Shown: positions 1 through 64,000 of the stretch, piece by piece
Layout: each line of letters begins with the position of its first letter
How positions within the stretch are numbered: the stretch's first letter is position 1
From: Minisyncoccota bacterium
GTDB taxonomy: Bacteria; Patescibacteriota; Minisyncoccia; Phycocordibacterales; BOKC01
Direction of reading: 5' to 3'
NCBI GenBank assembly: GCA_030583745.1
Contig: CP129473.1
Span: forward strand, 76,551 to 140,550
Length of the DNA stretch: 64,000 nucleotides
The notes under the pieces: model-generated
What the model was told of the DNA's origin: nothing
The model's database searches: none
Seen by the model: the letters and a program-made list of their open reading frames with translations, nothing else
Program-made: the position numbers and the translations under genes

Positions 1-1
1 A

Positions 2-1273
2 ATTGGTTATGCCAAAGACAGGTGGCAGGACTTAATAGATTTTTTAAAGAACAAAGGTTTTAAAGAGTCTGAATTGCAGAAAACAGGTCTTGCTAAGAAA
101 ACTGAAGATGGCAAGTTATATGATGTCTTCAGAAATCGAATCATCTTTCCGATTTTTGATAGCGCCGGACGAATAATCGCTTTTTCAGGCAGATTGTTTC
201 CGGAAAAAGAAAATGCGCCAAAATATTTGAATAGTCCGGAGACCGAGTTTTTCAACAAGTCGGAAATTCTCTACGGCTTTGATCGGGCAAAAAACGAAAT
301 TAGGACAAAGAATTATTCAATTTTGGTTGAGGGCCAAATGGATTTGATTTTGTCGCATCAGGCGGGATTTTGTAACACTGTCGCTACCTCCGGAACTGCT
401 TTGACAGAAAAACAACTTCAAAGATTGAAAAGACTTTCGGAAAGAATAATTTTCGCTTATGATGGAGACGCGGCCGGATTCAAGGCAATAGAGCGGGCGG
501 CTAAACTGGCGATTCCTTTTCATATGAATGTCAGAGTTGCCGCTTTGCCGAACGGTGAGGACCCGGCTTCATTTATTGCCAAAGATAAAAACGAATATCT
601 AAAAATCTTGAAAGACTCGCGTCACATAATTGATTTCTATCTTGATAAAATTTTGGAAGCTAAAATGGACAGACGTCGACAAGACCAAGAGATTATGAAA
701 AAAGTTCTGCCATTTTTAAAGCTTTTGCCCTCAAGCATTGAGCAGGCGCGTTTTGTTGCCTCGGTTTCCGAGAGAGTAAACATCCCGGAGGCAGCTGTTT
801 GGAGCGATTTACAAAAGGTTGATCTTGAGCTTGATTCGGTTGAGTCTGAAATCTCGGTTCCGGATAAGTCGTTGACAGATAGAAAATCAAGTATAATGTT
901 GAGACTGGCTGGCATCGCTTTCTGGCTTGATGGCAAAGGACAGAAACCAACCATTTCTGATATTAAAGGCAAGATAGAAGAATTTTCAGATCTGGATTTC
1001 GAGCTTTTTTTAAAGCAGAACGATTCTAAAAAAGACGAGCTTACTTTTGAAGCTGAAGCGTATTTTTCTGATAGAGACGACATTGGAGACATTGTTGAGG
1101 ATTTAATTTTTAATTTGCATGAAGAGGTTTTAAAAAACGCCTTGACCGAGGTCTTTAAAGAAATTCAGCAAGCTGAGAATGGTCGAGATAGAGATAAGGT
1201 TGAGACACTGCTTCTCAAGAGTCAGGATTTGAGCAAAAAAATAAATCAGTTGAAACTGGAAAGACAAAAATAA
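2..1273 (+). CDS. dnaG: DNA primase DnaG (5'-truncated by window edge)
   Basis: The reading frame is open from position 2. The TOPRIM motifs 'EGQMDLI' and 'YDGDAAG' are present, the N-terminal region resembles DnaG ('[22 protein letters not shown]'), and rpoD follows directly in the classic MMS operon order. Confidence 0.9.
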
Positions 1274-1280
1274 AATTTTT

Positions 1281-2528
1281 ATGAAAAGAAAAAAACCCAA
1301 AGCTATTAAAAAGAAAAACCTTCGGAACAAATCTCTGAAAAAGGGCCGAAAGTCGACGAAGGTTAAAAATAAAAAAAAGGTTGCTGTAAAAGCCAAGAAA
1401 TCTTCTATCAGAAAGACACGGGGTGCCCGGGCTCTTTCTCCTAAGACGCAGAAAACCAAGGAGAGTATTGAATCGGCAGTAGAGAAGATTTTGAACAAAG
1501 GCAAAGAAAGAGGTTTTGTTACTTATGATGAAATCTTAAAAGAATTTCCAAATATCGAAAGCGATATAATGCTACTTGACGACCTTTATTCCAAAATTGA
1601 GGTCGCTGGCATTGACCTTTTGGAAGGTGGAAATCTCTTAGAATCCAGCGATGAATTGATGAAGGAGAAGGACATATACAAATCTTCTTTGTCCGCAGAT
1701 TCAATTCAGATGTATTTGAAAGAAATCGGACAATACCCTCTGATCTCCGGTGCTCAAGAAAAAGAATTGGCCCAAAGAATCGTAAAGGGGGACATGGAGG
1801 CAAAAAATATTTTGGCTAGGTCAAACTTGCGTCTTGTAGTCTCAATTGCCAAGAAATATGTTGGCCGAAGTCCTGATTTGACACTTTTGGACTTGATTCA
1901 GGAAGGCAATCTTGGCCTCTTTAAGGCAGTTGATAAATTTGATTGGGAAAAAGGATTTAAGTTTTCAACTTATGCTACTTGGTGGATTAGGCAAGCTATT
2001 ACAAGAGCGCTTGCCGACCAATCACGCACCATTCGTGTTCCGGTTCACATGGTTGAGACAATCGCGAAATATAAGCAAATCGTCCGACGACTGTCGCAGG
2101 ATTTGGGGCGCGACCCGATGCCAGAAGAAGTGGCGATTGAAATGGGAATGGACGTTGACAAAATTCACAACATTACCAAAATTGACCAAGCAACAGTGTC
2201 TTTGGAAAGTCCGGCTGGCCCTGACGATGACGATGGCAAATCCACTCTCGGGGACTTTATCGCTGATGATAAAATTCTTTCTCCGGCTGAAGAAACATCA
2301 AGAAGAATTGTAGCGGATCAAGTCAAAGAAATTCTTTCTGACTTACCACCGAAAGAAAGGCGGATTCTGGAAATGCGCCACGGTTTACTTGACGGTATTA
2401 CCCACACTCTTGAAGAGGTTGGTAGGGAATTTGGTGTGACTCGCGAGAGAATAAGACAAATTGAAGCTAAGGCGCTTGAAAAATTAAGGAATCACCAAAA
2501 GATAGAACGTCTCAAAAATTACCTTTAA
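1281..2528 (+). CDS. rpoD: RNA polymerase sigma-70 factor RpoD
   Basis: Region 2 '[40 protein letters not shown]' and region 4 '[27 protein letters not shown]' are both present. The N-terminus is lysine-rich. Confidence 0.95.
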
Positions 2529-2571
2529 AAAGGAAAAGCCGACTCAAATGCCGGCTTGTTGATGTTTCGGA

Positions 2572-2883
2572 TCACCCAACCTCTTCTTTAAAGATTTCCC
2601 GTAGTTGTGACTGGATTTTTTTCCGGTCAAGCGACTTAGGGAAAATGATATAGAATTCCTGCCTGCCGCTACTTATGGCCGCGACAATTTTAAACCCGGT
2701 TTCCGTATCAGTTACTTTCATGGAGGGTTGACCTGACCTGTTCCCCTTTCCTGTTAACTCTCCAGTTCTGACACTTACCCCGCCAATCTTTGAGATAGCT
2801 CTCAAAAAGGATTCTAGCCCCCTTAGGATTGTTGAATGTCCGCCGGAATTTACTCCCTTCAGTAATCTTGGTCTAGTTGACAC
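2572..2883 (-). CDS. hypothetical protein (103 aa)
   Basis: A 103-codon ORF in AT-rich DNA lies between the convergent rpoD and the helicase gene. No family was recognised. Confidence 0.35.
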   Translation of the reverse strand: MSTRPRLLKGVNSGGHSTILRGLESFLRAISKIGGVSVRTGELTGKGNRSGQPSMKVTDTETGFKIVAAISSGRQEFYIIFPKSLDRKKIQSQLREIFKEEVG

Positions 2884-2992
2884 TTTAACCTCTCTTTTCT
2901 TTTTACAAGATGGATTATCCTGCAGTCTTTTTTCATAATATCATTTTTCTAAAAAAAGCCAAGAATTGTTTTGTGTTAAAATCTATCAGAAT

Positions 2993-5900
2993 ATGTTTTC
3001 TAAATTCAAGACTTATTATGACAAATTAAATCCTGAACAGAGAAGGGCGGTTGATGCGATTGAGGGGCCGGTTATGGTTATTGCCGGTCCGGGTACTGGC
3101 AAGACCCAGGTTCTAGGATTAAGGATTGCCAATATCTTGCGCAAAACCGATACTCCACCTGATGGTATTTTGGCGCTAACTTTTACCGAATCCGGGGTCT
3201 ATTCAATGCGTGGACGTTTGGTAGAGATAATCGGTGCCGACGCCTATCGAGTCAATATTTTTACTTTTCACAGTTTTTGTAATGAGGTGATAAGAAGTTA
3301 TCCGGATTTTTTTCCAAGGGTTGTCGGTGGCAACACCGCTTCGGAGGTTGAGCAGATTCAGATTTTGGAAGAGATAATTGATAATTCAAATTTTGATAAA
3401 ATCAAACCCTTCGGAAATCCTATTTTTTACATAAAACCAATTCTTTCGGTAATCAGGGAATTGAAAAGAGAAAACATCGGGGTTTCTGATTTTAAAAAAT
3501 CTATTCTTGATTATGAAAAAAGAAACAGGCCAGAGACCCCATCCTCATTAAAAAGAAAGTCAATCGAAGACGAAGATTCAGAACACCTTAGAAAAAACCG
3601 AGAGCTTTGCGAGGTTTATGAGCGTTATGAAAAAGCTCTTCACGAACGCTCGCTTTACGATTATGAAGATATGATACTTGAGGTGGTTCGGGCCTTGGGA
3701 AAAAACAAAAAGCTTTTAGCAGAGCTTCAAGAGCAATATTTGTATATTTTGGCCGATGAACATCAAGATGCTAACCGCGCCCAAAATCGAATTCTGGAAC
3801 TGCTTTTAGGTTTTCATAAATCACCGAATATTTTTATTGTTGGCGATGAGAAGCAGGCGATTTTTCGGTTCCAAGGCGCCTCTTTGGAGAATTTTCTCTA
3901 CTTTAAAGAAATTTATCCTGATGCTTTAATTTTAACTTTGGAAAAAAATTATCGCTCGCCGCAAGGGATTTTGGACGCCTCACATTCTTTGATAGAAAAA
4001 AATTCAGTAAATGATCCAATGTTGCGTCGACGCCTTGTTTCTGTTTCCGACCCGCTTTCAAATAATCCAAAAATTTTTCTGCGAGAGTTTAGCAAGCCAA
4101 TTTTTGAAGAATCGTTTATTGCTGAAGATATATCAAAAAAAATTAAAAGTGGGATTAAACCTTCCTCAATTGGAGTTTTTTACCGAGACAATAATGATGT
4201 TTTTTCGATTGCAAACTCTTTGCAAAAAAAAGGTGTTCCGTTTGAAATATATTCCGGTCAACGTTTGTTTCTAGATGAAAACATTAGAAAAATACTTTCT
4301 TTGCTTCGTGCGATTGACCGTTTTGGTGACGACGAACTTTTGGCCGAAACTCTTTTTATAGATTTTCTAAATATTGATATTTTGGATGTTTTTAAGGTTT
4401 TGGAATATTGCCGGCGAAAAAAAATTAGCTTGCACGACTGTCTCCGTTCTCCAAAAATTTTAGAAAAAATAAATCTGGAAGATCAAAAAAATATTCTGTC
4501 TTTTTATGAATTACTGAAAGACTTGTCCAGAAAGGCTGATAACCAAAATCTAATGGATTTTCTGGAGAACTTGATTGAGCGTTCTGGATATATTAAATTT
4601 GCTTTATCCAACAAAAATTCGTGGGAGGAATTAAATAAGCTCGAAGCTTTCTTTGGGCAGGCCAGAAAATTAGCGCAAAATCATAAAGATGCGAAGTTGT
4701 CCGATCTTGTAAGTTTTTTAAATTTACTAAAACGTTATGATGTCTTTTTAAAGGTCCCAGACTCTTATGGACCGAAAAAGGAAGCTGTAAATTTAATGAC
4801 GGCCCACAGCGCTAAGGGGTTGGAATTTGATTACGTTTATATTACCGGACTTTTTGACGGTCATTGGGGGCATCGTAAAAGGAGGAAGAATTTTAATCTT
4901 CCAATCGATGTCTTTTTAGAAGTCGGACTTGAGGATGAACGCCGGCTTTTCTATGTGGCTTTGACTCGGGCCAAGAGAGAGATCTTTTTGAGCTTTTCCC
5001 GTGAAGACCAAAATCAAAAACTTCGTTTGCCTTCCCAGTTTATTTCGGAAATTAATCCAAAACTAGTCAAGGAAATTAAGACCGCCTCACTTGAATCCGA
5101 ATTCTTGAAAAAAGTTGTTTTGAAAAAGCCGGTGAAAAAGCCCGCAGAGAACGATATTTTTAAAGACGAAGTCTTTTTGGCAAATATGTTTTTTGATCAA
5201 GGGCTTTCGGTCAGTGCTTTGAATAATTATCTAGAATGTCCGTGGAAATATTTTTTTGAAAATCTCCTGCGACTTCCTAAGGCGCCGAACAAAAATCAGA
5301 TGTATGGCACCGCGGTCCATTTGGCTTTTGAAGAATTTTTTAAACGATATCGCAACAATGAAAAACCAAACTCCAAAGACTTAATAGTTTTTTTTGAAAA
5401 TGCCTTAAGAAGACAACCTTTAGATAAAAATGATTACGAAGATGCTTTGAAAAAAGGTAGAAAATCACTTTCAGCTTATTATGATTTTTATAAAAACAGT
5501 TGGCCAAAAAATATCAAGACCGAGTTTACTATAAATGGTGTGATTTTGGGTGAGGTAAAAATTGGTAGTAAAAAAAGGGAATTAGTCCTGCGCGGCAAGC
5601 TTGATAAGCTAGAATTTATTGGGGTGTCTGATAGGGAAGTTAATGTCGTTGATTACAAGACTTCTAAACCAAAGAGTCGTAATGATATACTCGGAAAAAC
5701 CAAACATTCTTCGGGCAATCTTTACCGTCAGCTCGTATTCTACAAACTACTTTTAAATCAATTTGCCGATGGGCGATACAAAATGGTGTCTGGCGAGATT
5801 GACTTTATTGAGCCGAATCAAACCGGTCGTTTCAAGAAAGAGAAGTTTTTTATTGGAGATAATGAAGTCGAAGATTTAGTATCGCTTGCAAAAGAAAAAG

Positions 5901-5998
5901 CGACGGAAATCGCCACTCTTTCTTTTTGGGATAAGACTTGCTCTGACTCACACTGTAAATATTGTCTCTTGAAGAAGTCTGTTGTATCAAGACGCTAG
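2993..5998 (+). CDS. UvrD/PcrA-family DNA helicase fused to a C-terminal RecB-like PD-(D/E)xK nuclease domain with a Cys cluster
   Basis: Walker A 'AGPGTGKTQVL' and helicase motifs 'FTFHSFC', 'ILADEHQD', 'KNYRS' are present. The C-terminus carries 'VVDYKTSKPK' (DxK) and terminal 'CSDSHCKYC'. The likely start is the ATG at 2993; the track offers TTG at 2966. Confidence 0.85.
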   Translation: MFSKFKTYYDKLNPEQRRAVDAIEGPVMVIAGPGTGKTQVLGLRIANILRKTDTPPDGILALTFTESGVYSMRGRLVEIIGADAYRVNIFTFHSFCNEVIRSYPDFFPRVVGGNTASEVEQIQILEEIIDNSNFDKIKPFGNPIFYIKPILSVIRELKRENIGVSDFKKSILDYEKRNRPETPSSLKRKSIEDEDSEHLRKNRELCEVYERYEKALHERSLYDYEDMILEVVRALGKNKKLLAELQEQYLYILADEHQDANRAQNRILELLLGFHKSPNIFIVGDEKQAIFRFQGASLENFLYFKEIYPDALILTLEKNYRSPQGILDASHSLIEKNSVNDPMLRRRLVSVSDPLSNNPKIFLREFSKPIFEESFIAEDISKKIKSGIKPSSIGVFYRDNNDVFSIANSLQKKGVPFEIYSGQRLFLDENIRKILSLLRAIDRFGDDELLAETLFIDFLNIDILDVFKVLEYCRRKKISLHDCLRSPKILEKINLEDQKNILSFYELLKDLSRKADNQNLMDFLENLIERSGYIKFALSNKNSWEELNKLEAFFGQARKLAQNHKDAKLSDLVSFLNLLKRYDVFLKVPDSYGPKKEAVNLMTAHSAKGLEFDYVYITGLFDGHWGHRKRRKNFNLPIDVFLEVGLEDERRLFYVALTRAKREIFLSFSREDQNQKLRLPSQFISEINPKLVKEIKTASLESEFLKKVVLKKPVKKPAENDIFKDEVFLANMFFDQGLSVSALNNYLECPWKYFFENLLRLPKAPNKNQMYGTAVHLAFEEFFKRYRNNEKPNSKDLIVFFENALRRQPLDKNDYEDALKKGRKSLSAYYDFYKNSWPKNIKTEFTINGVILGEVKIGSKKRELVLRGKLDKLEFIGVSDREVNVVDYKTSKPKSRNDILGKTKHSSGNLYRQLVFYKLLLNQFADGRYKMVSGEIDFIEPNQTGRFKKEKFFIGDNEVEDLVSLAKEKATEIATLSFWDKTCSDSHCKYCLLKKSVVSRR

Positions 5999-6682
5999 TT
6001 AGATATTTTTTAGCGCTTCCTCCACGACTTGTTTGGCGCTTTCATAAGGTAGGGCACCCGGAATAACTGCCATCGGTTCATTTTTAGCGTTTACAATCAA
6101 AGTGTAAGGTGTGCCTTGCGCACCGGCATTTGCGGCATTTTGTCTTTCAGCCAAAATCTTTTCTTCAAATTTTCTGCTTTCTTGGCATGTTCTAAATTTT
6201 TCCATATCTAGCCCTACTCCTTTTGCAACAGTTTCTATAGAAGCACTGACAGGAAATCTGGCGTTGTCGTTTTTAGCGGTAAACATAGCATCAATAAATT
6301 TCCAGAACATTTCATTTCCTCCTTGGTCGGCGGCGCATTCCGTAGCATGGGCTTCAGTGACTGATTCGGGTCCCAATATTGCAAAGTGACGATAGACCCA
6401 AGCTACTTTGCCTTCCGGCGCGAAATCAGCCATCAACATTTTCATTGTTTGGTGGAAGGCTCGGCAATAAGGGCATTGGGTATCAGAATACTCGACAAGT
6501 TTTATTGGAGCACTCGGGTTACCAAATATGTGATCACCCTCACTAACGGGGCTCATCTTTTCGAAAGAGGGCTCTTCAGCGTCATTACTTACTCTGTCAC
6601 CATTTCCTCCAAAATATAAAGCTCCGGCTATCAATCCTCCGGCAATGATTATTGCCAAAGGCAGAAAAATTTTATTTTGCAT
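5999..6682 (-). CDS. DsbA-like thiol:disulfide oxidoreductase (thioredoxin fold, membrane-anchored)
   Basis: It has an N-terminal TM segment and a 'CPYC' active site in a DsbA-like context ('LVEYSDTQCPYCRAFH'). Confidence 0.8.
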   Translation of the reverse strand: MQNKIFLPLAIIIAGGLIAGALYFGGNGDRVSNDAEEPSFEKMSPVSEGDHIFGNPSAPIKLVEYSDTQCPYCRAFHQTMKMLMADFAPEGKVAWVYRHFAILGPESVTEAHATECAADQGGNEMFWKFIDAMFTAKNDNARFPVSASIETVAKGVGLDMEKFRTCQESRKFEEKILAERQNAANAGAQGTPYTLIVNAKNEPMAVIPGALPYESAKQVVEEALKNI

Positions 6683-6725
6683 AGTTTTATCTATTTAAAT
6701 TTTAAAAGGTAAACGAATCTTATCA

Positions 6726-6762
6726 TACAAAAAAATAAAGTCCATTTTGGCGTTTTAGCCGT
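6726..6762 (-). terminator. intrinsic terminator after the exonuclease gene
   Basis: On the minus strand a hairpin 'ccattttaaacggctaaaacgccaaaatgg' is followed by a U-run. Confidence 0.5.
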
Positions 6763-7338
6763 TTAAAATGGCAGTGCCCCGGTTGTTCCGTTTTGTTCAG
6801 ATTCTTGCCAGCTTTTAACATCTAGCTTAATTTCCATAATTTTGCCACCCTCGGCAAATTTGAGCTCGCTGTTTTTTAATGCATATTCGTAGATTTCTTT
6901 GGTAATTTTTACATCATCAAGGCAATATTTTTTGACTTTTTCAACCTCACCTTTTTTCCACCACTCGGTAGCTTGCAGTCCAAAACCTGATTTTCTAATT
7001 CCCAACGTACCTTCGGCAATTTGATCAAGCTTCATACGTCTTCCGAAACTTTCTTTTATCTCTTTCAGAATATCCAAACTTTTGATTTTAGTCAGGTCTC
7101 CCGGATAATATTTGTTTAAGAGCGGGATATCAAAGTGGTCGCTGTTAAAGCCGATTAACAGATTGGCACGGCTTAAAATTGGCCACAGTTTGTTAAATTC
7201 TTCTTCTAAAAAAGTTTTATATTCTCCGCTTCGGTAATCGTATATTCCGACGACCGAAATATCCAGCGCCGCCGGGTTTCTTTCGCCGACATCAGAAAAT
7301 ATATTTTTGGTTTCAATATCAAAAACAATCTTGGACAT
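6763..7338 (-). CDS. DnaQ-like (DEDDy) 3'-5' exonuclease
   Basis: Exo motif I 'FDIETKN', motif II 'FNSDHFDIP' and motif III 'YCLDDV' (Y-x3-D) are present. Confidence 0.7.
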   Translation of the reverse strand: MSKIVFDIETKNIFSDVGERNPAALDISVVGIYDYRSGEYKTFLEEEFNKLWPILSRANLLIGFNSDHFDIPLLNKYYPGDLTKIKSLDILKEIKESFGRRMKLDQIAEGTLGIRKSGFGLQATEWWKKGEVEKVKKYCLDDVKITKEIYEYALKNSELKFAEGGKIMEIKLDVKSWQESEQNGTTGALPF

Positions 7339-7353
7339 AAGAATTCGGATTTT

Positions 7354-8646
7354 TTAGCTCAAATTTTTCTTTACAAAATCTGCTATTTCTCCCACGCTTA
7401 AATCTGTTTCCTCTCCGCTTTCAAGATTTTTAACCTTAAATCTGTTTGATTTTATCTCATTTTCTCCGAGGCAGACAATGAAAGGTATTTTCTTTTTAGC
7501 TGCAGTTTTTATCTGGTCACCGGTTTTTTTGGTGGTTAAATCTACTGCTGAATTTATTCCTTGTTTTCTTAAATCTTGGGCAAGTCTATTTGCTTCATCA
7601 GTAAATTTCTGATCAAGTCGGCAAATATAGATTTGAGTCTGACTTCTGTAATCAGGAAGCAGGTTGTGGGTTTCTAGAAAATCAAGCAGGGTTACATCTC
7701 CGGCGCCAAAGCCCACTGCCGGTATGCTTGCCTCACCAAAAATTTGCAGAAGTTCGTCAAATCGTCCGCCACCAAATAGCGATCGGCTGTTTTTAGGATT
7801 GGTATCAAATATTTCAAAAATCGTGCCGGTGTAATAATCAAAACCTCGCATCAGATTTTGATTGAACTCAATGTTTTTGATTCCGAACTTGTATAGTCCG
7901 TCGATTAGTGCGGTCAATTCTTTGATTTCCGGACTTTGTTCCCCGAGTAGATCAATCATTTTTTTATTTGAATCCATGATCTCTATAAATCTTTCAGCTT
8001 TTTCTTGTAGTAGAGTTTCTGCTGCGGTTTTAAATTCGTTTTCCGAAATTTTGTCTCTTTTGTCTATAACTTTTGAGATTTTATATTTTTGTTCAGAATT
8101 AAGGCCGAGTTTTTCAAAAGTCATTTCGGCGACTTTTCTGTTATTGATGATTATTTTGAAATCCTCATCTTTGGCGCCAAGGTTTTTTAGAAGTGAGTAG
8201 GCCAGTATTAAAATTTCCAAATCGGCCTCTCTCGGCTCTCCACCAAAAATATCGACATTTAGTTGGAAGTGTTCTCTCAGGCGACCTCTTTGAGTATTTT
8301 CGTATCGGAAGAGGTTGGGGATTGAGTACCAGCGTAAGGGGAAAGCCAAATCCCTTTTTCTTTTTGCGACCATTCTGGCCAAAGTCGGCGTCATCTCTGG
8401 GCGCAGTGTTACCTCTCTTTCTCCACGGTCTAAAAAAGTATAGGTTTGCTCATTAACTATTTCTTCACCACTTTTGGCGCGATAGAGTTCGGCCGGCTCA
8501 AGAATCGAAGCCCCGTATTCTTCGTAGCCAAAACTTTCTACCGTTTCTCTCATTTTTTGGAAGAGGTATTTCTGAATAAATAAGTCCTCGGGATAAAAAT
8601 CCCGGACCCCTTTGTATGGTTCGGTGTTAACCATTTTTTTGCTCAT
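7354..8646 (-). CDS. hisS: histidyl-tRNA synthetase
   Basis: The protein aligns with HisRS throughout, including 'VRDFYPED' and the class II motifs 'TLRPEMTPTLARMVA' and 'GGGRFD'. Confidence 0.95.
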   Translation of the reverse strand: MSKKMVNTEPYKGVRDFYPEDLFIQKYLFQKMRETVESFGYEEYGASILEPAELYRAKSGEEIVNEQTYTFLDRGEREVTLRPEMTPTLARMVAKRKRDLAFPLRWYSIPNLFRYENTQRGRLREHFQLNVDIFGGEPREADLEILILAYSLLKNLGAKDEDFKIIINNRKVAEMTFEKLGLNSEQKYKISKVIDKRDKISENEFKTAAETLLQEKAERFIEIMDSNKKMIDLLGEQSPEIKELTALIDGLYKFGIKNIEFNQNLMRGFDYYTGTIFEIFDTNPKNSRSLFGGGRFDELLQIFGEASIPAVGFGAGDVTLLDFLETHNLLPDYRSQTQIYICRLDQKFTDEANRLAQDLRKQGINSAVDLTTKKTGDQIKTAAKKKIPFIVCLGENEIKSNRFKVKNLESGEETDLSVGEIADFVKKNLS

Positions 8647-8765
8647 TTGTCGTCTATAATATCACTTTGCCTATTTCCGGCAAATCGTTGATTATTGATT
8701 TATGGTATATAATTGTAGAATGTTTTAGTCATAGTTTTCGTTTTTTATTAGTTTTAATTTTTAAT

Positions 8766-9146
8766 ATGAGTATTATGAACATTGTTTTAAATTGGTTGAT
8801 TTCTGCCGTAATTATTCTGGCAATTGCTTATATTTTGCCGGGTGTTACAGTCGCCACTTTTTGGGTAGCTTTAGTCGTAGCTTTAGTTCTGGGCTTGATA
8901 AATGCTTTTATTAGGCCGATTGTTATTTTATTGACTCTGCCGATTAACATTCTGACTCTTGGGCTCTTTACTTTAGTCATAGACACCATTCTTGTTATCT
9001 TGGCAGCTTGGATTGTTGAGGGCTTTAGTATTGATAGTTTTTGGTGGGCGCTTGTCTTTGCGCTCGTGCTTTGGTTGGTTAATTCTTTTGTTAAAAAGAC
9101 CGCTAAAAATAAAGCCATAAGTTTTAACGACAATTCAGCTAAATAA
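8766..9146 (+). CDS. YvlD/phage-holin-4-like 4-TM membrane protein (DUF360-type)
   Basis: The hydrophobic 4-TM pattern 'WLISAVIILAIAYILPGVTV…FIRPIVILLTLPINILTLGLFTLVID' is present. An internal ATG at 8766 is preferred over the track start at 8667. Confidence 0.65.
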   Translation: MSIMNIVLNWLISAVIILAIAYILPGVTVATFWVALVVALVLGLINAFIRPIVILLTLPINILTLGLFTLVIDTILVILAAWIVEGFSIDSFWWALVFALVLWLVNSFVKKTAKNKAISFNDNSAK

Positions 9147-9555
9147 ATCTTCCCGCCTTAAGGTTTCGGTGGTAAGTATCTCTGTCATTAAATTTGAGTT
9201 TTGAAAGAGCCCCGCTGACGTGTTTACACGCCAGCGGGGCTCGAAGAAAGAGCTTGACAGCTACAGGCCGGCCGAAATTGTCCGGTCGTGCGGATCAATC
9301 CGCACTGTTCTAGACCTGTCTGGTCTTTTCGTTTTCTCTCCACCCCTGTTCTTAAGTCCCCCTTTCTTTTCCTCTCTCTTGCGGTCATTGGGCGGTTTGG
9401 ACTTTGTGCCGTCTTTTGCCTGGTCCACGAGTCGCTCCTTTCTTTTGTCGTCTTGTTTCCATCCTTGAATTTATAATTTAATTTTGGTTGTGTCCAGGAA
9501 AATTTCCACAGTTTTTTTCAACCTCCTATAAATTTTTTGTGATATTATTCATAAT

Positions 9556-9813
9556 ATGGAAGAGGGGACTTTAGAAAATTCTCTGAATTTTAACTTGGGT
9601 TTCCCGAGCTCGAGCTTTGTTGTAAACAGTGATTTCTTGTGGCTCATTTTGTCTGTAGTCTTTTTAGTTTTTCTAGTTTTAAGCTTAATTCTTATTTTCC
9701 ACTGGAATAAATTTGGTTTGCACGCTACTGCCGTTGGTACAGCTGAGATAGTTTATTTTTCTGTTTCTGCTTTTCTTATTCTCGGCGCTGTCGCTTCTAT
9801 CTTGTTGTTTTAG
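9556..9813 (+). CDS. small membrane protein
   Basis: The 85-aa product has two predicted TM segments. It lies directly upstream of the bPH_2 membrane protein. Confidence 0.35.
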   Translation: MEEGTLENSLNFNLGFPSSSFVVNSDFLWLILSVVFLVFLVLSLILIFHWNKFGLHATAVGTAEIVYFSVSAFLILGAVASILLF

Positions 9814-9827
9814 AAAAATGATTAAAT

Positions 9828-10382
9828 ATGTTTAAACTTGATTCAGACGAGAAGGTGGTTTTGGAGCTTCGCAAGCACTGGTTTGTAATTTTTGTCCAGG
9901 GTTTTATCTTGTCTATAATTGCTTTATTGCCCGGCATTTTGGCGTTTGTGGTTTTGAAATTTTTCCCAACTATCAAACAAATTGATTTTGGCGGAAGTCT
10001 GGTCTATCTTTTTTCTTTCGGATATTTTATTTGGCTTCTTATTTTGTGGCTAATATTTTTTCTTGAATGGACCGACTATTATCTAGATGTTTGGTATGTA
10101 ACTCCAACCAGAATTATTGCTATTGAACAAAAAGGCCTTTTTCGGCGAGAAACTATAAACTTGCGCTTTGAAAAAGTTCAAGATGCGACAGTGGAAATCA
10201 GCGGTATCATCCCGACCTTTTTGGGATTTGGTGAAATTCATGTTCAAACTGCCGGCGCTGGACGAGAAATTATACTGAAAGACGCAAAAAATCCTCACGA
10301 GGCGAAGAAGATTATTCTTGACCTCCATTCAAAAATTCTTGAGAAAGAAAGCGGTCATGACCACTTGGTCCGTCATGAATAG
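9828..10382 (+). CDS. bacterial PH-domain (bPH_2/YdbT-like) membrane protein
   Basis: A 2-TM N-terminus is followed by 'YYLDVWYVTPTRIIAIEQKGLFRRETINLRFEKVQD…EIHVQTAG', which matches the bPH_2 pattern. Confidence 0.7.
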   Translation: MFKLDSDEKVVLELRKHWFVIFVQGFILSIIALLPGILAFVVLKFFPTIKQIDFGGSLVYLFSFGYFIWLLILWLIFFLEWTDYYLDVWYVTPTRIIAIEQKGLFRRETINLRFEKVQDATVEISGIIPTFLGFGEIHVQTAGAGREIILKDAKNPHEAKKIILDLHSKILEKESGHDHLVRHE

Positions 10383-10402
10383 TTCCGTTTAGGACTTGAT
10401 TT

Positions 10403-11023
10403 TTGTCCGACTTTTGCCATTCTTTAGTAATGGAATTTGAATTTAAAGGTAAAACTCTGTCGTTTGATCCCAATAAGCCGAGAAACCGACCGGATTATTT
10501 GAAATGGATGTCTGACGAAGAGGTAAAAAAGTATCTGGATGGTCGTAAGTTGAATTTTGGCGTCTTAATAGCCAACCTTCTTTATGATAATAATGCTGGC
10601 AATATAATTCGTACCGCCAACGCTTTTGGGGCGAAAGAAATTATTCTCTACGGCCGGAAAAAATTTGATCGGCGGGCAAGTGTTGGCACCGAGTTTTATA
10701 TGAAGTTTAAGCACGTCAAATTTATTGAAGACTTGGATGAAATTTTTTCCGGCTACGACTTGGCGGTGGCGGCCGAAAACACGGAAGATTCAACGACGCT
10801 TAATGAATTTGAATGGGACGTTTCAAAAAAGACCTTACTTGTCTTTGGCCAAGAGAGCGATGGTATTCCTAAAGAAGTTTTGGAGAGGTGTGATTATAAA
10901 GTCCAAATTATCCAATTTGGTAGTGTCCGCTCACTTAACGTTTCAGTCGCCGCCGGAATAGTAATGCATGACTATTGCTTGAAAACCGGCGCACTCGATA
11001 AATTTAAAAAACAAACGTTCTAG
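10403..11023 (+). CDS. SpoU/TrmH-family RNA 2'-O-methyltransferase
   Basis: The SpoU motifs 'NAGNIIRTANAFG', 'LVFGQESDGIP' and 'QFGSVRSLNVSVAAGIVM' are present. Confidence 0.85.
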   Translation: MSDFCHSLVMEFEFKGKTLSFDPNKPRNRPDYLKWMSDEEVKKYLDGRKLNFGVLIANLLYDNNAGNIIRTANAFGAKEIILYGRKKFDRRASVGTEFYMKFKHVKFIEDLDEIFSGYDLAVAAENTEDSTTLNEFEWDVSKKTLLVFGQESDGIPKEVLERCDYKVQIIQFGSVRSLNVSVAAGIVMHDYCLKTGALDKFKKQTF

Positions 11024-11814
11024 AGAAAATTTGCGATTAAAAGCAAGATTCCGAAAAAGATAGCAAAATAACCAAAATTTATTTTTCTCGCTAGTCTAAG
11101 GAGTATGTCAATTGTCAGTATGCCGGCGAGAAAGGAGACGATGAGTGCAACAATGAGTTCTAAAGATACACTGAATGATCTAAAGTTTAAGAAAAGGTTG
11201 CCTAAAAAAACTATAGGTAAACTCAAAAGGAAACTCAAACGCAAAGCGGTTGTGTCATTAAATTTTTTCAAAAGCAGGGCGGAGACTGTCAATCCGGAGC
11301 GCGAAAGTCCCGGAACTACTGATAATCCTTGCATTATTCCCAAGGCAAGACCGTCCCAGATATTAAGATTTTTTTCTTCTTTCAGTCCGGTTTTTTTCGA
11401 GCTTAATTGTAAAGTTGCGGTTATAAAAAGCATCAGAGCGATTAGGGTATTTGCAAAGACACTGCCGAGCTTTAATTTTTCTTCAAACCTACCAATAAAT
11501 TGAAGTAGTAAAAATCCAAAAAGCCCGCTAACCAAGGTGGCTATAAAAATAAATCTAAAAATTTTACGGTCTTCTTCTGAAGATTCTTTCGGACGAAAGG
11601 CGGTTTTGGTCAGATTGAAAACATCTTTTCTGAAATAAACCAAGGCCGAAAGAAAAGTCCCGAAGTGTAAAAAGAGCGCCAACCTGATTAAGTCAACAAT
11701 AGTTTTATCTCCAGAAAAAAAATTGCTTTTTATAGCAACAATCAATCCTTCTGAGCTGATTGGGATCCATTCAGCTAGTCCTTGAGCTAGACCTAAAATA
11801 ACCGCTTCAAGCAT
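11020..11814 (-). CDS. uppP: undecaprenyl-diphosphatase UppP/BacA
   Basis: 'GLAQGLAEWIPISSEG' and 'PGLSRSGLTVSALLL' match the BacA signature. Confidence 0.9.
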   Translation of the reverse strand: MLEAVILGLAQGLAEWIPISSEGLIVAIKSNFFSGDKTIVDLIRLALFLHFGTFLSALVYFRKDVFNLTKTAFRPKESSEEDRKIFRFIFIATLVSGLFGFLLLQFIGRFEEKLKLGSVFANTLIALMLFITATLQLSSKKTGLKEEKNLNIWDGLALGIMQGLSVVPGLSRSGLTVSALLLKKFNDTTALRLSFLLSLPIVFLGNLFLNFRSFSVSLELIVALIVSFLAGILTIDILLRLARKINFGYFAIFFGILLLIANFL

Positions 11815-11903
11815 ACTTAAATTTTATCATAACTTTTTGCTGACTTTGCTTTAAATTACTCGTTTTGTTATAAATATGACAGACAAAGCACAAGGAGAAG
11901 AAG

Positions 11904-12404
11904 ATGCCGAATAGCGAAAATCTGATGGAAATCTTCGAAAGGCAGATAGGGGCTGGTTTCAGGTTTGTGGATAAGGTGGTTAAGATTGATAAGGATGAAG
12001 GAACTATAATCACAACATTCGACTACTCGCTTGAAGACGAATCCAAACACTTCCTGCGCGACCATTTTTTGGGTAGACCGGCCATGCCGCTTTCTCTCAT
12101 CATTGAGATGATGGCACAGACCTGCGGTTTGTTTGTTGCAGGTGTTCTCGGAAACGGCAAGTGTTTCGTTGTCCGTTATGACAAGTGTCAGTCCGGTAGC
12201 GAGCTCGTTACTCCGCCGGTTCAGCTAGTTATCACAGCGAATTTGTTGAAAAGGAGGGGGCGGGGCACTAGAAGCTTATGGATATTTGCCGTCAAGGTGG
12301 AAACTGATCAGGCGAAGAGTGTCGGCCAGGGCGAGATCACACTTTTCGCCGGAGTTGGTTCCTCGAGATCTTCGGAAGAGCTTCAAGACGAGATTCGAGA
12401 CTGA
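11904..12404 (+). CDS. FabZ/FabA-like hotdog-fold dehydratase
   Basis: 'FRFVDKVVKID…DHFLGRPAMPLSLIIEMMAQTCG' matches the FabZ active-site region 'HFPGxPVMPGVLxIEAMAQ'. Confidence 0.7.
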   Translation: MPNSENLMEIFERQIGAGFRFVDKVVKIDKDEGTIITTFDYSLEDESKHFLRDHFLGRPAMPLSLIIEMMAQTCGLFVAGVLGNGKCFVVRYDKCQSGSELVTPPVQLVITANLLKRRGRGTRSLWIFAVKVETDQAKSVGQGEITLFAGVGSSRSSEELQDEIRD

Positions 12405-12410
12405 AATCCC

Positions 12411-12445
12411 TCCCCGCGCCCACAAGGCGCGGGGATTTTGATTTT
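12411..12445 (+). terminator. intrinsic terminator after the FabZ-like gene
   Basis: The hairpin 'tccccgcgcc-cacaa-ggcgcgggga' is followed by 'ttttgatttt'. Confidence 0.7.
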
Positions 12446-12517
12446 ATATAGTCCCTCGGGGCAGAGCCACGAGGTAATGTCGGAATCCTCCGCCAGCTGG
12501 CGAACTACGTCACTTAT

Positions 12518-12760
12518 AAAAAGAAAAAGGCCCCACGCGCGACAGGATGACACGCGGGGGCCGGAGGGCTGGGCGGAAAGAAGGTAGAGGTTGGTTTGCG
12601 ATTCAGGAATCGCTCTAGAACGACTCAACCGTTTCGCTTTACCGCTACACCCGATCAATTTTTTTCATCGGGTGCCGGATTAACCGGAGGCGGCTCCTAT
12701 GGGGGACCGACCGCGACCTTTTTCCGCCCAAGCCCTAGGGAGGGTCTCTAATCTAATATT
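12518..12760 (-). ncRNA. candidate ~240-nt ncRNA (promoter to intrinsic terminator, no ORF)
   Basis: On the minus strand an extended -10 'TGTATAAT' lies at ~12768-12775 with 'TTGCTT' upstream. A GC-rich body follows with local hairpins (CCGGUUAAUCCGG, CCGAUGAAAAAAAUUGAUCGG, GAGCGAUUCCUGAAUCGC). It ends at a strong hairpin 'ggccccacgcgcgacagg…cgcgggggcc' plus a U-tract at 12518-12562. No family was recognised. Confidence 0.35.
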
Positions 12761-12828
12761 ATACATATCCTGTAAAAAAAGCAACTCCAGACTCTTTTTA
12801 AACCTCAATTAGTATCGATAGTAGGATT

Positions 12829-12936
12829 TCAGAAGAGCTGGAAAATCAACCATGCCAAGGAGTAAACAGTGGCACCTATGGCAAATCCGGTGATCTTCCG
12901 CCTGATGATTTCTGATGCACTGTGTGGGGCGTTCAT
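12829..12936 (-). CDS. small hydrophobic peptide (35 aa) with strong RBS
   Basis: 'AAGAGGAGAGAGAA-ATG' gives MNAPHSASEIIRRKITGFAIGATVYSLAWLIFQLF, which has one predicted TM segment. It is below the 60-aa ORF-track cutoff. Confidence 0.4.
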   Translation of the reverse strand: MNAPHSASEIIRRKITGFAIGATVYSLAWLIFQLF

Positions 12937-13010
12937 TTCTCTCTCCTCTTTTATTTAAGGATGTCTTTTGAAGAACACTTGCGATATTGTATTTGAAATA
13001 TTAAAAATTT

Positions 13011-13062
13011 CAAGAGAAAAACCCGCCATCGTGTGCGCCTACAAGTCGCGAGCGATGGCGGG
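13011..13062 (-). terminator. intrinsic terminator (minus strand)
   Basis: The stem 'cccgccatcg…cgatggcggg' is followed on the minus strand by 'tttttctcttg'. Confidence 0.55.
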
Positions 13063-13192
13063 TTAAAGGGACGGGCCGAAGAATTACACTGGCGGAAAGG
13101 GGGATAGACTGGGGTGTTTTTGTCTTCCCCCGCCGTATCGTAGTGGGGGTGGAACGATATTCCGCCAGATTCTTTCGGCCCCTGGTTCCTCT

Positions 13193-13531
13193 TTAGTCTT
13201 CGACGACCCTCCTGACGACTCCATCACAGACCAGCCACTGTTTCGGCAGGTTTCGGTCGTCGTATAGTTCATCAATCCGAACCACCAAGAGGCGGCTTTC
13301 ATCTGCTTTGAATTTGAAAACCGCTACACTGTTTGGTTCAGACGGGAAGTCTCGGCCGTGTTTTTTCTCGTATTCCGAGACGGCCGAAAATGCTGCAGTA
13401 GCACTGTTTTTGACTGTCGGACTCTTTTCGATGAGGTTGATACTTTGCCAGATGACGTGGCCCATTGCCAGTATCAAAATAACGACAATGACGATGTTTA
13501 TCACGATCGTCGGGTTAGATTTTCTTCGCAT
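13193..13531 (-). CDS. membrane-anchored hypothetical protein (112 aa)
   Basis: A strong RBS 'GGGAGGCAAAAATG' precedes the start. An N-terminal TM segment 'IVINIVIVVILILAMGHVIW' is followed by a soluble domain. Confidence 0.55.
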   Translation of the reverse strand: MRRKSNPTIVINIVIVVILILAMGHVIWQSINLIEKSPTVKNSATAAFSAVSEYEKKHGRDFPSEPNSVAVFKFKADESRLLVVRIDELYDDRNLPKQWLVCDGVVRRVVED

Positions 13532-13600
13532 TTTTGCCTCCCGTTCGTGTGTGTTTGTGTACAGAAATCTACACTCTTTATATCATTTTCTAGAAAAAAG

Positions 13601-13658
13601 AAAAACCCGTCCTGGCGGGTGGGCTGGGGGAGATGGGCAAGTGCCCGACCAGGACGGG
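13601..13658 (-). terminator. intrinsic terminator after the DUF167 gene
   Basis: A 10-bp stem 'cccgtcctgg/ccaggacggg' is followed on the minus strand by 'tttttcttttttc'. Confidence 0.55.
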
Positions 13659-13787
13659 TTGAAATGGGGGGCTACGAACCGGGGAGTTGGAATGGGCGAC
13701 ACAGTCGAATTAGTGTGTCGTTTTCCCACGGCGCCCCCTTTCTAAAGTGATAATAACAAATTATGTTTTAAAGACAAGTGGGGTGTG

Positions 13788-14066
13788 TCAGAAACTGATC
13801 AAGACAATTTTGTTTGGTTGGCGCTGACCTTTTGTAATTTTTAGCTTTCTTATAGGTAGGTTTAGATGTTCAGCAAGGAGAGCTAGCATTTTTTTGTTGG
13901 CCAAATTATTTTCCGGTTTTTCTCTGACAAAACACTGAAATCTGCCTTCTGAAATTTTTTCCAACTTGTCTTTTTTTGCGTTGGTGAAAACCTTTACTTT
14001 AAGATGCATATGTTCACATTTTAACTCAATTTTGATATTATCTTTTGGTTCTTTGATATAAAACAT
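13788..14066 (-). CDS. DUF167/YggU-family protein
   Basis: 'KVKVFTNAKKDKLE…NNLANKKMLALLAEHLNLPIRKLKITKGQRQPNKIVLI' matches the YggU pattern (…GKAN.ali.fla…v.iv.G…K.v.i). Confidence 0.75.
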   Translation of the reverse strand: MFYIKEPKDNIKIELKCEHMHLKVKVFTNAKKDKLEKISEGRFQCFVREKPENNLANKKMLALLAEHLNLPIRKLKITKGQRQPNKIVLISF

Positions 14067-14141
14067 TCCGGCGTAGCTCAGTGGTAGAGCAAGCGACTGT
14101 TAATCGCTGGGTCGTAGGTTCGAATCCTACCGCCGGAGCCA
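14066..14141 (+). tRNA. tRNA-Asn (GUU)
   Basis: It folds as a cloverleaf with acceptor UCCGGCG/CGCCGGA, D-arm GCUC…GAGC, anticodon stem AGCGA/UCGCU with loop CUGUUAA (GUU), T-arm GUAGG-UUCGAAU-CCUAC, discriminator G and an encoded CCA. Confidence 0.9.
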
Positions 14142-14180
14142 ATAATAAAATCCTTCCCTTTTTGGGAGGGATTTTATTAT
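14141..14180 (+). terminator. long hairpin immediately 3' of tRNA-Asn
   Basis: 'aataataaaatccttccc-ttttt-gggagggattttattatt' forms an ~18-bp stem. Confidence 0.6.
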
Positions 14181-14390
14181 TGGCTCCCGAATTAAAACCT
14201 TCGCAAACTTTTGAAATTATTTTGCCAAATTTGATACACAAATCCAAAAAGCGAAATCTGAAATGATGCGCCCCGCCACTATTTTTCTGGGGTAAAGGAG
14301 GCGGGGCGATGGACTCGCCCGCGCGGAGGAGGGGTCTGGGGAGGAATCCGCGCGGGCTTCGGCTTTCTTTTTCGAAAGAATTGGCGGCTA
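14180..14390 (+). repeat. inverted repeat copy A (211 bp)
   Basis: It is ~97% identical (7 mismatches) to the reverse complement of 16305-16514. The internal hairpin 'gcgccccgccac…ggcggggcg' is present. Confidence 0.9.
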
Positions 14391-14468
14391 CAAATTGAAG
14401 AAAGAAGAAATTCATGTTAGTATAGTTGTGAGGGTTAAGTTCAACGCTCATACTTATACTATCATACT

Positions 14469-14681
14469 ATGGAAAGTAAGAACAACAGACAAATTGGGGA
14501 TAAAATAAAAGCCATGCGCACAAAGCAAGGATTGACGCAAGACGCTCTTGCGAGAAAATGCGATATTCCCTATACAACACTGACAAAGATTGAATCAAAT
14601 GTGATAAAAAAACCCTCAATTCAAACAGTTACCAAGATTGCCGAGGGGTTAGGAATAAGTATTGACGATTTAATTAAATAA
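14469..14681 (+). CDS. XRE-family HTH transcriptional regulator
   Basis: 'IGDKIKAMRTKQGLTQDALARKCDIPYTTLTKIESN' is an HTH_3 helix-turn-helix. Confidence 0.85.
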   Translation: MESKNNRQIGDKIKAMRTKQGLTQDALARKCDIPYTTLTKIESNVIKKPSIQTVTKIAEGLGISIDDLIK

Positions 14682-14682
14682 C

Positions 14683-15282
14683 ATGAATTCAATTTGTATT
14701 TTTGGAGACAGTACCGCTTGGGGTGCTTGGGATATGAAGAAAGGTGGTTGGGCAAATCGTCTATGGCTTTACGCTGGTAAGAAAACTGATGGTGAATGCG
14801 AAATTTACAATTTAAGTATTTCTGGTGGCACAACAGAAACGATACTTGAAAGGTTTGAGTCCGAAGCGAAAATCCGCGAAGCGGACGCCCTCATTTTCCA
14901 GTCCGGCGGCAATGATTCCTATCTAAAAGGCAAGAATGGCCCCAATCAAATTCCAGTTGATCAATTTAGGAAAAATCTGCAGGAAATAATCAGGAAAGCC
15001 AAAAATATCACACCAAACATAATTTTCATCGGCTTCAAAAATGTTGACGAGACAAAAACAATGCCGGTCTCATGGAAAGATATTTACTACGTCAACGCCG
15101 AAATCAAAAAGTACGACGAGATTATGAAAGATGTTTGCAAAGAAAACAACATTCCGTACTTGGATATTTTTGGCCTTCTCAAAAATGAGGATTTTGAGGA
15201 TGGTCTTCACCCCAATACTTTAGGGCATAAGAAAATTTTTGAGAAAGTGAAAAACTTTCTTGAAGAAAATAAATGGATATGA
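14683..15282 (+). CDS. SGNH/GDSL hydrolase
   Basis: Block I 'ICIFGDSTAWG', block III 'SGGND' and block V 'DGLHPN' are present. Confidence 0.85.
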   Translation: MNSICIFGDSTAWGAWDMKKGGWANRLWLYAGKKTDGECEIYNLSISGGTTETILERFESEAKIREADALIFQSGGNDSYLKGKNGPNQIPVDQFRKNLQEIIRKAKNITPNIIFIGFKNVDETKTMPVSWKDIYYVNAEIKKYDEIMKDVCKENNIPYLDIFGLLKNEDFEDGLHPNTLGHKKIFEKVKNFLEENKWI

Positions 15283-15602
15283 ATACGAAGAATGTAAAAT
15301 TTGTAGTTTTTGTTCCGCTTTCGCACGCTGATATCGTACGACAAGCGCTCGGCAAAGCCGGAGCAGGCAAAATCGGCAACTATGACTTCTGCTCATTTTC
15401 TTCTCGCGGAATCGGCCGCTTTCGCGGAAACAAAAAGACAAACCCCGCTATCGGCGAGGCAGGAAAATATGAGGTGGTAGAGGAAGAACGAATTGAGGCA
15501 GTCGTGCCACGAGAGATTTTGGGGGGAGTCATTGAGAAAGTGAAAAGCGTCCACCCATACGAAGAAGTCGCTTTTGATATTTACCCGCTAGAAAACTACT
15601 AG
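15273..15602 (+). CDS. NIF3-like small protein (C-terminal 'HPYEEVAFDIYPLEN' motif)
   Basis: The 'VHPYEEVAFDIYPLEN' terminus is typical of NIF3/YqfO-family C-termini. The protein is only 109 aa. Confidence 0.5.
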   Translation: MDMNTKNVKFVVFVPLSHADIVRQALGKAGAGKIGNYDFCSFSSRGIGRFRGNKKTNPAIGEAGKYEVVEEERIEAVVPREILGGVIEKVKSVHPYEEVAFDIYPLENY

Positions 15603-15605
15603 ATT

Positions 15606-16307
15606 ATGGCAACAATTCACAAAAAAGTTTGGCGAGAATACTTTGAGAAAATTATTTCCGGCAAGAAAAAGCTGGAGTTGCGCCTTGCCGATTTTGAGAT
15701 AAACGAGGGTGATACTTTGATTTTGGAGGAATGGGACAAAGATAAAAAAGAATATACTGGCAGAAAATTTGAAGCTGTTGCTACCTATATTCTCAAAACC
15801 AAAGACCAAACTTTTTGGTCGCAGGAGGAAGTAGAAAAGCATGGTTTTCAGATTATCCAATTTGAGCCGAAAGACAGCCTTGCTCAACGTCCGAAAGTTG
15901 GTGTTGGCGTGATGATTTTGAAGGAAAATAAAATTTTGCTAGGAAAGCGAAAAGGTTCGCATGGCGAGGGCGAGTATGCCTTCCCCGGCGGCCATTTGGA
16001 ATACATGGAATCTTTTGCGGATTGTGCTCGGCGCGAAGTGAATGAGGAATGTGGAATTGAGATTGAAAATATCCATTTCCAATATTTGGCGAATATCATA
16101 AAGTACGCGCCGAAGCACTATACGCATATCGGTCTTGTGGCAGATTGGAAAAGCGGTGAGCCAAAAGTTTTAGAACCGGAAAAATCAGAATCGTGGGGTT
16201 GGTATGAAATAGACAACTTGCCTCTACCGATTTTTGAGATGTGCAAGTTGGCTGTTCAATGCCACAAGACCGGAAAGAATTATTTGGATGTTTCCGATTT
16301 GAAATAG
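15606..16307 (+). CDS. ASCH-domain / NUDIX hydrolase fusion protein
   Basis: The N-terminal ASCH-like part is 'KVWREYFEKIISGKKKLELR'. The C-terminal Nudix box is 'GGHLEYMESFADCARREVNEECGIE'. Confidence 0.8.
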   Translation: MATIHKKVWREYFEKIISGKKKLELRLADFEINEGDTLILEEWDKDKKEYTGRKFEAVATYILKTKDQTFWSQEEVEKHGFQIIQFEPKDSLAQRPKVGVGVMILKENKILLGKRKGSHGEGEYAFPGGHLEYMESFADCARREVNEECGIEIENIHFQYLANIIKYAPKHYTHIGLVADWKSGEPKVLEPEKSESWGWYEIDNLPLPIFEMCKLAVQCHKTGKNYLDVSDLK

Positions 16308-16514
16308 CCGCCAATTCTTTCGAAAAAGAAAGCCGAAGCCCGCGCGGATTCCTCCCCAGACCCCTCCTCCGCGCGGACAAGTCCGTCGCCCCGCCTCCTT
16401 TGCCCCAGAAAAATAGTGGCGGGGCGCATCATTTCAGATTTCGCTTTTTAGATTTGTGTATCAGATTTGGCAAAATGATTTCAAAAGTTTGCGAAGGTTT
16501 TAATTCGGGAGCCA
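16305..16514 (-). repeat. inverted repeat copy B (210 bp)
   Basis: It is the reverse complement of copy A. Its outer end 'aattcgggagccaa' mimics the tRNA-Asn 3' end. Confidence 0.9.
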
Positions 16515-16618
16515 AGAAACTAGATACGAACTCATTTTTTGAATATGAGAGTGTTCGCTCCGCCTTCGCTAAAGCTATGACGGACACGCCGTCTAGCCCC
16601 GAGAGTGGCGGGGCTGTT

Positions 16619-16645
16619 GAGGCACAGCAAGGAAATTCCTTGATA
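16619..16645 (+). promoter_or_regulatory. 27-bp motif copy 1 with palindrome CAAGGA-AAT-TCCTTG
   Basis: 'gaggcacagcaaggaaattccttgata' repeats exactly at 17306-17332. Each copy sits ~50-80 bp upstream of a consensus promoter. Confidence 0.6.
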
Positions 16646-16696
16646 TTATGTCATACGACAGGTTGTTTGAGTTTCGAGATTCACGGTAACCCATAC

Positions 16697-16725
16697 TTGA
16701 CATAATCCATGTAATGGTGTATACT
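16697..16725 (+). promoter_or_regulatory. sigma-70 promoter (TTGACA-17-TATACT)
   Basis: This is a perfect -35 with 17-nt spacing and a near-consensus -10, upstream of the 16837 gene. An RBS 'AAAGGAG' precedes the ATG. Confidence 0.7.
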
Positions 16726-16836
16726 GGTATCAGATTCTTAGTCGTATGACTAAGTCGTCTCTTGCACCGAAAGGTGGGAGGTAAGGGAGTATGTGGGTTC
16801 TCCATTTAACCCATAGTTCAATGAAAGGAGTGTCGT

Positions 16837-17241
16837 ATGACACGCAATAGAATCATCAACGCCCCGTCCAAGTTCGACCTCAGCATCGCCTTCTTCGATC
16901 GGCCAAATCCCGAGCAGCTCGGTGGCCGTCGGTCGGTGACCTTCACCATCGAGGGTCCCAGCTGTCCGAACGGCCAGCGCCAGATCGAAGTCGTCATCAA
17001 CCACATCTCGTGGGAAGACGGCTCCGGTGAGAGCTGGTGCTTCGAGGGATACTGTAAGACCGATGTCGGCCAGCCTCAAAACTCGACTGCCGAGGTCAAG
17101 GGTTGGTTCCGGACTTCGGACCGCAAGGGTTGGATCAACATCGACGCGTCTGCTCAAAGCAATACGAGCGGGACTGCTGGTCAGGGTGACTCTGGCCTTC
17201 GCAACGTGATCGATCAGATCGCCACGCAGCGGAATCAGTAA
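16837..17241 (+). CDS. GC-rich hypothetical protein (134 aa)
   Basis: The gene is ~58% GC with its own promoter, RBS and terminator. No family was recognised. Confidence 0.6.
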   Translation: MTRNRIINAPSKFDLSIAFFDRPNPEQLGGRRSVTFTIEGPSCPNGQRQIEVVINHISWEDGSGESWCFEGYCKTDVGQPQNSTAEVKGWFRTSDRKGWINIDASAQSNTSGTAGQGDSGLRNVIDQIATQRNQ

Positions 17242-17256
17242 GCGTTGAGAAATTCA

Positions 17257-17296
17257 GGGCGACCAAGGCAATAGCCAAGGTCGCCCTTTCTCTTTA
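17257..17296 (+). terminator. intrinsic terminator
   Basis: The stem 'agggcgacc…ggtcgccct' is followed by 'ttctcttt'. Confidence 0.65.
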
Positions 17297-17305
17297 TTTA
17301 TACTC

Positions 17306-17332
17306 GAGGCACAGCAAGGAAATTCCTTGATA
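17306..17332 (+). promoter_or_regulatory. 27-bp motif copy 2
   Basis: It is identical to 16619-16645. Confidence 0.6.
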
Positions 17333-17359
17333 CGCTGTTATTGGGATATTACGCATTAC

Positions 17360-17388
17360 TTGACAGTATTCGTATAGTATGCTAGCAT
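17360..17388 (+). promoter_or_regulatory. sigma-70 promoter (TTGACA-17-TAGCAT)
   Basis: It lies upstream of the 17432 gene. An RBS 'AAGGAAAGGAG' precedes the ATG. Confidence 0.55.
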
Positions 17389-17431
17389 CTATATTAGACA
17401 CAAACACTGCAACCAAGGAAAGGAGTGATAA

Positions 17432-17671
17432 ATGCGTAAGTTCACACTTCACTGTCTCGGCGGAAAGACCGAGGGAGTCGAAGGGACAGACATCGCCGAC
17501 GCTTGCCGTAGGGCTGGCATCGGTGCGGGAGACCTTCCTGCTCTCGACTACTTCGAGGAGAAGGGTGAGAAGACCCAGGTCGCTGGTGCATCCAGTTCCT
17601 GTGGGTGCTGGTATCACGCAGAAGAAGGAACTGCGTGCCAGCACGACCTCGAGGTGGTTGGGCTCAAGTAG
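17432..17671 (+). CDS. GC-rich Cys-containing small protein (79 aa)
   Basis: The gene is ~60% GC. The product has 6 Cys, including 'SSSCGCWYH'. It has its own promoter, RBS and terminator. Confidence 0.55.
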   Translation: MRKFTLHCLGGKTEGVEGTDIADACRRAGIGAGDLPALDYFEEKGEKTQVAGASSSCGCWYHAEEGTACQHDLEVVGLK

Positions 17672-17678
17672 CTCTCTC

Positions 17679-17728
17679 CGCCCCGACAAAGAGATTCGTC
17701 TCTGCGTCAGGGGCGGATTTCTTTTTAT
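17679..17728 (+). terminator. intrinsic terminator
   Basis: The stem 'ccgccccgac…gtcaggggcgg' is followed by 'atttctttttat'. Confidence 0.65.
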
Positions 17729-17898
17729 GGAATTAGTTCTGAAGAATAGCACTTAGAACCATCTCTAAAATCCCACTAAACTGCAATTCACTCTTTATCT
17801 TCCTCCAATTTGCAGTTCTGAACTTGTCCAGCAAGGGGAGCCATTACAAATCGAAGTAAAATGTCTTTTTATTTTCATTTTTGCTAATATAGATCAGT

Positions 17899-18759
17899 AT
17901 GAAAAAAACTATAATTATATTAATTTTAATTTTTATTATCGGCGGGATTTGGTGGCTCTTATCGAAAGAACAAAATCCATTACCAAGTTCATCTCAGACT
18001 TACTCATCGGAAGAATTTGTATTATCTTTTGAATATCCAAACGAGTATTTTATTAACGAGGTAAACATGGATACCGGCGAAAGAGAGAGGTATGCAATTG
18101 TGATATTTGAGGATAATCAATTTAATCGTGATTTGGTTGCTGGAAAAATCAAAGAAACTGATTCCCCGCCAACTATTACAATCAGTATTTTCCAGAATAA
18201 TCTGGACAACTACACCGCCAGGAGCTTTGTTGAAGGAACTAATTTCTCAAACTTTAAACTCTCTGACGGAAATATAGAAGAGATTAAAATCGCTGACGAA
18301 ACGGCATTAAAATATAAAGCTGACGGACTTTGGCAAAGTTATAATGCCGTAGTTGCCAGACCAGATTATGTCTATATGTTTACCGTCTTCTTTAACTCGC
18401 CTGAAGATAAACTGGTTTCAGTCTTTGAAGATCTCTTAAAGACAGTGGAATTTAGAACTGAAACTCCGACTTCGGCTGATAACGCCCCTCCGGGAAGCAT
18501 TCACAACTTACCACTACCAGAAGCTGTCTCTAAGGTAAAGAAGCTTGTTGCCGAAACTTATAATGTGGAGGAAGGGAAAGTCATTGTTATGACTGCATTT
18601 GAAAAAGAATGGACAGATTCCTGTCTCGGCCTTGGTGAAGCTCATGAAAGCTGTGCTCTAGTAATAACTCCGGGATATGAAGTGGCAGTCCAAGCTGGAG
18701 GAAAAAGTTACACCTATCGAACTGATATAAACGGAAGTCAGATAAGATTAGAGAAATAA
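17899..18759 (+). CDS. secreted/membrane-anchored protein with conserved 2-Cys C-terminal domain
   Basis: An N-terminal signal anchor is present. The C-terminal 'WTDSCLGLGEAHESCALVITPGYEVAVQAGGKSYTYRTDINGSQIR' is paralogous to the C-terminus of the 26293..26688 protein. Confidence 0.7.
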   Translation: MKKTIIILILIFIIGGIWWLLSKEQNPLPSSSQTYSSEEFVLSFEYPNEYFINEVNMDTGERERYAIVIFEDNQFNRDLVAGKIKETDSPPTITISIFQNNLDNYTARSFVEGTNFSNFKLSDGNIEEIKIADETALKYKADGLWQSYNAVVARPDYVYMFTVFFNSPEDKLVSVFEDLLKTVEFRTETPTSADNAPPGSIHNLPLPEAVSKVKKLVAETYNVEEGKVIVMTAFEKEWTDSCLGLGEAHESCALVITPGYEVAVQAGGKSYTYRTDINGSQIRLEK

Positions 18760-19126
18760 AGTTTTGTCTCGTCCTATCCCAGCGCTAATCCGCCAGCTGG
18801 CGGAACGGGCATAGGACGAGACATCAGGGAAAACTTTGTTGCAGAAGTGTCGGCTCCGCCGACTCTTTGCACGACTCGCCTCCTCATCCCCGTGCTTTTA
18901 GCACGGGGATGAGGAGGCGAACTACAATAAAAAACTTGCTTAATTTTTCAAATAATTTTAAAAATCTTAAACTTCTCAATCTCTCTTTTGATCTTCCTCT
19001 AGGTTGCAGTTTTCCTTCAATAAATTCAGGATAAAATAACTCATCTAAGCACAGGATCAAGCCAAAACAAAAGCGCCTTTCCAGCGCTTTTGTTTTGGCA
19101 GAATTGTAATTTATTTTAAGTTTTTT

Positions 19127-19375
19127 CTACCTTCGTATTGCTTTAACAATCCAAATAAGGACGACTGCGCCGAGAAGCGCTACGAGAAAACTGTAGATAT
19201 TGAAGCCACCTACGCCAGTTTCTCCAAAAAGACTCATAAGCCAACCGCCGATAACTGCACCAACAATACCAACAACCACGTTGAGGATGATGCCTTGTTG
19301 AGCATCGGTTTTCATAATAAGAGATGCGATCCAGCCGACAAGCCCGCCAAATACAATCCAGAGAATAATTCCCAT
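19127..19375 (-). CDS. GlsB/YeaQ/YmgE-family transglycosylase-associated membrane protein
   Basis: '[20 protein letters not shown]…[11 protein letters not shown]' is the typical repeat of this family. Confidence 0.8.
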
Positions 19376-19568
19376 ATATTTATTTCATTAAATTACTATT
19401 AATAGTTGTGCTGTGAACACAAAATATATGCCGAACAATCTATATGAATATTACAAATGAATATTACAGAAAGTTGAGATGATTGTAATTGTTTGTGTAA
19501 TACAACCTTAGTCGAGTCGGCTCCATTTGTAGGTCACATTTATTAAAAGTTAATGTTTGTAAAATATT

Positions 19569-19799
19569 ATGACAACAGTAATTAATACTCCTCCAAACAG
19601 AGAACGTGCTGATGGTGGTGGTTGGGCTTTATCCGTTATTATGCTAATTGTGGTTATCGGAATTGGTGTGTTTTTCTGGCTAAATTTTCGCGACACTTCA
19701 ACAGCGCAAACCCCAGAAACAATGGACACCTCGACCAACATAAGCGTCACACTCCCGAGTGCAAATACTCTAGCGCCGGAGACCGCCCAGTTAGAATAG
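19569..19799 (+). CDS. small membrane protein
   Basis: It has one TM segment 'WALSVIMLIVVIGIGVFFWL'. Confidence 0.3.
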   Translation: MTTVINTPPNRERADGGGWALSVIMLIVVIGIGVFFWLNFRDTSTAQTPETMDTSTNISVTLPSANTLAPETAQLE

Positions 19800-19811
19800 T
19801 TACTAAATTAA

Positions 19812-20093
19812 GTGGAAACATTAGTAAAAGCAGATATTTTTTTCTTCATTGCCTCTATTGCGACTATAGTATTAACAATACTGATTTCTTTCCTTCTATT
19901 TTATCTAATAAAAGCTGGAAAAAATTTGTATAGGTTATCTGAAGTCTTGAAAAGTGGGTTTAAAGAATCGGAAGAATTTGTCGAGGATTTGAAAGATCGA
20001 CTCGAGAACAATGTTGTCTTTCGATTCTTTTTTCCCCCAATTCGCAAAAATAAAAAATTAATGAAAAAAGATTCTGCAAGAGATACGGATTAA
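19812..20093 (+). CDS. small membrane protein
   Basis: It has an N-terminal TM hairpin. Confidence 0.35.
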   Translation: METLVKADIFFFIASIATIVLTILISFLLFYLIKAGKNLYRLSEVLKSGFKESEEFVEDLKDRLENNVVFRFFFPPIRKNKKLMKKDSARDTD

Positions 20094-20135
20094 AAAGATA
20101 CTTAACGGTTCTTTACTAAATTAAAACAAAAAGAT

Positions 20136-20519
20136 ATGGCAAATAAAAAGACAGAAGAGACGTCTAATACATTAAAATACACCGCAATTGGAATAAGTTT
20201 GGCCAGTCTTGCTGCTGGAGCTTATTTTTTCTTTGGACCAAAAGGAAAAAAACATCAAAAGCACGCCAAAGCTTGGGTAATTAAAATGAAAGGTGACATT
20301 ATAGAAAAATTAGAATCAGCAAAAGAAGTTACAGAACCAATTTATCACGCCATCATCGACACGGTTGCTTTAGACTACAAGAAAAAAATAAAAGATAGCC
20401 AAGGAGACATAGCCGAAATTGTAGATGATTTAAAGAAACAATGGAAAAATCTTCAAAAATCAGTTAAATCAAAAACAAAAAATTCTACTAAAAAGAAAGC
20501 TGTGGTAAAAGAAGCTTAA
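20136..20519 (+). CDS. hypothetical lysine-rich protein with one TM segment
   Basis: The ORF has a plausible start. No family was recognised. Confidence 0.45.
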   Translation: MANKKTEETSNTLKYTAIGISLASLAAGAYFFFGPKGKKHQKHAKAWVIKMKGDIIEKLESAKEVTEPIYHAIIDTVALDYKKKIKDSQGDIAEIVDDLKKQWKNLQKSVKSKTKNSTKKKAVVKEA

Positions 20520-20625
20520 CCTCAAATGTTATCAACTTAATCAACGATGAAAGCCGGCTCTCAATTAACAACAAGTGAGAGACGGTTTATCTAAACAGAA
20601 AATTATTAAATAATATGAAAAATCT

Positions 20626-23532
20626 ATGAGAAAATTTTTTTCGTTTCTAAGAGATTTACCGGCGCCATTTATTGGCACCAGAACTCTTTTTGGAAAATTA
20701 GTTCTATTGGTCGCAATTTTTTCTTTACTGGCTGTTGCTTCTATTTTCGGAATTTTTAGTTTACAGAACGTGACTGCGCAAGGGTCTATAAATTCAGAAA
20801 ATCAAATAGAGAGGGATGGAAGTAGTAACTTAGACGTAGAATGCAAGGACCATGGCTTTGATTTTGGTATAGCAAAATGGGAGTGGGAGGATGAATCTTG
20901 GCAGGTTGAAAACAACCCCCCCTTTCCTCTAGCCGATTACAATACATTTGTGTCCGGAGACGATCAAGTGTCTGATTGGACATCTGATCCTATCGCTGCC
21001 GGTGTTGTTGCCAAAACTGCAACAGATTCTTATGTTTTTGACGGTGGAATATCAGGCCAGATAAATAATACAGACACAGGAAACCATGATATTAGTCATA
21101 TAACTTTCTGCGGTAATGAATCTGAATCAGAAACTCAAACTGCAACCATCATTGCCCATAAGGTCGTCTGCGATTCAGAAGAGCTTCTACCAAATTTAGA
21201 AGAGCGTTCGCCAAATATAACAATTAATAATATAACCTCTACTACTGCAAGTACTTTCGCTTCTGGTACCGATGGCTGTGAACTTGTAGAAGACTGGGAC
21301 TTTGAATATAAAATTACTGATGATCAAAGCAATCCGGGTGGCAACACTGTTGGCCCTAAAGGTGGCGACTGGACTACTTTCACTAACACGACTGAAATTC
21401 CCATTGACGACTTATCTCTTATTCAACTAAGAGAAGTTTTGCCGTCTGGTTATATTCCTTTCTCTGATAGTGATGATGGTGTTTCTGCTGAATTTTACTG
21501 TCGCGTAGATGTCTCTGTCTATGACAGTTGGAACTATGACAATTGGGAGTTTATAAAAAATCCGCAAGACAAGGAGACATATTATTGTGTCGGTTTCAAT
21601 GTGCCTAAACCAAGCACAGATAACGACCTCACGATAGTTGGTACTAAAATAATGTGTGATTCTGAAACTTATTTACCAAACTGGGGCGATGGAAGCTCCG
21701 GTCCGATTACTGCAACTACCGCGACAGACTGGCTTTCTGAAGGAGATAATAGCGAGCACTGTCAGATAGTGCCTTGGGACTTTGAATGGTCTCCAGCTGA
21801 CATTACTAACCCAGGTGATAATCAAGGATTGGTTGGGGGCGACTGGACTCAATTTAGCGGTTCAACTACAATTTCTTCTCTGGAAGACATTGGCGATAAG
21901 ATCTGGGTTAGAGAAGACTGGAATAACACTCTAGTGCCGTTCACCGGCTTGAACACTGATCAAGACGAAAGCGCTGAAATCTACTGCCACACCGATGTCT
22001 TGCACTACGATAATTATGACTTTATTGTTAATCCTGAATTAGGGGAGACCTATTACTGTGTTGCTTGGAACGCACCAGCTGAAGTAAAAGAACCTTTGAT
22101 TTGCGAACCGGGCGTTAATCTTCTGATTAATTCTGGTTTTGAAGAACCGGTGGTCAATAACAGCGCTGGTTGGGATATCTTTGATTCAGGCACTCTTGGA
22201 CTTGGTTGGATAGTAAAGTGGGTTTCTGATTTTGCTGGTGCTCCAGAAATAGCCAAACTAGAGCTTCACCGCGGATTAAACGGATGGCTCCCTTCGGCCG
22301 GCAATCAATACGCCGAGCTTGATACTGACTGGGACGGTCCCGACGGTAGTATAAACGGTGAAGAAGCTTCTGTATCTATCTATCAGAATATTCCTACTGT
22401 TAGTGGCAAAACCTACAATCTCTCTTATGATTTCTCTCCTAGACCAGACACCCCGACCACCACCCAGAATGTGCTGGAAGTTTTGATTGATGACTCACTC
22501 TTAGACACTCATACAGCTGTAGGTCTGTCGCAAACTTCATGGACTTCACATTCCCTAAATTTTACCGGAACCGGAGAGCCAACTAAGATTGAATTCAGAG
22601 ATGGGGGCACGCCAGATTCGCTAGGTACATTTCTTGATAATACAAGTTTAATCTGCGAAGAAGATTGTAAAGAAACTATCGGGACTATCTCAAGTAATAG
22701 TCAGACAGAAGTTACTAATATAGTCTTTGCTTTAGATGACCCCGATGCTACTCCTGATTATTCAGCACTCCCTGTCTCTGTTGTTACGGAAATTCAAACT
22801 CTTGGAGACGGTGTCTGGGCGGCTGATGTTGGTGATCTTGAAGCAGAATGGATATGGTCTAACGACCCTTACGACCCTGACTGGGAAGTAGATAAATGGG
22901 TAACTTTTAAAAGAGTATTTGAAGTTTCTGGCATTCCTCAAGTTGGCACTTTAGAGATTGCTGCTGATAATTCTTATGAAGTCTGGATTAACGGAAATCC
23001 GGCCGGCTCCGATTCTTCTGAAAATAACCATTCAGTAGCTGACTCTTGGGACATTACGGGTCTTCTAGTTGACGGCTCAAACACTCTTGAAGTTCGCGTC
23101 AAAAACTGGGCTCTACCCGGATCTGCCCAAGAAAGTAATCCGGGAGGTCTCCTCTACTCATTGTCTTGGGGGGCCGAAAATTGCGATAATAGTGACGACG
23201 AAGAAATTGATCCTCCTAATAGTGGCGGAGGAAGTGGTGATGGTAATTCTGGTGGTGGTTCTTCTTCCAGCAGTCGCTCCGGTGATTTTAATCGGGGTGG
23301 CGGAGGTGGCAGCTTCTTACCGTCCGTAGCCGGAGCATTTACGGAAGGAGCATTTACACAGTTCCCAGAATCACAAATCTTGGGGGCAACAATTGGTCTT
23401 CCTAACACCGGCCGGGCAGAAGAAAATTTCAAAAACTTAGTATTCGTTTTTACTCTCATCTTAGGAACACTGATCTTGCTTACTCTGAATTATCAAGTTC
23501 TTAGAAAAATTAAAACTAAGAAAAGTATTTAA
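20626..23532 (+). CDS. large LPXTG-anchored surface protein with tandem ~150-aa repeats and Gly/Ser-rich stalk
   Basis: An N-terminal signal/TM segment is present. Two repeats share 'CDSE..LPN…WDFE(Y/W)…GGDWT.F…YC..DV..YD…ETYYCV'. The C-terminus is 'LPNTGRAEE' plus a hydrophobic segment and a basic tail. Confidence 0.85.
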   Translation: MRKFFSFLRDLPAPFIGTRTLFGKLVLLVAIFSLLAVASIFGIFSLQNVTAQGSINSENQIERDGSSNLDVECKDHGFDFGIAKWEWEDESWQVENNPPFPLADYNTFVSGDDQVSDWTSDPIAAGVVAKTATDSYVFDGGISGQINNTDTGNHDISHITFCGNESESETQTATIIAHKVVCDSEELLPNLEERSPNITINNITSTTASTFASGTDGCELVEDWDFEYKITDDQSNPGGNTVGPKGGDWTTFTNTTEIPIDDLSLIQLREVLPSGYIPFSDSDDGVSAEFYCRVDVSVYDSWNYDNWEFIKNPQDKETYYCVGFNVPKPSTDNDLTIVGTKIMCDSETYLPNWGDGSSGPITATTATDWLSEGDNSEHCQIVPWDFEWSPADITNPGDNQGLVGGDWTQFSGSTTISSLEDIGDKIWVREDWNNTLVPFTGLNTDQDESAEIYCHTDVLHYDNYDFIVNPELGETYYCVAWNAPAEVKEPLICEPGVNLLINSGFEEPVVNNSAGWDIFDSGTLGLGWIVKWVSDFAGAPEIAKLELHRGLNGWLPSAGNQYAELDTDWDGPDGSINGEEASVSIYQNIPTVSGKTYNLSYDFSPRPDTPTTTQNVLEVLIDDSLLDTHTAVGLSQTSWTSHSLNFTGTGEPTKIEFRDGGTPDSLGTFLDNTSLICEEDCKETIGTISSNSQTEVTNIVFALDDPDATPDYSALPVSVVTEIQTLGDGVWAADVGDLEAEWIWSNDPYDPDWEVDKWVTFKRVFEVSGIPQVGTLEIAADNSYEVWINGNPAGSDSSENNHSVADSWDITGLLVDGSNTLEVRVKNWALPGSAQESNPGGLLYSLSWGAENCDNSDDEEIDPPNSGGGSGDGNSGGGSSSSSRSGDFNRGGGGGSFLPSVAGAFTEGAFTQFPESQILGATIGLPNTGRAEENFKNLVFVFTLILGTLILLTLNYQVLRKIKTKKSI

Positions 23533-23594
23533 AAGGTAACATAAAACAAAAACTCCGCTCCATGGAGTTTTTGTTTTATACTTAATTATCTTTA

Positions 23595-24212
23595 ATGAAA
23601 AGAAAAATTATCTTTAAAAATATTGTTCTTTTGGTAATGGTCTTTGTTATTGTTCTAATTTTTATCTTTCAAAGTAATAAAGACAAGCGATCGCCTGTTG
23701 TTGTTCTGCCAGCGCCACCTACAACAGAATCTCTTTCAGAATCAGAGTTTGGCACCGGATATCCCAAAACTATAATTATTCCTTCTGTAGAAGTTAGGGC
23801 TAGGGTTGAAAATGTGGGTGTTACAGAAAGTGGTAATATGGATGTACCAGAAGATTATGACGATGTCGGTTGGTTTCGCCATGGTGCAAGACCAGGATCA
23901 CCGGGTTCGGCTGTAATTGCCGGACATTTGGATACCGGACGAGGACAGCCGGCGGTATTCTACAATCTGTCGGGAATAAAAATAGGAGACGAGGTTTTTA
24001 TTGAAGATGACACAGGAGAAGTTTTGAGATTTGTTGTAAGTGGATATAGGTTGGTAGATTATGAAAATCCGCCCGATGATCTTCTTAGAGAAATTTTTTC
24101 AGCAGAAGGAGAGAGGTCTCGGTTGGTTTTGATAACTTGCGATGGGGACTGGGTGCCGGAAGAAAAAACTTACACTTCCAGATTTATTGTTTTTGCGGAT
24201 CTTGTTGTTTAA
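23595..24212 (+). CDS. sortase (transpeptidase)
   Basis: An N-terminal TM segment is present, with active-site His 'VIAGHLDT' and catalytic 'LVLITCDG'. Confidence 0.85.
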   Translation: MKRKIIFKNIVLLVMVFVIVLIFIFQSNKDKRSPVVVLPAPPTTESLSESEFGTGYPKTIIIPSVEVRARVENVGVTESGNMDVPEDYDDVGWFRHGARPGSPGSAVIAGHLDTGRGQPAVFYNLSGIKIGDEVFIEDDTGEVLRFVVSGYRLVDYENPPDDLLREIFSAEGERSRLVLITCDGDWVPEEKTYTSRFIVFADLVV

Positions 24213-24244
24213 TTTCTGCCAACTCAAAAACCTAGGCGCATTCA

Positions 24245-24278
24245 AAAACACGCTCCGCCACTGCGGGTCGTGTTTTTG
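24245..24278 (+). terminator. intrinsic terminator after sortase
   Basis: 'aaaacacg-ctccgccactgcgggt-cgtgtttt' is followed by 'tgg'. Confidence 0.6.
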
Positions 24279-24711
24279 GTTGGAAAAACCCGTAAAAATA
24301 TAAAGTGGCAATAATGCTATGTGACGTAGACCAAACTTACCTAAAGAATTAGAGAAAAAACTTTAACTTGAGGTTTGGAAATGTTAAAATCTACTCGTAG
24401 ATATGAAGGTTAAGAAAAACCAAAAGTTGATTTTGGCGGAAATTGCTCTGATCGTCGCATCTGTTTTTATATTCCGAGGCCTCTGACTTTTTTAGGACAG
24501 CATTGAATTTATGAACAGTTCTCAAGCCCTCTTGGTTTCGATCGTCGCGGGTATTGTTGTCTCTATTCCGGCCCTGCGATATATCATAAGAAATTCATAA
24601 TACCTACACAGATTTTTTGCGAAGAGAAGTCTTAGAAACAGTAATTGATTTTTTAGATCCAAAACATTGATCATTTAAAGTCGGTGCATTAAATTTAAAA
24701 ATTAAAATCAT

Positions 24712-25752
24712 ATGGACAAAAAACATCAATCTCACTATTTCCTTTTTATCGCGCTTTCGGTGTCAATTGTCGTCGTGTATTTTATAATCAAGCCGTTCTT
24801 GGGCCCGCTTATTTTAGCGGCCGTATTTGCGTTTCTCTTTCAGCCGATTTATAAAAAGTTTTTGAATTATCTAAAGAAACGAGAAAGTGTGGCGGCGTTT
24901 TCTACAACCATCGTCGCTATTTTTTTAATCTTATTACCAATTTCGATTCTGGGAACTCAAATTTTTAAGGAATCCAGTCAACTGTATCAAACGTTAACAA
25001 GCGAAAACAATAACTTTGTCAGCTCGATGGAAGAAATACTAAACCGAACCCGCACTGTCCTTCCGATCCCAGCAGATTTTAAACTTGACTTTGGTCAATA
25101 CGCCAAGCAGGGGCTTGAGGTTTTGATTCAAAACTTTGGCGCCGTGTTCTCGAGTTTTGCCAAAATAATAATCAATGCATTTGTGTTCCTTACGGCCTTT
25201 TATTTTTTCATCAAAGATGGCAATAGGTTAAAAAATTATTTTGTTGATTTAAGTCCACTAGATGATACAGATGATGAGTTTATCGTGTCACGGTTAAAAT
25301 CAGCGGTGTCGGCGGCTATGAAGGGCAATCTTGCTATTGGGATTATTCAGGGCGCTTTGACAGGTATCGGTTTTGCGATTTTTGGCGTGCCGAATCCTGT
25401 TCTTTGGGGAGGTGTTGCTGCTATTGCCGCTTTTCTTCCAGGTATTGGCACGTCGCTTGTCATTATTCCGGCGATTATCTTTCTGTTTCTTACCGGCAAT
25501 ACATTTGGCGGAGTCGGGCTTTTGGTGTGGGGAGTGACCGCTGTAGGTCTTGTTGATAATTTCCTAGGTCCAAAGCTTGTTGGTCGCGGCATGCAGTTGC
25601 ACCCCCTTGCTGTGTTTATTGCTGTTTTGGGCGGTTTAGTCTTTTTTGGTCCGTTAGGATTTCTCTTGGGACCGCTTGCCATGAGTGTTTGTCTTGCTCT
25701 ATTTGATATCTATTCTTCACTTAAATTAAAGGAAAGTCAGATATCACATTGA
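24712..25752 (+). CDS. AI-2E family transporter (PerM/YhhT-like)
   Basis: Eight TM segments and 'VDNFLGPKLVGRGMQLHPLAVFIAVLGG' match the UPF0118 pattern. Confidence 0.85.
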   Translation: MDKKHQSHYFLFIALSVSIVVVYFIIKPFLGPLILAAVFAFLFQPIYKKFLNYLKKRESVAAFSTTIVAIFLILLPISILGTQIFKESSQLYQTLTSENNNFVSSMEEILNRTRTVLPIPADFKLDFGQYAKQGLEVLIQNFGAVFSSFAKIIINAFVFLTAFYFFIKDGNRLKNYFVDLSPLDDTDDEFIVSRLKSAVSAAMKGNLAIGIIQGALTGIGFAIFGVPNPVLWGGVAAIAAFLPGIGTSLVIIPAIIFLFLTGNTFGGVGLLVWGVTAVGLVDNFLGPKLVGRGMQLHPLAVFIAVLGGLVFFGPLGFLLGPLAMSVCLALFDIYSSLKLKESQISH

Positions 25753-25828
25753 CATTGTGAGTAAATTTTTATAACTTTATTTTTGGAACATTTTAAATAA
25801 TAACTGGCTGTGATAGAAAGGGGAATGT

Positions 25829-26230
25829 ATGCTGGAAGCCATCCTGCTTCTTGAGGTCATTGCGATTCTTGTCATTGTCATCTCTTACTCTCTGAAGATC
25901 GTTGAGGACACGGCAAAGAAAAAAAGAAATTACAGAGAACACAGATTCAGGGCGTGGCTTCTTTTCTTCTTGCTGACAGGGGTTGTTGCGTCTCTTGAGA
26001 CGCTGATTCGTTTTGGTCTTGTGGAATTCTTCTCCCCCAGCCCTCTCTACTGGACCCACCTGATTTCGGCCATGCTTTTCTACATTACCTTTGTCGCCAA
26101 GGGATTGACGGCTTCCACAGGGCTTCAGAAGCTTCACATCGCTCTCTCCAAGCCCCTGTGGTTCTTGTGGTCTATGACGGGGGTGACTGCGCTCTGTATT
26201 GGTCTCTGGAATCTCTTAATACAAAGGTGA
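25829..26230 (+). CDS. 4-TM membrane protein (GC-richer than its neighbours)
   Basis: The gene is ~50% GC and is followed by a terminator 'acccgggg-cttca-accccgg ttttcttttt'. Confidence 0.5.
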   Translation: MLEAILLLEVIAILVIVISYSLKIVEDTAKKKRNYREHRFRAWLLFFLLTGVVASLETLIRFGLVEFFSPSPLYWTHLISAMLFYITFVAKGLTASTGLQKLHIALSKPLWFLWSMTGVTALCIGLWNLLIQR

Positions 26231-26292
26231 CCGACCTTCTCCACCCGGGGCTTCAACCCCGGTTTTCTTTTTATTTAGAAAACTAAATTTTA

Positions 26293-26688
26293 TTAGTATG
26301 CTTCTCTAATTTGACTGCCGTCGGAGTTAGTTCGGTAGGTATAGTTTTGTCCGCCAATTTCAAAAACCACTTCATAGCCAGAAGTTATGACTTGGGCACA
26401 CATTTCTTCTGCTTCGGGCAAACCAAGACAGCTGTCCGGCCAACTTTTTTCTTGAGCACTTGTGACGATAATATTTTCCTCTCCAATCTCACGAGCTTCG
26501 GCAATTGATTTTCTAGCCACCAAGACTGCTTCCGGTAAGGATTCATCGTCTGTGCCGTTCATGTCACCCGTTGAGGAACCGTTGGGAGAAACCGGCTCTA
26601 TTTCCTGTCCTTGTGGAGCAAACCACCAGATAGCGCCAAGAACAATCACAATCGCCAAAACAATCAGAAAATTTTTCATATTTTTCAA
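26293..26688 (-). CDS. secreted protein carrying the paralogous 2-Cys C-terminal domain
   Basis: A signal anchor is present. 'WPDSCLGLPEAEEMCAQVITSGYEVVFEIGGQNYTYRTNSDGSQIR' aligns with the C-terminus of 17899..18759. Confidence 0.7.
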   Translation of the reverse strand: MKNMKNFLIVLAIVIVLGAIWWFAPQGQEIEPVSPNGSSTGDMNGTDDESLPEAVLVARKSIAEAREIGEENIIVTSAQEKSWPDSCLGLPEAEEMCAQVITSGYEVVFEIGGQNYTYRTNSDGSQIREAY

Positions 26689-26780
26689 AACTTTATTTTC
26701 TTAACTTTTAAATAATAGATTAGCAGTGATTATATATCAAAGATATTTTTTGCAAAGTCTTTTTAGTGTATAATTATTTT

Positions 26781-27230
26781 ATGAAGGGACTTTTCTTACT
26801 CATATTTGTTTTTTTGGTGGTTGCCGCAGGTGGTTTATTTTTAGATATGCTTAAACAAGGCGGGGGCGGGGGACCAAGAGTCGCTTGCACCCTTGAGGCG
26901 CTTTTGTGTCCGGACGGTTCATCTGTCGGACGAGTCGGCCCGCTTTGCGAATTCAGCCCTTGTCAAAATCAAGAATATTTTTCCGGCAGACTCTCCAGTC
27001 AAGGTGGAGAATTTAGCTTGATTACCCCTATACCTTTCGGAGACAGTCTTTATGGGACATCCTATTTTTTGCCACTTAAGTTTTCGCATATTAGCAGTAC
27101 CTTGTCAGATTTTATTGGAAAAGAAGTTTTAGTTAGAGGAGATTTTTCATTTGGAAATACTTTACAAGTTTCCGAGATTGAATTATTGCAGACTATTGAA
27201 AGTGAAGAAGTCGAGTCGGTTCAACCATAA
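26781..27230 (+). CDS. secreted Cys-containing protein
   Basis: A signal anchor 'MKGLFLLIFVFLVVAAGG' is present, with four Cys in 'RVACTLEALLCPDG…PLCEFSPCQ'. Confidence 0.55.
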   Translation: MKGLFLLIFVFLVVAAGGLFLDMLKQGGGGGPRVACTLEALLCPDGSSVGRVGPLCEFSPCQNQEYFSGRLSSQGGEFSLITPIPFGDSLYGTSYFLPLKFSHISSTLSDFIGKEVLVRGDFSFGNTLQVSEIELLQTIESEEVESVQP

Positions 27231-27248
27231 TCTTTGTGTCTAGAAGCT

Positions 27249-27728
27249 ATGGGAAAAATAAATTTCAAAAAACTTCTTATTTCTTTTCTTTTGCCTTTTG
27301 TCGCTGGTTTTATCGGTTCATTTTTTACTGTATCAGCAATTTCCGTTTGGTATGAAAATTTATTAAAACCCTCGCTTAATCCGCCAAGCTGGGTCTTTGC
27401 TCCGGTTTGGACAATTCTCTATTTCTTGATGGGTCTTTCTTTGTATCTCGCTTGGAGTAAGGTTGGTACTAAAATGAGATTGACTCGTCGGCCGATTTTT
27501 GTTTTTTTTATTCAGATTTTTCTGAATACCAGTTGGTCTCTATTTTTCTTCGGTTTACAAAATCCGCTTTTAGCCCTCATAAATATTGCCTTGCTCTGGC
27601 TTTCTATCATCTGGATGATTTCGGTGTTTAGTAAATTTTCAAAAACAGCTTCTTGGCTTATTATCCCTTATTTCTTTTGGGTCAGTTTTGCTTTCTATCT
27701 GAACTTCGCGATTTGGTTTTTGAATTAG
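27249..27728 (+). CDS. TspO/MBR family tryptophan-rich sensory protein
   Basis: 'PPSWVFAPVWTILYFLMGLS' and five TM segments are present. Confidence 0.85.
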   Translation: MGKINFKKLLISFLLPFVAGFIGSFFTVSAISVWYENLLKPSLNPPSWVFAPVWTILYFLMGLSLYLAWSKVGTKMRLTRRPIFVFFIQIFLNTSWSLFFFGLQNPLLALINIALLWLSIIWMISVFSKFSKTASWLIIPYFFWVSFAFYLNFAIWFLN

Positions 27729-27824
27729 TAAAATTATTTTTTTTGTCTATTTTTTGTTGGCAAACACGGATAGTCCGTGATAGTCTTTGCTTTAGATAGA
27801 ACACCAAAAAGAAAGGAGCGAAAC

Positions 27825-28691
27825 ATGGAGATGAAGACTGACGGGACTCTTGATGCTTTCGCTCAAATCCCGGAGTTTCTCAAAGCAAACCGGAGAATCG
27901 TTGACGGCTGGATTTCTCAAATAACCTCCAGAATCACAAGAGTACTTTTTGTGGCCCATGGAGACTGGACTACGATTCGTCTCTTCCTTGAGGCTCGAAA
28001 GGAGAAATTTTTGCCGCCCCCGACCCTGTATTGTCTTGACAGCTCTAGCTTGACCCTTCAACTGGCGCAAAAGAACTTGGCTGATGTTTTGCCGGAAGAG
28101 AAGCTCAAGATGGTTCATGCCGACGTCCGGCAACTTGACTGCAGTCAGATTGGCGGGTGCGTTGACCTCGTCATTTGGGGCAACGGTATCCATTGCCTCT
28201 CTTCGAAAGATCAAGATGAGGCGTTTCGTCGGATTGCCGAAGCACTTCGACAGAGTGGTCTCTTTGGATTTTCTACTGCTTTTCACGAAGAAGCTCGGCC
28301 GGAAAATACCTTGCCTTTCTACAGAAGGCACGTTGCTCTTTCGATGAGAACTCTCAAAGAAAAGGGCATCACTCCAGATTCTAGAGTGGGGGTAACGAAA
28401 ACAGCAAGCTTCCTGCCTCCAAGCCACTACCTTGCGCTTCTGGAATCGCATCGTTTCCGTCCCGTTCTAACCGAGACTCTTCCGGTCGATACAACTCTGG
28501 GTTTCTGGGAGGCCGTTAGCAGTTACTATCAGTACGTATCTAGCACCCTCCCTGGCTATCCGACGGATGAAGCCGTCCGAGCACTCGTCAAGAATGCTGA
28601 TCCGGCTCTTGAAAAGTGTGGAAAGCGGTACGAAAACAAAAACCCCTTCATTCGCTTGGACTGGTTCTCTGTCCTTGCAGTGAAGATCTGA
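27825..28691 (+). CDS. class I SAM-dependent methyltransferase-like protein
   Basis: 'LYCLDSSSLTLQLAQ…DLVIWGNGIHCL…FRRIAEALRQSGLF' matches a methyltransferase fold pattern. The RBS 'AAAGGAG' is 7 nt before the ATG at 27825. The gene is ~50% GC. Confidence 0.6.
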   Translation: MEMKTDGTLDAFAQIPEFLKANRRIVDGWISQITSRITRVLFVAHGDWTTIRLFLEARKEKFLPPPTLYCLDSSSLTLQLAQKNLADVLPEEKLKMVHADVRQLDCSQIGGCVDLVIWGNGIHCLSSKDQDEAFRRIAEALRQSGLFGFSTAFHEEARPENTLPFYRRHVALSMRTLKEKGITPDSRVGVTKTASFLPPSHYLALLESHRFRPVLTETLPVDTTLGFWEAVSSYYQYVSSTLPGYPTDEAVRALVKNADPALEKCGKRYENKNPFIRLDWFSVLAVKI

Positions 28692-28698
28692 ATCATGA

Positions 28699-28740
28699 TC
28701 CCGCGATGGCGCCAAACGCCGACGCGGGATTTTTCTTTTC
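28699..28740 (+). terminator. intrinsic terminator
   Basis: 'atcccgcg…cgcgggat' is followed by 'ttttctttt'. Confidence 0.65.
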
Positions 28741-28771
28741 TGAATTCTCTATTTTTTGGTATAATTAAAAA

Positions 28772-29323
28772 ATGTTTTTAAATCTCTTGCCGCAAATTTT
28801 TGAAAAAGCAGAAAAAATTATTCTCAACGCTCTAATTTTTCTCCTGATTTTTGTCTTGGCTTATTTTATCGCGCAAATTGCAAGGACAATAACCAGAAAC
28901 CGGGTTTTTAACTACTTACCGCAAAAAGAAGTTGCGACGTTTTCTTCAGACCTGCTTTTTTATTTGATAATGGTCGTCGGTGTGGGTATCGGGTTGACGG
29001 CGGTTGGCGCCAACATTAATGCGGTTATTGCTGGCTTGGGGCTTGGCGGTTTTGCTTTAGGTTTTGCTCTACGGGATATAATTGGCAATTTTGTCAGCGG
29101 GCTTTTGATAATTTTAACTAAGACTGTTAAAGCCGGCGATTCTTTGAAAATTATGAATTTTGAAGGCACTGTTCGCTCGGTTAATTTGAGGCACACTATT
29201 CTTTCAAGAGATTCCGAAGATGGTGCCCCTGAAAGTGTCTTGGTGCCGAACAATAGCATTTTTTCTTCGGTAGTGATTGTTAAAAAGAAAAAAAATTCAA
29301 AGAAAGCCGAAAAGAAAAATTAA
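28772..29323 (+). CDS. small-conductance mechanosensitive channel (MscS-like)
   Basis: TM helices are followed by 'DIIGNFVSGLLIILTKTVKAGDSLKI…GTVRSVNLRHTIL'. Confidence 0.75.
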   Translation: MFLNLLPQIFEKAEKIILNALIFLLIFVLAYFIAQIARTITRNRVFNYLPQKEVATFSSDLLFYLIMVVGVGIGLTAVGANINAVIAGLGLGGFALGFALRDIIGNFVSGLLIILTKTVKAGDSLKIMNFEGTVRSVNLRHTILSRDSEDGAPESVLVPNNSIFSSVVIVKKKKNSKKAEKKN

Positions 29324-29353
29324 TTTTTATCAATCTTTTTTAAAATTAAAAAT

Positions 29354-29575
29354 ATGTCTTGGTCATCAAAAAGAATTCAAGAGTACAAAGAGGGTGGGGA
29401 AGCCAGTTGGCTGGAGAAACGCGCTTTAGAGCATGCCGAACCAATTCACTTGATTTTAATAATTTTAAGTTTACCACTTTTGGTCTATGGTCTTTGGGAG
29501 CACAGCTGGTTTTTTATTGGAATTGGGATTGCCTTGAATTTTGTCGGCCACATAAACACTTGGATTAGGAAATAG
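29354..29575 (+). CDS. small membrane protein
   Basis: It is 73 aa with two TM segments. Confidence 0.35.
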   Translation: MSWSSKRIQEYKEGGEASWLEKRALEHAEPIHLILIILSLPLLVYGLWEHSWFFIGIGIALNFVGHINTWIRK

Positions 29576-29576
29576 T

Positions 29577-30029
29577 ATGGGAAAACTGATTGGTGAAATA
29601 GACAGATGGATTATCGGCAAATTTAAGAAATTGGAATCATTTATCGCCAGACTGGCGATTTTTGTAGTTTATTTCTGGTTTGGGCTTTTGAAATTTCTTG
29701 GTTTAAGTCCGGCTGAACCACTAGTCTACGGCTTGTTTGATAAAACTTTGGGTTTTTTGAATTTCCCTGTGTTTTTTAGTTTCTTCGCACTTTTTGAAAT
29801 GGCAATAGGAATCTTGTTTTTGGCTAAGGGGTTTGAACGGTTGGCAATTTTATTTATCGGCGTGCATGTTTTTACAACTATTTTGCCACTCGTTCTTCTT
29901 CCGGAAATAGCGTGGCAGGCGGCTTTTGTGCCGACTTTGGCTGGTCAGTACATTATTAAGAACATCCTGATTGCTGCACTTGCGATTGTAATTGGCTCAA
30001 GACTTGCGCCGATAAAAAGCCGAAACTGA
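29577..30029 (+). CDS. 4-TM membrane protein
   Basis: The profile is hydrophobic. No family was confidently recognised. Confidence 0.5.
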   Translation: MGKLIGEIDRWIIGKFKKLESFIARLAIFVVYFWFGLLKFLGLSPAEPLVYGLFDKTLGFLNFPVFFSFFALFEMAIGILFLAKGFERLAILFIGVHVFTTILPLVLLPEIAWQAAFVPTLAGQYIIKNILIAALAIVIGSRLAPIKSRN

Positions 30030-30067
30030 TTATTTTAGGATAAAAATTTGTGTGATAAAATACAGGA

Positions 30068-30964
30068 ATGCTCGGCCGGTTTAAAAACAAAAGTTTGCCT
30101 CTTGTCTGGGCGCTTTCTGCCTCGATAATTCTTTCTCTTATTTTAAGTTATAGCTATTTTGTCTTGGATAATAAATTTTCTGCTTCCAAGAAAGAGCTGT
30201 CGCTTGAGATTTTGGATTTACAAAAAAAGGTTGTTGGTTTGGAAGAGGTATTAAGAAATAAGGAAGAAGAAAATCGTTATCTTTCTGAAGCACTTTATTC
30301 AGAAAGAAGTAAAAATCAGATGTTCGAACAACAGATAGGTGATATTGCTAGCACGGTTGGGATTTTGGACAAATTACGAAAGATCGACCCAGAACTTCTC
30401 CAGAAATATTCAAAAGTTTATTTTTTGAATGAACACTATGTGCCAAGCGAGCTTGATAGTATAAAATCGGAATTTATTTACGAGACAAATCGGCCAATGC
30501 TTATCCATTCGGGTGTTAATCCTTTTCTAGAGAGAATGATGAGGGAGGCGTTTGGTCGCGGTATTAATTTGCGAATTCTTTCGGCCTTCCGTTCTTTTGA
30601 TGACCAAGAATTTTTGAAATCAAATTACAAAACTATATATGGCAGTGGTGCTAATCAGTTTAGCGCTGACCAAGGATATTCTGAACATCAGCTCGGCGCG
30701 GCGGTTGATTTTACAACTCTTGAGCGGGGCGCGACTTTTTCTGATTTTGAAAAAACCGAAGCTTTTAAATGGCTTTCTCAAAATGCCCACCGCTTTGGCT
30801 TCACATTGTCTTACCCAGAAAACAACAGCTATTATCAATTTGAGCCTTGGCACTGGCGGTTTGTTGGGGTGGGCTTGGCGACAAAACTTTATTCGGAAGG
30901 TAAATACTTTTATGATTTAGACCAGCGGGAAATTGATAAATATCTTGTTCATATTTTTGACTAG
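30068..30964 (+). CDS. VanY-like D-Ala-D-Ala carboxypeptidase (peptidase M15) with N-terminal TM and coiled coil
   Basis: 'SAFRSFDDQ' and 'SEHQLGAAVDF' match the M15 Zn-binding motifs (SxHxxGxAxD). Confidence 0.8.
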   Translation: MLGRFKNKSLPLVWALSASIILSLILSYSYFVLDNKFSASKKELSLEILDLQKKVVGLEEVLRNKEEENRYLSEALYSERSKNQMFEQQIGDIASTVGILDKLRKIDPELLQKYSKVYFLNEHYVPSELDSIKSEFIYETNRPMLIHSGVNPFLERMMREAFGRGINLRILSAFRSFDDQEFLKSNYKTIYGSGANQFSADQGYSEHQLGAAVDFTTLERGATFSDFEKTEAFKWLSQNAHRFGFTLSYPENNSYYQFEPWHWRFVGVGLATKLYSEGKYFYDLDQREIDKYLVHIFD

Positions 30965-30989
30965 TTGTAGCAAGTATAGGCAAAAAACC

Positions 30990-31268
30990 ATGACAAGAGA
31001 AGAAGAGGTGTCTAGTAAGAGAAAGCCGTTTTGTGACAAAGATAGGTGCCAAGAGGGTGGTGACTTAAGATTACCCTCGAATAAAAAAAATCGTCTTTCA
31101 AAAAAAATTATCGGTTTATTTCTTATTCTTATCGGCTTTTTTGCTCTTATTACCCCCTTTACTCCCGGCTCTTGGTTGATTTTTATTGGGCTTGGAATGC
31201 TTGGTCTTAATATTGTTTTTTGGAATAAAATAAAAATCTTTTTGAATAAGTCGAAAGACAAGTTATAA
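30990..31268 (+). CDS. small 2-TM membrane protein
   Basis: 'IIGLFLILIGFFALITPFTPGSWLIFIGLGMLGL' is hydrophobic. Confidence 0.4.
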   Translation: MTREEEVSSKRKPFCDKDRCQEGGDLRLPSNKKNRLSKKIIGLFLILIGFFALITPFTPGSWLIFIGLGMLGLNIVFWNKIKIFLNKSKDKL

Positions 31269-31302
31269 TAGTAAAAGTTTAAAATCTTTTAAAAAAATAA
31301 AA

Positions 31303-31677
31303 ATGCAAGTAAATATAAAAACTTCAGGCATTGGTTTAACTCCAGAGATTTCGACTTATGTTGATAAGAAGCTTGATGCGGTCAGAAAGCTTATAAACAA
31401 AGAAGATTCCGGTGCACTCTGTGAATTTGAAGTCGGGCGAACCACTCGTCATCACAAAAGCGGAGACATCTTCAGGGCGGAAATTAATTTGACTACAGAA
31501 GGTAAGAGCTTTTACGCCGCTTCGGAAAAAGAAGATTTATACGCGGCGATTGACGAGGTCAAAGATGAAATAAGAAGTCGTTTATTGAGTCATAAGACCA
31601 AAAAAGAAACCCTCTTTAAAAGGGGTGGTCGGCAAATGAAATCGTTGATTAAAAATCTCCGTTGGCCGAAACGTTAA
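31303..31677 (+). CDS. hpf: ribosome hibernation promoting factor (HPF/RaiA family)
   Basis: 'MQVNIKTSGIGLTPEISTYVDKKLDAVRKL' and 'LYAAIDEVKDEIRSRL' are present. Confidence 0.85.
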   Translation: MQVNIKTSGIGLTPEISTYVDKKLDAVRKLINKEDSGALCEFEVGRTTRHHKSGDIFRAEINLTTEGKSFYAASEKEDLYAAIDEVKDEIRSRLLSHKTKKETLFKRGGRQMKSLIKNLRWPKR

Positions 31678-32504
31678 TTAGATTTTAAAAATTGTTCATA
31701 TTCCACCTCCTTTTTGCCCTCCGGCACAACCTTGTTTATTGTGAATTTTCCATCTCGCAAAGAGGCGTCCGTTATTTTTATTCTTTTATCTTTTTCAAAA
31801 AAATAAATTCCCGGGGAAGGGTGGTAGGCCAAAAACTTTCGATAGTTTAATTCCGGATCATCGTCAAAATTGATCAAGCCGTCCTCCTTTTTAATTTTTT
31901 CGGTGTAGGTGGCGTTTTGATGGTTTTGTTCTTGCGGTTTAATTTTGTCTGCCAGCCAATCTTTCATTGCTTCTGCTAAAAGCTGGCCGCCGATTTCATT
32001 TAGTTTTTTGAAAACTTTTTCCTTGGACAAAGGCCAGTTTTCAAAATAAATTTCTTTTTGTGCCAGAATCGGCCCGTGATCCATTTTTTCATCCATTAGC
32101 ATTACTGATACTCCGGTCGGGTTGATGTTTTCCAAAATGGCGGTTTCAACCGGCGAAGCCCCGCGCAAGTGAGGTAGTAGGGAATAGTGGAGATTTAAAA
32201 CGCCTTTCTTGGGAATTTGAAGAATCTCTTTCGGTAAAATTTTTCCATAAGCGACAACGGCAAATAGGGTATAGCCACTAGGGTCTAGGGTTTTAATAAA
32301 TTCGGAATCAAGTTTTTCGGGTTGTAAAACCGAAATGTTGTTGTTTTTTGCCCAGATTTTTACCGGCGGGGGAGCAAGCTTCAGACCTCGACCCTGCGGT
32401 CTGTCTGGGGAAGTTATGATAAGAGACGGTAATAAACCTTCTGATTTTAGAATTTCCAGAATTTCAACTGACACCTGCGGAGTGCCGAAAAATATAAAGT
32501 TCAT
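31674..32504 (-). CDS. fmt: methionyl-tRNA formyltransferase
   Basis: 'IFFGTPQVSVEILE', 'VLNLHYSLLPHLRGASPV' and a C-terminal domain are present. It forms an operon with def. Confidence 0.9.
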   Translation of the reverse strand: MNFIFFGTPQVSVEILEILKSEGLLPSLIITSPDRPQGRGLKLAPPPVKIWAKNNNISVLQPEKLDSEFIKTLDPSGYTLFAVVAYGKILPKEILQIPKKGVLNLHYSLLPHLRGASPVETAILENINPTGVSVMLMDEKMDHGPILAQKEIYFENWPLSKEKVFKKLNEIGGQLLAEAMKDWLADKIKPQEQNHQNATYTEKIKKEDGLINFDDDPELNYRKFLAYHPSPGIYFFEKDKRIKITDASLRDGKFTINKVVPEGKKEVEYEQFLKSN

Positions 32505-32522
32505 ATTTAAATTAACTTAATT

Positions 32523-33074
32523 TTAAGTATTTTGTTCAGGTAAGATTTCTTCAATACTCTGGGCTTTATCTATAAAAAGAATTCCATCAAGATGGTCAAT
32601 TTCGTGCTGGAAAATCTGGGCTAAAAGTCCGGAAGCGCCGCGTTTGATTTTTTCACCTTTTTCGTTGTAGGCCTCTATACTGACTTTTTCAGCTCTTTTA
32701 ACTTCGCCGTAAAGCCAGCGAACAGAAAGACACCCCTCTTCCATCATTTCTGTTTTTCTGGATTTTTTAATTATGACCGGATTTATATAAATTTCATCCG
32801 GTTTTTCTTTTTTTATTTTTGTAAAATCGGTTTCCAAATCCGGATTGTTTTTTGAGAGTTCCAAAATTTGCTTAACTTTTCCGGAGACGATAAAAATCCG
32901 CCAAAGTTCACCGATCTGCGGGGCGGCGATAGCAACGCCGTCATCTTGAGAATCAAGAGCGTCTTGCATTTTTTTTAAAACCTTCTTTATTTTTTCGGAT
33001 GAGATTTCGGAAGTCGGAACCTCTTTTGATTTTTGCCTCAAGACGGGGCTTTCTTTCTGTAAAATTTTGATCAT
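32523..33074 (-). CDS. def: peptide deformylase
   Basis: Motifs 'GVAIAAPQIG', 'EGCLSV' and 'QHEIDHLDG' are present. Confidence 0.9.
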   Translation of the reverse strand: MIKILQKESPVLRQKSKEVPTSEISSEKIKKVLKKMQDALDSQDDGVAIAAPQIGELWRIFIVSGKVKQILELSKNNPDLETDFTKIKKEKPDEIYINPVIIKKSRKTEMMEEGCLSVRWLYGEVKRAEKVSIEAYNEKGEKIKRGASGLLAQIFQHEIDHLDGILFIDKAQSIEEILPEQNT

Positions 33075-33184
33075 AAGATAAATATATCACAAACAAATAT
33101 CATCTAAATTTAATAAGGGATGTCAGACGTCCCTTATAATATTAAGGACTTGCGATGTCCTTAATATTAAAAAAGAAAAAACCC

Positions 33185-33225
33185 GCGCTGGCCGGCTCTT
33201 GCGAGCGGCTAGCGCGGGGGTATGG
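33185..33225 (-). terminator. intrinsic terminator after the GC-rich membrane-protein gene
   Basis: On the minus strand 'cccgcgctagccgctcgcaagagccggccagcgcggg' is followed by 'ttttttc'. Confidence 0.6.
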
Positions 33226-33226
33226 C

Positions 33227-33700
33227 TTAAGCCGAGATCCCTCGGTTCTGTCCTCGGATCAGACCCAGAAGGAATCGGGTTGAGAATAACCCGATTCCCC
33301 AGACCGTGCCGACGACCGGCAATGCCGTAAGCCACATAACCCAGAACGGCTCCTTAGCTCCTTCGTCCTTGGCGGTGCTGGAGGCGACAGCAGTCATGAG
33401 GGCAACGAGGACGAGGAGGGAGACGGTGGAGACCACACTGGAGGTTGCGGTGCGGAGGGCGAGAACGGCGATTGCGGTGGCACAGGCGGCGAAGGCGGCG
33501 GGGATGATGAGGGCGAAGACGCGAGAAGTGAAGGCGCAGGAGACGAAGGCGGCGGCGAAGAGGGCGAAGGCGGCGGCGAGGGCGGCGAGGGCGGCGGAGG
33601 TAGAGGCAGTTCTGAAATCGCCGGTAATGGCGTATACGCCGCCTCCTACGATACACTGAAGGCCGAGTACGAACGTCGTATAGATCCACAGCTTCTTCAT
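33227..33700 (-). CDS. GC-rich (~65%) Ala-rich multi-TM membrane protein
   Basis: The RBS 'GGGAGAACGAA-ATG' gives MKKLWIYTTFVLGL… Its composition is atypical for this genome. Confidence 0.5.
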   Translation of the reverse strand: MKKLWIYTTFVLGLQCIVGGGVYAITGDFRTASTSAALAALAAAFALFAAAFVSCAFTSRVFALIIPAAFAACATAIAVLALRTATSSVVSTVSLLVLVALMTAVASSTAKDEGAKEPFWVMWLTALPVVGTVWGIGLFSTRFLLGLIRGQNRGISA

Positions 33701-33859
33701 TTCGTTCTCCCTTTCTTTTTTTATCATTGCCGAAATCACATGATTTCGGAAAATTTTCCACTTAAGATTCTAATAGATGTTATCCATGTTGTCAAATTTA
33801 ATTTTGTAAAAATTTATGACCCGAAGTTTGAAATTTGAAATCAAAAATCTCAAACAAAA

Positions 33860-35755
33860 TCACAGAATGTTCTCCGGATCTACCTTGACCAAAAAATTAG
33901 GTGGTAACTCGCGCAGTTTTTCCACAAGTTCGCCAACAGGCCACTTTTTCGGATCTATCTTTAGGAGCACATTAATTAAGTGTTTGCCTTTAATTTTTGA
34001 AGTAAAGGCCGGATAGGAAACTGATTGATATTCAGCCATTTTTTCTTTTATTTTTTCCGCTTCTTTTTCTGCCACCGATTTTTGCGCGCTTTGAATGGTT
34101 ATTTTTATAAAAAGTGAGAAGGGTGGGTAATTGAATTCTCGACGTGCCTCAAGTTCACTTCTGTAAAAATCAATTAAATTTCCGGAAAGCAAATATTGCC
34201 AGAGTGGTAAATCCGGAAGTCTGGTCTGGATCAAAAATTTCTTTGCTGATAAATTTTTCAAGCGCAAGAGTAGTGAAAAAATTCTTTCATTAATGCGAAA
34301 ATCAGGTATGGAAAATAGGGAATCAGTTGAAGCACAAATTACATTATCAATTTTTTTATTGAGATAAAATACCGCCATTTCATTACTAACAAGAATACTA
34401 CCTGGAGTTTTCAAGAAATCAGATATTATTTTTACCGCTTGTTTGCCAGTTCTAGCTTTTTCTTTGTCTAGTCGGAAAACCGAAGCTTTGGGGTAGGTTT
34501 TTTTTATTTCTTTCTCCAAAGCTTCCAGCCCGACACCAAAGCCCTGGATTCTCCACCCTCCGCAATTTTTGCATTTGTCCACCGCTTTCTTTTTTAGCCC
34601 GCATTTGTGGCAAGAAATCTTTCTTTCATTATTTTCTTCGTGAAGAACAATTGGAGCCGAGCAGTTGGAGCACTCCATTATTTGACCGCAGTCAAGACAG
34701 GACAAAAGCGGAGACAGACCCTTGCGCGCGCCGAAGACGAAAGTTGTTTCTTTGTTTTTTTGTGATTCTTCAAGGATATCTTTAGCCGTATTAGACAAAA
34801 GAGAAAACTCTTTCTCTTTTGTCTCTTTTTCTCTATCTCTTAAATCCACAAGGTTTTGATTGGCATTGGTTAAAATTCTAAATTTAAGCGGTATCAATTC
34901 TGAAAAATCCAAATTTTCTTGTCGCCAGAGAGTTTCAGTTCTTAAGAAAAAATCGCCGAACAAAAGCCGTATTCCAAGCTTTTTTGAAAAAATCTCGGCA
35001 AAAGTTCTGATATCAAGATACGGCCGACGCAGGTCTTTGTATGCCGAAGAGTTCTCCCTCTCAACAATCATGGTTCCAAAATCACTTCTCGGTAGATACA
35101 TAAATTGCGCAGTGGTTATGATTAGAACCGGGTGTTTCAAAGACACTGCTGTGTTCCAATTCTTTTCAATTTCTTTGCCTGTCATTGAGCCGTTGAAACA
35201 AAAAACAAAGTTCTCTATGCCTTTTTCAAGAATTTTTTTAGAGCGATTCAACTCTTCTATGGTGGGGACGATAAAAATTACAGAAAGATTTTTGGCAAAC
35301 TCTTCTCGTATCAAATTTCTGTAAGTTGAAAATCTTTCATCTTCGCCGGCTTGCAGTAGCAGTTTTTCATGACGGTCTCTCGGGCTGTCTTTGTTGGTGT
35401 TTAAAATTCTTAACTTATCGGCTCTCTCTAATGTTTGTTTTGAGACAAGGTTGTTTAAAATCGCGCCGGTTGAAGATGCGAAATAATTACCGGCTTCTTC
35501 CACGCTTTCTACAAAAGCCGTCGGTAAAAATTTCTTTACTTTTACCGATTTTATTTTTTTTACCGCAAAATCAGCTTTTTTAAGTTGGCTTTTTATTTCA
35601 ATTACCTTCGTTTTGCCGGAAACCAAAGCTTTCACTGTTTTCCTTCTTAAGGGAACTTCAACGATTGCTCCAAGTGGAATATCTTTGTTGCTAAAGTAGG
35701 TTAATTTCTCTTTTAAGATGCCTTTGGCGATGGGAATGACTTCGATCGTATACAT
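33860..35755 (-). CDS. priA: PriA-like primosomal protein N' with degenerate ATPase motifs
   Basis: The N-terminal 3'-DNA-binding region, the Cys4 zinc region 'CLDCGQIMECSNCSAPIVLH…CHKCG…CKNCGG' and the C-terminal domain are all present. Walker A is replaced ('LLLQAGEDERFS' for 'GVTGSGKT'). The DEEH box is replaced ('MIVERENSSAYK' for 'IVDEEHDSSYKQ'). Confidence 0.75.
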   Translation of the reverse strand: MYTIEVIPIAKGILKEKLTYFSNKDIPLGAIVEVPLRRKTVKALVSGKTKVIEIKSQLKKADFAVKKIKSVKVKKFLPTAFVESVEEAGNYFASSTGAILNNLVSKQTLERADKLRILNTNKDSPRDRHEKLLLQAGEDERFSTYRNLIREEFAKNLSVIFIVPTIEELNRSKKILEKGIENFVFCFNGSMTGKEIEKNWNTAVSLKHPVLIITTAQFMYLPRSDFGTMIVERENSSAYKDLRRPYLDIRTFAEIFSKKLGIRLLFGDFFLRTETLWRQENLDFSELIPLKFRILTNANQNLVDLRDREKETKEKEFSLLSNTAKDILEESQKNKETTFVFGARKGLSPLLSCLDCGQIMECSNCSAPIVLHEENNERKISCHKCGLKKKAVDKCKNCGGWRIQGFGVGLEALEKEIKKTYPKASVFRLDKEKARTGKQAVKIISDFLKTPGSILVSNEMAVFYLNKKIDNVICASTDSLFSIPDFRINERIFSLLLRLKNLSAKKFLIQTRLPDLPLWQYLLSGNLIDFYRSELEARREFNYPPFSLFIKITIQSAQKSVAEKEAEKIKEKMAEYQSVSYPAFTSKIKGKHLINVLLKIDPKKWPVGELVEKLRELPPNFLVKVDPENIL

Positions 35756-35853
35756 TAGTTAATATTATCATCAAGCTCGTCTTTAAGACCAATTCTTACT
35801 TCTGCTGATTTTCAATTTGTAAAAAAACGGCTGTACCCTTAATATGAGTATAA

Positions 35854-37146
35854 ATGAAGAAAGAAAGTTTTTTCATAAAAGGCCTGGCTGGGAAAAGAAA
35901 ATTGAGTGGCGAAATTGTGGTCAATGGCGCAAAAAATGCTTGCTTGCCCGTCATGGCGTCATCCTTGCTTTTTGAGGGTGGAATTTCTATTTCTAATGTT
36001 CCAAAAATTGAAGATGTGTCCAGGATGTCTGAACTTTTAGAAAATCTCGGCGCTAAGATTAATTCTAGCGAAAACCAGATGAATATTAGCTTTAGTAAGG
36101 AAATATCCGGAGACTTGGACGAGGAAATATCAAAAAGAATGCGCGCCTCTATTTTTTTAATCGGGCCTTTGCTCTCCAGAGTAGGAGCGGTATCTTTTCC
36201 ACATCCGGGAGGATGTGTTATCGGTGAGAGGCCAATCGATCTTTTTCTCTTTGGTTTTGAGAAAATGGGCGCAAGTGTTGAAGAAAAAAACGGCAAATAT
36301 TTTTTGAAAGCCGGCAGAGGAGGTCTTAAGGGGGCAGAAATCTTTTTCCCTTTTCAGAGCGTTGGGGCAACTGAAACTCTTATGATGGCAGCTGTTTTAG
36401 CCAAAGGAAAGACTATTTTGAAAAATGTGGCTTTGGAGCCGGAAGTTGTATCACTTGGCAAATTTCTTTCTTCTTGTGGTGCAAAAATAAAGGGTCTTGG
36501 GACAACAACTCTTGAAATAGAAGGCGGGGGACTTTTAAAAAGTAACAAGCGCGAGCATAAAATTATTCCGGACCGGATTGAGGCCGGCTGTTTCTTGATT
36601 CTTGGTGCTCTTTCTGCCACTGATCTTTTAATCAAAAATTGTGAACCGAATCATCTTGAAGCCCTGATCGCGCTTCTGGGTTCTTCTGGAGTAAATATTG
36701 AAATTGGAGAAAATTGGATTCGTGTTAAAAATGACATTTTGTCAAAAAGTTTTTCAGGTTTTAATATTAAGACTCATGAATATCCGGGTTTTCCAACCGA
36801 CTTGCAGGCGCCGATTACCGTATTTTTGACACAAGCAAACGGCTCATCTGTTGTTTTTGAAACACTTTTTGATAGCCGTTTAAACTACACCGCCGATTTA
36901 ATTAAAATGGGCGCGGACATTACTCTCTGGGATGCTCATCGGGCAATGGTAAAAGGGCCGACTCCGCTAAAGGGGCGCGAGCTTGATGGGCCCGACATCA
37001 GGGCTGGTCTGGCATTTGTCATTGCGGCAATTATTGGAAGAGGTAATTCGACTATAAACAACATATACTATATTGACCGTGGATATGAGAAAATAGAGGA
37101 AAGATTAAGAAAAATAAAAGTAAATATTGAAAGAGTTGGTTCGTAA
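35854..37146 (+). CDS. murA: UDP-N-acetylglucosamine 1-carboxyvinyltransferase
   Basis: 'KLSGEIVVNGAKNACLPVMASSLL' matches MurA and the architecture is MurA throughout. Confidence 0.9.
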   Translation: MKKESFFIKGLAGKRKLSGEIVVNGAKNACLPVMASSLLFEGGISISNVPKIEDVSRMSELLENLGAKINSSENQMNISFSKEISGDLDEEISKRMRASIFLIGPLLSRVGAVSFPHPGGCVIGERPIDLFLFGFEKMGASVEEKNGKYFLKAGRGGLKGAEIFFPFQSVGATETLMMAAVLAKGKTILKNVALEPEVVSLGKFLSSCGAKIKGLGTTTLEIEGGGLLKSNKREHKIIPDRIEAGCFLILGALSATDLLIKNCEPNHLEALIALLGSSGVNIEIGENWIRVKNDILSKSFSGFNIKTHEYPGFPTDLQAPITVFLTQANGSSVVFETLFDSRLNYTADLIKMGADITLWDAHRAMVKGPTPLKGRELDGPDIRAGLAFVIAAIIGRGNSTINNIYYIDRGYEKIEERLRKIKVNIERVGS

Positions 37147-37158
37147 GATTACAAAAAA

Positions 37159-38172
37159 ATGAGTATTTTTACAAAAAAACTTGGAATTGACCTTGGGACG
37201 ACAAGCGTTCTCGTTTATGTTCCGGGGAAAGGAGTGGTTTTGAATGAGCCTTCTGTGGTCGCGGTGTCAGAAGATGACAATAAAATTTTGGCGATCGGTG
37301 TTGAGGCCAAGAAGATGATAGGTAAGACGCCGGAAAATATTATTGCTTACCGGCCGATGAAAGATGGAGTAATTGCCGACTATCGAGTTACAGAAGCTAT
37401 GTTGCGCTACTACATCAGGAAAGCTCTTGGTCGTTTTAATATCGCAAAGCCGGATGTTTTGGTTTCAGTTCCGGCTGGCGTTACTTCTACCGAAAGGCGA
37501 GCGGTGGTGGAGGCAGCACTTAAGGCCGGCGCCAAAAACGCCTACATTGTCAAAGAGCCGATTTTGGCGGCGATTGGTGCTGGTATTCCGATTTATGAAT
37601 CAATGGGGCATATGATTGTGGACATTGGTGGAGGCACAACTGACGTAGCGGTTATTTCTTTAGGTGGAATCGTTGCCGCAACTTCCGTAAAATGCGCCGG
37701 TAACAAAATTGATACCGCGATTGCGGACTATGTCAAAAAGACTTTTAATTTGGCGATTGGCGATAAGACCGCCGAGGATATAAAAATTACAATCGGATCG
37801 GCTATTCCGCTAGACGAAGAACTTTCAATGAATATAAAAGGCCGAGATTTTATAACCGGTCTCCCGCGTTCTATTGAAATCAAAACTAATGAAATAGTTA
37901 AAGCTATTCATCGTGAATTAAAAGAAATAGTTAAAGCCATTAAAGATGTTTTTCAAGAAACTCCGCCCGAACTTGCTTCGGACATTATTGACCAAGGAAT
38001 AATTATGACTGGCGGAACCTCTCAACTACGAAATTTGCCAGAATTGATATATCGTCGAACGGGAGTCAAAGCGATTCTGGCTGACAATCCGGTCTATTGC
38101 GTGGCGCGTGGCACTGGCATTGCTCTGGATCATTTGAATGTCTATAAAAAATCAATAATTTCTAAAAAGTAG
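37159..38172 (+). CDS. mreB: rod-shape protein MreB (actin-like), paralog 1
   Basis: 'LGIDLGTTSVLVY…EPSVVAV' and 'DIGGGTTDVAVISLGG' are present. Confidence 0.9.
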   Translation: MSIFTKKLGIDLGTTSVLVYVPGKGVVLNEPSVVAVSEDDNKILAIGVEAKKMIGKTPENIIAYRPMKDGVIADYRVTEAMLRYYIRKALGRFNIAKPDVLVSVPAGVTSTERRAVVEAALKAGAKNAYIVKEPILAAIGAGIPIYESMGHMIVDIGGGTTDVAVISLGGIVAATSVKCAGNKIDTAIADYVKKTFNLAIGDKTAEDIKITIGSAIPLDEELSMNIKGRDFITGLPRSIEIKTNEIVKAIHRELKEIVKAIKDVFQETPPELASDIIDQGIIMTGGTSQLRNLPELIYRRTGVKAILADNPVYCVARGTGIALDHLNVYKKSIISKK

Positions 38173-38177
38173 AAATA

Positions 38178-38861
38178 ATGTCTTCGGTTTTAAACTTGAA
38201 AAAACACCATGCTTATTTGGTTTTGTCGGCAAACGGCAATGGTTTGGAATTGTTGAAAAAAATTGTTCAGTCTGGTTTGGATATTGAGACTACTGGTAAT
38301 CCTGACTATTGGGAAAAACAAATTGAAACTTTTGGTATAGATGATAGCCGAGATTTGAAAAGGATATATTTAAGTCGGGCTTTAAAAGAAAACAACCCTA
38401 AGGTTATTTTGGTAAAGACTTCTTTTATAACTACCGAAGCTCAAAATGCGCTTTTGAAAATTCTTGAGGATCCCAGTCCGCAGACCTTTTTCTTTTTTTT
38501 GATGCCCTCAAAAGAAGGTCTTATCCCGACTTTGTTGTCGCGTTTTATGGTTTTGGAAAAAGCGATAGTGGGAGAAGAAGAAAAACCCCCACTCGAGCCA
38601 GAGATTTTTTTGAGTTTAAGTGTTCCGGCTAGATTAAAATCAGTAGCTAAAATTATTGCAGTTAAAGACAGGGCGGTGGCCGAAAAAGCAATTGATGCCT
38701 TGGAAACCTGTCTTTATAGAAAAGTTGATTGGCTGTCTTTAGATTTAAAACAAGCCGAAATATTTAAAATATTTGCTGAAAGTCGGAATTATTTGCGAAG
38801 CCGTGGTGGTTCAATAAAGCTCGTTCTAGAAAATCTATGCTTGGTTTTGCCGAAAGTCTGA
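38178..38861 (+). CDS. DNA polymerase III delta'-like subunit (HolB-like, no Walker A)
   Basis: 'HAYLVLSANG…' and 'NALLKILEDPSPQTFFFFLMPSKEGLIPTLLSRF' match the delta' pattern 'NALLKTLEEPP…SRC'. Confidence 0.65.
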   Translation: MSSVLNLKKHHAYLVLSANGNGLELLKKIVQSGLDIETTGNPDYWEKQIETFGIDDSRDLKRIYLSRALKENNPKVILVKTSFITTEAQNALLKILEDPSPQTFFFFLMPSKEGLIPTLLSRFMVLEKAIVGEEEKPPLEPEIFLSLSVPARLKSVAKIIAVKDRAVAEKAIDALETCLYRKVDWLSLDLKQAEIFKIFAESRNYLRSRGGSIKLVLENLCLVLPKV

Positions 38862-38907
38862 ATTAAAGCTTGGAATTTTAGGGTTCGTAGTTTATGATGT
38901 TTAACAA

Positions 38908-39456
38908 ATGTATAATTTTTCAAATTTAAAAATCAAAACTCAAGAAGTCGTAGATTGGTTAAAAAAAGAATTTCAACTAATTCGTACCAGTCGGGCAACT
39001 CCAGCGATCTTAGATGGTGTGCGAGTGGAGGCCTATGGCTCGCGGATGCCGATAAGCCAGATGTCAACGATAACCGGCGAAGATCCGAAGACGCTTAGAG
39101 TTTCGCCTTGGGATATGAGCCAGAGTAAGGCGATAGAGAAGGCCATTCAAGATTCTGGTTTGGGATTGTCGGTGACTTCTGACGATCGTGGGGTGCGAGT
39201 TCATTTTCCGGAATTATCAGACGAACGACGAGCTACTCTCATAAAACTTTGCAAACAAAAGCTTGAGGAGGCCAGAATTAGTGTAAAAGCGGAGAGGGAA
39301 AAAATTTGGGAAGAAATACAAAAAAAGGAAAAAGATGGGGTGATTAGTGAAGACGATAAGTTTCGATTGAAAAATGACATGCAAAAGATTATTGACGAGA
39401 CAAATAAAAGGCTTGAAGAAATGGCAGAATCCAAAGAAAAAGAAATTTCTAATTAG
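38908..39456 (+). CDS. frr: ribosome recycling factor
   Basis: 'IRTSRATPAILDGVRVEAYGSRMPISQ' matches RRF. Confidence 0.9.
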   Translation: MYNFSNLKIKTQEVVDWLKKEFQLIRTSRATPAILDGVRVEAYGSRMPISQMSTITGEDPKTLRVSPWDMSQSKAIEKAIQDSGLGLSVTSDDRGVRVHFPELSDERRATLIKLCKQKLEEARISVKAEREKIWEEIQKKEKDGVISEDDKFRLKNDMQKIIDETNKRLEEMAESKEKEISN

Positions 39457-39462
39457 ACTACT

Positions 39463-40548
39463 ATGACTATTCTTATTTTTGTAATAGTTTTGGCCGTTTT
39501 AATTCTCGTTCATGAATTTGGGCATTTTATCTCTGCCAAGAAATCAGGAATTCGGGTTGATGAATTTGGCATCGGTTTTCCACCACGCTTATTGACTCTT
39601 TTTAATTGGCAAGGGACAAAATTTTCGCTTAATGCTTTGCCGTTTGGCGGATTTGTAAAAATTTTTGGAGAAAATCCACTGGAAACTCCGACTTCAGAAG
39701 AAGAAAAACAGAAACATTTTTCTCACAAGCCGAAAATTGTGCAGGCCTGGGTTTTAAGCGCCGGCGTAGTCTTCAATATTTTATTTGCTTGGATTTTAAT
39801 TTCTCTTGGTTTTATGCACGGTCTGCCAACGCCAATAGACCACAGTGATAATGTCTCTGATGCGCGTCTTGTTATAACTTCTATCTTGCCTAACTCTCCA
39901 GCCCAAGAAGCTGATTTGAAAGTCGGAGATACAGTCTCCGGAGTTTCTTTTTCCGGAGAAGAGTTGTTAGAAATCAGCCCAGAGAGTTTTTCAGATTTTT
40001 TAAGTGATAAGGATGGGGTGGTGGTATTAAAAATTTCAAGAGGGCAAGAAATTTTGGAAAAAGAAATTGAGCCAGCCGTCGGTATTTTAGAAGACCGGCG
40101 GGCGATTGGGATTTCTATGGGTATGATAGGCACTTTACGTCTGCCCGTCCACTTGGCTTTTTGGGAAGGAGGGAAGACAACACTAAATCTTCTTGGCGCT
40201 ATTGTTGTCGGCTTGTTTTCTTTTTTAAGTCAGGCGATTGTCGGACAAGCTGATTTGTCGCAGGTTGCCGGTCCGGTTGGCATTGTTGGTCTTGTTGGTG
40301 ATGCCACGAGTCTTGGCTTTATATATCTTTTGCAATTTACGGCCTTTATTTCTTTGAATTTGGCGGTGATAAATCTTTTACCGTTTCCAGCGCTTGATGG
40401 TGGACGTCTACTGTTTTTGGCAATTGAAGCAATTACAAGAAGAAGTATCAATCCGAAAGTTGCCGGCGCGCTGAATGCTATCGGCTTTCTTCTCTTGATT
40501 CTGCTCATGGTTGTAATAACTATTAGCGACATTTCTCGATTTTTCTAA
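39463..40548 (+). CDS. rseP: RIP metalloprotease RseP (site-2 protease, M50 with PDZ)
   Basis: 'HEFGHF' (HExxH) sits in TM1. A PDZ domain lies mid-protein and 'LNLAVINLLPFPALDGG' near the C-terminus. Confidence 0.85.
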   Translation: MTILIFVIVLAVLILVHEFGHFISAKKSGIRVDEFGIGFPPRLLTLFNWQGTKFSLNALPFGGFVKIFGENPLETPTSEEEKQKHFSHKPKIVQAWVLSAGVVFNILFAWILISLGFMHGLPTPIDHSDNVSDARLVITSILPNSPAQEADLKVGDTVSGVSFSGEELLEISPESFSDFLSDKDGVVVLKISRGQEILEKEIEPAVGILEDRRAIGISMGMIGTLRLPVHLAFWEGGKTTLNLLGAIVVGLFSFLSQAIVGQADLSQVAGPVGIVGLVGDATSLGFIYLLQFTAFISLNLAVINLLPFPALDGGRLLFLAIEAITRRSINPKVAGALNAIGFLLLILLMVVITISDISRFF

Positions 40549-40550
40549 GG

Positions 40551-40579
40551 GTTGCCGGAGTTTGAGATTTATGTATAAT
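40551..40579 (+). promoter_or_regulatory. promoter (TTGCCG-17-TATAAT with upstream TG) for the proS leader
   Basis: The -35 is 'ttgccg' and the extended -10 is 'tgtataat'. Confidence 0.5.
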
Positions 40580-40626
40580 CATATTAGAGTTTTGTACTGT
40601 CTCCATATCTTGGGAAAGGGACGATT

Positions 40627-40654
40627 CCTGACAAAGATCTCCTGACAAAGATCT
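40627..40654 (+). repeat. tandem direct repeat 2 x 14 bp (cctgacaaagatct)
   Basis: Two exact copies are adjacent within the proS upstream leader. Confidence 0.85.
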
Positions 40655-40750
40655 AGAGAAGGACAGAATGTTCCAACCCTCGAAACAGGACAAAGATGTT
40701 CAGACTTGATGTTCGGCAGGGTCTTTCCCCGGGACTCTGTCGACCCATCG

Positions 40751-40790
40751 CCCCGTCGTGTGTTGCATTTGTAGCGCCGGCGGGGTTTTT
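40751..40790 (+). terminator. attenuator-like hairpin plus U-tract in the proS leader
   Basis: 'ccccgtcg…cggcgggg' is followed by 'tttttc'. It lies 40 nt upstream of the proS ATG. Confidence 0.45.
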
Positions 40791-40828
40791 CATTTGTTTT
40801 AGAATTCTTGTTGATATAATATTGTTCT

Positions 40829-42070
40829 ATGCGCCAATCAGCTATATTTTCTAAAACCAGAAAGGAAGCACCCAAGGACGAGGTTTCTCAAAACGCCGCT
40901 CTTTTAATCAGAGCTGGTTTTGTCCACAAAGAGATGGCCGGAGTTTATTCTCTTCTACCTTTTGGCTTGAGAGTCTTAAACAAAATTGCCGGAATTATAA
41001 GAGAGGAAATGAACACGCTCGGAGGACAGGAAATATCTTTGACCTCTCTTCAAGAGCCATCAATTTGGAACAGCACCGGACGTTGGGAAGAGATTGATGT
41101 TTGGTTTAAGACTAAATTTAAAAATGGTGCGGATGTTGGTCTTGCGACGACTCATGAAGAGCCTTTGACCAATCTTCTCAAAGAACACTTATCTTCTTAC
41201 AAAGATCTACCATTTTCAGTCTTTCAAATTCAGACAAAATTTAGAAACGAAATTCGTGCGAAAAGCGGTCTTATGAGGGGAAGAGAGTTTTTAATGAAAG
41301 ATCTATATTCTTTTTCTAGAGATGAAGCCGAGCATCAGAAATTTTACGAAAAGGTTAAGAAGGGTTATTTGAAAATTTTTAAAAAAGTCGGGCTGAAAGA
41401 ATTCTATCTAACTTTTGCTTCTGGTGGTAGTTTTTCAAAATTCAGTCATGAATTTCAGGCGCTCTCGGAAGCTGGCGAAGATACGATTTATCTTCACTCA
41501 AAAAAGAAAATCGCCGTAAATAAGGAGGTTATGGAGGATTCAGTTTTGGCCGAACTTGGTTTGGAAAGAGAATCTCTTGAAGAACGTCGGTCCATAGAAA
41601 TCGGTAACATTTTTTCTCTCGGTACTAAATTTTCTGAGCCACTTGGCCTTTTGTATCTTGATGAAAAAGGCGAAAAGAAACCGGTAATTATGGGAAGCTA
41701 TGGGATTGGTTTGGGACGGCTTATGGCAACTGTTGCAGAAACTCTTTCTAACAGTCGGGGTCTAGTTTGGCCCGAGACAATCGCACCTTTTAAAATCCAC
41801 CTTTTGGTTTTAGGTACAAATAAAAAAACACGCAAAAAAGCTGAAGTGATTTACAATCAATTTGTTAAAAAGAACATTGAAGTTCTTTTTGACGATCGAG
41901 AGGCAACGGCTGGAGAGAAGTTTGCAGATGCAGATTTAATAGGTATTCCTTGGCGAATTATTATTAGCGAAAAAACTGAAGCGACAGGAAAGTTGGAGGT
42001 CAAAGAAAGAAAAAGTGGCAAAATAAGTTTTCTAACCGAGAGTCAATTATTTAAAAAATTCGATGAATAA
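40829..42070 (+). CDS. proS: prolyl-tRNA synthetase (short form without large editing insertion)
   Basis: Class II motifs are present, together with 'FQIQTKFRNEIRAKSGLMRGREFLMKD' and the C-terminal anticodon-binding domain. Confidence 0.9.
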   Translation: MRQSAIFSKTRKEAPKDEVSQNAALLIRAGFVHKEMAGVYSLLPFGLRVLNKIAGIIREEMNTLGGQEISLTSLQEPSIWNSTGRWEEIDVWFKTKFKNGADVGLATTHEEPLTNLLKEHLSSYKDLPFSVFQIQTKFRNEIRAKSGLMRGREFLMKDLYSFSRDEAEHQKFYEKVKKGYLKIFKKVGLKEFYLTFASGGSFSKFSHEFQALSEAGEDTIYLHSKKKIAVNKEVMEDSVLAELGLERESLEERRSIEIGNIFSLGTKFSEPLGLLYLDEKGEKKPVIMGSYGIGLGRLMATVAETLSNSRGLVWPETIAPFKIHLLVLGTNKKTRKKAEVIYNQFVKKNIEVLFDDREATAGEKFADADLIGIPWRIIISEKTEATGKLEVKERKSGKISFLTESQLFKKFDE

Positions 42071-43121
42071 TCTTTTTAAAAAGATTAGTGGGACTTTTTC
42101 AAACGATATTGGTATTGATCTTGGGACAGCCAATACTTTGGTCTATTTGCGTGGTAAGGGAATTGTCATAAACGAGCCATCCGTTGTTGCTCTCAATCAA
42201 AAGACTGGAAGGGTGGTCGCGGTTGGTGAACAAGCCAAGCAAATGCTCGGCCGGACACCGGCTCATATTACTGCCGTCCGACCACTTGTAGATGGAGTTA
42301 TCTCTGATTTTGAAGTGACCGAAGAAATGATTTCTTATCTTGTTAATAAAGCGCAGAAGGGTGCACAGAAATTTTTTGGTCCACGAGTGGTTGTTGGTGT
42401 ACCGTCTGGAATCACCTCGGTTGAAATTCGGGCGGTAAGAGATGCCACTAAAAACGCTGGCGCTAGAGAAGTTCACATTGTTGAGGAACCGGTGGCAGCC
42501 GCCATTGGAATTCATCTACCGGTAATGGATCCGGTTGGCTCAATGGTTATTGATATCGGAGGAGGAACAACCGACATCGCTGTGATTTCTCTTGGCGGTG
42601 TTGTTCGTTCAAAAAATCTAAGGATTGCCGGAGACAAATTAAATTCAGACATAATTTCTTATATCAGGAGCGAATTTAAAATTTTAATTGGTGAGAAAAC
42701 GGCTGAAGCTGTGAAAATTGCAGTCGGGTCAGTTGCCGATGGCGAGACGATTGAATCTGTCATAAAGGGCCGAGATTTGGTGACGGGTCTGCCGAAAGAA
42801 GTGATAATTACCAGTTCAGACATAAGAGAGGCAATCTCATCTTCAATCGCCGCTCTTCTTGACGCAATTAAGGAAGTCTTGGAGACAACTCCGCCAGAAA
42901 TCTTGTCGGATGTTATGCAACGCGGTGTTTACCTGGTCGGTGGTGGCTCTCTTATACGAGGATGGTCAGAGCTTCTGAAAAGCCAGCTAAAAATTCCGGT
43001 CTTTATTGCTGATGAGCCGATGACGGCGGTAGCTCGGGGCGCCGGAATAATTTTGGAGAACTTGGATTATTATAAAGAGGTCTTGATTGTAAATGACAAT
43101 GAATTACCTCCGGCCCGCTGA
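42063..43121 (+). CDS. mreB: MreB/Mbl actin-like protein, paralog 2
   Basis: 'IGIDLGTANTLVY…EPSVVAL' and 'DIGGGTTDIAVISLGG' are present. It is followed by mreC. Confidence 0.9.
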   Translation: MNNLFKKISGTFSNDIGIDLGTANTLVYLRGKGIVINEPSVVALNQKTGRVVAVGEQAKQMLGRTPAHITAVRPLVDGVISDFEVTEEMISYLVNKAQKGAQKFFGPRVVVGVPSGITSVEIRAVRDATKNAGAREVHIVEEPVAAAIGIHLPVMDPVGSMVIDIGGGTTDIAVISLGGVVRSKNLRIAGDKLNSDIISYIRSEFKILIGEKTAEAVKIAVGSVADGETIESVIKGRDLVTGLPKEVIITSSDIREAISSSIAALLDAIKEVLETTPPEILSDVMQRGVYLVGGGSLIRGWSELLKSQLKIPVFIADEPMTAVARGAGIILENLDYYKEVLIVNDNELPPAR

Positions 43122-43896
43122 CAAAAGACCGAAGAGAGCCACGAAGTTTGTGATTGTGGTGGTTTTTCTTGTACTTATCGCTTTCTTTTTTTCCGGCGCA
43201 ATCGGGAGCTTAGGCAAAAACTTTTTAAACTCACTTGGTTTTCCTGTTTGGAAAGCCGGACTTGCATCGTCGGAAAAATTTTATTTTCTCGGTTCGTTCT
43301 TCAATTCTAGGATTAAGCAAGCCGAAGAGATTAGAATTTTAAAAGACGAACTTCTGCTTGCAAATTTAAACTTGAAAGAGTTTGAATCAATGGTAGAGGA
43401 AAACAGGAATCTGAAAGCCCTCTTGAATCGTGAGGATAATCAAGAGGCGATTTCAGCTTCTGTTCTGGTCAGACCCCCACAGTCGCTTTATGATGTATTT
43501 ATAATTGATATTGGCAGAAGGCACGGGCTTGTCGGTGGGGAAAAAGTTTTTTTTGAAAATGTTTTACTCGGGTTTGTTGACGAGGTTTTTAACAAAACTT
43601 CAAAAGTTAAAATTGTTTCTTCTCCCGGTTTTGAAATCTCTGCTTTCATTGAGAGAGTTAATCTGCCGGTTGTAGTTGTTGGTCGAGGTGGCGGAAATTT
43701 TCAGGCAAGTCTACCACAAGAGGTAGAAGTGGAAGTTGGTGATTTTTTGGTTGTGCCCGGATTGCCACAAAAACTTTTGGGTCAGATTGAGGAAGTTGAA
43801 CAGACCGAAACTGGTTCTTTTAAGAAAATACTTTTCAGGTTGCCGGTCAATCTTTCAGAAATAAGGTGGGTAGCGGTTGAAATAGGGGCGGACTAA
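43093..43896 (+). CDS. mreC: rod shape-determining protein MreC
   Basis: An N-terminal TM segment and a coiled coil 'LKDELLLANLNLKEFESMVEENRNLK' precede a beta-rich C-terminus. Confidence 0.75.
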   Translation: MTMNYLRPADKRPKRATKFVIVVVFLVLIAFFFSGAIGSLGKNFLNSLGFPVWKAGLASSEKFYFLGSFFNSRIKQAEEIRILKDELLLANLNLKEFESMVEENRNLKALLNREDNQEAISASVLVRPPQSLYDVFIIDIGRRHGLVGGEKVFFENVLLGFVDEVFNKTSKVKIVSSPGFEISAFIERVNLPVVVVGRGGGNFQASLPQEVEVEVGDFLVVPGLPQKLLGQIEEVEQTETGSFKKILFRLPVNLSEIRWVAVEIGAD

Positions 43897-43922
43897 ATCA
43901 TTGTTATTTTGTATTTAAAGAT

Positions 43923-44204
43923 ATGAGTTTTTTACTCAACAAACATTTTTTAAGAATTCTAGCCAATTTGCTAGTTTTGGCATCCGTCTTTATTCTGCCT
44001 TGGTGGACACTTTTTTTGCTTTCCATTTTTTTTCTATTTTATTTTCATCTTTATCTAGAAGCAGTTTTAGTCGCTTGGTTTTTTGATATTTTGTATTCAA
44101 CTGAAAGTTGGTTTTTAGGTATGTATTGGGTAACTTTTGTTATGTTCCTAATTTTTTTATTATCAGAATTCTTGAAACGTAAAATAATATTTATCAATGA
44201 TTAG
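43923..44204 (+). CDS. MreD-like small membrane protein
   Basis: It is a 93-aa polytopic membrane protein lying between mreC and PBP2. Confidence 0.4.
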   Translation: MSFLLNKHFLRILANLLVLASVFILPWWTLFLLSIFFLFYFHLYLEAVLVAWFFDILYSTESWFLGMYWVTFVMFLIFLLSEFLKRKIIFIND

Positions 44205-45888
44205 CTGGTGGAGTAAAAAAATAAAATACTGGTTTAAGAGAAGGCACAATATTGAAATTACTCCGGATGAGATACTTTTGGATGCGAGTAATCTGCCGAA
44301 TTTTGACACTGATCAATTCGAAGGTCGGCTTGAAAAACCAATTTCTAAAAAATCTTTGAAGCTGGTGTTTGTGTTTTTTGTTACCATAAGTGTTTTACTT
44401 TTTGCTCGAACTTGGTTTTTACAGGTCCAACAGGGCGAAGCTTTTCTTGAAAGGAGCGAGAATAATCGTCTTCGTTACACTTTTATATTTTCTAATCGCG
44501 GAATAATTTATGACCGTAACGGTCAGGAGTTGGTCTTTAATGTCAGGGATGACACTGAAGATTTTTCAAAAAGAAAGTATCTTGAAATCCCGGGTTTCTC
44601 TCACCTTTTAGGTTATGTTAAATACCCAAGTAAAGACAAGCACGGTTTTTACTGGGAAACCAATTATGTTGGTAAGAGCGGTGTTGAACTTGCTTTTAAC
44701 GAAATCTTACTTGGAGAAAATGGTTTGAAGATTGTTGAAACCGATGCTTTTAATGAAATTCATTCTCAAGCTGTTACCAAACCGCCGAAAGATGGCAATA
44801 ATGTTTATTTATCTATTGATGCTGGAATCCAAGCTAAATTATTTGAAATAATTTCTAAAACCGCTGGGACCTTCAACTATCAAGGTGGGTCCGGTGCAAT
44901 TATGAATGTCAAAACCGGCGAGCTTATCGCCGCGACAAGTTTTCCAGAATATAGTTCAGAGATTCTAAGTAACGGTAAACAGGAGGAGATTGAGAGTTAT
45001 TTGAACGACAAGAATAACCCTTTTCTTTATCGACTAATTGGCGGTCTTTATGCTCCGGGTTCAGTGGTCAAGCCCTTCCTCTCGGTCGCTGCTTTGAATG
45101 AAGGAGTCATAGATCCAAAAAAACAGATTTTAAGCACTGACCGAATGGCAGTACCGAACCCATATGTCCCCGGACAATTCTCATATTTTACTGATTGGAA
45201 AGCACATGGCTGGGTGGATATGATTGATGCCCTAGCTTTTTCTTCAAATATTTATTTCTACCACATTGGCGGTGGGTTTGGTGAACAGAGAGGTCTTGGA
45301 ATCAGTAAAATTAATAAATATCTTTCGGACTTTGGGATTGGCGAAATAACCAAAATTAAATTGTCAGGCGAAGTTTCCGGCACTATTCCGAATCCAGAGT
45401 GGAAGAAATCTCGTTTTGACGATGACTGGAGACTTGGTGATACCTATAATACCTCAATCGGACAATACGGTTTTCAGGTTACTCCAATTCAAATTTTAAG
45501 AGCCGTTTCGGCTTTGGCTAATGGTGGCAATCTTTTAACACCATCTTTACTGAAGGGAGGGGAAGGGAATAAAGACTCTTATAGTCTGTCACTGACAAGG
45601 GAATCTTTTGAAATTACAAGATTGGGAATGAGGCGGGCTGTTGAAAAAGGAACAGCGTCTGGGTTAAATGTTCCTTACGTTTCAGTGGCAGCAAAAACAG
45701 GAACAGCTGAAATAGGCAGGTCCTTTATCCACTCTTGGATTGTTGGATTTTTTCCGTTTGAAAATCCGAAATATGCTTTTGTTGTAGTTATGGAAAGGGG
45801 TCCGTATAGTAATACCACCGGTGGGGTTTATGTGATGAGGCAGTTGTTGGATTGGATGAATCAGAATACACCGGAGTATTTTAAATAA
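44197..45888 (+). CDS. mrdA: penicillin-binding protein 2 (transpeptidase, MrdA-like)
   Basis: An N-terminal TM segment is present. The SxxK motif is 'APGSVVKPF', SxN is 'SSNIYFY' and K(T/S)G is 'KTGTAE'. Confidence 0.85.
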   Translation: MISWWSKKIKYWFKRRHNIEITPDEILLDASNLPNFDTDQFEGRLEKPISKKSLKLVFVFFVTISVLLFARTWFLQVQQGEAFLERSENNRLRYTFIFSNRGIIYDRNGQELVFNVRDDTEDFSKRKYLEIPGFSHLLGYVKYPSKDKHGFYWETNYVGKSGVELAFNEILLGENGLKIVETDAFNEIHSQAVTKPPKDGNNVYLSIDAGIQAKLFEIISKTAGTFNYQGGSGAIMNVKTGELIAATSFPEYSSEILSNGKQEEIESYLNDKNNPFLYRLIGGLYAPGSVVKPFLSVAALNEGVIDPKKQILSTDRMAVPNPYVPGQFSYFTDWKAHGWVDMIDALAFSSNIYFYHIGGGFGEQRGLGISKINKYLSDFGIGEITKIKLSGEVSGTIPNPEWKKSRFDDDWRLGDTYNTSIGQYGFQVTPIQILRAVSALANGGNLLTPSLLKGGEGNKDSYSLSLTRESFEITRLGMRRAVEKGTASGLNVPYVSVAAKTGTAEIGRSFIHSWIVGFFPFENPKYAFVVVMERGPYSNTTGGVYVMRQLLDWMNQNTPEYFK

Positions 45889-46101
45889 AAAAACACTCCG
45901 ACTACGTGTCGGAGTGTTGCGGGCTGTCGTGAACCAGAACTCTCGTTCTTGTGCTGTTCTCTTTTCCCTCCGTGTTATTTGGATCTGGAAGGGCAGCGGC
46001 TATTTGCTCGGCACTGTTGCCTCACGATGTACCTCCGACAGTTGCGGAGAAGTGCTTTGATTGGAAAGCCAACCATGGTGCCTATACCCCAAACCCCAAT
46101 T

Positions 46102-46135
46102 TTAGTTGACTTTTTTGACCCTGTTGATACAATTC
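46102..46135 (+). promoter_or_regulatory. promoter for greA (TTGACT-17-TACAAT)
   Basis: 'ttgacttttttgaccctgttgatacaat' lies ~30 nt before the greA ATG. Confidence 0.5.
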
Positions 46136-46162
46136 ATCTCACTAAAATTAAGCAAAAATAAG

Positions 46163-46627
46163 ATGGAAGTTACAGAATATTTAACTCAAGAAAAGTTTGA
46201 TGAGCTTCAAAAAGAGTTGGAGTATCTCAAAAAAGATAAAAGGAAAGAGATAGCCGAACAGCTTGAGTATGCTCGATCTCTTGGCGATTTGTCCGAAAAC
46301 GCGGAATACCACGAAGCTCGAGAAGAACAGGCAAATTTGGAAGACAGGATCGTGAAGATAGAAAATCTCTTGAAGAACGCGAGCATAGTATCTTCGTCTG
46401 GTGGAAAGGAAGTTTCGATAGGTTCTACAGTCGTTGTTCAAAGAGATAAAGAAAATGAATCTAAGACTTTTACTATAGTTGGTTCTGAAGAAGCCGACAT
46501 GTCGGTTGGCAAGATTTCTGTTAGGTCTCCATTCGGAGAATCTGTTTTAGGAAGAAAGAAAGGGGACGAATTTTCTTTTAAAACTCCGACCGGGGCCGCT
46601 AAATACAAGATTATCTCGGTGAAGTAG
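46163..46627 (+). CDS. greA: transcription elongation factor GreA
   Basis: 'LTQEKFDELQKELEYL…DLSENAEYHEAREEQ' matches GreA. The ATG at 46163 is preferred over the track's TTG at 46106. Confidence 0.9.
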   Translation: MEVTEYLTQEKFDELQKELEYLKKDKRKEIAEQLEYARSLGDLSENAEYHEAREEQANLEDRIVKIENLLKNASIVSSSGGKEVSIGSTVVVQRDKENESKTFTIVGSEEADMSVGKISVRSPFGESVLGRKKGDEFSFKTPTGAAKYKIISVK

Positions 46628-46637
46628 TTATTCCATA

Positions 46638-46668
46638 AAAGCCCCCGCCCTTTGGGCGGGGGCTTTAG
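46638..46668 (+). terminator. intrinsic terminator after greA
   Basis: The hairpin is 'aaagcccccgccc-tttg-ggcgggggcttt'. Confidence 0.7.
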
Positions 46669-46709
46669 GTATGCTAAAATAATCAGCGTAATTAAAATTT
46701 TTAAAGGCA

Positions 46710-48167
46710 ATGTCTACTCTAGAAAACATTAGATCAGAGCGTCTTAAAAAAATAGAAATTTTAAAAGAAAACGGTCTTAATCCTTATCCGGCCAAAACAG
46801 AGCGAGATCTTGAAATCTCTCAATTTATAGAAAATTTTGATCAATATCTTTCTTCGGCAGAGGAGCATGTTTTAGCAGGCAGAATTATGTCAATCCGTAG
46901 CCACGGGGGCTCAACCTTTTTAGATATTTTTGATGGTACGGAAAAGGTTCAAATATTTCTTTCAGAAGCCGAAGTTGGAGAAAAATCTTACGAGCTTTTC
47001 AAACACACAACAGACCTTGGAGATTTCGTCGAAGTAAAAGGCAAAGCTTTTCAAACTCAGCGCGGCGCCAAGAGTTTAGCCGCCAATTTCTGGACAATGC
47101 TTTCCAAGAGCTTGCTACCAATTCCGGATGAATGGTATGGCCTCAAAGACGAAGATGAAAGGTATCGAAAGCGATTTCTTGATTTGCTTTTGAATAAAGA
47201 TCTTCGAAGTTTATTTGAGAAAAAAGCTAAGTTTTGGAATGAGACTCGAAATTTTCTTATTGAAAGAGGTTTTCTTGAAGTTGAAACCCCAACACTTGAA
47301 TTAACAACGGGTGGCGCTGAAGCCAGACCATTTCAAACCCATCATAATGACTTTGACTTGGATGTTTATCTCCGAATTTCTGTTGGTGAATTGTGGCAGA
47401 AGCGCTTGATGGCCGCCGGTTTTCCAAAAACTTTTGAAATCGGCCGAGTTTACAGAAATGAAGGTACGAGTCCAGAACATCTGCAAGAGTTTACCAACGT
47501 GGAATTTTATGCCGCTTACATGGATTATGAAGAAGGTATGAATTTAACTGAAGAAATGATAAAAACAGTTGTCTATAAAGTTTTTGGAACTTACAAGTTT
47601 TCCGCCAAAGGTCATGAATTTGATTTGGAAAGTAAGTGGCCGAGAATAGATTATGTTGAGACGGTAAAGAAAATGGCGGGGATTGATATTTTGAATGCTT
47701 CTGAAAAAGAAATGAAAGATAAACTCGATGAATTAGAAGTTAAATATGATGGTGATAATAGAGAAAGGTTAACAGATACTTTATGGAAATATTGTCGCAA
47801 ACAAATTAGCGGTCCGGCCTGGCTTATCAATCATCCTAAAATAGTCTCGCCACTGTCAAAAGCTAAAAAAGATAATCCAAAGTTAACTGAAAGAGTCCAG
47901 CTTCTTTTAGCCGGAGCGGAAATGACAAATGGATTTTCGGAGTTAAATGATCCGCTTGACCAAAGAGAGAGATTTGAAATTCAACAAAAACTTCTTGAAG
48001 AAGGGGATGAAGAGGCGATGATGGCTGATTGGGAATTCGTAGAAATGCTTGAATACGGTATGCCACCAACTTTTGGTTTTGCATATGGAGAAAGACTTTT
48101 TGCAACATTAGCTGGACTTCCAGTTAGAGAAACCCAACTATTTCCTCTGATGAGGCCGAGAGAATAA
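46710..48167 (+). CDS. lysS: lysyl-tRNA synthetase (class II)
   Basis: An OB-fold N-terminus is followed by 'RYRKRFLDLLLN', 'FLEVETPTL' and class II motifs 2 and 3. Confidence 0.95.
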   Translation: MSTLENIRSERLKKIEILKENGLNPYPAKTERDLEISQFIENFDQYLSSAEEHVLAGRIMSIRSHGGSTFLDIFDGTEKVQIFLSEAEVGEKSYELFKHTTDLGDFVEVKGKAFQTQRGAKSLAANFWTMLSKSLLPIPDEWYGLKDEDERYRKRFLDLLLNKDLRSLFEKKAKFWNETRNFLIERGFLEVETPTLELTTGGAEARPFQTHHNDFDLDVYLRISVGELWQKRLMAAGFPKTFEIGRVYRNEGTSPEHLQEFTNVEFYAAYMDYEEGMNLTEEMIKTVVYKVFGTYKFSAKGHEFDLESKWPRIDYVETVKKMAGIDILNASEKEMKDKLDELEVKYDGDNRERLTDTLWKYCRKQISGPAWLINHPKIVSPLSKAKKDNPKLTERVQLLLAGAEMTNGFSELNDPLDQRERFEIQQKLLEEGDEEAMMADWEFVEMLEYGMPPTFGFAYGERLFATLAGLPVRETQLFPLMRPRE

Positions 48168-48187
48168 GAAACCTATAAATCTACACC

Positions 48188-48214
48188 AAAAAACCGCCTT
48201 CTGGCGGTTTTTTG
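48188..48214 (+). terminator. intrinsic terminator after lysS
   Basis: The hairpin is 'aaaaaaccgcc-ttct-ggcggtttttt'. Confidence 0.75.
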
Positions 48215-48421
48215 GTGTTAGGCACAGTTGTGGATAACTTTCTTTTCAGTATTTTGGAATTTTGTGGTATATTTTCCCTTGAAGTGGGATAAAGTGGGAA
48301 ATATGAAAATAGTTAAGAGAACTTACACTGTCCATTTTAAAAACAACAAGCTCCCGCTTGAATTCCTGGTTCTTTGTAATAAGAAAATTGGTCGGAGGGT
48401 CAAAGTTAAACGAGCTTAAAT

Positions 48422-48859
48422 ATGTTACTTATCGGCGAATACATCCACACCCTGGACGATAAAAAGCGGGTCTCTTTACCTTCCAAATTCAGGAAGGCGG
48501 TTGGTCGGAAAATAATCGCGACAAGAGGTCTTGATAATTGTCTATTTATCTACGAATTGTCTGAATGGCAAAAAATCGCACAGAAACTTTCTGATTCAGG
48601 GATGGGACGAGCTGACAAAAGAAGCTTTGACCGATTTTTCCTGTCTTCGGCTGTTGAAATGGAAGTTGATAACGCTGGGCGATTTCTTATCCCAGAGCAT
48701 TTGAGAGATTTCGCTGATCTGAAAGGAAAAATTGTTTTTGCCGGTGTAGGAAACAGAATAGAAGTCTGGAACGAAAACCGTTGGACTGAATACAAAAACA
48801 GGATAGACAAAGAAGCCGATATTTTAGCTGAAAAATTGGGAGAAATCGGAGCGTTTTAA
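48422..48859 (+). CDS. mraZ: transcriptional regulator MraZ
   Basis: It has duplicated 'DxxxR' MraZ repeats: 'LDDKKRVSLPSKFRK' and 'DNAGRFLIPEHLR'. Confidence 0.9.
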   Translation: MLLIGEYIHTLDDKKRVSLPSKFRKAVGRKIIATRGLDNCLFIYELSEWQKIAQKLSDSGMGRADKRSFDRFFLSSAVEMEVDNAGRFLIPEHLRDFADLKGKIVFAGVGNRIEVWNENRWTEYKNRIDKEADILAEKLGEIGAF

Positions 48860-48941
48860 TTAGGCGTTAGGGAATTAGGCTTTAGGCGTTAGACAATTTC
48901 TAATTTCTAGAGCCTAGGACCTAGAGCCTAGAGACTAATAT

Positions 48942-49829
48942 ATGCACGTTCCCGTTCTTTTAAAAGAAACAATAGACTGCTTAGGATTTACTGATAAAGA
49001 CAAGATTTTTCTAGATGCGACTGTTGGAGCAGGCGGGCATAGTTTGGAAATTTGCAAACGGTTCCCTTGGCTTCAGATAATTGCTATTGATGCGGATGAA
49101 GAAGCTCTAAGTTTGGCGGAAGAAAATCTGAAAATCGGCGGTTGTCAGTTTGAAGTTAAGATTGAAAATTTCCGAAATCTTGCCAAGACCATGGATGAAT
49201 TGGGTATTCAGAAAGTTGACAAGATTTTGTTTGATATCGGAATGTCCTCCATGCACATTGATATTTCGGGCAGGGGATTTAGTTTCCAAAAAGACGAGCC
49301 GCTTCTCATGACGATGAAAAAAGAGTTGGAAGGATCATTGACTGCCTATGAAATAGTAAACAGCTGGCCGAAAGATGAAATTGAAAAAATTCTTAGAGAT
49401 TACGGCGAAGAGTCTTTTGCCAGAAAAATTGCCGAGCAGATTGTGAAAGAAAGAAAGAAGGGGCCTATAAAAACCACCCTTGATTTGGTCAAAGTGATTG
49501 AAGATGCGACCCCGAAATTTTACCGACACAAAAGAATTCATCCGGCGACTAAAACTTTCCAAGCGATTCGGATAGCTGTAAACGACGAACTTGAATCGCT
49601 GAAAGAGGGGATAGGTCAGGCGTTTGAGAGGTTGAGAGTTGGTGGTCGGCTGGCAGTCATATCATTTCATAGTTTGGAAGACAGGATAGTAAAGAAAAAT
49701 TTTAAAGAACTTGAAAAAAACGGTAAGGGCAAATTGATAACAAAAAAACCTCTAACTGCAAGTTTTGAAGAAATAAAAATCAATTCAAGAAGTAGGAGCG
49801 CAAAATTAAGAGTAATAGAAAAAATTTAA
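48942..49829 (+). CDS. rsmH: 16S rRNA (cytosine1402-N4)-methyltransferase RsmH
   Basis: 'MHVPVLLKETID…DATVGAGGHS…FDIGMSS' matches RsmH. Confidence 0.9.
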   Translation: MHVPVLLKETIDCLGFTDKDKIFLDATVGAGGHSLEICKRFPWLQIIAIDADEEALSLAEENLKIGGCQFEVKIENFRNLAKTMDELGIQKVDKILFDIGMSSMHIDISGRGFSFQKDEPLLMTMKKELEGSLTAYEIVNSWPKDEIEKILRDYGEESFARKIAEQIVKERKKGPIKTTLDLVKVIEDATPKFYRHKRIHPATKTFQAIRIAVNDELESLKEGIGQAFERLRVGGRLAVISFHSLEDRIVKKNFKELEKNGKGKLITKKPLTASFEEIKINSRSRSAKLRVIEKI

Positions 49830-49833
49830 AAAA

Positions 49834-50163
49834 ATGAACACTTTGTCAAAAACCATAACAGTTTTCAAAAGAAGGCAGAAACCCGTGTCTTGGTTTTTAT
49901 TTTTTTTGGCTTCTGTTCTTGTTTTATCTTATTTATTGAGCGTAAATTTGACTGTATTCAGTACTGCCAAACGAGTGAAGATTAATAAAGAAATAAATCT
50001 CTTGAATTTTCAGGTTGGGCAATTAGAATTTGAGCTTCTCTCAAAGAAAAATGAAATAAATATGAATTTGGCTCGTTCGTTGGGTTTTGACGAAGCTCGT
50101 GACGTCAGGTTTATTTCTAGAAAATCAGTTGCTACAATACTTGGGACGGCTAATATTCAATGA
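49834..50163 (+). CDS. FtsL-like cell-division membrane protein
   Basis: This small single-TM protein carries a coiled coil and sits in the dcw cluster between rsmH and ftsI. Confidence 0.5.
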   Translation: MNTLSKTITVFKRRQKPVSWFLFFLASVLVLSYLLSVNLTVFSTAKRVKINKEINLLNFQVGQLEFELLSKKNEINMNLARSLGFDEARDVRFISRKSVATILGTANIQ

Positions 50164-50184
50164 GAATTGAGTTAAATCAGGTCT

Positions 50185-51903
50185 ATGAAAAATAAAAAAT
50201 CGCCAGCCTTCAGAATCTGGCTTTTGTTTTTTGGTATTTCGGCTTTTGCCCTGATTTTGGTTTTTCGACTTTATCATTTGCAAATTCTACAAGGTGAAGT
50301 CTACAAAGAAAGAGCCGAGAAACAGTATTATTTTCCTCAAACTAATATTTTTAATCGCGGTTCAATTTTCTTTACCAATAAGGATGGAACATCATTTCCA
50401 GCCGCCTTGCAAAAGAACAGTTTTTCGGTCGTGGTCAATCCTTCTGTAATAAGAAGCCATGATTTCTTGTTTTACCAAATTTCTTCAATTATCGATTTGG
50501 ACGAGGAAGATTTTATTGGAAAGCTTAGCAAGGGTGGGGATTATCAAAAAATTGCTTCTAATCTTGATGTTGCAACCGCTGAAAAAATAAAAAAATTGAA
50601 TTTGATTGGTGTTAGTGTTGAACATCAAAAAGAGCGGGTTTATCCAGCTGGCAACTTAGCTTCCCATGCTTTGGGTTTTGTTGGTTTTGTGGAGCATAGT
50701 CGAGTTGGCCAATATGGCATCGAAAGATATTATGAAAATACTTTAAAGAGAGAAAACCAATCAGTTTTTGTAAATTTCTTTGCAGAGGTTTTTGCTGGTA
50801 TAAAAGACAGCGTTTCCATTGCGGAAGTTCAGGAGAAGGAGGGAGATGTTTTAGTCTCAATAGAACCACAAGTTCAGGCTTTTGTTGAAGAAGAGTTAAG
50901 AGATTTAAACAAAAATTTTAATTCACGTTATTCTGGGGCGATTGTGATAAATCCCAAAGACGGAGCGATTGTTGCAATGGCTTCCCATCCGGATTTTGAC
51001 CCAAACAATTATGGAAAAGAGTCTTCAAATTCAATCTTTATTAATCCGTTGGTCGAGAATGTCTATGAGATGGGTTCAATTATCAAAGCTCTGACTTTAG
51101 CCGCGGGTTTGGATTTTGGCACAATTAAACCGGAATCTACTTATTTTGATCCAGGGGTTATAACTTTGAACAATCGCCAGATTTCAAATCACGATGGTCG
51201 TGGGCGCGGACTTGTTGATATGCAGACAGTCTTAAACGAATCTTTAAACACCGGCGCATCTTTTATTGTCCAGCAAATGGGTAATCAAAATTTTGCCAGA
51301 TACATGTTTGATTTTGGTCTGGGAGAAGCATCTGGAATTGATTTGCCAAACGAAGCCGTTAATATTGTTTCCAACTTGAGCAGTAGTCGAGATTTGGAAT
51401 ATGCCACCGCTTCTTTCGGACAAGGCATTGCTTTAACTCCGGTTTCAACAGCCCGCGCTTTGTCGGTTTTGGCTAACGGCGGTTATCTAATCAATCCTCA
51501 TTTAACAAAAAAGGTTCAGTACAAAAATGGTTTTTCGCGCCAGATTTCTTATCAATCTGGTAAAAGAGTCTTAAAACCGGAAACTTCAGAAGAGATAAGC
51601 AGAATGCTGGTTAAAACTTTTGATGAAGCGCTTTTAGGGGGCAGTTTGAAGATGGAAAATTATAGTATCGCGGCAAAAACCGGTACCGCCCAAGTAGCGA
51701 AGGAAGGCGGGCGAGGTTATTATGACGACAGGTTTTTGCATACTTTTTTTGGTTATTTCCCCGCTTTCGACGCTAAATTTTTGGTCTTTCTGTTTACTTA
51801 CGATCCGAAAGGCGTAAGATATGCTTCCGAATCTTTATCTGTGCCGTTTATGGATATTGCCAAATATCTCATCAATTATTATGAAATAACGCCGGACAGA
51901 TAA
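50185..51903 (+). CDS. ftsI: penicillin-binding protein FtsI-like (PBP3 transpeptidase)
   Basis: An N-terminal TM segment is present, with SxxK 'MGSIIKAL' and KTG 'AAKTGTAQ'. It sits in dcw cluster context. Confidence 0.85.
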   Translation: MKNKKSPAFRIWLLFFGISAFALILVFRLYHLQILQGEVYKERAEKQYYFPQTNIFNRGSIFFTNKDGTSFPAALQKNSFSVVVNPSVIRSHDFLFYQISSIIDLDEEDFIGKLSKGGDYQKIASNLDVATAEKIKKLNLIGVSVEHQKERVYPAGNLASHALGFVGFVEHSRVGQYGIERYYENTLKRENQSVFVNFFAEVFAGIKDSVSIAEVQEKEGDVLVSIEPQVQAFVEEELRDLNKNFNSRYSGAIVINPKDGAIVAMASHPDFDPNNYGKESSNSIFINPLVENVYEMGSIIKALTLAAGLDFGTIKPESTYFDPGVITLNNRQISNHDGRGRGLVDMQTVLNESLNTGASFIVQQMGNQNFARYMFDFGLGEASGIDLPNEAVNIVSNLSSSRDLEYATASFGQGIALTPVSTARALSVLANGGYLINPHLTKKVQYKNGFSRQISYQSGKRVLKPETSEEISRMLVKTFDEALLGGSLKMENYSIAAKTGTAQVAKEGGRGYYDDRFLHTFFGYFPAFDAKFLVFLFTYDPKGVRYASESLSVPFMDIAKYLINYYEITPDR

Positions 51904-51919
51904 TGACGGCCTGCAAGAT

Positions 51920-53221
51920 ATGAAAGATTTTCTTAAAAAAACCATTGTTCATCTTATTACTTTTGAATCTAAGCTGATAATCAAAAAATATCAGCCGAAG
52001 ATTGTTGCTATCACCGGCAGTGTCGGCAAAACCGGCACCAAAGATGCAGTTCACGCTCTTTTTTCTAAATTGTTCTATGCCGAAAAAAGTCCAAAAAGTT
52101 TTAACAGCGAAGTTGGGATTCCACTTTCAATTATCGGTGGCCAAAAAAGTGGGTGGAGAAATCCGCTATCTTGGCTTAAGGTTGTTTTGGACGGCTTATT
52201 TTTAATTATTTTACCAAATCATTATCCGAGGTGGCTAATTCTCGAGGTTGGGGCTGACAGGCCGGGAGACATAGAGGAAATTTCAAATTGGCTGAAAACT
52301 GACGTTGCGATCTTCACCAGAATGAGCGAAGTGCCGGTTCACGTTGAGTTTTTTGATTCACCGCAATCAGTCTTAAAAGAAAAAATGTTTTTGTTAAAAT
52401 CTCTTAGGTCGGAGCAGGGCGTTGCAGTTTACAATTACGATGATGAAATTATAAGAAGGGAGATTGAGGACAGAAAAGAATTGACCAAGTTGTCTTATGG
52501 TTTTGACAAAAAAGCCAGAGTCTCTGCTTCAAACTATGCAATTATTTATGATAGAAAAACTGGTTTTCCTTCGGGTATAAATTTCAAAATTAATTTTGAT
52601 GGTTCAAGTGTACCAGCCACGATTTACGACACAGTTGGCCGTCAGCAAGTTTATGCTGTCTTGGCCGGGGTTACGGCCATTTTGTCTCAAGGTGGTAATC
52701 CAGTAAAAGCAATTGAAGGTCTTCTTGATTATAGAAGTCAGCCGGGCCGAATGAAGATTTTAGAAGGTGTAAAAAATTCTCTTATTATTGACGATAGCTA
52801 CAATTCTTCTCCGGTTGCCCTGTTTGAATCGCTTGATACTTTGAAATCTATCAAGTGCGCTGGAAGAAAAATTGTAATTTTGGGCGATATGATGGAGATA
52901 GGACGCTATTCAATTGACGAACATAAAAAAGCCGGAGCTTTAGTGGCCGAGTTTGCCGATTTTATTTTTACTGTTGGTGTTCGAGCAAAATGCATCAATG
53001 ATGGCGCTTTAGAAAGGGGGTTTTCGCCTGAAAAAATTTTTAATTTTGGCGATTCCAGAGAAGCCGGAAAACAAGTGGAAATTATGGTTCAGCCAGGCGA
53101 CATCGTCTTAGTAAAAGGTTCACAATCAGCTAGAATGGAGCGGGCAGTTGAAGAAATCATGAATGATCCGATGAAAAAAGAAGAACTTTTGGTAAGGCAA
53201 GAACAAAGCTGGCGTTTCTGA
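51920..53221 (+). CDS. murF: Mur ligase, probably UDP-MurNAc-pentapeptide synthetase MurF
   Basis: The P-loop 'ITGSVGKTGTKD' and Mur ligase middle and C-terminal domains are present. The 433-aa size and its position after ftsI also fit. Confidence 0.7.
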   Translation: MKDFLKKTIVHLITFESKLIIKKYQPKIVAITGSVGKTGTKDAVHALFSKLFYAEKSPKSFNSEVGIPLSIIGGQKSGWRNPLSWLKVVLDGLFLIILPNHYPRWLILEVGADRPGDIEEISNWLKTDVAIFTRMSEVPVHVEFFDSPQSVLKEKMFLLKSLRSEQGVAVYNYDDEIIRREIEDRKELTKLSYGFDKKARVSASNYAIIYDRKTGFPSGINFKINFDGSSVPATIYDTVGRQQVYAVLAGVTAILSQGGNPVKAIEGLLDYRSQPGRMKILEGVKNSLIIDDSYNSSPVALFESLDTLKSIKCAGRKIVILGDMMEIGRYSIDEHKKAGALVAEFADFIFTVGVRAKCINDGALERGFSPEKIFNFGDSREAGKQVEIMVQPGDIVLVKGSQSARMERAVEEIMNDPMKKEELLVRQEQSWRF

Positions 53222-53359
53222 TAAAAATTTTTGTTTAAGATGTGGTTTGCTAGTTGGCAAAGAGAGAAAAAGAGAAGGTTACTTTTTCATTCCCTCGCCA
53301 TACAGCGCGCCTTCGGCGCGCCCAGATTTTGCGCTTACTTCCGACCAAGTTTCTGAATG

Positions 53360-53603
53360 TGACGATATTATAGCCTTTGCTCGAACCTATTTCGAGTCAA
53401 AGACCGACTGACTTCGCACGCGCGGAGCGCGTGGTGGCTTGGAACTACATCGTACGCTCCGATCGCGTGGTGATGCCAACTCATGCTGCCAGCGCCTCGA
53501 CAAGCTCGGCGCTCCGCCCTCGCCCCGTTTCCGCTCTCCATGCTTTTTCTTTTTTCGCGGGGGGATTTTTTTAAAAATTGAATGGGCGGAAAACGGGGCT
53601 CGG
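53360..53603 (+). repeat. inverted repeat IR244 left copy
   Basis: It is 100% identical to the reverse complement of 59256-59498. The track ORFs 53377..53574 (+) and 59284..59481 (-) give identical 65-aa translations. Confidence 0.9.
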
Positions 53604-53604
53604 T

Positions 53605-54260
53605 CGGGCTTCACCTAAAAGGGTGAAGCGTGGCGTCATTCGTTCAGTGGTGCCTCGGATCTATTCTATCAATTTTGCGTTCATGGCTAAAGGGACGGCA
53701 CCCTCGGCATCCACCTCGGGCTATTTCCGCTAGGGCTACGAGCGCCTAGATGCCTAGGAGTGTCGCTTTTCCTCGCAAGTGCGCCTTGCTAGGCGCTTGC
53801 TCGGGCGACACGCAGTTTGGGGGAAGGAAGGAATCCTTCCCCCAGCTTCGGGCTCCTCCTCGCAGTGGTCGTTCGGAGTGTACGGTGCCGTACAGATAAC
53901 AAGGTACGTCGTGAGTTTCTCTCTCGCTTTGACGTGCCTTCGGAGTCCGCCTTCGCACAACCCCCATCCTCGTTTTCAATATTTCTTTCGTGGTGTCGCT
54001 TCCGCTACGATACTTTGTTTTGCAATATAACGTCGGCGCTCGTCCTTTAGCCCTGGACGCTCCTAGCGGAAATAGCCCGAGGGCTCTGCCTTATGTGCTT
54101 GCCCCAGGCCGTGTTAGTACACGGCTCCCACCCGTGCGCGCACAAACCCCGCCCGCAAGCGGGCGGGACTCCCTGCAAAATGCAAGTGCCCTCGGGAGGA
54201 TTCGAACCTCCAAGATCGGGGTAGAGGCCCGACAGTTTATCCATTAGCTTACGAGGGCAA
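53605..54260. ncRNA. candidate large structured RNA (GC-rich, ORF-free, extensive self-complementarity); identity unknown
   Basis: The region is ~58% GC. The long-range pair 'cctcgggctatttccgctagg' (53722-53742) faces its reverse complement at 54061-54081. Many local hairpins are present (gggggaagg…ccttccccc, gtacggtgccgtac, cccgcccgcaagcgggcggg). The strand of transcription is uncertain. Confidence 0.35.
54185..54256 (-). other. tRNA-like element (T-arm GGAGG-UUCGAAU-CCUCC and 7-bp acceptor GCCCUCG/CGAGGGC; irregular D/anticodon arms; no CCA)
   Basis: On the minus strand it reads 'gccctcgtaagctaatggataaactgtcgggcctctaccccgatcttggaggttcgaatcctcccgagggca'. The anticodon stem 'ucggg/cccga' has loop 'ccucuac' (C at position 33). 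The D-arm is poorly paired, so it is likely a pseudo-tRNA or a structural mimic. Confidence 0.4.
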
Positions 54261-54345
54261 AGAGAAAGAAGCGCATAAATGCGCTGGGGGAATTCTTTAT
54301 CTTCTGTGCCTCGTATTAAACATTACTGTTTACATTAACATTTTT

Positions 54346-54373
54346 TTGAAAAAATAAAAACAAGAGTTATAAT
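54346..54373 (+). promoter_or_regulatory. sigma-70 promoter (TTGAAA-16-TATAAT)
   Basis: It lies upstream of a ~170-nt GC-rich leader that precedes the YjzC-like ORF. Confidence 0.5.
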
Positions 54374-54544
54374 TCAACAATTGAAGTCCTTTGAAATGCT
54401 GGCGGGATAGTCGGAGCGCCCTTTTCTGCATCTTAGGGGATCATCTCACCTCCTCCCCCCTGGTCAGTGCTTTTTCGAGCATTGACTCGGGGGCGCGTAG
54501 CAGGTCGAGCCCCTGGATTACCAGAATTAAGCGAAACGATTGTT

Positions 54545-54706
54545 ATGACTAAAGTCAAAACAGGCGGTACTGCTAAAAAATCTGGACAGTATAGAGTCGA
54601 GGGTACAAAAACCCTCGAGATTACATTGTCTAGAGGCGATCGCGTTCCACCTCATGGAGGAAAGGCGAGAACCTTTGTGCTCGTTGATAAGACGAAACAC
54701 AAATAG
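54545..54706 (+). CDS. YjzC-like small protein (53 aa)
   Basis: 'VKTGGTAKKSGQYRVEGTKTLEITLSRGDRVPPHGGKARTFVLVDK' follows the YjzC pattern (K.G..AP..G.Y.e.G…i.L..GD.fP…..W). The start is at the internal ATG and the RBS is weak. Confidence 0.4.
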   Translation: MTKVKTGGTAKKSGQYRVEGTKTLEITLSRGDRVPPHGGKARTFVLVDKTKHK

Positions 54707-54750
54707 TAAGTAACCGCTAAACTTTTCCTGCCAGCATTTCAGAGGATTTT

Positions 54751-56238
54751 CTATTTTATTCTCAAAAATGGTTTGCTAAGGGTTAAGCGATAATCTCCAA
54801 AAAACTCTTTTATCGTCTTTCTGGTCCTGTGTTTTTCAATGTATTGATCTAAATAAGTGAGTAGTTCTTTTTCAACCTCGACGAAGCTGTCTGGGCAAAT
54901 AGATTTGTAATGATTGACCCAACCGCCAGCAAAAGATTTGTATGCCTTAATTACTTCTCCAAAATCAAATTTTTTGACGATACCAACATTTACAATTTCG
55001 CGCTCAAAAGTGTTTTTAAATTCCTGGATTGCCTCCTTGGGAATGAAAAGACTATTTTTCGAAATACCAACCCCAAGGAATTCGAAACTATTTCCATCAA
55101 TATTTAATAACTGTGTTTTACTACCAACCTCAAGTGGGTGTAATTTCAATTTAAGTTTCTCGCTTCCTGATTTAATTAACTCATATACATTATTTGCTTG
55201 ACCTTCACTTTTTGAAAGAACGATCATGTCATCAAGGTATCTGAAACCCTTGCACCCTTTTACTTTGTTAGGAATTTTATCAAGTGGTAAGGCGTAATAA
55301 CTTGAGAGAAATGGTGAGTATGAAAGACCCTGCGGAATGCCAGTGGTCTTTAGTTTAAGGTGTCCAAATGTTCCATGAAAATCTGAATCTGCCTCAATTT
55401 TATTTTCTATGGATACCTTTATTAATCGAAATAATCTGCGTTGATCTTTGCCTCTGAATTTTTTACTCAGTTGCTTTAATAAAATACTTCTATCAATGGA
55501 TGAGAAAAAATCTTTAAAATCTAATTTTAAAATATAGCGAGCCTCGCCATTTTTTAAAGCTCTCTGTATTTCATTGAGTATTCGCTTACATTCACTGGTG
55601 TCTTTTTCTTTCTTAATACCAAGTCCAAGTGCACCGTATTCCTCTAAGGCTGGTTTTAGAATATTACAAACTTTTGGAAATACGGCTGATAAAACGATCC
55701 GGTCTTTTGAAGAAGGGATAAGAAGGGGTCTATATTTTCCGTTAGATTTTCTTATTTTCAAACCAGAATATGGTAAGAAAGAAAATCGCCGTAATTCTTT
55801 CGAGTAGAATTCGGCTACACTTATCTTCTTTATGTATTTCCCTAGATCATTTAGCTCCCGCTCCTCTATTCCTGAAAATCTTTTTAAATCTGAAAAGTTT
55901 TTGCGAAATACTTTACGTCTCAAACTCTTAAATGCACTTGCGATTTGTTCTTGAGTTAAAAGCAGTTGCAGGTTCACATAATTTTCTATGATAGACGACC
56001 TCACTGGACTCGAACCAGTGCATGTTCCGAAAGATCGTGCTCCCTTAAGGGTAGAGGCTACTGCCGAAGCGATAGCCTCACCATTAAGGGTACTACTTTT
56101 CAGTCCGTTCGTCAACCGAAGTTGATAGACTTTCCTAATCGGTAGGTGGCGACCTGCAAGAGTAAAGTTTATGGCGTGCATAATTCTTTTCCCTCGCAGG
56201 AAGTCGTGAGCCGAAGCCCACTGTAAAATATTATACAT
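54751..56238 (-). CDS. group-II-intron-like reverse transcriptase with maturase/X (thumb) domain, not embedded in an intron ribozyme (G2L-type)
   Basis: RT motifs 1-7 are present: 'NGKYRPLLIPSSKDRIV', 'LKLDFKDFFSSI', 'GIPQGLSYSPFL', 'FRYLDDMIVL' and 'LHPLEV…'. The X-domain 'AGGWVNHYKS' is also present. No D1-D3 or D5/D6 intron RNA is found; flanks are occupied by other genes. The first ~85 codons of the track ORF overlap structured RNA (see findings). Confidence 0.8.
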   Translation of the reverse strand: MYNILQWASAHDFLRGKRIMHAINFTLAGRHLPIRKVYQLRLTNGLKSSTLNGEAIASAVASTLKGARSFGTCTGSSPVRSSIIENYVNLQLLLTQEQIASAFKSLRRKVFRKNFSDLKRFSGIEERELNDLGKYIKKISVAEFYSKELRRFSFLPYSGLKIRKSNGKYRPLLIPSSKDRIVLSAVFPKVCNILKPALEEYGALGLGIKKEKDTSECKRILNEIQRALKNGEARYILKLDFKDFFSSIDRSILLKQLSKKFRGKDQRRLFRLIKVSIENKIEADSDFHGTFGHLKLKTTGIPQGLSYSPFLSSYYALPLDKIPNKVKGCKGFRYLDDMIVLSKSEGQANNVYELIKSGSEKLKLKLHPLEVGSKTQLLNIDGNSFEFLGVGISKNSLFIPKEAIQEFKNTFEREIVNVGIVKKFDFGEVIKAYKSFAGGWVNHYKSICPDSFVEVEKELLTYLDQYIEKHRTRKTIKEFFGDYRLTLSKPFLRIK

Positions 56239-56303
56239 TAACCGGCTTATTCAGCAATAGAAAATCTGTGGATAACTCGCTGTAGTTTTCGGTATTCTTT
56301 CGG

Positions 56304-56325
56304 TTATAATATGCTTATATTATAA
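56304..56325. promoter_or_regulatory. palindrome TTATAATAT-gctt-ATATTATAA in the divergent RT / LexA-MTase promoter region
   Basis: It has 9-bp inverted arms and lies 20 bp upstream of the LexA-MTase ATG. It is a candidate operator. Confidence 0.4.
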
Positions 56326-56345
56326 CATATAACTTTTTATAAATT

Positions 56346-57914
56346 ATGAGATCTCTTACCATAAGACAAAAGCAAATATTCGATTTCATTGACTCCTATA
56401 TAGCGAAGAAAGGCATTTCTCCCACAATAGACGAGATAAGGAAAAAGTTTAAATTAAAATCAGTTTCTACTATTCATCAGCATATAAACGCTTTAGTTGA
56501 AAAAGGTTATTTAGAAAAAGATGAAAAATCCGTCCGAGGTCTTAAAATAAAAGGAGAAACTGACTCTATAAGAATTCCCGTTGTTGGAATGATTGCCGCC
56601 GGACAGCCGATTGAAGCAATAGAGAATATTGAGAGACATATCGGTGTAAGCCGAAGCGTAGTGAAAAATAGCGATGATCATTATGCCTTGCGAGTAACTG
56701 GAGAGAGTATGATTGATGAAGGTATTTTTGATGGAGATATTGTTATCATAAAAAAGCAGTCAGTGGCTGAAAACGGACAAACTGTAGTAGCAATAATCGA
56801 TGACAATGAGGCTACGTTGAAAAAAATATATAGGGAGAAAAACAGATTTAAACTTGAACCGGCAAATCAGAGCATGCTCCCTTTTTATCGCAAAGAGGTG
56901 GAAGTGCGAGGTGTCGTTGTGCAGGTTATCAGAAATATTGATAATCGTCCCGAGGATAAAAAAATTCAGAAAAATGGCTATAAGACCGTTGACTTGTTTG
57001 CTGGTGTAGGAGGAATACGTCTCGGATTTGAAAAAGTCGGTTTTGAAACTGTGTTTGCAAATGATTTTGAACCGCAATGCAAGGACACTTATGATCTTAA
57101 TTTTGACACCTCAAAGCTCGTCGTAGAAGACATAAGAAAAATTGGCATCGAAGATTTGCCTGAATTTGATTTTCTCCTCGGGGGTTTCCCGTGCCAGGCG
57201 TTCTCTATTGCCGGATATAGGCAGGGATTTGGAGATGAGAAAGGTCGCGGAAATTTATTTTTTGACATAGCAAGAATGTTAGAAGCAAGAAAGCCGACAG
57301 GATTTCTTTTAGAGAATGTAAAAAATCTAATGGGCCATGACAAAGGCAGGACTTTCAAAATTATTAAAGAAACTCTTGAGGGTCTAGGTTATCATGTCCA
57401 TGCAAAGGTTCTCAACACTATGGAGTACGGAAACATTCCGCAAAATCGCGAGAGAATTTATATTGTTGGATTTAGGGACAAAAAGCATTTTGAAAGGTTT
57501 GAATATCCTAAGCCCGTTAAACTAGCTGTAAGCGTTACCGACATGCTAGAGGACGAGGTGGATAAAAAATATTATTACAATGGAAAACCCCTATTCCCAA
57601 GGTTAAAAGACGATGTTAAAAAAGAAGGAACGGTTTATCAGTGGAGGAGGAAATATGTCCGGGAAAACAAAAGCGGAGTATGCCCAACGCTTACCGCAAA
57701 TATGGGAACCGGCGGGCATAATGTTCCGATTATCAAAGATAAAAAAGGAATAAGAAAACTAACCCCTTTAGAGTGTTTTAGAATTCAGGGATTTCCAAAA
57801 CACTACAAGCTTCCAGAATTGGCTGACTCTGCACTGTACAAGCAGGCAGGAAATTCGGTTTCTGTGCCAGTAATAGAAGCCGTGGCAAAAGAGATGCTGA
57901 ACGCCGTTAGTTAG
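56346..57914 (+). CDS. LexA repressor (HTH + S24 peptidase) fused in-frame to DNA (cytosine-5)-methyltransferase
   Basis: Residues 1-~200 align with E. coli LexA. This includes the cleavage-site 'IAAGQP', catalytic Ser 'TGESM' and Lys 'TLKKIY', and 'GVVVQVIRNI'. Residues ~205-522 carry C5-MTase motif I 'FAGVGGIRLGF', motif IV 'GGFPCQAFS' and motif VI 'LLENVKNL'. Confidence 0.85.
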   Translation: MRSLTIRQKQIFDFIDSYIAKKGISPTIDEIRKKFKLKSVSTIHQHINALVEKGYLEKDEKSVRGLKIKGETDSIRIPVVGMIAAGQPIEAIENIERHIGVSRSVVKNSDDHYALRVTGESMIDEGIFDGDIVIIKKQSVAENGQTVVAIIDDNEATLKKIYREKNRFKLEPANQSMLPFYRKEVEVRGVVVQVIRNIDNRPEDKKIQKNGYKTVDLFAGVGGIRLGFEKVGFETVFANDFEPQCKDTYDLNFDTSKLVVEDIRKIGIEDLPEFDFLLGGFPCQAFSIAGYRQGFGDEKGRGNLFFDIARMLEARKPTGFLLENVKNLMGHDKGRTFKIIKETLEGLGYHVHAKVLNTMEYGNIPQNRERIYIVGFRDKKHFERFEYPKPVKLAVSVTDMLEDEVDKKYYYNGKPLFPRLKDDVKKEGTVYQWRRKYVRENKSGVCPTLTANMGTGGHNVPIIKDKKGIRKLTPLECFRIQGFPKHYKLPELADSALYKQAGNSVSVPVIEAVAKEMLNAVS

Positions 57915-58956
57915 TTGATATCTTATCAAACAGATCCACAAGATCTTGCGTGGAGTCATTGCCAAATTTCTCAAGCGTGTATTTTAGCGCAATGTTCTCA
58001 TTCCATTTAGAGCTCCGGTCAAATTTATTGAGGTTGATGACAATGTTACCTTTTTGAACAGGAATTCCACTAATTCTAATATCATCTGTAGAATGTATAT
58101 ACAAAGAGCCTTTGTTTTTCTTTAGAATTGTTATCTCTGTTTTGTTTTCACTTTCAATAGCGAACGGAAGACAAACATATCCTTTATCGTATGTATAGGT
58201 AAACCTATTGTTTCCGTCCAAAACCATTTTCTCTTTAAGATTTGCCCCGCGAGGATCTTTATTTTCAGCGCCGGCAAAATAGTACGGGCTCACATCCTTT
58301 TTGCAAAGCGTGAAATTATTTTGAACCTCGCCTTTTGTGTAAATGCCAATTAAGCGCATTGTGCCAACTTTTGCGGTTTTAGAAACAGTAGAATGAGGAA
58401 TAATTTGTTTGTCTTTGTCGCTTTCAATAAATTCGTCGCTCATTTTAAGCTCCTCAAAATATTTGTCAGCAAATGTTTCTTCTTCAAACAGCGATGTCAA
58501 ATAATCTCCCTCCAGATCGGACTCAATAAATGCATAATAATCATCAATCATTTGCGGTTCCCGTACCCCAAGTAACGCCTGATCTTTCCGCACAACTTTA
58601 ACCTCGATCCTCGGCATGCCATCAATATTTGTCCAGGTTCCGTTATTGTATTTTACAAAAGGAATAGTCTTTCCGTCGGAAGTTTGAAGTCCGAGAATAT
58701 CAGGCGCGTTCTTATCAGAGTCGTTAGCATATATAAAATAATCTGAAATAACTTTATATTTGTTATCCTCCAGCAATTTTTCAAAGATAACTGTTTCTGC
58801 GATTTTATTGAACCACCTTTCAATATAACCGCCGATTAAATCTCTTTTAGCAGAAGTGCCCTGGCGATGAAGCGGGTCGCCTTTAAACTTCATTAGAATG
58901 AAGTAAACAATTTTTCTAAGATCATCTTTTGTTATTTCTATTTCCGGGTATTTCAT
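57907..58956 (-). CDS. putative type II restriction endonuclease (PD-(D/E)xK)
   Basis: It converges on and overlaps the MTase by 8 bp. It lies directly downstream of a C-protein gene. A candidate 'PD…(E)VK' motif is 'APDILGL…RIEVKVV'. Confidence 0.55.
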   Translation of the reverse strand: MKYPEIEITKDDLRKIVYFILMKFKGDPLHRQGTSAKRDLIGGYIERWFNKIAETVIFEKLLEDNKYKVISDYFIYANDSDKNAPDILGLQTSDGKTIPFVKYNNGTWTNIDGMPRIEVKVVRKDQALLGVREPQMIDDYYAFIESDLEGDYLTSLFEEETFADKYFEELKMSDEFIESDKDKQIIPHSTVSKTAKVGTMRLIGIYTKGEVQNNFTLCKKDVSPYYFAGAENKDPRGANLKEKMVLDGNNRFTYTYDKGYVCLPFAIESENKTEITILKKNKGSLYIHSTDDIRISGIPVQKGNIVINLNKFDRSSKWNENIALKYTLEKFGNDSTQDLVDLFDKISTN

Positions 58957-58958
58957 AA

Positions 58959-59171
58959 TTATTTGAATCGCAAAAGCTCATCAGGATCCACATCCAGAGC
59001 GTCTGATATCTTTTTTATATTCTCAACAGAAACATTGCGCTCGCCTCGTTCAATATCGCTCATGTATGTTCTGTGCAGTTTCGCTTTTGTAGCGAGTTTT
59101 TCCTGCGAAATACCCGCCTCCAAGCGAAGTTCTTTAATTTTCTGTCCTAATTGTTTCTTAATATTTGACAT
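58959..59171 (-). CDS. controller (C) protein, XRE-family HTH
   Basis: The 70-aa product contains 'LGQKIKELRLEAGISQEKLATKAKLHRTYMSDIERGERNVS'. The stop abuts the downstream REase start. A C-box lies upstream. Confidence 0.75.
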   Translation of the reverse strand: MSNIKKQLGQKIKELRLEAGISQEKLATKAKLHRTYMSDIERGERNVSVENIKKISDALDVDPDELLRFK

Positions 59172-59228
59172 GCAAAGTCTGGTAACTTATTGACTACATC
59201 ATATCTTTTTGAGTAAAATAGGGCTACA

Positions 59229-59249
59229 GACTATAAGTGACGTATAGTC
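59229..59249. promoter_or_regulatory. C-box-like palindrome GACTATA-N7-TATAGTC
   Basis: It lies ~58 bp upstream of the C-protein start and matches the GACT…AGTC C-box consensus. Confidence 0.55.
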
Positions 59250-59255
59250 TAAGCC

Positions 59256-59498
59256 CGAGCCCCGTTTTCCGCCCATTCAATTTTTAAAAAAATCCCCCCG
59301 CGAAAAAAGAAAAAGCATGGAGAGCGGAAACGGGGCGAGGGCGGAGCGCCGAGCTTGTCGAGGCGCTGGCAGCATGAGTTGGCATCACCACGCGATCGGA
59401 GCGTACGATGTAGTTCCAAGCCACCACGCGCTCCGCGCGTGCGAAGTCAGTCGGTCTTTGACTCGAAATAGGTTCGAGCAAAGGCTATAATATCGTCA
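59256..59498 (-). repeat. inverted repeat IR244 right copy
   Basis: It is the perfect reverse complement of 53360-53603. Confidence 0.9.
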
Positions 59499-59578
59499 CA
59501 ATTTAGAACTTTTCCCAATGCGCGTCGCTCCGCGACGAATTCGGACGGAACTGGCGCGCCGAAGCGCGCGGATTTGTC
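59496..59578 (+). repeat. inverted repeat IR83 left copy
   Basis: It is the perfect reverse complement of 60994-61076. It contains the GCGCGC-UUCG-GCGCGC hairpin and lies in the recombinase promoter region. Confidence 0.9.
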
Positions 59579-59604
59579 TCTTGTTTCGTATCTAAAAAAA
59601 ATCT

Positions 59605-61092
59605 ATGTCCAAACCAAAATATTTTCTTTACGCTCGCAAATCGACGGAAGATGATGACAAGCAGGTCATGTCTATCGAGGCTCAACTTTTTGAATTGCGA
59701 GAGTTTGCACGTAAAGAAAATCTTGAAATTGTTGAGACATTTCAAGAGTCGAAAAGCGCAAAGACTCCGGGCAGGCCTCTGTTCAACAAGATGATGGCGA
59801 AGATAGAGGAAATGGAGAATGTCGGCATTCTTGCGTGGCATCCGGATCGTCTCGCGAGAAATAGCGTGGACGGCGGTCGCATCATCTATCTTGTTGACCA
59901 GAAGAAAATCACGTCTTTGCGCTTTCCGACATTTTGGTTTGAACCCACCCCGCAGGGGCTCTTTATGTTGCAAGTGGCGTTCGGTCAATCGAAGTATTAC
60001 TCCGACAACTTGGTGGAGAACACCAAGCGCGGGATGCGCCAAAAAGTGCGGCGAGGCGAGTGGCTCACAAAAGCGCCGTTCGGGTACGTGAACAATCCGA
60101 AGACGAGGAATATCGAACCGCACCCGACTCATTCCAAAATCATCGTCCGCGCTTTTGAGGAGTATGCGAAAAAATCGCACACGCTGAAATCACTCGCCGA
60201 TTTTTTGGCGCTTCACGGAGTAAGTACTTCCAAAGGTACGCCACTTGGCAAAGCTTCCATCAAACGAATGCTGACCAACAGGGCATATTTGGGATTTGTG
60301 AAGCATAAGGAGGAATGGTTTGACGGAAGCTTTGCGCCAATTCTTTCCCCGAAATTGTTTGAAGCCGTGCAAAAGGTATTAGCGACAAGAGAACGCCCGC
60401 GCAAAACAAAGACCGGCCACAATTTTCCTTTCGTTGGACTTTTTCGTTGCGGAGAGTGCGGGAGCATGATCACTGCGCAGTGGGCGACGGGGAAATCAGG
60501 AGGACGGTATCGGTACTATCGGTGCACGAAAAAGAAAGGAAATTGTGACCAAGGGTATATGCGCGAGGAATCTCTTGTCGCAGACGTAAAGGAACGGCTC
60601 CAAACAATTTCGCTTTGCGATGAGGATACTGATTATATGCTCAAGTGCGTTCTGCAATTCGAGCAAGAGGAAAACCGCTCATCGCAAAGCCGCGTTCAAA
60701 ATCTTTCTTTCAAACTCAAAGCAAGCGAGGAGAAGCTTGACCGTCTTGTCTCGGCCTTTATTGATGGTGACATTCCAAAGGAAATTTATCTCGCCAAGAA
60801 GGACAAGCTGATGCGGGAATCACTTGCTTTGCGGGAACAGCGGAAAGATTTTGAACGCGAGGGAAAGAATTGGGTCGAACCCCTACGGGAGTGGATTTTA
60901 GATACGAAACAAGCCAATTTTTTGAGCTCATCCGCTGATTTTCACAAAATCAGCTCCTTCGTCAAAAAAGTTGGAACGAACCCTACGGTTCGTGACAAAT
61001 CCGCGCGCTTCGGCGCGCCAGTTCCGTCCGAATTCGTCGCGGAGCGACGCGCATTGGGAAAAGTTCTAAATTGTGACCCTATCGGGATTTGA
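59605..61092 (+). CDS. large serine recombinase (resolvase/integrase)
   Basis: The N-terminal resolvase domain 'YARKSTEDDDKQVMSIEAQ' carries the catalytic Ser. A recombinase domain and zinc ribbon 'CGECGSM…YYRCTKKKGNC' follow, with a C-terminal coiled coil. Confidence 0.9.
   Translation: MSKPKYFLYARKSTEDDDKQVMSIEAQLFELREFARKENLEIVETFQESKSAKTPGRPLFNKMMAKIEEMENVGILAWHPDRLARNSVDGGRIIYLVDQKKITSLRFPTFWFEPTPQGLFMLQVAFGQSKYYSDNLVENTKRGMRQKVRRGEWLTKAPFGYVNNPKTRNIEPHPTHSKIIVRAFEEYAKKSHTLKSLADFLALHGVSTSKGTPLGKASIKRMLTNRAYLGFVKHKEEWFDGSFAPILSPKLFEAVQKVLATRERPRKTKTGHNFPFVGLFRCGECGSMITAQWATGKSGGRYRYYRCTKKKGNCDQGYMREESLVADVKERLQTISLCDEDTDYMLKCVLQFEQEENRSSQSRVQNLSFKLKASEEKLDRLVSAFIDGDIPKEIYLAKKDKLMRESLALREQRKDFEREGKNWVEPLREWILDTKQANFLSSSADFHKISSFVKKVGTNPTVRDKSARFGAPVPSEFVAERRALGKVLNCDPIGI
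60994..61076 (-). repeat. inverted repeat IR83 right copy
   Basis: It overlaps the last ~30 codons of the recombinase and ends 3 nt inside the tRNA-Glu 3' end. Confidence 0.9.
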
Positions 61093-61148
61093 ACCCGAGT
61101 TTTCGCCTTGAGAAGGCGACGTCCTAGACCAGACTAGACGATAGGGCC
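61074..61148 (-). tRNA. tRNA-Glu (CUC)
   Basis: On the minus strand it reads GGCCCUA-UC-GUC…GAC-G-UCGCC-UUCUCAA-GGCGA-AAAC-UCGGG-UUCAAAU-CCCGA-UAGGGUC-A. Acceptor stem is 7 bp (one G·U), D-stem 3 bp. Anticodon loop is UUCUCAA, giving anticodon CUC. No CCA is encoded. Confidence 0.75.
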
Positions 61149-61189
61149 GCGCCTATAATTTTCCACAAAAATCAGGTTGTCGCAAGATT

Positions 61190-61645
61190 TTAAGAAAAAT
61201 ATCCTTCAACAATTTTTTTAACCTCTCCACCGTCGGCTTGACCTTTCAATTCTTTCATCACCACGCCGATCAGGATTCCAATTTTGCTTTTGTCAGTGAT
61301 TCCTAACTCTTCTTTTTTAGCTAGAGCAACTTTTCTTATTTCATCCAAACCAATTTCTGCCGGCAAGTATTGCTTCAAAATTTCCAATTCTTTTTCTTCC
61401 TGCAGAGCCAAATCAGCACGCCCACCTTTTTGGAATTGTTCTATGGAATCTTTTCTTTGCTTAACAGCCCTTTTAATGACTGCGAAACAATCATTTTCGT
61501 CCAATACTTCCTGTGGTTTACGTCCTTTGGCAACAAGCTCGTTGGTAAAAGCGGCGAGCAACCCCTTCAGAGTATCGGATTTAAGCTGATCTCTTTCTAT
61601 CATAGACTTTTTTAAATCCCCCCTTATTTTGTCGTTTATCTTCAT
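61190..61645 (-). CDS. GatB/YqeY-domain protein
   Basis: 'KDSIEQFQKGGRADLALQEEKELEILKQYLP' matches the YqeY family pattern. Confidence 0.8.
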   Translation of the reverse strand: MKINDKIRGDLKKSMIERDQLKSDTLKGLLAAFTNELVAKGRKPQEVLDENDCFAVIKRAVKQRKDSIEQFQKGGRADLALQEEKELEILKQYLPAEIGLDEIRKVALAKKEELGITDKSKIGILIGVVMKELKGQADGGEVKKIVEGYFS

Positions 61646-61665
61646 TTGTTTGTTATAATTAAATT

Positions 61666-62715
61666 ATGGAAACTTTTCTTATAATTTTGACGATAGTTTT
61701 GGTTTTATCAAATGGTTTTTTGGTTTGGTTTTTTTTGAAATCAAAAAATAGCTCAAAAGCAGGCGATTCCGGACTTAATCTGATTTTACAGCAAATGAAT
61801 GAGCTTGCCAAAGTGGTAGACTCAAAAATGGGCGAGACTTCGCGTCAAGTCAATGAAGCTATCCGCTTTCATTATGGTGATTCGCAAAAGCTTATAAAGG
61901 AAATTACCAGAGAATTGACCGAAGTCAAAGAGACCGGAAAACAAGTAATTTTTTTTGCCGACCAGCTTCAAAGCTTGCAGGATATTTTAAAAAATCCAAA
62001 ACAGAGAGGAGTTCTTGGCGAATATTATCTGGAAACGCTTTTAAAAAATGTTTTACCTCCGGGATCTTTTCAAATGCAATATTCTTTTCCCGATGGAACA
62101 ATTGTTGATGCCGTGGTTTTTGTCAAAGACAGGATAATTCCGATTGACTCTAAATTCTCCTTGGAAAATTACAATAGATTGGCCGAAGAAAGAGACCAGC
62201 CGGAGCGCAAAAGATTGGAAAAGGTTTTTGAAAACGATTTGAAAAACCGTATTGTTGAAACCTCAAAATATATTCAGCCGGATAAGGGGACCATGGAATT
62301 TGCGTTTATGTTCATTCCTCATGAAGCTATTTATTACGATCTGCTTATTGGGAAGGTCGGTTTGATTTCAGAAGAAAATCTTATTCAACGAGCGGCTTCT
62401 AAATATAAAGTCATTATTGTTTCCCCGACCTCGTTTTTAGCTTACCTTCAGACAGTCTTGCAAGGTTTAAATGCTCTCCAAATTGAGGAAAAAGCCCAAG
62501 ATATTGTTAAAAGAGTTGGAGAACTAGGGAAGCATATAAAGGCCTTTGAAGACTACAATTTAAAGCTTGGAAATTCTCTAAAAACCACGGTTAATCAATA
62601 TAATTTGGGCTCAAAAGAGCTTAATAAAATTGACAAAGACGTTCTGCGAATTACTGGTTCAGCCCCGGGAATTGTGACTGAATTTATAGATAAGCCGGCT
62701 GACGAAGATAGCTAA
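61666..62715 (+). CDS. rmuC: DNA recombination protein RmuC
   Basis: An N-terminal TM segment and coiled coils are present, with 'YKVIIVSPTSFLAYLQTVLQGL' in the C-terminal RmuC domain. Confidence 0.85.
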   Translation: METFLIILTIVLVLSNGFLVWFFLKSKNSSKAGDSGLNLILQQMNELAKVVDSKMGETSRQVNEAIRFHYGDSQKLIKEITRELTEVKETGKQVIFFADQLQSLQDILKNPKQRGVLGEYYLETLLKNVLPPGSFQMQYSFPDGTIVDAVVFVKDRIIPIDSKFSLENYNRLAEERDQPERKRLEKVFENDLKNRIVETSKYIQPDKGTMEFAFMFIPHEAIYYDLLIGKVGLISEENLIQRAASKYKVIIVSPTSFLAYLQTVLQGLNALQIEEKAQDIVKRVGELGKHIKAFEDYNLKLGNSLKTTVNQYNLGSKELNKIDKDVLRITGSAPGIVTEFIDKPADEDS

Positions 62716-62756
62716 AAGTTGCAATCGGCGGCTAATTGTGTAGAATTAACAACAAT

Positions 62757-63131
62757 ATGCCCGCCGAAAACAAAAAAACAAAAACAGCTAAAAAAACCGT
62801 AAAGGCAAGTAAGGACGAATTTGCCGTGATTTTGACTGGTGGCAAGCAATATCAGGTTTCGGTTGGCGACACTCTTAAAATTGAGAAAATAAAGGGCGAT
62901 TTCAAAAAAGGCGACAAAGTTGTCTTTGATAGAGTTCTTTTAGTTGATGATGGAAAAGATACTACTATTGGCGCGCCTTACATAGATGGCGCTAAAGTTG
63001 AAGCGGTTTTTGAAGAAGCTGGAAAAAACAAAAAAATTGAAGTTGTAAAATACAAAGCTAAGAGCCGATATTATAAAAGGCGTGGCCACCGACAACCTTT
63101 CTTTAAAGTTAAAATTCAAGCGATTAAGTAG
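62757..63131 (+). CDS. rplU: 50S ribosomal protein L21 with Lys-rich N-terminal extension
   Basis: 'FAVILTGGKQYQVSVGDTLKIEKI…EVVKYKAKSRYYKRRGHRQPFFKVKI' matches bL21. The track offers an alternative upstream start at 62736. Confidence 0.85.
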   Translation: MPAENKKTKTAKKTVKASKDEFAVILTGGKQYQVSVGDTLKIEKIKGDFKKGDKVVFDRVLLVDDGKDTTIGAPYIDGAKVEAVFEEAGKNKKIEVVKYKAKSRYYKRRGHRQPFFKVKIQAIK

Positions 63132-63267
63132 GCGCTAGGAGATTAGGCGCTAGGCGCTAGGAGAAATAGGAGAAAAAATTCTTGTAGTTTGCAAGTTTTT
63201 TTTGTTTCTGTTGATTTATTAAATAAAGAATGTCAGCTGTTTCTTGAAAGTTTATTTAATAAAAATC

Positions 63268-63298
63268 CACCTCGCGGTCGAGGTGGATGGTGCGGCGG
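63268..63298 (-). terminator. intrinsic terminator after the Clp_N gene
   Basis: On the minus strand 'ccatccacctcgaccgcgaggtggattttt' forms the hairpin and U-tract. Confidence 0.6.
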
Positions 63299-63318
63299 CG
63301 GGGGCTATGAGGTCAGTA

Positions 63319-63873
63319 TCAATGTTCGCCCATGATACGAACAATCTCTGCAAGATCCAGAAGTCGTCTGGCATCTCTCTTGAGTTTAGCCACGATCTGC
63401 TCCGTACTCTCGTCTTCGGGGTCAGAACTGTCGTTTCCCCTCAAAAGCGCGTGGACTTCATCGATATCCAGATTGAGGTCCGTGAGGAACTGTGCGTCAC
63501 AACCATAGGTCTCGCGGAGCAGGCCGAAGAGCAGATGATCGGTGCCGACACGTTTGTGGTTGAGTATGCGCGCCATTTCTCTGGCGTACTCAACGACTCT
63601 TTCGGCACTCTGTGTTCGGGGAAGAAAGTTACCCAAGATAGTGGGCATCTCTAGGGTGGCGCTCTCGATGACGAGTGCGTCTTTCAACTTAAGAAGCGCC
63701 TCGCTCGGTCTCACACCAAGGTGTTGGAGTATATCCGTGCTGGCGCTTGGGTTCTCTTCCATTAATCCCAACAGGAGGTATTCGGGTCGAATGCTGTCAC
63801 GGCCTTGATGCAATGACCACCAATTGGCTCGAATCATCGCTTTGGTGGCCGTAGTGGAAAGCCCCTGAAACAT
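63319..63873 (-). CDS. stand-alone double Clp-N (ClpA/B/C N-terminal) domain protein, GC-rich
   Basis: Two Clp_N repeats are 'PEYLLLGLMEE…' and 'TDHLLFGLLRE…'. The RBS 'AAGGAG' is 7 nt before the ATG at 63873. The gene is ~55% GC. Confidence 0.6.
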   Translation of the reverse strand: MFQGLSTTATKAMIRANWWSLHQGRDSIRPEYLLLGLMEENPSASTDILQHLGVRPSEALLKLKDALVIESATLEMPTILGNFLPRTQSAERVVEYAREMARILNHKRVGTDHLLFGLLRETYGCDAQFLTDLNLDIDEVHALLRGNDSSDPEDESTEQIVAKLKRDARRLLDLAEIVRIMGEH

Positions 63874-64000
63874 ATACCATCTCCTTTCTTGTTTTCTACA
63901 AAAAGCAACGAGCTTTTTGTTTGCGCTCTGTCCTCTTTCTTTATAACAAACCAAACCCCGCCTGACAACCACTTGAAAGCAAAGCTCCCAAGCTTTTTTA

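What the first reader, a model, noticed from the sequence alone, without database searches (positions are those of the whole stretch)
53222..61148. Composite tRNA-Glu island carrying RT + structured RNA + SOS-coupled R-M cassette, with nested perfect inverted repeats
An ~8-kb insert sits between murF and tRNA-Glu. Its parts are:
- a perfect 244-bp IR pair (53360-53603 / 59256-59498) enclosing a 5.65-kb cargo: a GC-rich structured RNA, a YjzC-like gene, a G2L-type RT, a LexA-C5-MTase fusion, a PD-(D/E)xK REase and a C protein with C-box;
- a large serine recombinase flanked by a perfect 83-bp IR pair (59496-59578 / 60994-61076). The distal copy ends at the tRNA-Glu discriminator.
The IR83 terminal motif 'ttcta(a)attgtga' also occurs, degenerate, at the left island boundary (53348-53362). 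A GCGCGCC-UUCG-GGCGCGC hairpin recurs at 53303, 59548 and 61003. This architecture predicts a recombinase-driven invertible or excisable defence cassette. I do not recognise a described defence system with this RT / RNA / LexA-MTase / REase / C-protein composition.
Basis: partly seen in the sequence, partly recalled or inferred. Interest (0 to 1): 0.9.

Follow-up and report, generated by a model that had tools for sequence, protein, structure and literature searches.

The report
Twin-inverted-repeat recombinase island at tRNA-Glu
This 7.7-kb stretch is one mobile island that a large serine recombinase inserted at the 3' end of a tRNA gene, and it belongs to a large, apparently undescribed family of such islands in Patescibacteria (CPR bacteria) that all share two abutting inverted-repeat pairs and an intact internal attachment site; this copy carries a restriction system and a reverse transcriptase with its own RNA.

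Summary
The repeats, genes and coordinates are real. Near-identical strains (99.5% identical flanks) carry an empty site, which defines one 7,714-bp insertion (53364-61077) at the tRNA-Glu 3' end.

The junctions read as serine-integrase sites:
- attL = X|P'
- attR = P|tRNA
- the point where the two repeat pairs meet is an intact, inverted attP (P|P')

This layout, [a-cargo-a'][b'-recombinase-b]-tRNA, is not an assembly artefact and not a chance composite. It recurs in 66 of 70 (recombinase repeat) and 26 of 39 (cargo repeat) related Patescibacteria loci, including two records titled chromosome. Cargo there is 1-9 kb and unrelated. Targets are many tRNAs and two tmRNA-like 3' ends.

I found no evidence of inversion: the recombinase faces the tRNA in all 68 loci that have one adjacent.

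The cargo is separate modules, not one defence system:
- a C-R-M restriction cassette whose methylase has gained a complete LexA
- a rare orphan reverse transcriptase with a conserved 5' tRNA-like RNA
- a widespread GC-rich structured element
- a tRNA-Arg gene

What the long, near-perfect repeats do is unresolved. I found no description of this family.

The parts
53280..53357 (+). Left flank X. It is a degenerate P-arm remnant of an older element, including the GCGCGCC-TTCG-GGCGCGC hairpin at about 53303. It is also present in the empty-site alleles.
   Evidence: The empty alleles L007, L008 and L011 contain it. It is nearly identical to the P arm of element L078.
53358..53363 (+). attL core TGTGAC, the crossover region shared with attB and attP
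   Evidence: Alignment of the empty site, left junction, middle junction and right junction.
53364..53603 (+). Arm a (left copy of IR1). It holds the P' half-site with the conserved CCTTTGC(G/T)CGAACC motif, an outward promoter-like site (53395-53367, minus strand) and two 26-nt hairpin + GTGGTG repeats.
53604..54176 (.). GC-rich structured element just inside arm a. An inner domain is closed by a perfect 21-bp stem (53714-53734 / 54062-54082). The strand is not resolved.
   Evidence: 69-78% identical at the same position in L078, L093 and L056, with partial copies in L050 and L068. Found in 55 of 120 metagenome loci retrieved with a 15-mer. 21-24 covarying pairs in 20 sequences. No Rfam match.
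54186..54258 (-). tRNA-Arg(TCT) gene carried in the cargo
   Evidence: ARAGORN. Rfam tRNA model, 55.3 bits.
54545..54706 (+). 53-aa ORF with no family assignment. It is bracketed by a 24-nt inverted repeat (54384-54407 / 54726-54749) and preceded by a promoter-like site (54346-54373).
   Evidence: A weak homologue sits in the cargo of L056.
54751..55977 (-). Reverse transcriptase, probably starting at GTG 55977. The mechanical ORF extends to 56238.
   Evidence: RVT_1, 8e-22. Best PADLOC model RT_UG17, 3.9e-39. Group II RT model at 123.6 bits, below its cut-off of 300. Homologues are 405-419 aa and start at (M/V)NLQ.
55984..56141 (-). Conserved structured RNA in the RT 5' leader: a long hairpin followed by a tRNA-like acceptor + T-arm minihelix that ends about 16 nt before the RT start.
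   Evidence: Conserved upstream of RT homologues with 36-66% protein identity. 33 pairs, 91% paired, 14 pairs with changes on both sides, 0 of 500 shuffles as high, slid controls far lower.
56346..57914 (+). LexA (HTH + S24 peptidase) fused to a C5 cytosine methyltransferase
   Evidence: Pfam LexA_DNA_bind, Peptidase_S24 and DNA_methylase. TIGR00498 lexA, 5.7e-59. The methylase part is 68% identical to unfused methylases of homologous cassettes. The full-length fusion is rare.
57907..58956 (-). PD-(D/E)xK nuclease, the putative restriction endonuclease
58959..59171 (-). 70-aa Xre-type HTH. It is the C (controller) protein of the R-M cassette and sits where related elements carry a small HTH gene.
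   Evidence: PADLOC Control_protein, 2e-27. 46% identical to the HTH that precedes the REase homologue in L105-L107. HTH homologues lie next to a' in at least 8 related elements.
59255..59494 (+). Arm a' (right copy of IR1, inverted). It has a promoter-like site (59463-59491, TCGAAA-17-TATAAT) that reads across the core towards the recombinase gene.
59495..59500 (-). Core of the internal, intact attP (P|P' when read on the minus strand)
59501..59597 (+). Arm b' (left copy of IR2, inverted). It is the reverse complement of the recombinase 3' coding end, contains a terminator-like hairpin (59554-59569) and ends 8 nt before the ATG.
59605..61092 (+). Large serine recombinase (495 aa). Its last codons cross the core into tRNA-Glu.
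   Evidence: Pfam Resolvase, Recombinase and Zn_ribbon_recom. 6,773 homologues at E<=1e-20, and the named ones among the 120 listed are all Patescibacteria-type or unclassified.
60994..61071 (+). Arm b (right copy of IR2): the P half-site and hairpins inside the recombinase 3' end
61072..61077 (+). attR core TGTGAC, overlapping the last bases of tRNA-Glu
61073..61148 (-). tRNA-Glu(CTC), the target (B' half-site). It is left intact by the insertion.

Best explanation
**What it is.** Window 53364-61077 is one integrative mobile element. Its own large serine recombinase (LSR) inserted it at the extreme 3' end of tRNA-Glu by attP x attB recombination.

**Family.** It belongs to a very large Patescibacteria family. 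The conserved body plan is X | a-cargo-a' | b'-LSR-b | tRNA.
- Arms a carry the P' half-site.
- Arms b carry the P half-site and the LSR C-terminal codons.
- All four arms begin at a copy of the 3-6-nt crossover core.
- The a'|b' joint is therefore a complete attP in inverted orientation.

**Steps shown.**
- Presence/absence polymorphism at an exact site.
- Hybrid attL and attR junctions.
- Conservation of the layout and of the half-site motifs.
- Reuse of an old element's end as the left half of the target.

**Steps inferred.**
- The recombinase recognises mainly the tRNA T-arm/acceptor half-site (GAAC at +14). It reads the same motif 6 nt further out in P' (+20). From my own knowledge, this fits what is described for zinc-ribbon-domain positioning in attP versus attB half-sites of serine integrases.
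- The internal attP puts a promoter embedded in P' in front of the LSR gene, with the b' hairpins acting as an attenuator. LSR bound at that attP could then repress its own gene.
- The same b hairpins give the tRNA a new terminator.
- The arms are probably kept identical by gene conversion.

**Cargo.** It consists of independent modules:
- a C-R-M type II restriction system whose C5 methylase has acquired a full, apparently cleavable LexA at its N-terminus
- an orphan group-II-like RT with a cis-encoded 5' RNA that ends in a tRNA-like minihelix
- a backbone-associated GC-rich structured element
- a tRNA-Arg gene
For: **Empty site and junctions.**
- Empty-site alleles L007, L008 and L011 have 99.5% identical flanks that join at AATGTGAC|CCTATC.
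- Contigs L003 and L009 (same sample as each other) are 100% identical to the window. They stop about 30 nt into the perfect part of each repeat, as k=31 graphs do.
- L001, from another sample, covers the cargo and its a' junction.
- The middle junction equals P from attR plus P' from attL.

**Family conservation.**
- 80 related loci: IR2 in 66 of 70, median 133 nt and 99.2% identity. IR1 in 26 of 39, most at least 99% identical. The arms overlap by 3-11 nt.
- The layout is present in CP060229.1 and OY970382.1, both titled chromosome.
- It is also present around LSRs only 44-46% identical to this one (L138, L155).
- A minus-strand tRNA abuts the LSR 3' end in 68 of 80 loci, covering 17 anticodons. 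L050 and L056 end at tmRNA-like 3' ends.

**Half-sites and regulation.**
- Half-site consensus sequences and the 6-nt GAAC offset.
- Tandem array with a direct b|a joint in L063.
- The window's X arm matches the L078 P arm.
- Promoter-like and terminator-like sites. A similar -35/-10 arrangement occurs in about 10-14 of 24 P' arms.

**Cargo independence.**
- Cargo in related elements is diverse.
- Cargo modules occur separately elsewhere.
Against: - No excised circle or attP-only junction was observed. Excision is inferred only from the empty alleles, which could be ancestral.
- The left (B) half of the target is not conserved. This is unusual for serine integrases.
- A free circle would hold two equivalent attP sites and should give two integration isomers, yet only one is seen.
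- Promoter, terminator and autoregulation roles rest on consensus scans only, and are absent from about 40% of P' arms.
- A regulatory role does not explain why the arms are 90-330 nt long and nearly perfect. Decayed elements (L044, L088, L054) show no homogenisation.
- Some metagenome contigs show other arrangements (L112, L116, L218, L227, L196, L149).
- Most related loci are short-read MAG contigs.
Confidence: 0.8

Rival explanations
1. The repeats bound two invertible segments, like a Hin/Gin switch or a shufflon. The recombinase would flip the cargo and/or its own gene to switch expression, for example by placing the recombinase behind the tRNA promoter.
For: Each unit is flanked by identical half-sites in inverted orientation that meet at crossover cores, so inversion would regenerate every junction. 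In L112, L116 and L218 the GC-rich module lies next to the recombinase instead of far from it. L227 shows both arrangements. Flipping the recombinase segment would put it downstream of tRNA-Glu in the same direction (inference).
Against: The recombinase faces the tRNA in 68 of 68 loci. The HTH gene and the GC-rich module keep their ends in all close relatives. The 'flipped' cases have LSRs only 38-46% identical, and no near-identical pair with opposite orientation was found. From my own knowledge, serine integrases without a directionality factor recombine attP with attB, not attL or attR with attP. The cores are not palindromic in most elements.
Confidence: 0.1
2. Two separate mobile cassettes sit side by side: a cargo cassette bounded by inverted P' arms and an IS-like recombinase cassette bounded by inverted P arms. 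Each would move as a circle with a palindromic joint, so cassettes could be mixed and chained at the tRNA end.
For: Cargo units occur next to a tRNA without a recombinase unit (L196, possibly L149), and one cargo unit is flanked by two recombinase units (L227). Arrays of alternating units exist (L066, L063, L051). The same arms enclose unrelated cargo.
Against: No recombinase unit without an adjoining a' arm was found among 18 loci that lacked a detected cargo repeat or had too little upstream sequence; only L076 and L060 lack a recognisable a' there. In this window the empty and full alleles differ by the whole 7.7 kb, and no intermediate allele was recovered. Excising a unit bounded by inverted cores needs a palindromic central dinucleotide, which GTGA and GTGG cores cannot supply. 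The odd contigs end in the repeats and may be mis-joined.
Confidence: 0.12
3. Assembly fold-back artefact: the perfect inverted repeats are single-copy sequences duplicated by the assembler.
For: The arms are perfect. Many related contigs break at the arms. Some contigs have hairpin-like ends (L227, L149).
Against: In the assembly graph both ends of the cargo and both ends of the recombinase segment attach to the inner side of their arm, so any path must cross each arm twice. Independent samples reproduce the junctions. The same layout with different sequences occurs in dozens of genomes from different projects, including two records titled chromosome. Old copies have diverged arms (73-91% identity), which an artefact cannot produce.
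Confidence: 0.02
4. RT, RNAs, LexA-methylase, nuclease and HTH form one integrated, SOS-triggered defence system.
For: The genes are tightly packed, and the RT and methylase genes share a divergent 107-nt control region. The LexA part keeps its cleavage-site and catalytic motifs (my own reading). L022 carries a LexA gene next to a related methylase gene in another element of the family. RT homologues lie beside nucleases or R-M genes elsewhere.
Against: None of the RT homologue loci examined carries this R-M. The C-R-M cassette homologues have unfused methylases and no RT. The GC-rich element occurs with unrelated cargo. No PADLOC system model covers the set.
Confidence: 0.06

Closest known systems
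Large serine integrases of phages and islands (phiC31, Bxb1, A118/LI, SPbeta SprA, SCCmec Ccr, Tn4451 TnpX)
   Same: Same three-domain enzyme. A short crossover core. Hybrid attL and attR after insertion. A quasi-palindromic attP, with the outer motif placed further from the centre in attP than in attB.
   Different: - It targets the very 3' end of many different tRNAs, with no conserved left half-site.
- The integrase gene's own 3' end is the P arm.
- The integrated element keeps a complete inverted attP flanked by arms of 90-330 nt.
- No directionality factor was identified.
- I know of no serine-integrase element described with this layout. Four literature searches found none.
Yeast 2-micron plasmid (FLP) and chloroplast genomes: circles split by a large inverted repeat
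   Same: If excised, the element would be a circle divided into two unique segments by two inverted copies of a roughly 350-bp region that holds the recombination site.
   Different: Those molecules flip freely between isomers, whereas only one isomer is seen here. The enzyme is a serine recombinase, not a tyrosine recombinase. The integrated state is the one observed.
Hin/Gin/Cin invertible segments and shufflons
   Same: Segments are bounded by inverted recombination sites, with the recombinase gene adjacent or inside.
   Different: Those sites are 26-bp hix/gix or 19-bp sfx sites, not arms hundreds of bases long. Both orientations coexist in those systems, which is not seen here. The enzymes are small serine or tyrosine invertases.
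Tycheposons and other tRNA-targeting cargo islands
   Same: Small islands with variable 'flexible gene' cargo insert at tRNA genes and stack in arrays.
   Different: As far as I know, those use mainly tyrosine recombinases with a duplicated tRNA 3' segment as direct repeats, and no twin inverted repeats.
DRT10 / UG17 defence reverse transcriptases (PMC12632851; bioRxiv 10.64898/2026.04.29.721553)
   Same: The best PADLOC model for the RT is RT_UG17. A structured RNA is encoded next to the RT.
   Different: DRT10 is ncRNA + SLATT protein + RT, and all three are required. There is no SLATT gene here or beside the homologues. The RNA sits directly 5' of the RT and ends in a tRNA-like minihelix. 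The RT also scores on the group II intron RT model, and some homologues carry the maturase domain PF08388.
C-protein-controlled type II restriction-modification systems (PvuII, AhdI type)
   Same: A C gene immediately upstream of and abutting the R gene, a convergent C5 methylase, and a palindrome (ACTATA-N7-TATAGT, 59229-59247) upstream of C.
   Different: The methylase carries a complete N-terminal LexA. Only a handful of the 1.84 billion representative proteins share that full architecture.
Mauriceville/Varkud mitochondrial retroplasmid RT with a 3' tRNA-like template end (from memory)
   Same: A group-II-related RT is associated with an RNA that carries a tRNA-like acceptor/T-arm structure.
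   Different: Here the tRNA-like element is in the 5' leader of the RT mRNA in a bacterial island, and no CCA is encoded. No link to priming has been shown.

Membership tests
Large serine recombinase (integrase) element | N-terminal resolvase catalytic domain + recombinase domain + zinc ribbon domain | tested here: met
   Pfam PF00239 (3e-24), PF07508 (5e-13) and PF13408 (6e-12). CcrB and XisF models hit well below their cut-offs.
Large serine recombinase (integrase) element | Insertion at a specific site that gives hybrid attL and attR around a short common core, with an empty attB in relatives | tested here: met
   Empty alleles L007, L008 and L011. The junctions are X|P' and P|tRNA, sharing TGTGAC.
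Large serine recombinase (integrase) element | Both attB half-sites recognisable and conserved | tested here: not met
   The B' half-site (tRNA T-arm) is conserved. The left arm X shows no conservation beyond about 7 nt at the core.
Large serine recombinase (integrase) element | Excision as a circle, controlled by a directionality factor | not testable with these tools
   No circle junction or directionality factor could be identified. Reads or experiments are needed.
Invertible DNA switch / shufflon | Both orientations of the segment occur in populations or close relatives | tested here: not met
   The recombinase segment has one orientation in 68 of 68 loci. No near-identical pair with opposite cargo orientation was found.
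Classical insertion sequence / composite transposon | Terminal inverted repeats at the outer ends of the element, plus a target-site duplication | tested here: not met
   The outer ends (arm a at the left, arm b at the right) are not inverted copies of each other. The only flanking repeat is the 6-nt crossover core.
DRT10 (UG17) defence system | RT of the UG17 clade | tested here: inconclusive
   RT_UG17 is the best PADLOC hit (3.9e-39, 132.7 bits, profile positions 56-294 of 429). The group II RT model scores similarly (123.6 bits), and no phylogeny was made.
DRT10 (UG17) defence system | Adjacent SLATT effector gene with the ncRNA upstream of it | tested here: not met
   No SLATT hit in the island. 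None appears among the Pfam labels of genes beside the RT homologues in the loci examined.
Group II intron | RT ORF embedded in a ribozyme (domains I-VI) | tested here: not met
   No group II intron RNA family within 52500-62000 at E<=1. The RT scores 123.6 bits against a cut-off of 300 on TIGR04416.
Retron | msr/msd RNA with flanking a1/a2 repeats next to a retron-clade RT | tested here: not met
   The retron RT models are weak (56 bits against a cut-off of 235). The upstream RNA folds as a hairpin plus a tRNA-like minihelix. No Rfam retron family matched.
Type II restriction-modification system with controller protein | Methyltransferase + PD-(D/E)xK endonuclease + small HTH upstream of R | tested here: met
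Type II restriction-modification system with controller protein | Sequence-specific cleavage blocked by the cognate methylation | not testable with these tools
   Needs biochemistry.
LexA repressor | N-terminal winged HTH, Ala-Gly cleavage site and Ser/Lys dyad in the S24 domain | tested here: met
   TIGR00498, 199 bits against a cut-off of 111. The motifs IAAGQP, GESM and LKK are visible in the translation. Assigning them to E. coli A84-G85, S119 and K156 is from my own knowledge.

The most novel reading that the evidence does not exclude
The twin inverted repeats may be part of how this family moves, not just regulatory baggage. Every cassette is bounded by two inverted copies of one attP half-site, and an intact attP always survives integration. 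A serine integrase could then re-use, chain or exchange cassettes without a directionality factor. Alternatively, single-stranded DNA taken up by these naturally competent bacteria could fold a:a' and b':b to rebuild a duplex attP. Either would be a mobility mode not described for serine recombinases. It would also account for the co-evolving perfect arms, the arrays, the units without a recombinase, and the lack of a conserved left target half-site.
Probability: 0.25. Interest if true: 0.9.

Novelty: new variant of a known kind. Interest (0 to 1): 0.78.

Why it matters
**A major route of gene flux in Patescibacteria.** These bacteria have tiny genomes, and little is known about how they gain genes. 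This recombinase family has thousands of members at 65-89% identity (6,773 hits at E<=1e-20). It sits at the ends of many tRNA genes and carries 1-9 kb of highly varied cargo, including surface proteins, enzymes and defence genes. The family therefore looks like an important route of gene gain and loss in this radiation.

**An unusual site architecture.** An intact attP retained inside the integrated element, long co-evolving arms, and a target defined by one tRNA-derived half-site all depart from the textbook serine-integrase scheme. This could reveal a new way of controlling or re-using these enzymes, which are widely used genome-engineering tools. The ready-made attB/attP pairs at tRNA ends make this directly testable.

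**Three smaller leads.**
- A rare RT family with a conserved 5' tRNA-like RNA.
- A widespread, unclassified GC-rich structured element of about 400-570 nt.
- A restriction methylase fused to a complete LexA, which suggests that DNA damage can uncouple or retune an R-M system.

Tried and rejected
- **Assembly artefact.** Rejected on independent contigs, graph logic and family conservation.
- **Group II intron or retron.** No ribozyme or msr/msd families, and the RT falls below the family cut-offs.
- **DRT10 membership.** No SLATT gene.
- **Prophage origin.** The recombinase patterns found no relative in IMG/VR, and the island has no phage genes.
- **HTH as only an R-M controller, or only a backbone gene.** Both views have support, so I kept both.
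- **Strand of the GC-rich element.** Both strands fold with covariation, and the G-U versus A-C counts disagree between the two folds. Left unresolved.
- **Covariance model of the full GC-rich element.** Not attempted, because 395 columns would exceed the calibration limit. I used nhmmer instead.
- **Palindromic central dinucleotide**, which would allow single units to be excised. Possible for GCGG and GTGC cores, impossible for GTGA and GTGG.
- **Ideas I could not make fit the contiguous X|a C a'|b' S b|tRNA strand:** hairpin-telomere intermediates, fold-back replication, and replicative-transposition origins of the arms.
- **The 429-aa ORF in alleles L004-L006.** It has no Pfam family, so I did not treat it as a decayed recombinase; I did not compare it with the recombinase directly.

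Full report
**1. Observation**

- The repeat finder reports inverted repeat I1 at 53347-53603 / 59255-59511 (257 nt, 98%).
- It reports I2 at 59490-59578 / 60994-61082 (89 nt, 98%).
- A further perfect 18-nt piece of I2 lies at 59580-59597 / 60896-60913.
- tRNA-Glu(CTC) is at 61073-61148 on the minus strand.
- The island backbone is 49-58% G+C, against 35-40% in the flanks.

Domain searches confirm most gene calls:
- an RVT_1 reverse transcriptase;
- one ORF with LexA HTH + S24 peptidase + C5 methylase;
- a 70-aa HTH that matches R-M controller proteins;
- a large serine recombinase (LSR).

**2. One insertion with serine-integrase junctions**

Looking up the flanking genes in public assemblies returned contigs from other samples with 99.5% identical flanks.
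- In L007, L008 and L011, murF and tRNA-Glu are adjacent.
- The empty site reads ...CCAAGTTTCTGAATGTGAC|CCTATCGGGATTTGAACCC.
- The window therefore carries a 7,714-bp insertion, 53364-61077.

Aligning the empty site with the three junctions of the window gives:
- left junction = X|P';
- right junction = P|tRNA;
- the joint between the two repeat pairs, read on the minus strand, = P|P'.

That middle joint is exactly the attP that excision would regenerate. All junctions share the core TGTGAC.

The left flank X, including the third GCGCGCC-TTCG-GGCGCGC hairpin, is already present in the empty alleles. It is nearly identical to the P arm of a related element, L078. It is therefore the scar of an earlier element, and the present element inserted into an old attR-like site.

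Contigs L003 and L009 come from one sample and are 100% identical to the window. Each stops about 30 nt into the perfect part of a repeat, as expected for k=31 graphs. L001, from another sample, covers the cargo and its junction with a'.

**3. The twin repeats are a family trait**

The LSR has 6,773 homologues at E<=1e-20. The best 120 are 68-89% identical, and the organism names that sources give are Patescibacteria-type (Paceibacterota, Pacebacteria, Lloydbacteria, Yonathbacteria, Patescibacteria group) or plain 'bacterium'.

Eighty related genomic loci were fetched and compared with themselves.
- **Recombinase repeat.** 66 of 70 loci with enough upstream DNA have an inverted repeat around the recombinase gene. 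Its median length is 133 nt and its median identity 99.2%. The upstream copy ends 14-101 nt (median 29) before the ATG, and the downstream copy is the 3' end of the ORF.
- **Cargo repeat.** 26 of 39 loci with at least 2.5 kb upstream have a second pair (61-327 nt, 21 of 26 at least 99% identical). It encloses 1.1-9.1 kb and overlaps the first pair by 3-11 nt.
- **Closed records.** The layout occurs in CP060229.1 and OY970382.1, both titled chromosome.
- **Distant relatives.** It also occurs around LSRs only 44-46% identical to this one (L138 and L155).
- **Assembly breaks.** Many contigs end 100-300 nt upstream of the recombinase gene, as expected from a repeat that assemblers cannot cross.
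- **Old copies.** These have diverged arms (L044 79% / 74%, L088 76%).

An assembly artefact cannot produce this pattern.

**4. Target and sites**

A minus-strand tRNA abuts the recombinase 3' end in 68 of 80 loci. The targets are Glu, Ser, Arg, Ala, Leu, Lys, Gly, Pro and Val, covering 17 anticodons. L050 and L056 end at what look like tmRNA 3' ends.

For 24 elements the three junctions could be extracted. In every case attL, the internal attP and attR are related as in the window. The shared core is only 3-6 nt (GCGG, GTGA, GTGC or GTGG).

Consensus half-sites:
- P: ...GAAGTTTC.aTtTGtGg|
- P': |TgA.aT..TaaCCTTTGCgCGAACc.tTTTcgag
- B': |ag..gg.GgGA.TcGAACcC (the tRNA T-arm)
- X: no conservation beyond the core.

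GAAC lies at +20 in P' (18 of 24) and at +14 in B' (19 of 23). From my own knowledge, this matches the outward shift of the zinc-ribbon-domain motif in attP relative to attB half-sites of serine integrases.

The internal attP with its a' arm is present in nearly all of the 18 loci where a cargo repeat was not detected or could not be assessed; only L076 and L060 lack a recognisable a' there. L063 is a tandem array with a direct b|a joint, as expected if a newcomer inserts at the tRNA end of a resident element.

**5. What the arms might do**

I found no sign of inversion.
- The recombinase faces the tRNA in all 68 loci that have an adjacent tRNA.
- A small HTH gene lies next to a' on the minus strand in at least 8 elements.
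- The GC-rich module lies just inside the distal arm in ten elements.

Three metagenome contigs with distant LSRs (L112, L116, L218) have the module on the recombinase side. No near-identical pair with opposite orientation was found.

A consensus scan finds a promoter-like site inside P' (TCGAAA-17-TATAAT, 59463-59491). It reads across the core into b' and the recombinase gene, and its mirror image sits in the left arm. The scan also finds a terminator-like hairpin in b' at 59554-59569. About 10-14 of 24 P' arms keep a comparable -35/-10 arrangement.

My inferences from this:
- The internal attP serves as promoter and operator for the recombinase.
- The b hairpins terminate tRNA read-through on one side and attenuate recombinase transcription on the other.

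This does not explain three things:
- why the arms are so long and nearly perfect;
- why the two copies co-evolve;
- why only one of the two integration isomers expected from a circle with two attP sites is seen (note 4).

Gene conversion is the simplest account of the identity. A role of the arms in the mobility mechanism itself remains open. Contigs with recombinase-less units next to a tRNA (L196, L149), or with a recombinase unit at both ends (L227), keep that possibility alive.

**6. Cargo**

Cargo in related elements is unrelated to that of the window. It includes peptidoglycan-binding and beta-helix surface proteins, an aromatic amino-acid lyase, a GTP cyclohydrolase II-methyltransferase, and proteins of unknown function. 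The window carries four modules.

*(i) GC-rich element, 53604-54176.*
- It is 69-78% identical at the same position in L078, L093 and L056, and partly in L050 and L068.
- A 15-mer from it retrieved 120 metagenome loci, of which 55 carry the element. Typically it lies about 100 nt inside an arm-like terminal repeat.
- Twenty full-length copies give 21-24 covarying pairs.
- Rfam has no match.
- The strand is unresolved. The minus strand would place it directly 3' of tRNA-Arg.

*(ii) A 53-aa ORF.* It has no family assignment.

*(iii) The RT.*
- Only 17 protein clusters match at E<=1e-10. They are 405-419 aa long and start at (M/V)NLQ, so the window's RT most likely starts at GTG 55977.
- Upstream is an RNA conserved across homologues with 36-66% protein identity: a long hairpin followed by a 7-bp acceptor-like stem and a 6-bp T-arm with a UUCGAnU loop.
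- Its structure has 33 pairs, 91% paired. Fourteen pairs have changes on both sides. None of 500 shuffles scores as high, and slid controls score far lower.
- The homologues lie in islands with integrases, MmeI-type, SduA_C or Mrr-like genes. None carries this R-M or a SLATT gene.
- The best PADLOC model is RT_UG17. DRT10/UG17 is defined as ncRNA + SLATT + RT, so membership is not met.

*(iv) The R-M cassette.*
- Homologues of the nuclease always sit beside a convergent C5 methylase, and in L105-L107 behind a 70-aa HTH.
- Those methylases are 68% identical to the window's but lack LexA.
- Among 1.84 billion representative proteins, only a handful of the 150 listed hits match across both the LexA and methylase parts.
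- The LexA part scores above the equivalog cut-off. It shows the IAAGQP, GESM and LKK motifs, which I read as the cleavage site and the catalytic Ser and Lys.
- Coupling to the SOS response is therefore plausible but untested.

**7. Comparison and novelty**

The enzyme and the insertion chemistry are those of large serine integrases. The following depart from described serine-integrase elements:
- tRNA-end targeting through one conserved half-site;
- an integrase gene whose 3' end is the P arm;
- an intact inverted attP kept inside the integrated element;
- long co-evolving arms.

Four full-text searches found no description of such elements in Patescibacteria or elsewhere. The library is incomplete, so this is absence of evidence only.

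I rate it a new variant of a known kind and a widespread one. It comes with two unclassified structured RNAs and a rare LexA-methylase fusion as by-products.

Noticed in passing
window 55984-56141 (minus strand); L094 106-263, L095 5995-6152, L099 3061-3218, L102 4733-4890, L103 2485-2642: A conserved structured RNA lies directly 5' of a rare orphan RT family. It is a long hairpin followed by a tRNA-like acceptor + T-arm minihelix that ends about 16 nt before the RT start. It has no Rfam match. The mechanical ORF call wrongly extends the RT by 87 codons across it.
   Followed up: yes
It has conserved 5' and 3' domains and a variable or deleted middle. It usually lies just inside an arm of these recombinase elements. 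Its function and strand are unknown.
   Followed up: partly
L004 3521-4870 (also L005, L006), corresponding to window 53237-53305: A third allele of this locus has an empty tRNA-Glu site. A 1,350-bp segment encoding a 429-aa protein with no Pfam family replaces 69 nt between murF and the old hairpin.
   Followed up: partly
L010, L012, L013 (contig ends at window 61071-61073): Contigs from three further samples end exactly at the crossover core at the tRNA-Glu 3' end. This suggests that empty and occupied (or differently occupied) alleles coexist in those communities.
   Followed up: no
L066 4697-4884 and 8276-8463: In a three-element array at tRNA-Ser, the units are separated by identical spacers of about 188 nt. 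Each spacer starts with a degenerate tRNA-Ser 3' end and finishes with TTTTGCGG. Simple serial insertion at the tRNA end does not explain this.
   Followed up: partly
L227 1-2131 / 11494-13624; L149 1-364 / 5617-5976; L196 8945-9243: Three unusual arrangements were seen. In L227 a cargo unit is flanked by two inverted recombinase units (a 2.1-kb terminal repeat). In L149 the cargo unit has tRNA-Glu inside both terminal repeat copies. In L196 a cargo unit lies 48 nt from tRNA-Arg with no recombinase. These may be real variants or repeat-induced mis-joins.
   Followed up: no
window 54120-54127 (ends of L001 and L002): Two independent Logan contigs that carry the cargo both stop within 7 nt of each other, about 50 nt before the right end of the GC-rich element. 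This is as expected if that element is shared by several different islands in those samples.
   Followed up: partly
P0377 (478 aa), P0379 (512 aa), P0300 (777 aa): Other proteins match the LexA part over its full length and then continue into 270-370 further residues. LexA fused to other enzymes may therefore be a recurring theme. The C-terminal domains were not examined.
   Followed up: no
L022 61-1658: Another element of the same family carries a LexA-like gene immediately followed, in a different reading frame, by a related C5 methylase gene. This may be the unfused precursor of the window's fusion.
   Followed up: partly
window 56305-56326: An 8-bp inverted repeat, TTATAATA-N6-TATTATAA, lies about 20 nt upstream of the LexA-methylase start, in the control region shared with the RT. 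It is a candidate operator for the fused LexA.
   Followed up: no

Follow-up and report, generated by a model that had tools for sequence, protein, structure and literature searches.

Probable twin inverted attachment regions of a large serine recombinase element at a tRNA-Glu gene in a Patescibacteria genome

An island at tRNA-Glu and its inverted repeats

Within the window (the whole stretch of DNA that was analysed, 64,000 nucleotides), a group of cargo genes and a large serine recombinase (LSR) gene lie next to a tRNA-Glu gene, together with two overlapping pairs of inverted repeats, one long and one short. The features of this region, with the basis of each assignment, are as follows.

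53285–53357, plus strand: left flank of site A, a relic L2 arm from the 3' end of a former LSR gene of the type found at locus L039
53358–53363, plus strand: core TGTGAC of site A, the left junction (attL-type), from the empty-site joins and the presence of the core in A, B and C
53364–53603, plus strand: R1, left arm of the long repeat, a perfect match to 59255–59494
53698–54147, plus strand: structured RNA-like module, a GC-rich non-coding block (nhmmer, covariation)
54186–54258, minus strand: tRNA-Arg(TCT), inside the island (ARAGORN, Rfam)
54751–56238, minus strand: reverse transcriptase, UG17-like/group-II-like, cargo (Pfam RVT_1, 8e-22; PADLOC RT_UG17, 4e-39)
56346–57914, plus strand: fusion of LexA (DNA-binding domain and S24 peptidase) with a C5 cytosine methyltransferase, cargo (Pfam, NCBIfam)
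57907–58956, minus strand: 349-aa protein, presumed restriction endonuclease, cargo (position only)
58959–59171, minus strand: small XRE-type HTH gene, control-protein-like, divergent from the LSR gene (PADLOC Control_protein, 2e-27)
59255–59578, minus strand: site B (L2-core-R1, 324 bp), an inverted copy comprising the long right arm (59255–59500) and the short left arm (59495–59578)
59463–59491, plus strand: promoter-like TCGAAA-17-TATAAT at the outer end of R1 (consensus scan, 10/12; a consensus match only)
59554–59569, plus strand: G+C hairpin followed by GGATTTGTC, in the LSR leader (terminator-like scan)
59605–61092, plus strand: LSR gene, 495 aa (Pfam Resolvase, Recombinase and Zn_ribbon_recom)
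60994–61071, plus strand: L2, right arm of the short repeat and LSR C-terminal coding sequence (inverted-repeat search, base comparison)
61072–61077, plus strand: core TGTGAC of site C, the right junction (attR-type), equal to the last 5 nt of tRNA-Glu plus the discriminator
61073–61148, minus strand: tRNA-Glu(CTC), the integration target, with its T-arm as B'-type half-site (ARAGORN, Rfam; motif offset analysis)

By base-by-base comparison, the long inverted repeat is perfect over 246 bp (53358–53603 vs. the reverse complement of 59255–59500), a stretch that contains the perfect 244-bp repeat described in the first-pass annotation; an inverted-repeat search extends the arms to 257 nt at 98% identity (53347–53603 / 59255–59511). 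The short repeat brackets the LSR gene and is perfect over 84 nt (59495–59578 / 60994–61077), or 89 nt at 98% identity in the inverted-repeat search (59490–59578 / 60994–61082). The two repeats share 6 nt at 59495–59500 (GTCACA, with the core TGTGAC on the other strand), and not the 3-nt 'TCA' reported earlier; the same core is also the 3' end of tRNA-Glu. The repeat pair exceeds chance expectation by far, and, above a length of 40 nt, the 64-kb window contains a single further inverted repeat, with arms of 214 nt. That second pair (14177–14390 / 16305–16518) lies beside a tRNA-Asn gene with no recombinase nearby, and an attP profile found no match on its arms. Identical 65-aa ORFs are indeed present on both arms of the long repeat (53377–53574, plus; 59284–59481, minus), and we agree that they are spurious, the genuine coding content of the arms being an alternative 17-codon LSR tail.

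Empty-site alleles define the mobile unit. Three contigs (L102, L103 and L106), with flanks 99.4% identical to those of the window, join position 53363 directly to 61078, with the junction sequence ...CTGAATGTGAC followed by CCTATCGGG..., and occupied and empty alleles differ by exactly 7,714 bp between the outer two TGTGAC cores; four more contigs terminate precisely at the core, pointing to a branch there. Since near-identical strains lack exactly 7,714 bp, the mobile unit is 53364–61077, with the LSR included, and not the 6.1-kb cargo bracketed by the long repeats. The insertion is conservative and site-specific, as element and target have only the short core in common; the flanking TGTGAC copies are inverted, with no direct target duplication. 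The locus is a 7.7-kb island put in at a tRNA-Glu gene by the LSR. These observations bear directly on a composite or fold-back transposon, in which the 246-bp arms would be the terminal inverted repeats of a self-moving 6.1-kb unit. Variable cargo between long terminal inverted repeats would suit such a transposon, as would the recombinase-less pair beside tRNA-Asn, but the cargo contains no transposase (Pfam, PADLOC, NCBIfam), the target is not directly duplicated, the polymorphic unit is longer and includes the LSR, and the arm ends are LSR half-sites, which makes this explanation very improbable.

As to the remaining cargo, the 349-aa protein has no match in Pfam, PADLOC or NCBIfam and is presumed to be a restriction endonuclease because it lies between the methylase and C-protein genes. 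A group II intron around the reverse transcriptase was rejected, as just 107 nt are available upstream of the gene and its score against the NCBIfam group II model (124 bits) is under the cutoff of 300. No replication gene (Pfam) and no origin were found in the cargo. Two RNA-related readings of the arms were also discarded: a structured-RNA gene (no Rfam match, whether at gathering thresholds or with E relaxed to 5), and a retron or DGR repeat, given that the reverse transcriptase is missing from related elements and that the arms are identical and therefore not a DGR template/variable pair.

Attachment sites and the two tails of the recombinase

The two repeats meet at the crossover core of an attachment site for a serine recombinase, in keeping with the initial impression of stacked recombination sites. 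Sites A and C are the island junctions, and site B is an intact inverted copy of the element attachment region, L2-TGTGAC-R1 (78 + 6 + 240 bp); the three sites have the core alone in common, B consisting of the L2 of C and the R1 of A. The attP profile matches R1 at site A (E=6e-15) and matches site B at full length (E=2e-14). R1 bears a P'-type half-site with the motif TTTGCTCGAAC, and its first 17 codons make up the alternative LSR tail (DDIIAFARTYFESKTD, ending in a stop codon). In 37 of 45 loci, the distance from the core to the YGAAC motif (CGAAC here) is 5–6 bp greater in R1 than in the tRNA T-arm, in agreement with the attP/attB offset of ~5 bp of the zinc-ribbon-domain motif in published LSR work (PMC11722253), a rule judged here on the right half-site, as the left flank of the target is a relic L2 arm.

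Over 79 nt, this left flank matches both L2 arms of locus L039 at 98.7% identity; it is also present in the three island-free contigs and reads in frame ...FIPSPYSAPSARPDFALTSDQVSECD, the same as the C-terminus of the L039 LSR. It is therefore not a virgin attB arm, as could otherwise be supposed, and now acts as the tRNA-Glu trailer. These data suggest that the present target site was left as a scar by an older member of the family and that non-canonical site pairs recombine in nature: with a relic L2 arm at the left of site A, insertion or excision would have joined attP-type and attR-type sites. Canonical LSRs do not pair attP with attR absent a directionality factor, and this point counts against the explanation favoured below.

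The LSR has the three expected domains (PF00239, 3e-24; PF07508, 5e-13; PF13408, 6e-12), an invariant catalytic YARKS motif (Y9, R11 and S13 unchanged in 36 relatives) and resemblance to SPbeta integrase structures (E=5e-13; aligned residues 9–414). Its final ~32 codons fall within the L2 arm and core, the last 5 being antisense to tRNA-Glu, and the core occupies codons 490–491, so that attP lies inside the ORF and integration alters the protein. More than 6,700 relatives were found, and the top 120, at 70–89% identity, show two classes of C-terminus, one running antisense into a tRNA and the other a conserved tail, xxIxAFARTYFExKxD (stop), which is precisely the product of the window's own L2-core-R1. 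One related contig (L014, assembled at k=141) covers LSR body, L2, core and R1 continuously. Identity to known enzymes in phage and plasmid collections is at most 28%, and IMG/VR yielded no relatives; a viral origin was rejected on these grounds.

Site B sits within 59172–59604, the sole intergenic region upstream of the LSR, and to judge from this placement it would have to hold the LSR promoter and leader, in which case binding of the LSR at this site could shut down its own gene. The promoter-like element in B points across the core towards the LSR, while its counterpart in the left arm (53395–53367, minus strand) points out of the island. Likewise, the hairpin of the LSR leader recurs in the other arm of the short repeat, as a predicted trailer/terminator given to tRNA-Glu by the element.

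Related loci and the orientation of their segments

We surveyed 160 related loci, with the short repeat evaluable in 95 of them and the long repeat or A site in 47 (enough flank). The short repeat was present in 70 of the 95 and the double-repeat layout (long repeat or A site) in 34 of the 47, with identities of 89–100% (median 99.1) and arms of 69–435 nt. Cargo ranges from 0.6 to 7.7 kb and differs between elements, the tRNA targets of the LSR family are of 13 types, and relatives occur in at least 597 species-level genomes. Almost all related loci have a full-length att site 100–180 nt upstream of the LSR, and the duplication, with arm sequences that differ, extends to LSRs of as little as 45% identity. 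In a tblastn survey, at least 40 (about 45) loci had an HTH gene immediately interior to the B arm, exceptions being few.

This recurrence disposes of an assembly artefact, whether a fold-back introduced by the assembler or a chimera, the latter as raised in the first-pass annotation. Such a join might be suspected from arms that are 100% identical and exceed typical k-mers in a metagenome-assembled genome; however, dozens of independent assemblies, produced by various assemblers, show the same layout, with varied cargo and tRNA targets and with many arms only 89–99% identical. Moreover, the arm boundaries fall on the crossover core set by the empty-site alleles, and independent Logan unitigs from three sequencing runs confirm three of the junctions and stop ~30 nt (k-1) inside the repeats (L001 at 59284, L099 at 53387, L104 at 61048), the behaviour expected of true repeats. 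We thus consider the probability of an artefact negligible. A one-off, functionless inverted duplication, identical merely through its youth, would account for the perfect identity and for an island that is polymorphic among 99.4%-identical strains, but a trait shared across the family is older than the present insertion, and this explanation appears highly unlikely.

Segment orientation is strongly biased among loci (~91:3 for the LSR, with the LSR reading into the tRNA predominating). The exceptions are L020 and L123, which have the alternative order tRNA, core, reverse complement of L2, leader and LSR; L153, where the LSR segment is also in the opposite orientation; and L045, where the cargo is reversed and the RNA module lies beside the B arm. 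These opposite orientations are seen between genomes, and they show that inversion or alternative site use does occur. The earlier suggestion of an invertible segment is therefore borne out insofar as both the LSR segment and the cargo exist in either orientation among genomes. A programmed switch is a different matter: here the LSR, or else RecA by way of the long arms, would flip the cargo and/or the LSR segment appreciably often for the sake of regulation, the candidates being defence-cargo expression, or LSR expression together with its tail (a flip would restore the native tail and place the gene downstream of the tRNA promoter). In favour of a switch, the repeats are inverted, in many loci perfectly so, the reversed loci just listed are compatible with flipping, and the sequence predicts that a flip of the LSR body would exchange tail and upstream promoter. 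On the other side stand the orientation bias and the near-constant position of the HTH gene beside B; in addition, with arms identical for 246 bp, cargo inversion alters nothing within 246 bp of either junction, and different elements carry unrelated cargo, some of it reduced to single genes of varied function, leaving no conserved switched gene. Further, LSRs are integrases, and A, B and C are unlike short hix-type invertase sites. Taken together, no sign of a programmed switch emerged, and such a switch seems unlikely, albeit less so than the preceding alternatives.

A circular form was not detected: no contig among the related loci has terminal redundancy, and IMG/VR holds no relatives. Nor was a directionality factor for excision identified. 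Contigs in which the LSR reads into R1 were considered as circles, an idea weakened by L040, which continues into chromosomal-type genes; these contigs could also derive from flipped integrated copies. L014 and L015 were likewise considered as proof of inversion isomers and set aside as not decisive, since R1 (243 nt) is longer than k=141 and the continuation past R1 is thus not linked to the LSR.

Twin attachment regions and their relation to known systems

We favour, with a probability of roughly 0.7, the explanation that both repeats are one feature, namely the twin inverted attachment regions of an LSR-driven Patescibacteria element residing at tRNA 3' ends. The element would carry L2-TGTGAC-R1 twice in inverted orientation, one copy at the LSR 3' end (with the ORF running through it) and the other directly upstream. 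Integration via the 3'-end copy would split that copy, sending R1 to the far end (A) and leaving L2 with the LSR, joined to tRNA-Glu (C), whereas the upstream copy (B) would remain whole. With one copy split and B whole, the 246-bp repeat corresponds to A vs. B, the 84-bp repeat to B vs. C, and their overlap to the crossover core. As serine recombination is conservative, it can be deduced that excision must yield a circle in which two inverted attP copies part the LSR body from the cargo. The perfect identity of the arms probably reflects recent mobility and/or gene conversion between copies, and we infer that the two copies permit integration or inversion in alternative orientations, with LSR-into-tRNA strongly predominant.

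Some aspects fit less readily. LSR elements usually have a single attP, whereas this element and almost all of its relatives have an extra full inverted copy (B). Equal use of both attP copies predicts approximately equal LSR orientations, and the observed bias needs selection or asymmetry. Two other mechanisms were rejected: a single-stranded fold-back attP (CTX-phage-like), because by reasoning the exchange of double strands with a hairpin stem would cap broken chromosome ends, and integron-like capture at B, because A and B are inverted and the indel is the whole unit with the LSR.

Full-text literature searches found no description of the twin inverted-repeat layout, and the nearest systems resemble the proposed twin attachment regions in part. 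Serine integrases (phiC31, Bxb1, A118/LI, SPbeta SprA, SCCmec Ccr) are the same three-domain enzyme and likewise show conservative insertion, short-core identity and a ~5-bp offset of the outer motif between element and host half-sites; unlike them, the window family targets the 3' ends of 13 kinds of tRNA with an ORF running through attP, and the element has a second inverted full attP upstream and identity arms of hundreds of bp vs. ~50 bp. Small LSR-driven transposons of the Tn4451/Tn5397 type (TnpX/TndX) are not known to have long inverted repeats or a tRNA target, and their promoter is formed only in the circle; they too excise as a circle whose end joint bears on recombinase expression, but in the window element the putative promoter-bearing joint is permanent, as copy B. 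The yeast 2-micron plasmid, with FLP/FRT inside 599-bp inverted repeats, is similar to the circle deduced here in having two unique segments and long identical inverted repeats, each with a site for the element's own recombinase, and differs in that the window element integrates into the chromosome, uses a serine enzyme and has no detected replication gene or origin. Hin/Gin-type systems share a serine recombinase gene in or beside a segment bounded by inverted repeats; however, Hin, Gin, Cin and Pin are small invertases with a C-terminal HTH, 26-bp sites, an enhancer and Fis, whereas the window enzyme is a 495-aa integrase-type LSR, its repeats are att-site halves, and one orientation dominates. 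In SSV1-type archaeal integrases, which are tyrosine recombinases, attP lies in the integrase gene and the gene is split in two (PMC8371274). An attP within the recombinase ORF, a product changed on integration and a tRNA target are thus shared features, but the window enzyme is a serine recombinase that swaps just its last ~17 codons and keeps intact spare tail-coding DNA. The tycheposons of Prochlorococcus, small cargo islands at tRNA genes of streamlined genomes, belong to another host phylum and mostly have tyrosine recombinases, with an LSR in 27/937 (bioRxiv 10.1101/2020.12.28.424599); 'inverted repeat' in that report is confined to the reference list.

A broader, more tentative proposal, which we consider possible although rather doubtful, is a distinct Patescibacteria-specific class of 'twin-attP' elements that would read the T-arm as host half-site and have both copies competent, integrating either way, swapping tails, inverting and splitting. 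If so, the universal T-arm would explain how one protein family targets at least 13 tRNA species; splitting would leave LSR-only cassettes between tRNAs (as at L080) and recombinase-less repeat-bracketed islands, possibly including the tRNA-Asn island of the window; and tRNA-to-tRNA chromosomal rearrangements could be driven by such elements.

Patescibacteria, with their tiny genomes, lack genetic tools, and few of their mobile elements have been recognised; an abundant LSR family carrying defence and other genes into tRNA loci may help in understanding their gene flow. A compact integrase that apparently takes the conserved tRNA T-arm as its host half-site may also be of use in integrase engineering, and a second inverted attachment site is unforeseen by canonical models of serine-integrase directionality.

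Finally, beside the attachment site lies an apparently undescribed structured RNA-like module of 450 nt, with no match in Rfam. It was found by nhmmer in 10 distinct loci, always adjoining the inner end of R1, and its fold comprises 67 pairs, 26 of them with compensatory changes (0/500 shuffles as high; 5–13 in slid controls). The module is an accessory backbone part of the element in one sub-lineage.

Overlapping inverted repeats and the mobile unit

The island at the tRNA-Glu gene is framed by two inverted repeats that overlap. A repeat search of the window placed the arms of the longer one at 53347-53603 and 59255-59511 (257 nt, 98% identity), and base-by-base comparison revealed a perfect core of 246 bp (53358-53603 as the reverse complement of 59255-59500), which contains, and so confirms, the perfect 244-bp inverted repeats reported in the first-pass annotation. 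The shorter repeat (59490-59578 and 60994-61082, 89 nt; perfect over 84 nt, 59495-59578 and 60994-61077) brackets a 495-aa ORF, the large serine recombinase (LSR) gene. Elsewhere in the 64 kb, the sole long inverted repeat is a 214-nt pair beside tRNA-Asn. The features of the island are as follows, L2 denoting the 78 nt that precede the core at the 3' end of the LSR gene and R1 the 240 nt that follow the core in the long arm.

Features of the tRNA-Glu island (window positions)
53358: site A, left flank / TGTGAC / R1
53698-54147, plus strand: GC-rich non-coding block (RNA module), first item of the cargo between the long arms
54186-54258, minus strand: tRNA-Arg(TCT), second cargo item, convergent with the RNA module
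54751-56238, minus strand: UG17-like reverse transcriptase, 495 aa, third cargo item
56346-57914, plus strand: LexA-C5-methylase fusion, fourth cargo item
Fifth cargo item: 349-aa protein with no assigned family
Last cargo item: small HTH control protein, divergent neighbour of the LSR gene
59255-59578, minus strand: site B, L2 / TGTGAC / R1
59605-61092: LSR, 495 aa, domains Resolvase, Recombinase and Zn_ribbon_recom
61072: site C, L2 / TGTGAC / tRNA-Glu
61073-61148: tRNA-Glu(CTC), 3' end overlapped antisense by the last LSR codons

Six bases (GTCACA, 59495-59500) are common to the right arm of the long repeat and the left arm of the short one, and the earlier description of stacked recombination sites was right in that both repeats overlap at the core common to sites A, B and C. 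Site B combines exactly those halves of A and C that belong to the element; by its sequence, it looks like an intact attP lying beside its own attL and attR, but inverted and internal.

Looking up the neighbouring YqeY protein provided Logan contigs from other sequencing runs with flanks 99.4% identical to those around the island. Three of these (L102, L103 and L106) join 53363 straight to 61078 (junction ...CCAAGTTTCTGAATGTGAC followed directly by CCTATCGGGATTTGAACCC), and comparison of occupied and empty alleles defines an indel of 7,714 bp (53364-61077) with the LSR gene included. Four further contigs end exactly at the core, pointing to a branch at this position in the respective samples. 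A transposon bounded by the 246-bp arms is excluded, since the indel unit takes in the LSR gene; neither a transposase nor a direct target duplication was found at the segment bounded by these arms. In the island-carrying runs, unitigs (L001, L099 and L104) end ~30 nt (k-1) inside the repeats, as is the behavior of true repeats. Together with the empty-site alleles, the recurrence of the layout in many related loci and the frequent imperfection of the arms, these unitigs exclude an assembly artefact; the chimeric assembly considered in the first-pass annotation was wrong.

Conservation of the double-repeat layout

More than 6,700 relatives of the LSR were found (70–89% identity in the best 120), and all those with a source name are from Patescibacteria; the catalytic YARKS motif is invariant, and the nearest solved relative of the window enzyme is SPbeta integrase. 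Our survey covered 160 loci from species-representative genomes and metagenomes, plus a few from exact protein look-up. In 70 of 95 loci, the LSR gene is flanked by a short repeat that ends, on its outer side, at a tRNA 3' end; a long repeat or an abutting A-type half-site occurs in 34 of the 47 loci with enough upstream sequence. The arms range from 69 to 435 nt at 89–100% identity (median 99.1%, seven pairs perfect), and the cargo measures 0.6–7.7 kb. The cargo is wholly different between elements (among others, restriction-modification systems, a T4SS-like ATPase and ABC transporters), and elements of a distant subfamily carry just one gene, whose function varies. Of 145 complete loci, 91 have an antisense tRNA at the 3' end of the LSR gene; 13 tRNA types are targeted overall, mainly Glu (30), Ser (15), Pro (13), Leu (9), Ala (7) and Arg (6). 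One instance of the layout is found inside a 640-kb contig (L089), whose name would suggest a long-read assembly. Thus, the double-repeat layout is a family trait rather than an artefact, and its family-wide conservation likewise excludes a one-off duplication.

A profile spanning the end of L2, the core and the first part of R1, searched against the related loci, detected a full-length inverted site 100–180 nt upstream of the LSR gene in almost all loci, a half-length site (core and R1) 1.4–7 kb further upstream and, in the minority of contigs whose ORF does not enter a tRNA, a full-length site at the 3' end of the LSR gene. Within R1, the most conserved block is TTTGCKCGAAC, which has YGAAC in common with the tRNA T-arm read as its reverse complement. 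The distance from YGAAC to the divergence point is 18–19 nt in R1 vs. 13 nt in the tRNA, and this motif shift amounts to 5–6 bp in 37 of 45 loci. In serine integrases, the motif of the second DNA-binding domain lies ~5 bp nearer the center in attB than in attP (PMC11722253). Given the agreement of the offset with this rule, the outer 25 bp of R1 may represent a P'-type half-site and the T-arm a B'-type half-site; if the T-arm is indeed the host half-site, this would account for one conserved enzyme family reaching many tRNA species.

Among 120 relatives, LSR C-termini following the conserved ...EVSxC fall into two classes. In the first, the ORF enters the antisense tRNA (e.g., DPTGNRTPI...); the second, in 13 of the 120, has a conserved tail, xxIxAFARTYFExKxD*, which is the tail that the window LSR would have if L2-core were joined to R1, namely NCDDIIAFARTYFESKTD*. 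The occurrence of class-2 tails means that the junction of LSR body, L2, core and R1 exists in nature, and one contig (L014), whose L2 measures 128 nt, spans it at k=141. All class-2 contigs among the 120 clusters are ≤7.1 kb.

A deduced circular donor, alternative orientations and earlier use of the target site

Because serine recombination is conservative, we deduce that the donor of the 7,714-bp insertion would be a circle, running from the LSR body through L2-core-R1, the cargo and the reverse complements of R1, core and L2 back to the LSR body, with two inverted attP regions dividing two unique segments. Integration via the attP copy at the LSR 3' end would generate exactly the order seen in the window. 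No terminal redundancy, a sign of a circle, was present in any contig examined, and no relatives were found in IMG/VR. Upstream of the LSR gene there is a single intergenic stretch (59172-59604), which contains site B, and the HTH gene beyond it is divergent, so the LSR promoter must lie within this interval; a TCGAAA-17-TATAAT match (59463-59491) reads across the core and is followed by a G+C hairpin in the LSR leader, both by consensus match only.

Two loci, L020 (tRNA-Glu) and L123 (tRNA-Ser), are arranged as tRNA, core, reverse complement of L2, leader and LSR, so that the LSR segment is reversed; L153 has the same order with a decayed LSR. The RNA module lies beside site B in L045 and beside site A elsewhere. 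Together, these loci show that inversion via the arms, or recombination at the other copy of attP, does occur. The proposal of an invertible segment in the first-pass annotation thus holds as far as reversed orientations between genomes are concerned. A programmed switch is a less probable reading, against which stand a strong bias of orientation (~91:3 for the dominant LSR arrangement), perhaps reflecting selection against an LSR gene behind a tRNA promoter, and the lack of a conserved switched gene. A pair of contigs with identical LSR and different sequence after R1 (L014 and L015) was rejected as proof of inversion isomers, R1 being longer than k. At L080 (9783-11607), LSR is flanked by L2 arms (140 nt, 94%), each abutting a tRNA-Leu (caa upstream, gag downstream), with no R1 arm or cargo within reach; this is either a cassette consisting of the LSR gene alone or the outcome of recombination involving a second tRNA.

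Over its last 79 nt, the left flank of site A (53285-53363, the tRNA-Glu trailer) is 98.7% identical to the L2 arms of a related locus, L039, and reads in frame as ...SAPSARPDFALTSDQVSECD, the C-terminus of the L039 LSR. This match rules out virgin host DNA, and the relic L2 is found in island-free strains too, so the "empty" site is an attR-type scar of an earlier family member, and gain or loss of the island paired an attP-type with an attR-type site. In canonical serine integrases, such pairing needs a directionality factor; either the left half-sites are undifferentiated in this family or a directionality factor is involved. In a related locus, L007 (3830-3935), the left flank of site A holds a tRNA-Glu 3'-half look-alike (GGGGGTTCGATTCCCTGTGAGGTC); it points the opposite way from the complete tRNA-Glu at the far end, has a terminator hairpin after it and may be a scar of an earlier rearrangement. 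In two more samples whose tRNA-Glu site is empty (L100:3546-4835 and L101:2646-3935), a 430-aa gene with an N-terminal hydrophobic segment and no family on record lies between the Mur ligase gene and the relic L2, representing a further presence/absence polymorphism at this position.

The island has the enzyme and insertion chemistry of serine integrases and differs from these systems in its tRNA 3'-end target, the ORF through attP, the second inverted attP and the long identical arms. Long identical inverted arms are also a feature of the 2-micron plasmid. SSV1-type archaeal integrases, which are tyrosine enzymes, carry attP inside the ORF (PMC8371274), a conceptual likeness to the island, whose enzyme is a serine recombinase. 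No description of the layout was found in the full-text literature searched, which is weak evidence as few subscription-journal papers were covered; the layout is widespread and apparently undescribed, the enzyme class itself being known. The twin-site architecture has testable consequences for integrase directionality and tRNA targeting.

Cargo, RNA module and other repeat-bracketed DNA

The cargo reverse transcriptase best matches PADLOC RT_UG17 (4e-39), with a group II intron RT score below the cutoff and no evident intron RNA domains; an identical protein occurs in Logan contigs of two runs. The fusion ORF joins a complete LexA (DNA-binding domain and S24 autopeptidase) to a C5 cytosine methyltransferase and adjoins a C-protein and a presumed endonuclease, which together may form a damage-responsive restriction-modification system. 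A 53-aa ORF (54545-54706) beside tRNA-Arg(TCT) lies between 24-nt imperfect inverted repeats (54384-54407 and 54726-54749).

The RNA module is a conserved block of ~450 nt with a 21-bp closing stem (53714-53734 and 54062-54082). In an 11-locus alignment, 26 of 67 predicted pairs have compensatory changes (5–13 in slid controls), and 91.9% of cells are paired vs. 83.4% in shuffles (0/500). Invariant G-U pairs favor the plus strand, co-directional with LSR in the deduced circle. It has no match in Rfam and is present in 10 of ~160 LSR loci, always adjoining the inner end of R1.

A second repeat-bracketed island (14067-16519) consists of tRNA-Asn (plus strand), a 39-nt perfect hairpin and then 214-nt arms (14177-14390 and 16305-16518, 96% identity) around an HTH gene, a GDSL lipase and an ASCH-NUDIX protein, without a recombinase. 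Its arm ends imitate the tRNA-Asn 3' end (TGGCTCC / GGAGCCA). Topologically, it matches a tRNA-Glu island in which a hairpin has taken the place of the LSR segment, but the attP profile had no match on the arms, leaving any kinship hypothetical. Other short GC-rich stretches (up to 68% G+C vs. 41% overall) lie at 33100-33600, 12400-12760, 13000-13190, 13590-13750 and 63250-63700; the one at ~33.5 kb consists of GGCGGCGA-like repeats, and several others are intergenic and hairpin-rich.

Follow-up and report, generated by a model that had tools for sequence, protein, structure and literature searches.

The locus examined here raised the question of what a GC-rich, apparently non-coding block beside a reverse transcriptase (RT) gene represents. 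Within the window (the whole stretch of DNA analysed, 64,000 nucleotides), a first-pass annotation had regarded 53605-54300 as a candidate RT-associated non-coding RNA with an embedded tRNA-like unit. The observation was real but mis-framed: the interval is two unrelated things lying side by side within a mobile element, a tRNA-Arg gene and a module termed U/Ext, and is not the RNA of the RT. U/Ext is a conserved, strongly base-paired non-coding module that probably forms one end of the cargo cassette in a family of elements carrying a large serine recombinase (LSR). The features concerned are collected in Table 1; related loci are designated L.

Table 1. Positions in the window of the module, the attachment-site arms and the neighbouring genes
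Feature	Position	Strand	Basis or remark
P2, recombinase-side (P) arm remnant of an older L074-type element	53285..53357	+	Outer flank, junction A
Crossover core TGTGAC, junction A (attL-like)	53358..53363	+	Junction identity starts/stops here
U, P' arm, left copy of a 246-bp perfect inverted repeat	53358..53603	+	Recombinase half-site CCTTTGCTCGAACC
Outward sigma70-type promoter in U, TCGAAA-17-TATAAT	53367..53395	-	Ends 9 nt before the crossover
Ext, 571-nt structured extension, core of the finding	53604..54174		Homologues and covariation
24-bp long-range helix, 5' arm	53712..53736		Closes an optional ~330-nt domain; partner 54059-54084
24-bp long-range helix, 3' arm	54059..54084		Partner 53712-53736
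tRNA-Arg(UCU) gene	54186..54258	-	Rfam tRNA and ARAGORN; cassette cargo
Terminator-like hairpin and T-tract	54270..54285	-	Just upstream of tRNA-Arg
Reverse transcriptase, UG17-like, cargo	54751..55980	-	About 409 aa, true start GTG
Conserved structured region upstream of the RT	55981..56228	-	Candidate RT-associated ncRNA
U, right inverted copy	59255..59500	-	Identical to the reverse complement of 53358-53603
P arm, upstream inverted copy	59501..59578	-	Recombinase leader; GC hairpin, then T-rich tract
Large serine recombinase (LSR), 495 aa	59605..61092	+	Pfam Resolvase, Recombinase and Zn_ribbon_recom
P arm and core, junction C (attR-like)	60994..61077	+	Abuts tRNA-Glu 3' end
tRNA-Glu(CUC), integration target	61073..61148	-	Element inserted at 3' end

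The GC-rich block and its tRNA neighbour

GC content was 55-58% over about 53250-54300 compared with about 35-42% in the surroundings, and the block contained only short ORFs overlapping on both strands, in agreement with the earlier view that none was plausible; two spurious ORF translations from the region had no exact match on record. The span first outlined was GC-rich as described, but the conserved block lies at 53358-54174 (from 53285 if the remnant P2 is counted) and consists of U followed by Ext, a module of roughly 815 nt (about 0.8 kb). The hairpin and T-tract reported on the minus strand were confirmed at 54285-54270. The neighbouring unit, thought to be tRNA-like with aberrant arms, is an ordinary, bona fide tRNA gene: it scored 55.3 bits against Rfam RF00005 (cut-off 29), and ARAGORN also called tRNA-Arg(tct). 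A cloverleaf score above the gathering cut-off together with a readable anticodon was found for this 73-nt part only. The adjacency of tRNA-Arg to Ext recurred only in L133, and most Ext loci had no tRNA there; the gene was rejected both as a further att junction and as a partner that Ext requires.

About 85 homologues of Ext were found in Patescibacteria genomes and metagenomes. The same U and Ext architecture was kept in L074, L089 and L052, and 84 metagenome loci beyond these carried Ext. Ext is optional within the element family, being full-length in only 3 of 80 genome loci and fragmentary in a few more, with most of the 80 having U and a short tail only. Its position relative to the crossover was always the same, and it ended at a sharp border to the cargo, after ...GGGACTCCCT. 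Cargo was exchanged freely while the sequence and helices of Ext stayed, to the extent that an Ext about 93% identical stood beside eight unrelated cargos. Nucleotide identity of Ext was 57-94%, compared with 37-70% amino-acid identity of the accompanying recombinases.

The first-pass annotation had proposed a non-coding, highly self-complementary region and had named a lack of covariation-supported structure among homologues as refuting it; such structure was present and conserved. In an alignment of 47 non-redundant Ext copies (median identity 76%), compensatory changes occurred at 33 of 85 base pairs, a level reached in none of 500 shuffles. Double changes affected 33 pairs and 249 cells, compared with 18.7 pairs and 79 cells in shuffles and 24-41 cells in slid controls, and 94.6% of cells were paired (88.7% in shuffles). 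Helices were thus preserved by compensatory changes across diverged homologues. The 21-nt long-range complementarity noticed earlier was perfect, but its arms fall at 53714-53734 and 54062-54082, the left one 8 nt away from where it had been placed. With adjoining pairs, these arms make up the 24-bp helix (helix 3), which was kept in the 47 homologues with 96.8% of cells paired; the domain it encloses was missing from L046, an L052-type copy. The boundary between U and Ext falls inside a covarying 14-bp helix. Ext also contains invariant single-stranded stretches, such as CTCCTCCTCGCAGTGGT, and the motif YCCTCGCA (GAGG-rich on the minus sense) occurs four times.

The Rfam search that the first-pass annotation had recommended yielded no match of Ext to any of the 4227 models in Rfam 15, including GOLLD, ROOL, HEARO, group I/II introns, RNase P, tmRNA and riboswitches. 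At gathering and permissive thresholds nothing but tRNAs was found, the best chance-level match being a glutamine riboswitch outside Ext (20.7 bits, cut-off 35). No match came from BLAST searches of phage and plasmid collections or from scanning viral contigs for patterns, and full-text literature searches yielded no description of the element or of such an RNA. U/Ext thus appears to be a large structured module, not described before, in the backbone of a recombinase cassette element.

Substitutions at Ext pairs were strand-symmetric, with 70 G.U-type and 77 A.C-type cells overall and 25 and 26, respectively, among covarying pairs; the excess of G.U over A.C looked for in structured RNAs was not found. 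This symmetry was seen in shared and covarying pairs, while the energy models of each strand added invariant G.U helices of their own. The substitutions thus decide neither which strand is transcribed nor between an RNA and a single-stranded DNA role. Across the U body and Ext, no recognisable conserved promoter or canonical terminator was found on either strand. On the minus sense, unpaired positions comprised 32% A and 18% U, an A-rich composition that leans mildly toward a single functional strand, the minus.

Recombinase arms and the cassette

U starts at the TGTGAC crossover, and its most conserved part is a 76-nt core (53411-53486); it also holds an AT-rich patch and two 26-nt direct repeats. 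A conserved intrinsic terminator was sought at its inner end, and no consistent hairpin and U-tract was found there. The hexamer TGTGAC also occurs at 59495-59500 (reverse complement) and at 61072-61077, each time joining different partners, so that three junctions share one short core with arms exchanged as flank to P', P to P' and P to target. The same logic of flank-core-P', P-core-P' and P-core-tRNA was found in the window, L015, L074 and L052. At junction A, P2 was 98.7% identical to L074 11452-11530, the arm following the L074 recombinase, with murF ending at 53221, to the left of P2. At junction B, the right U copy stands directly upstream of the LSR gene and, together with 59501-59578, forms an intact attP-like site. 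The 84-nt segment 59495-59578 was 100% identical, in inverted orientation, to 60994-61077, and the last roughly 33 LSR codons overlie the P arm, the core and the tRNA end. The adjacent recombinase carries the Resolvase, Recombinase and zinc-ribbon domains, as expected for the enzyme acting on such arms.

Profile HMM matches to U lay upstream of the recombinase in most of the 80 related loci, and many of them had a second, inverted U copy 1.3-9 kb away. U copies were identical or nearly so inside one element and divergent between elements. The outward promoter in U matches the consensus at 10 of 12 positions, and all of 33 diverse elements had TCGAAA-N17-TAnnAT in this place; its twin (59463-59491, plus strand) faces into the recombinase gene.

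At least 579 LSR relatives were found in Patescibacteria species-representative genomes; there were often several in one genome, and contig ends were a frequent location. Relatives lie directly against the 3' ends of tRNA-Glu, Ser, Arg, Leu, Lys and Gly genes, with tRNA-Pro, Ala, Phe, Thr and Asn genes and tmRNA as further targets. The P arm was repeated in inverted orientation at 52 recombinase copies, most of which abut a tRNA or tmRNA 3' end. A common T-arm motif, GA(A/T)TCGAAC, lies in the targets at a constant distance from the crossover and is mimicked by the P' half-site; RNA-guided targeting was set aside, as the shared motif and matching half-site explain the target range. Elements accrete in tandem at the target. 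We consider it probable that these are Patescibacteria-wide integrative elements, driven by the LSR and inserting at the very 3' terminus of genes for tRNA and tmRNA. A search for circular forms yielded no contigs with direct terminal repeats. The junction expected of a circle or a tandem array, in which the recombinase and its P arm are joined to P' and run on into U-Ext, was found in six loci.

As the inverted attP-like site is kept, cargo and recombinase gene are both bracketed by long identical inverted repeats, of 246 bp around the 5.65-kb cargo and 84 bp around the recombinase gene. The cargo consists of Ext, tRNA-Arg, a small ORF, the RT, a LexA-methylase fusion, a nuclease and an HTH gene. 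The recombinase was the sole conserved backbone protein, and Rep, relaxase and coat genes were absent from the cargo. Crossover-containing inverted repeats thus flank a segment with a recombinase gene adjacent, the arrangement of an invertible segment. In the assembled loci, cassettes stood either way round with respect to the recombinase (12 loci were Ext-distal, 6 flipped and 6 of tandem type), and orientation isomers of 100% identity were found in L117/L104 and L149. The 241-bp repeat in these isomers exceeds the assembler k-mer length, and the two isomers could partly reflect path ambiguity across it. Inverted terminal redundancy (palindromic ends) in nine contigs is likewise best read as path ambiguity across repeats. 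The cassette did not conform to an invertase-type switch, as its enzyme is a 495-aa LSR and the junction sequences were the same in both orientations.

Competing explanations for U/Ext

The proposal that Ext is the template or primer scaffold of the neighbouring RT is largely refuted and now appears very improbable. Ext does lie about 0.6 kb from the RT stop with a strand co-directional with the RT, and its 3' tail stands 9 nt after the RT stop in L009, whose RT is 80% identical. The tail in L009 is explained by its membership of the same element family, and L009 was the only RT relative with any part of Ext; relatives L004-L008 had none within 8 kb. Conversely, of the 57 Ext loci flanked by 3 kb or more of sequence, one had the RT family and the other 56 lacked it, and Ext was found beside unrelated cargo, so the co-occurrence expected of an RT and its RNA was not found. 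Between the two lie a tRNA gene, a terminator-like hairpin and a small ORF on the opposite strand. Ext also has neither the position nor the size of an RT-associated ncRNA (upstream of the operon, about 100-300 nt), being 571 nt long and downstream of the RT. The RT itself (PADLOC RT_UG17, 3.9e-39; Pfam RVT_1) has homologues of 405-422 aa, which cover 82% of the 495-aa ORF, and has its own conserved structured region upstream, where DRT2, DRT9 and DRT10 keep their ncRNA. DNA conservation of 55981-56228 was 91% in L009, 81% in L004 and 74% in L005-8; RNAalifold predicted 61 pairs, 12 of them compensatory, and there was no Rfam match. On this predicted structure, about 55981-56228, not Ext, is the actual candidate for an RT-associated ncRNA, and for annotation, the real RNA partner of the RT should be sought upstream of its mis-called start codon. 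The other early suggestion, a captured or degenerate rRNA-operon fragment (a 23S 5' end and a 16S 3' end), was refuted at covariance-model sensitivity, leaving it a negligible chance. It drew only on the 10-nt GGUGGAUGCC (minus strand) and a CCUCC-rich stretch at 54433-54455, but no Rfam LSU or SSU model matched at the gathering threshold in the whole window or even at E<=10 across 52800-54900. The 10-mer is not conserved as such, reading GGCGGAUGCC in most members of the Ext family, a family with helices of its own that keeps to one place in a mobile element.

We infer that U/Ext is a cis-acting backbone of the cassette and the partner of no cargo gene. The mechanism that we thought most likely, and hold only tentatively, is that U/Ext would serve as a hairpin-rich barrier and a sense/antisense control element. 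The barrier would stand at both cassette borders, between the variable cargo and the recombinase promoter, att site and host flank. Cargo may be transcribed in either direction, and U/Ext would fold in transcripts from both, while the inverted U copies would yield complementary RNAs able to pair. Such a barrier would explain the border position, the lack of its own promoter, the need for identical copies and the Watson-Crick-only, strand-symmetric substitutions. The invariant unpaired stretches and the size of Ext are left unaccounted for, since neither 570 nt nor a 24-bp long-range helix nor invariant single strands would be required of a plain barrier. Long-range helices and invariant single-stranded stretches are typical of partner-binding RNAs.

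Those same features argue for a somewhat less likely alternative, in which Ext, with or without U, would be the gene of a large trans-acting structured ncRNA, transcribed from one strand, probably the minus, and having a function of its own such as protein binding or sponging, defence or maintenance, like GOLLD, ROOL and OLE-type RNAs. The large multi-helix architecture with strong covariation, the four-fold motif, the optional modular domain, better conservation than that of the accompanying recombinases, the A-rich unpaired positions on the minus sense and the co-directionality of that sense with tRNA-Arg in the window and L133 are consistent with such a gene. Equal G.U- and A.C-type substitutions are, however, unlike those of typical single-strand RNAs; Ext is structurally continuous with U, itself an att arm and inverted repeat, and keeps a fixed place relative to the crossover; and no conserved minus-sense promoter lies upstream, as homology ends abruptly at the cargo border. 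The Watson-Crick-only, strand-symmetric covariation would fit a structure acting at the DNA level, on the single-stranded element after uptake, transfer or rolling-circle copying, which we regard as unlikely. The module would then be an origin, priming or promoter-forming hairpin array, with inverted U copies rebuilding a duplex promoter and att site, by analogy with plasmid single-strand origins, the f1 intergenic region and the Frpo/ssi sites of conjugative plasmids. The lack of its own promoter, the AT-rich patch and direct repeats in U and the recombinase as sole conserved backbone protein would suit this role. Against it stand the absence of Rep, relaxase and coat genes from the cargo, of circular contigs, and of the element from viral, phage and plasmid collections; a long-range helix around a 330-nt multi-hairpin domain is also more typical of RNA, and the case for this role is largely one of analogy. 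As minimal elements have no conserved accessory protein, U/Ext could also be an RNA or folded single-stranded DNA cofactor of the LSR with a directionality, synapsis or establishment function, which we likewise consider improbable. If true, this serine-recombinase system would be the first to have a structured nucleic-acid component of its own, and it would combine integration with cassette inversion in one platform that serves defence genes throughout the Candidate Phyla Radiation.

Relation to known systems

To our knowledge, structured non-coding elements of at least 500 nt with solid covariation are rare, and the earlier large classes OLE, GOLLD, ROOL and HEARO each eventually revealed new biology. 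U/Ext is restricted to Patescibacteria, a group in which RNA biology and mobile elements have hardly been mapped out, and defines the backbone of a very common element. This element shuttles restriction-modification systems, RTs and other cargo among ultra-small bacteria and fragments their assemblies.

The element resembles LSR integrative elements and tRNA-tmRNA islands in its Resolvase, Recombinase and Zn-ribbon enzyme, its att site at a tRNA 3' end, its short common core, its attL/attR/attP logic, its variable and largely defence cargo and its tandem accretion. It differs from them in that an intact inverted attP-like site is kept upstream of the recombinase in every element here, in that the P' arm runs into a conserved structured non-coding module of 0.2-0.8 kb, and in that there is no conserved directionality factor or other backbone protein. 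Duplicated inverted attP sites, identical long inverted repeats, apparently invertible cassettes and a promoter within an att half-site form an architecture with no obvious precedent among serine-recombinase elements.

The Gin system (the G segment of Mu), Cin of P1 and Hin comprise invertible segments with an adjacent serine invertase. As in the present element, their inverted repeats hold the crossover site, and the recombinase gene borders one repeat on the outside, its promoter overlapping the crossover site; both orientations are observed, in the present element among assembled contigs. In contrast, the enzyme here is an LSR, which integrates at tRNAs as well, the repeats measure 110-250 bp as against 26-34 bp, no enhancer/Fis logic is known, and inversion alters no obvious coding or promoter junction. 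The yeast 2-micron plasmid pairs the FLP tyrosine recombinase with 599-bp inverted repeats. The excised circle of the present element would likewise hold two long identical inverted repeats with recombinase sites, separating two unique segments, and apparent flip-flop isomers are seen here too; the enzyme of the present element, however, is a serine recombinase, and no replication functions or circular form were detected. IS110/IS1111 elements use bridge (seek) RNAs and are similar in having a structured non-coding region adjoining the crossover and recombinase gene, and many different targets, but they employ another enzyme class, and the target range here follows from the T-arm motif and the P' half-site.

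The likeness to DRT10 (UG17), DRT2 and DRT9 lies in the neighbouring RT, which scores best against the UG17 profile. These systems need a structured ncRNA of about 140 nt, located upstream of the operon (SLATT-RT) (PMC12632851; bioRxiv 10.64898/2026.04.29.721553). Ext, in contrast, is 571 nt long, is situated on the downstream side of the RT past a tRNA and shows no co-occurrence with the RT family, and a SLATT gene was absent from the window. With GOLLD, ROOL and HEARO/omega RNA, U/Ext shares a length of hundreds of nucleotides, an ornate, covariation-backed structure and a location in mobile DNA, sometimes adjoining tRNA genes. Unlike them, it is restricted to Patescibacteria recombinase elements, is continuous with an att arm and shows strand-symmetric substitutions.

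Junctions and reach of the recombinase element

Self-comparison showed that 53358-53603 (U, the P' arm), which is followed by the structured non-coding extension Ext (53604-54174), was the identical reverse complement of 59255-59500, and that the 84 nt at 59495-59578 recurred, identical and inverted, at 60994-61077, the 3' end of a large serine recombinase gene. The end of this gene abutted the 3' end of tRNA-Glu(CUC). The hexamer TGTGAC was common to three junctions, with the arms exchanged between them, which established an att-type logic; the same logic was found in the related loci L015, L074 and L052, with different cores and targets. Because the arms are exchanged at a common core, junction A looks like the attL and junction C like the attR of a serine-integrase element, and junction B is an intact, inverted attP-like site between cargo and recombinase. 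Public contigs with the same genes broke exactly 30 nt inside the repeats (L001 ends at 53387 and L002 begins at 59284), as expected for repeated sequences.

The outer flank of junction A (53285-53357) was 98.7% identical to the P arm, or recombinase-side arm, of an L074-type element. The simplest reading is that an older element left this flank behind and that the present element was inserted next to it; comparable tandem arrangements were found in contigs L104 and L120. The last ~33 recombinase codons were encoded by the inverted repeat, core and tRNA end (60994-61092). The recombinase leader (59501-59604) was an inverted copy holding a GC hairpin and then a T-rich tract, which could act as an attenuator, and the same pair at junction C could terminate the tRNA gene. 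A Cro/C1-type HTH gene (58959-59254), preceded by the palindrome AGACTATA-N6-TATAGTCT spotted by reading the sequence, lay beside the recombinase-proximal U, at its inner end, and was transcribed away from the recombinase. Several relatives (L052, L024, L028) had the same arrangement. Beyond controlling restriction-modification, the gene may regulate the element itself.

At least 579 recombinase relatives were present among species-representative genomes. The best 80 of these, kept for comparison, were 65-89% identical and nearly all labelled Patescibacteria, with a few records under other or generic labels. For many of them a contig end was 100-300 nt away, and two or three copies were present in several genomes. 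In 52 recombinase copies, the 3' end of the gene recurred upstream in inverted orientation, and in most of these the 3' end itself abutted the last nucleotides of a tRNA gene or tmRNA; the tRNA targets were Glu, Ser, Arg, Leu, Lys, Gly, Pro, Ala, Phe and Thr. Another target was tRNA-Asn: in L104, L117 and L149 the tRNA gene overlapped the recombinase gene at the 3' end of the latter. The T-arm sequence GA(A/T)TCGAAC was common to the targets at a fixed distance from the crossover, and the P' arm carried the matching half-site CCTTTGCGCGAACC. A sigma70-like promoter (TCGAAA-N17-TAnnAT) overlapped this half-site, pointing outward and ending 9 nt before the crossover. It was kept in 33 of 33 diverse elements, facing the recombinase gene at junction B and the host flank at junction A.

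One element, 100% identical, occurred in two forms, with Ext recombinase-distal (L117, L104) or at the recombinase-proximal U (L149). Among other elements with the recombinase on the contig, 12 were Ext-distal as in the window, 6 were flipped, and 6 had the order recombinase, P/P', U-Ext, which is of the tandem or circle-junction type. Since nine contigs had palindromic ends, assembler ambiguity across the repeats probably contributes to these orientation isomers, and within-population inversion is a candidate reading. No circular contigs were found among those checked for terminal repeats. The ends of metagenome contigs L094, L095, L097, L115, L144, L147, L160, L162 and L172 were inverted self-copies of up to 1.7 kb. 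Members of this family systematically break Patescibacteria assemblies and produce palindromic artefacts in them.

Conservation and structure of the U/Ext module

The first-pass annotation had described 53605-54300 as a GC-rich, ORF-free candidate RNA associated with the neighboring reverse transcriptase (RT), or, as a weak alternative, a fragment of an rRNA operon. The GC content did rise, to 55-58% at about 53250-54300 vs 35-42% in the flanks, and just short ORFs, overlapping on both strands, were present. The minus-strand hairpin and T-tract were likewise found (54285-54270) and were terminator-like. The supposed tRNA-like unit with aberrant arms was in fact a normal tRNA-Arg(TCT) (54186-54258, minus strand), with an Rfam tRNA score of 55.3 bits where 29 is the cut-off, and the agreeing ARAGORN call settled its identity. 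In Rfam, with rRNA models included, tRNA was the sole family matching 52800-54900 at E<=10, and the rRNA alternatives were therefore dropped. The long-range 21-nt complementarity was a perfect match, its left arm having been placed 8 nt off (arms at 53714-53734 and 54062-54082).

The region 53358-54174 was conserved as one unit in L074 (74% over 754 nt), L089 and L052, which had the window's layout of U+Ext, ~5 kb of cargo, inverted U, recombinase, P and tRNA or tmRNA. A two-anchor pattern from invariant Ext stretches retrieved 84 further metagenome loci, and nhmmer gave ~85 Ext homologues in total. The two U copies of one locus scored identically or nearly so but U diverged strongly between loci, which implies that the repeat pair is probably homogenised. 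The Ext border was knife-sharp after ...GGGRCTCCCT, followed by unrelated AT-rich cargo, and eight unrelated cargos adjoined Ext copies ~93% identical to one another. Cargos included type II and type III restriction-modification genes, a glycosyltransferase, DsbA and a sigma factor; the recombinase was the only gene recurring across the loci compared. Ext was optional and modular: most genome loci had U plus a short tail, and L046, a copy of the L052 type, lacked exactly the part that the long-range helix encloses. Nothing similar to the module was found in Rfam 15, phage or plasmid collections, or the searched literature.

The conserved secondary structure that had been proposed was established by covariation among 47 non-redundant Ext sequences (median identity 76%). 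Counting was restricted to 85 pairs predicted identically from both strands, with 500 shuffles and slid partners as controls. Standard pairs filled 94.6% of cells (shuffles, 88.7%), 33 pairs were changed on both sides (18.7 +/- 2.0), and 249 cells were changed on both sides (shuffles, 79 +/- 11; slid partners, 24-41); none of the 500 shuffles reached any observed value. A 14-bp helix with four covarying pairs spanned the U/Ext boundary. Ext also contained long invariant unpaired stretches, e.g. CTCCTCCTCGCAGTGGT and GTCGCTTCCGCT, and four occurrences of the motif YCCTCGCA.

Junctions, recombinase gene and best-supported Ext helices (window positions)
Feature	Position	Description
Junction A	53358	flank/core/P'
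Junction B	59495-59500, reverse complement	P/core/P'
Junction C	61072	P/core/tRNA-Glu
Large serine recombinase	59605-61092	Resolvase + Recombinase + Zn-ribbon domains
Helix	53712-53736 / 54059-54084	24 bp
Helix	53761-53766 / 53805-53810	
Helix	53776-53786 / 53791-53799	
Helix	53818-53828 / 53834-53844	
Helix	54095-54102 / 54136-54143	
Helix	54148-54157 / 54158-54167	

A second cassette of the same kind, without recombinase, lay at 14067-17800 beside tRNA-Asn (14067-14141); an inverted-repeat pair (14177-14390 / 16305-16518, 96% identical), part of which was 94% identical to L104, flanked three ORFs. In a GC-rich zone at 16.3-17.8 kb, the ORFs of the two strands overlapped and Rfam gave no match. 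The window's GC maximum (64-68%) was a non-coding-looking block of ~650 nt between two minus-strand genes (33100-33800), also with ORFs overlapping on both strands; it had no meaningful Rfam match and no similarity to any fetched locus. Further GC-rich patches (51-57%) lay at 12200-13400, where an Rfam scan was negative, and at 63300-63900.

Strand symmetry and possible function

At strand-neutral pairs, G.U-type cells numbered 70 vs 77 of A.C type (25 vs 26 in the 20 covarying pairs), and the strand-specific helices added by each energy model were built from invariant columns. Read in the minus sense, the unpaired columns contained 32% A and 18% U, an A-richness that leans mildly to that strand. 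Neither a conserved promoter nor a canonical terminator was found on either strand. Such substitution symmetry is unusual for RNA read from one strand; it is compatible with both strands being constrained, as they would be by transcription from either side or by sense/antisense pairing, and also with a constraint on single-stranded DNA.

The reading that we tentatively favor, as a possibility only, is that U/Ext is a cis-acting border module. It would form a hairpin-rich barrier and exert sense/antisense control, separating arbitrary cargo on one side from the recombinase promoter, the att site and the host flank on the other. Such a role would account for why the module lies at both borders of the cassette, has no promoter of its own, is present in identical copies and shows the same substitution pattern on the two strands. 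It does not account for the invariant loops or for how large Ext is; these two features favor a partner-binding ncRNA, a slightly less probable reading. A role as single-stranded DNA is unlikely, and a role as recombinase cofactor similarly improbable.

The reverse transcriptase and its upstream region

The proposal that Ext is the RNA of the RT was rejected, as the RT is rarely beside Ext and has its own conserved structured region upstream. Over 57 Ext loci with >=3 kb of adjoining sequence, the RT-family profile matched in the window only, and L110 had a distant RT ~11 kb from Ext. The RT loci L004-L008 had no Ext. In the RT locus L009, the Ext tail lay 9 nt beyond the RT; the locus belongs to a cassette of the same type, which explains the proximity. 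The independence of Ext from its cargo thus extends to the RT.

The best profile for the RT was UG17 (DRT10; 3.9e-39). Since its homologues are ~409 aa, the 495-aa ORF begins with 86 codons that are not coding, and the real start is the GTG at 55980. Directly upstream of this start, 55981-56228 (minus strand) had DNA identities of 91% to L009, 81% to L004 and 74% to L005-8, exceeding the conservation of the RT protein. Its predicted fold was conserved, the four sequences compared showing 12 compensatory pairs, and included the T-arm-like hairpin CACUGGUUCGAGUCCAGUG; Rfam had no match for it. Judged from these alignments, this region is the real candidate for an RT-associated ncRNA, swallowed by the annotated 495-aa ORF.

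The small plus-strand ORF at 54467-54706 (its likely start, the ATG at 54546, gives 53 aa) was convergent to the RT, had a 37% identical homologue in L052, and was preceded by a promoter-like site (54346-54373, 11/12 match). A 24-nt inverted repeat (54384-54407 / 54726-54749) bracketed it and would pair both transcript ends. At 54751-57914, the RT was divergently paired with a LexA(S24 peptidase)::DNA methyltransferase fusion (C5 methylase); L009 had the same pairing at 1653-4627, but with an N6/N4 methylase, and LexA::methylase fusions were present in further cassettes (L016, L018, L037, L092, L098).

The DRT10 operon has SLATT, whereas the RT pairings of the window and L009 are without a SLATT gene and therefore do not represent a canonical DRT10 operon. 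Characterised relatives of the RT carry an ncRNA upstream, that of DRT10 being 137-143 nt long and 5' of SLATT-RT (PMC12632851; bioRxiv 10.64898/2026.04.29.721553), and the candidate at 55981-56228 likewise lies upstream of the window RT.
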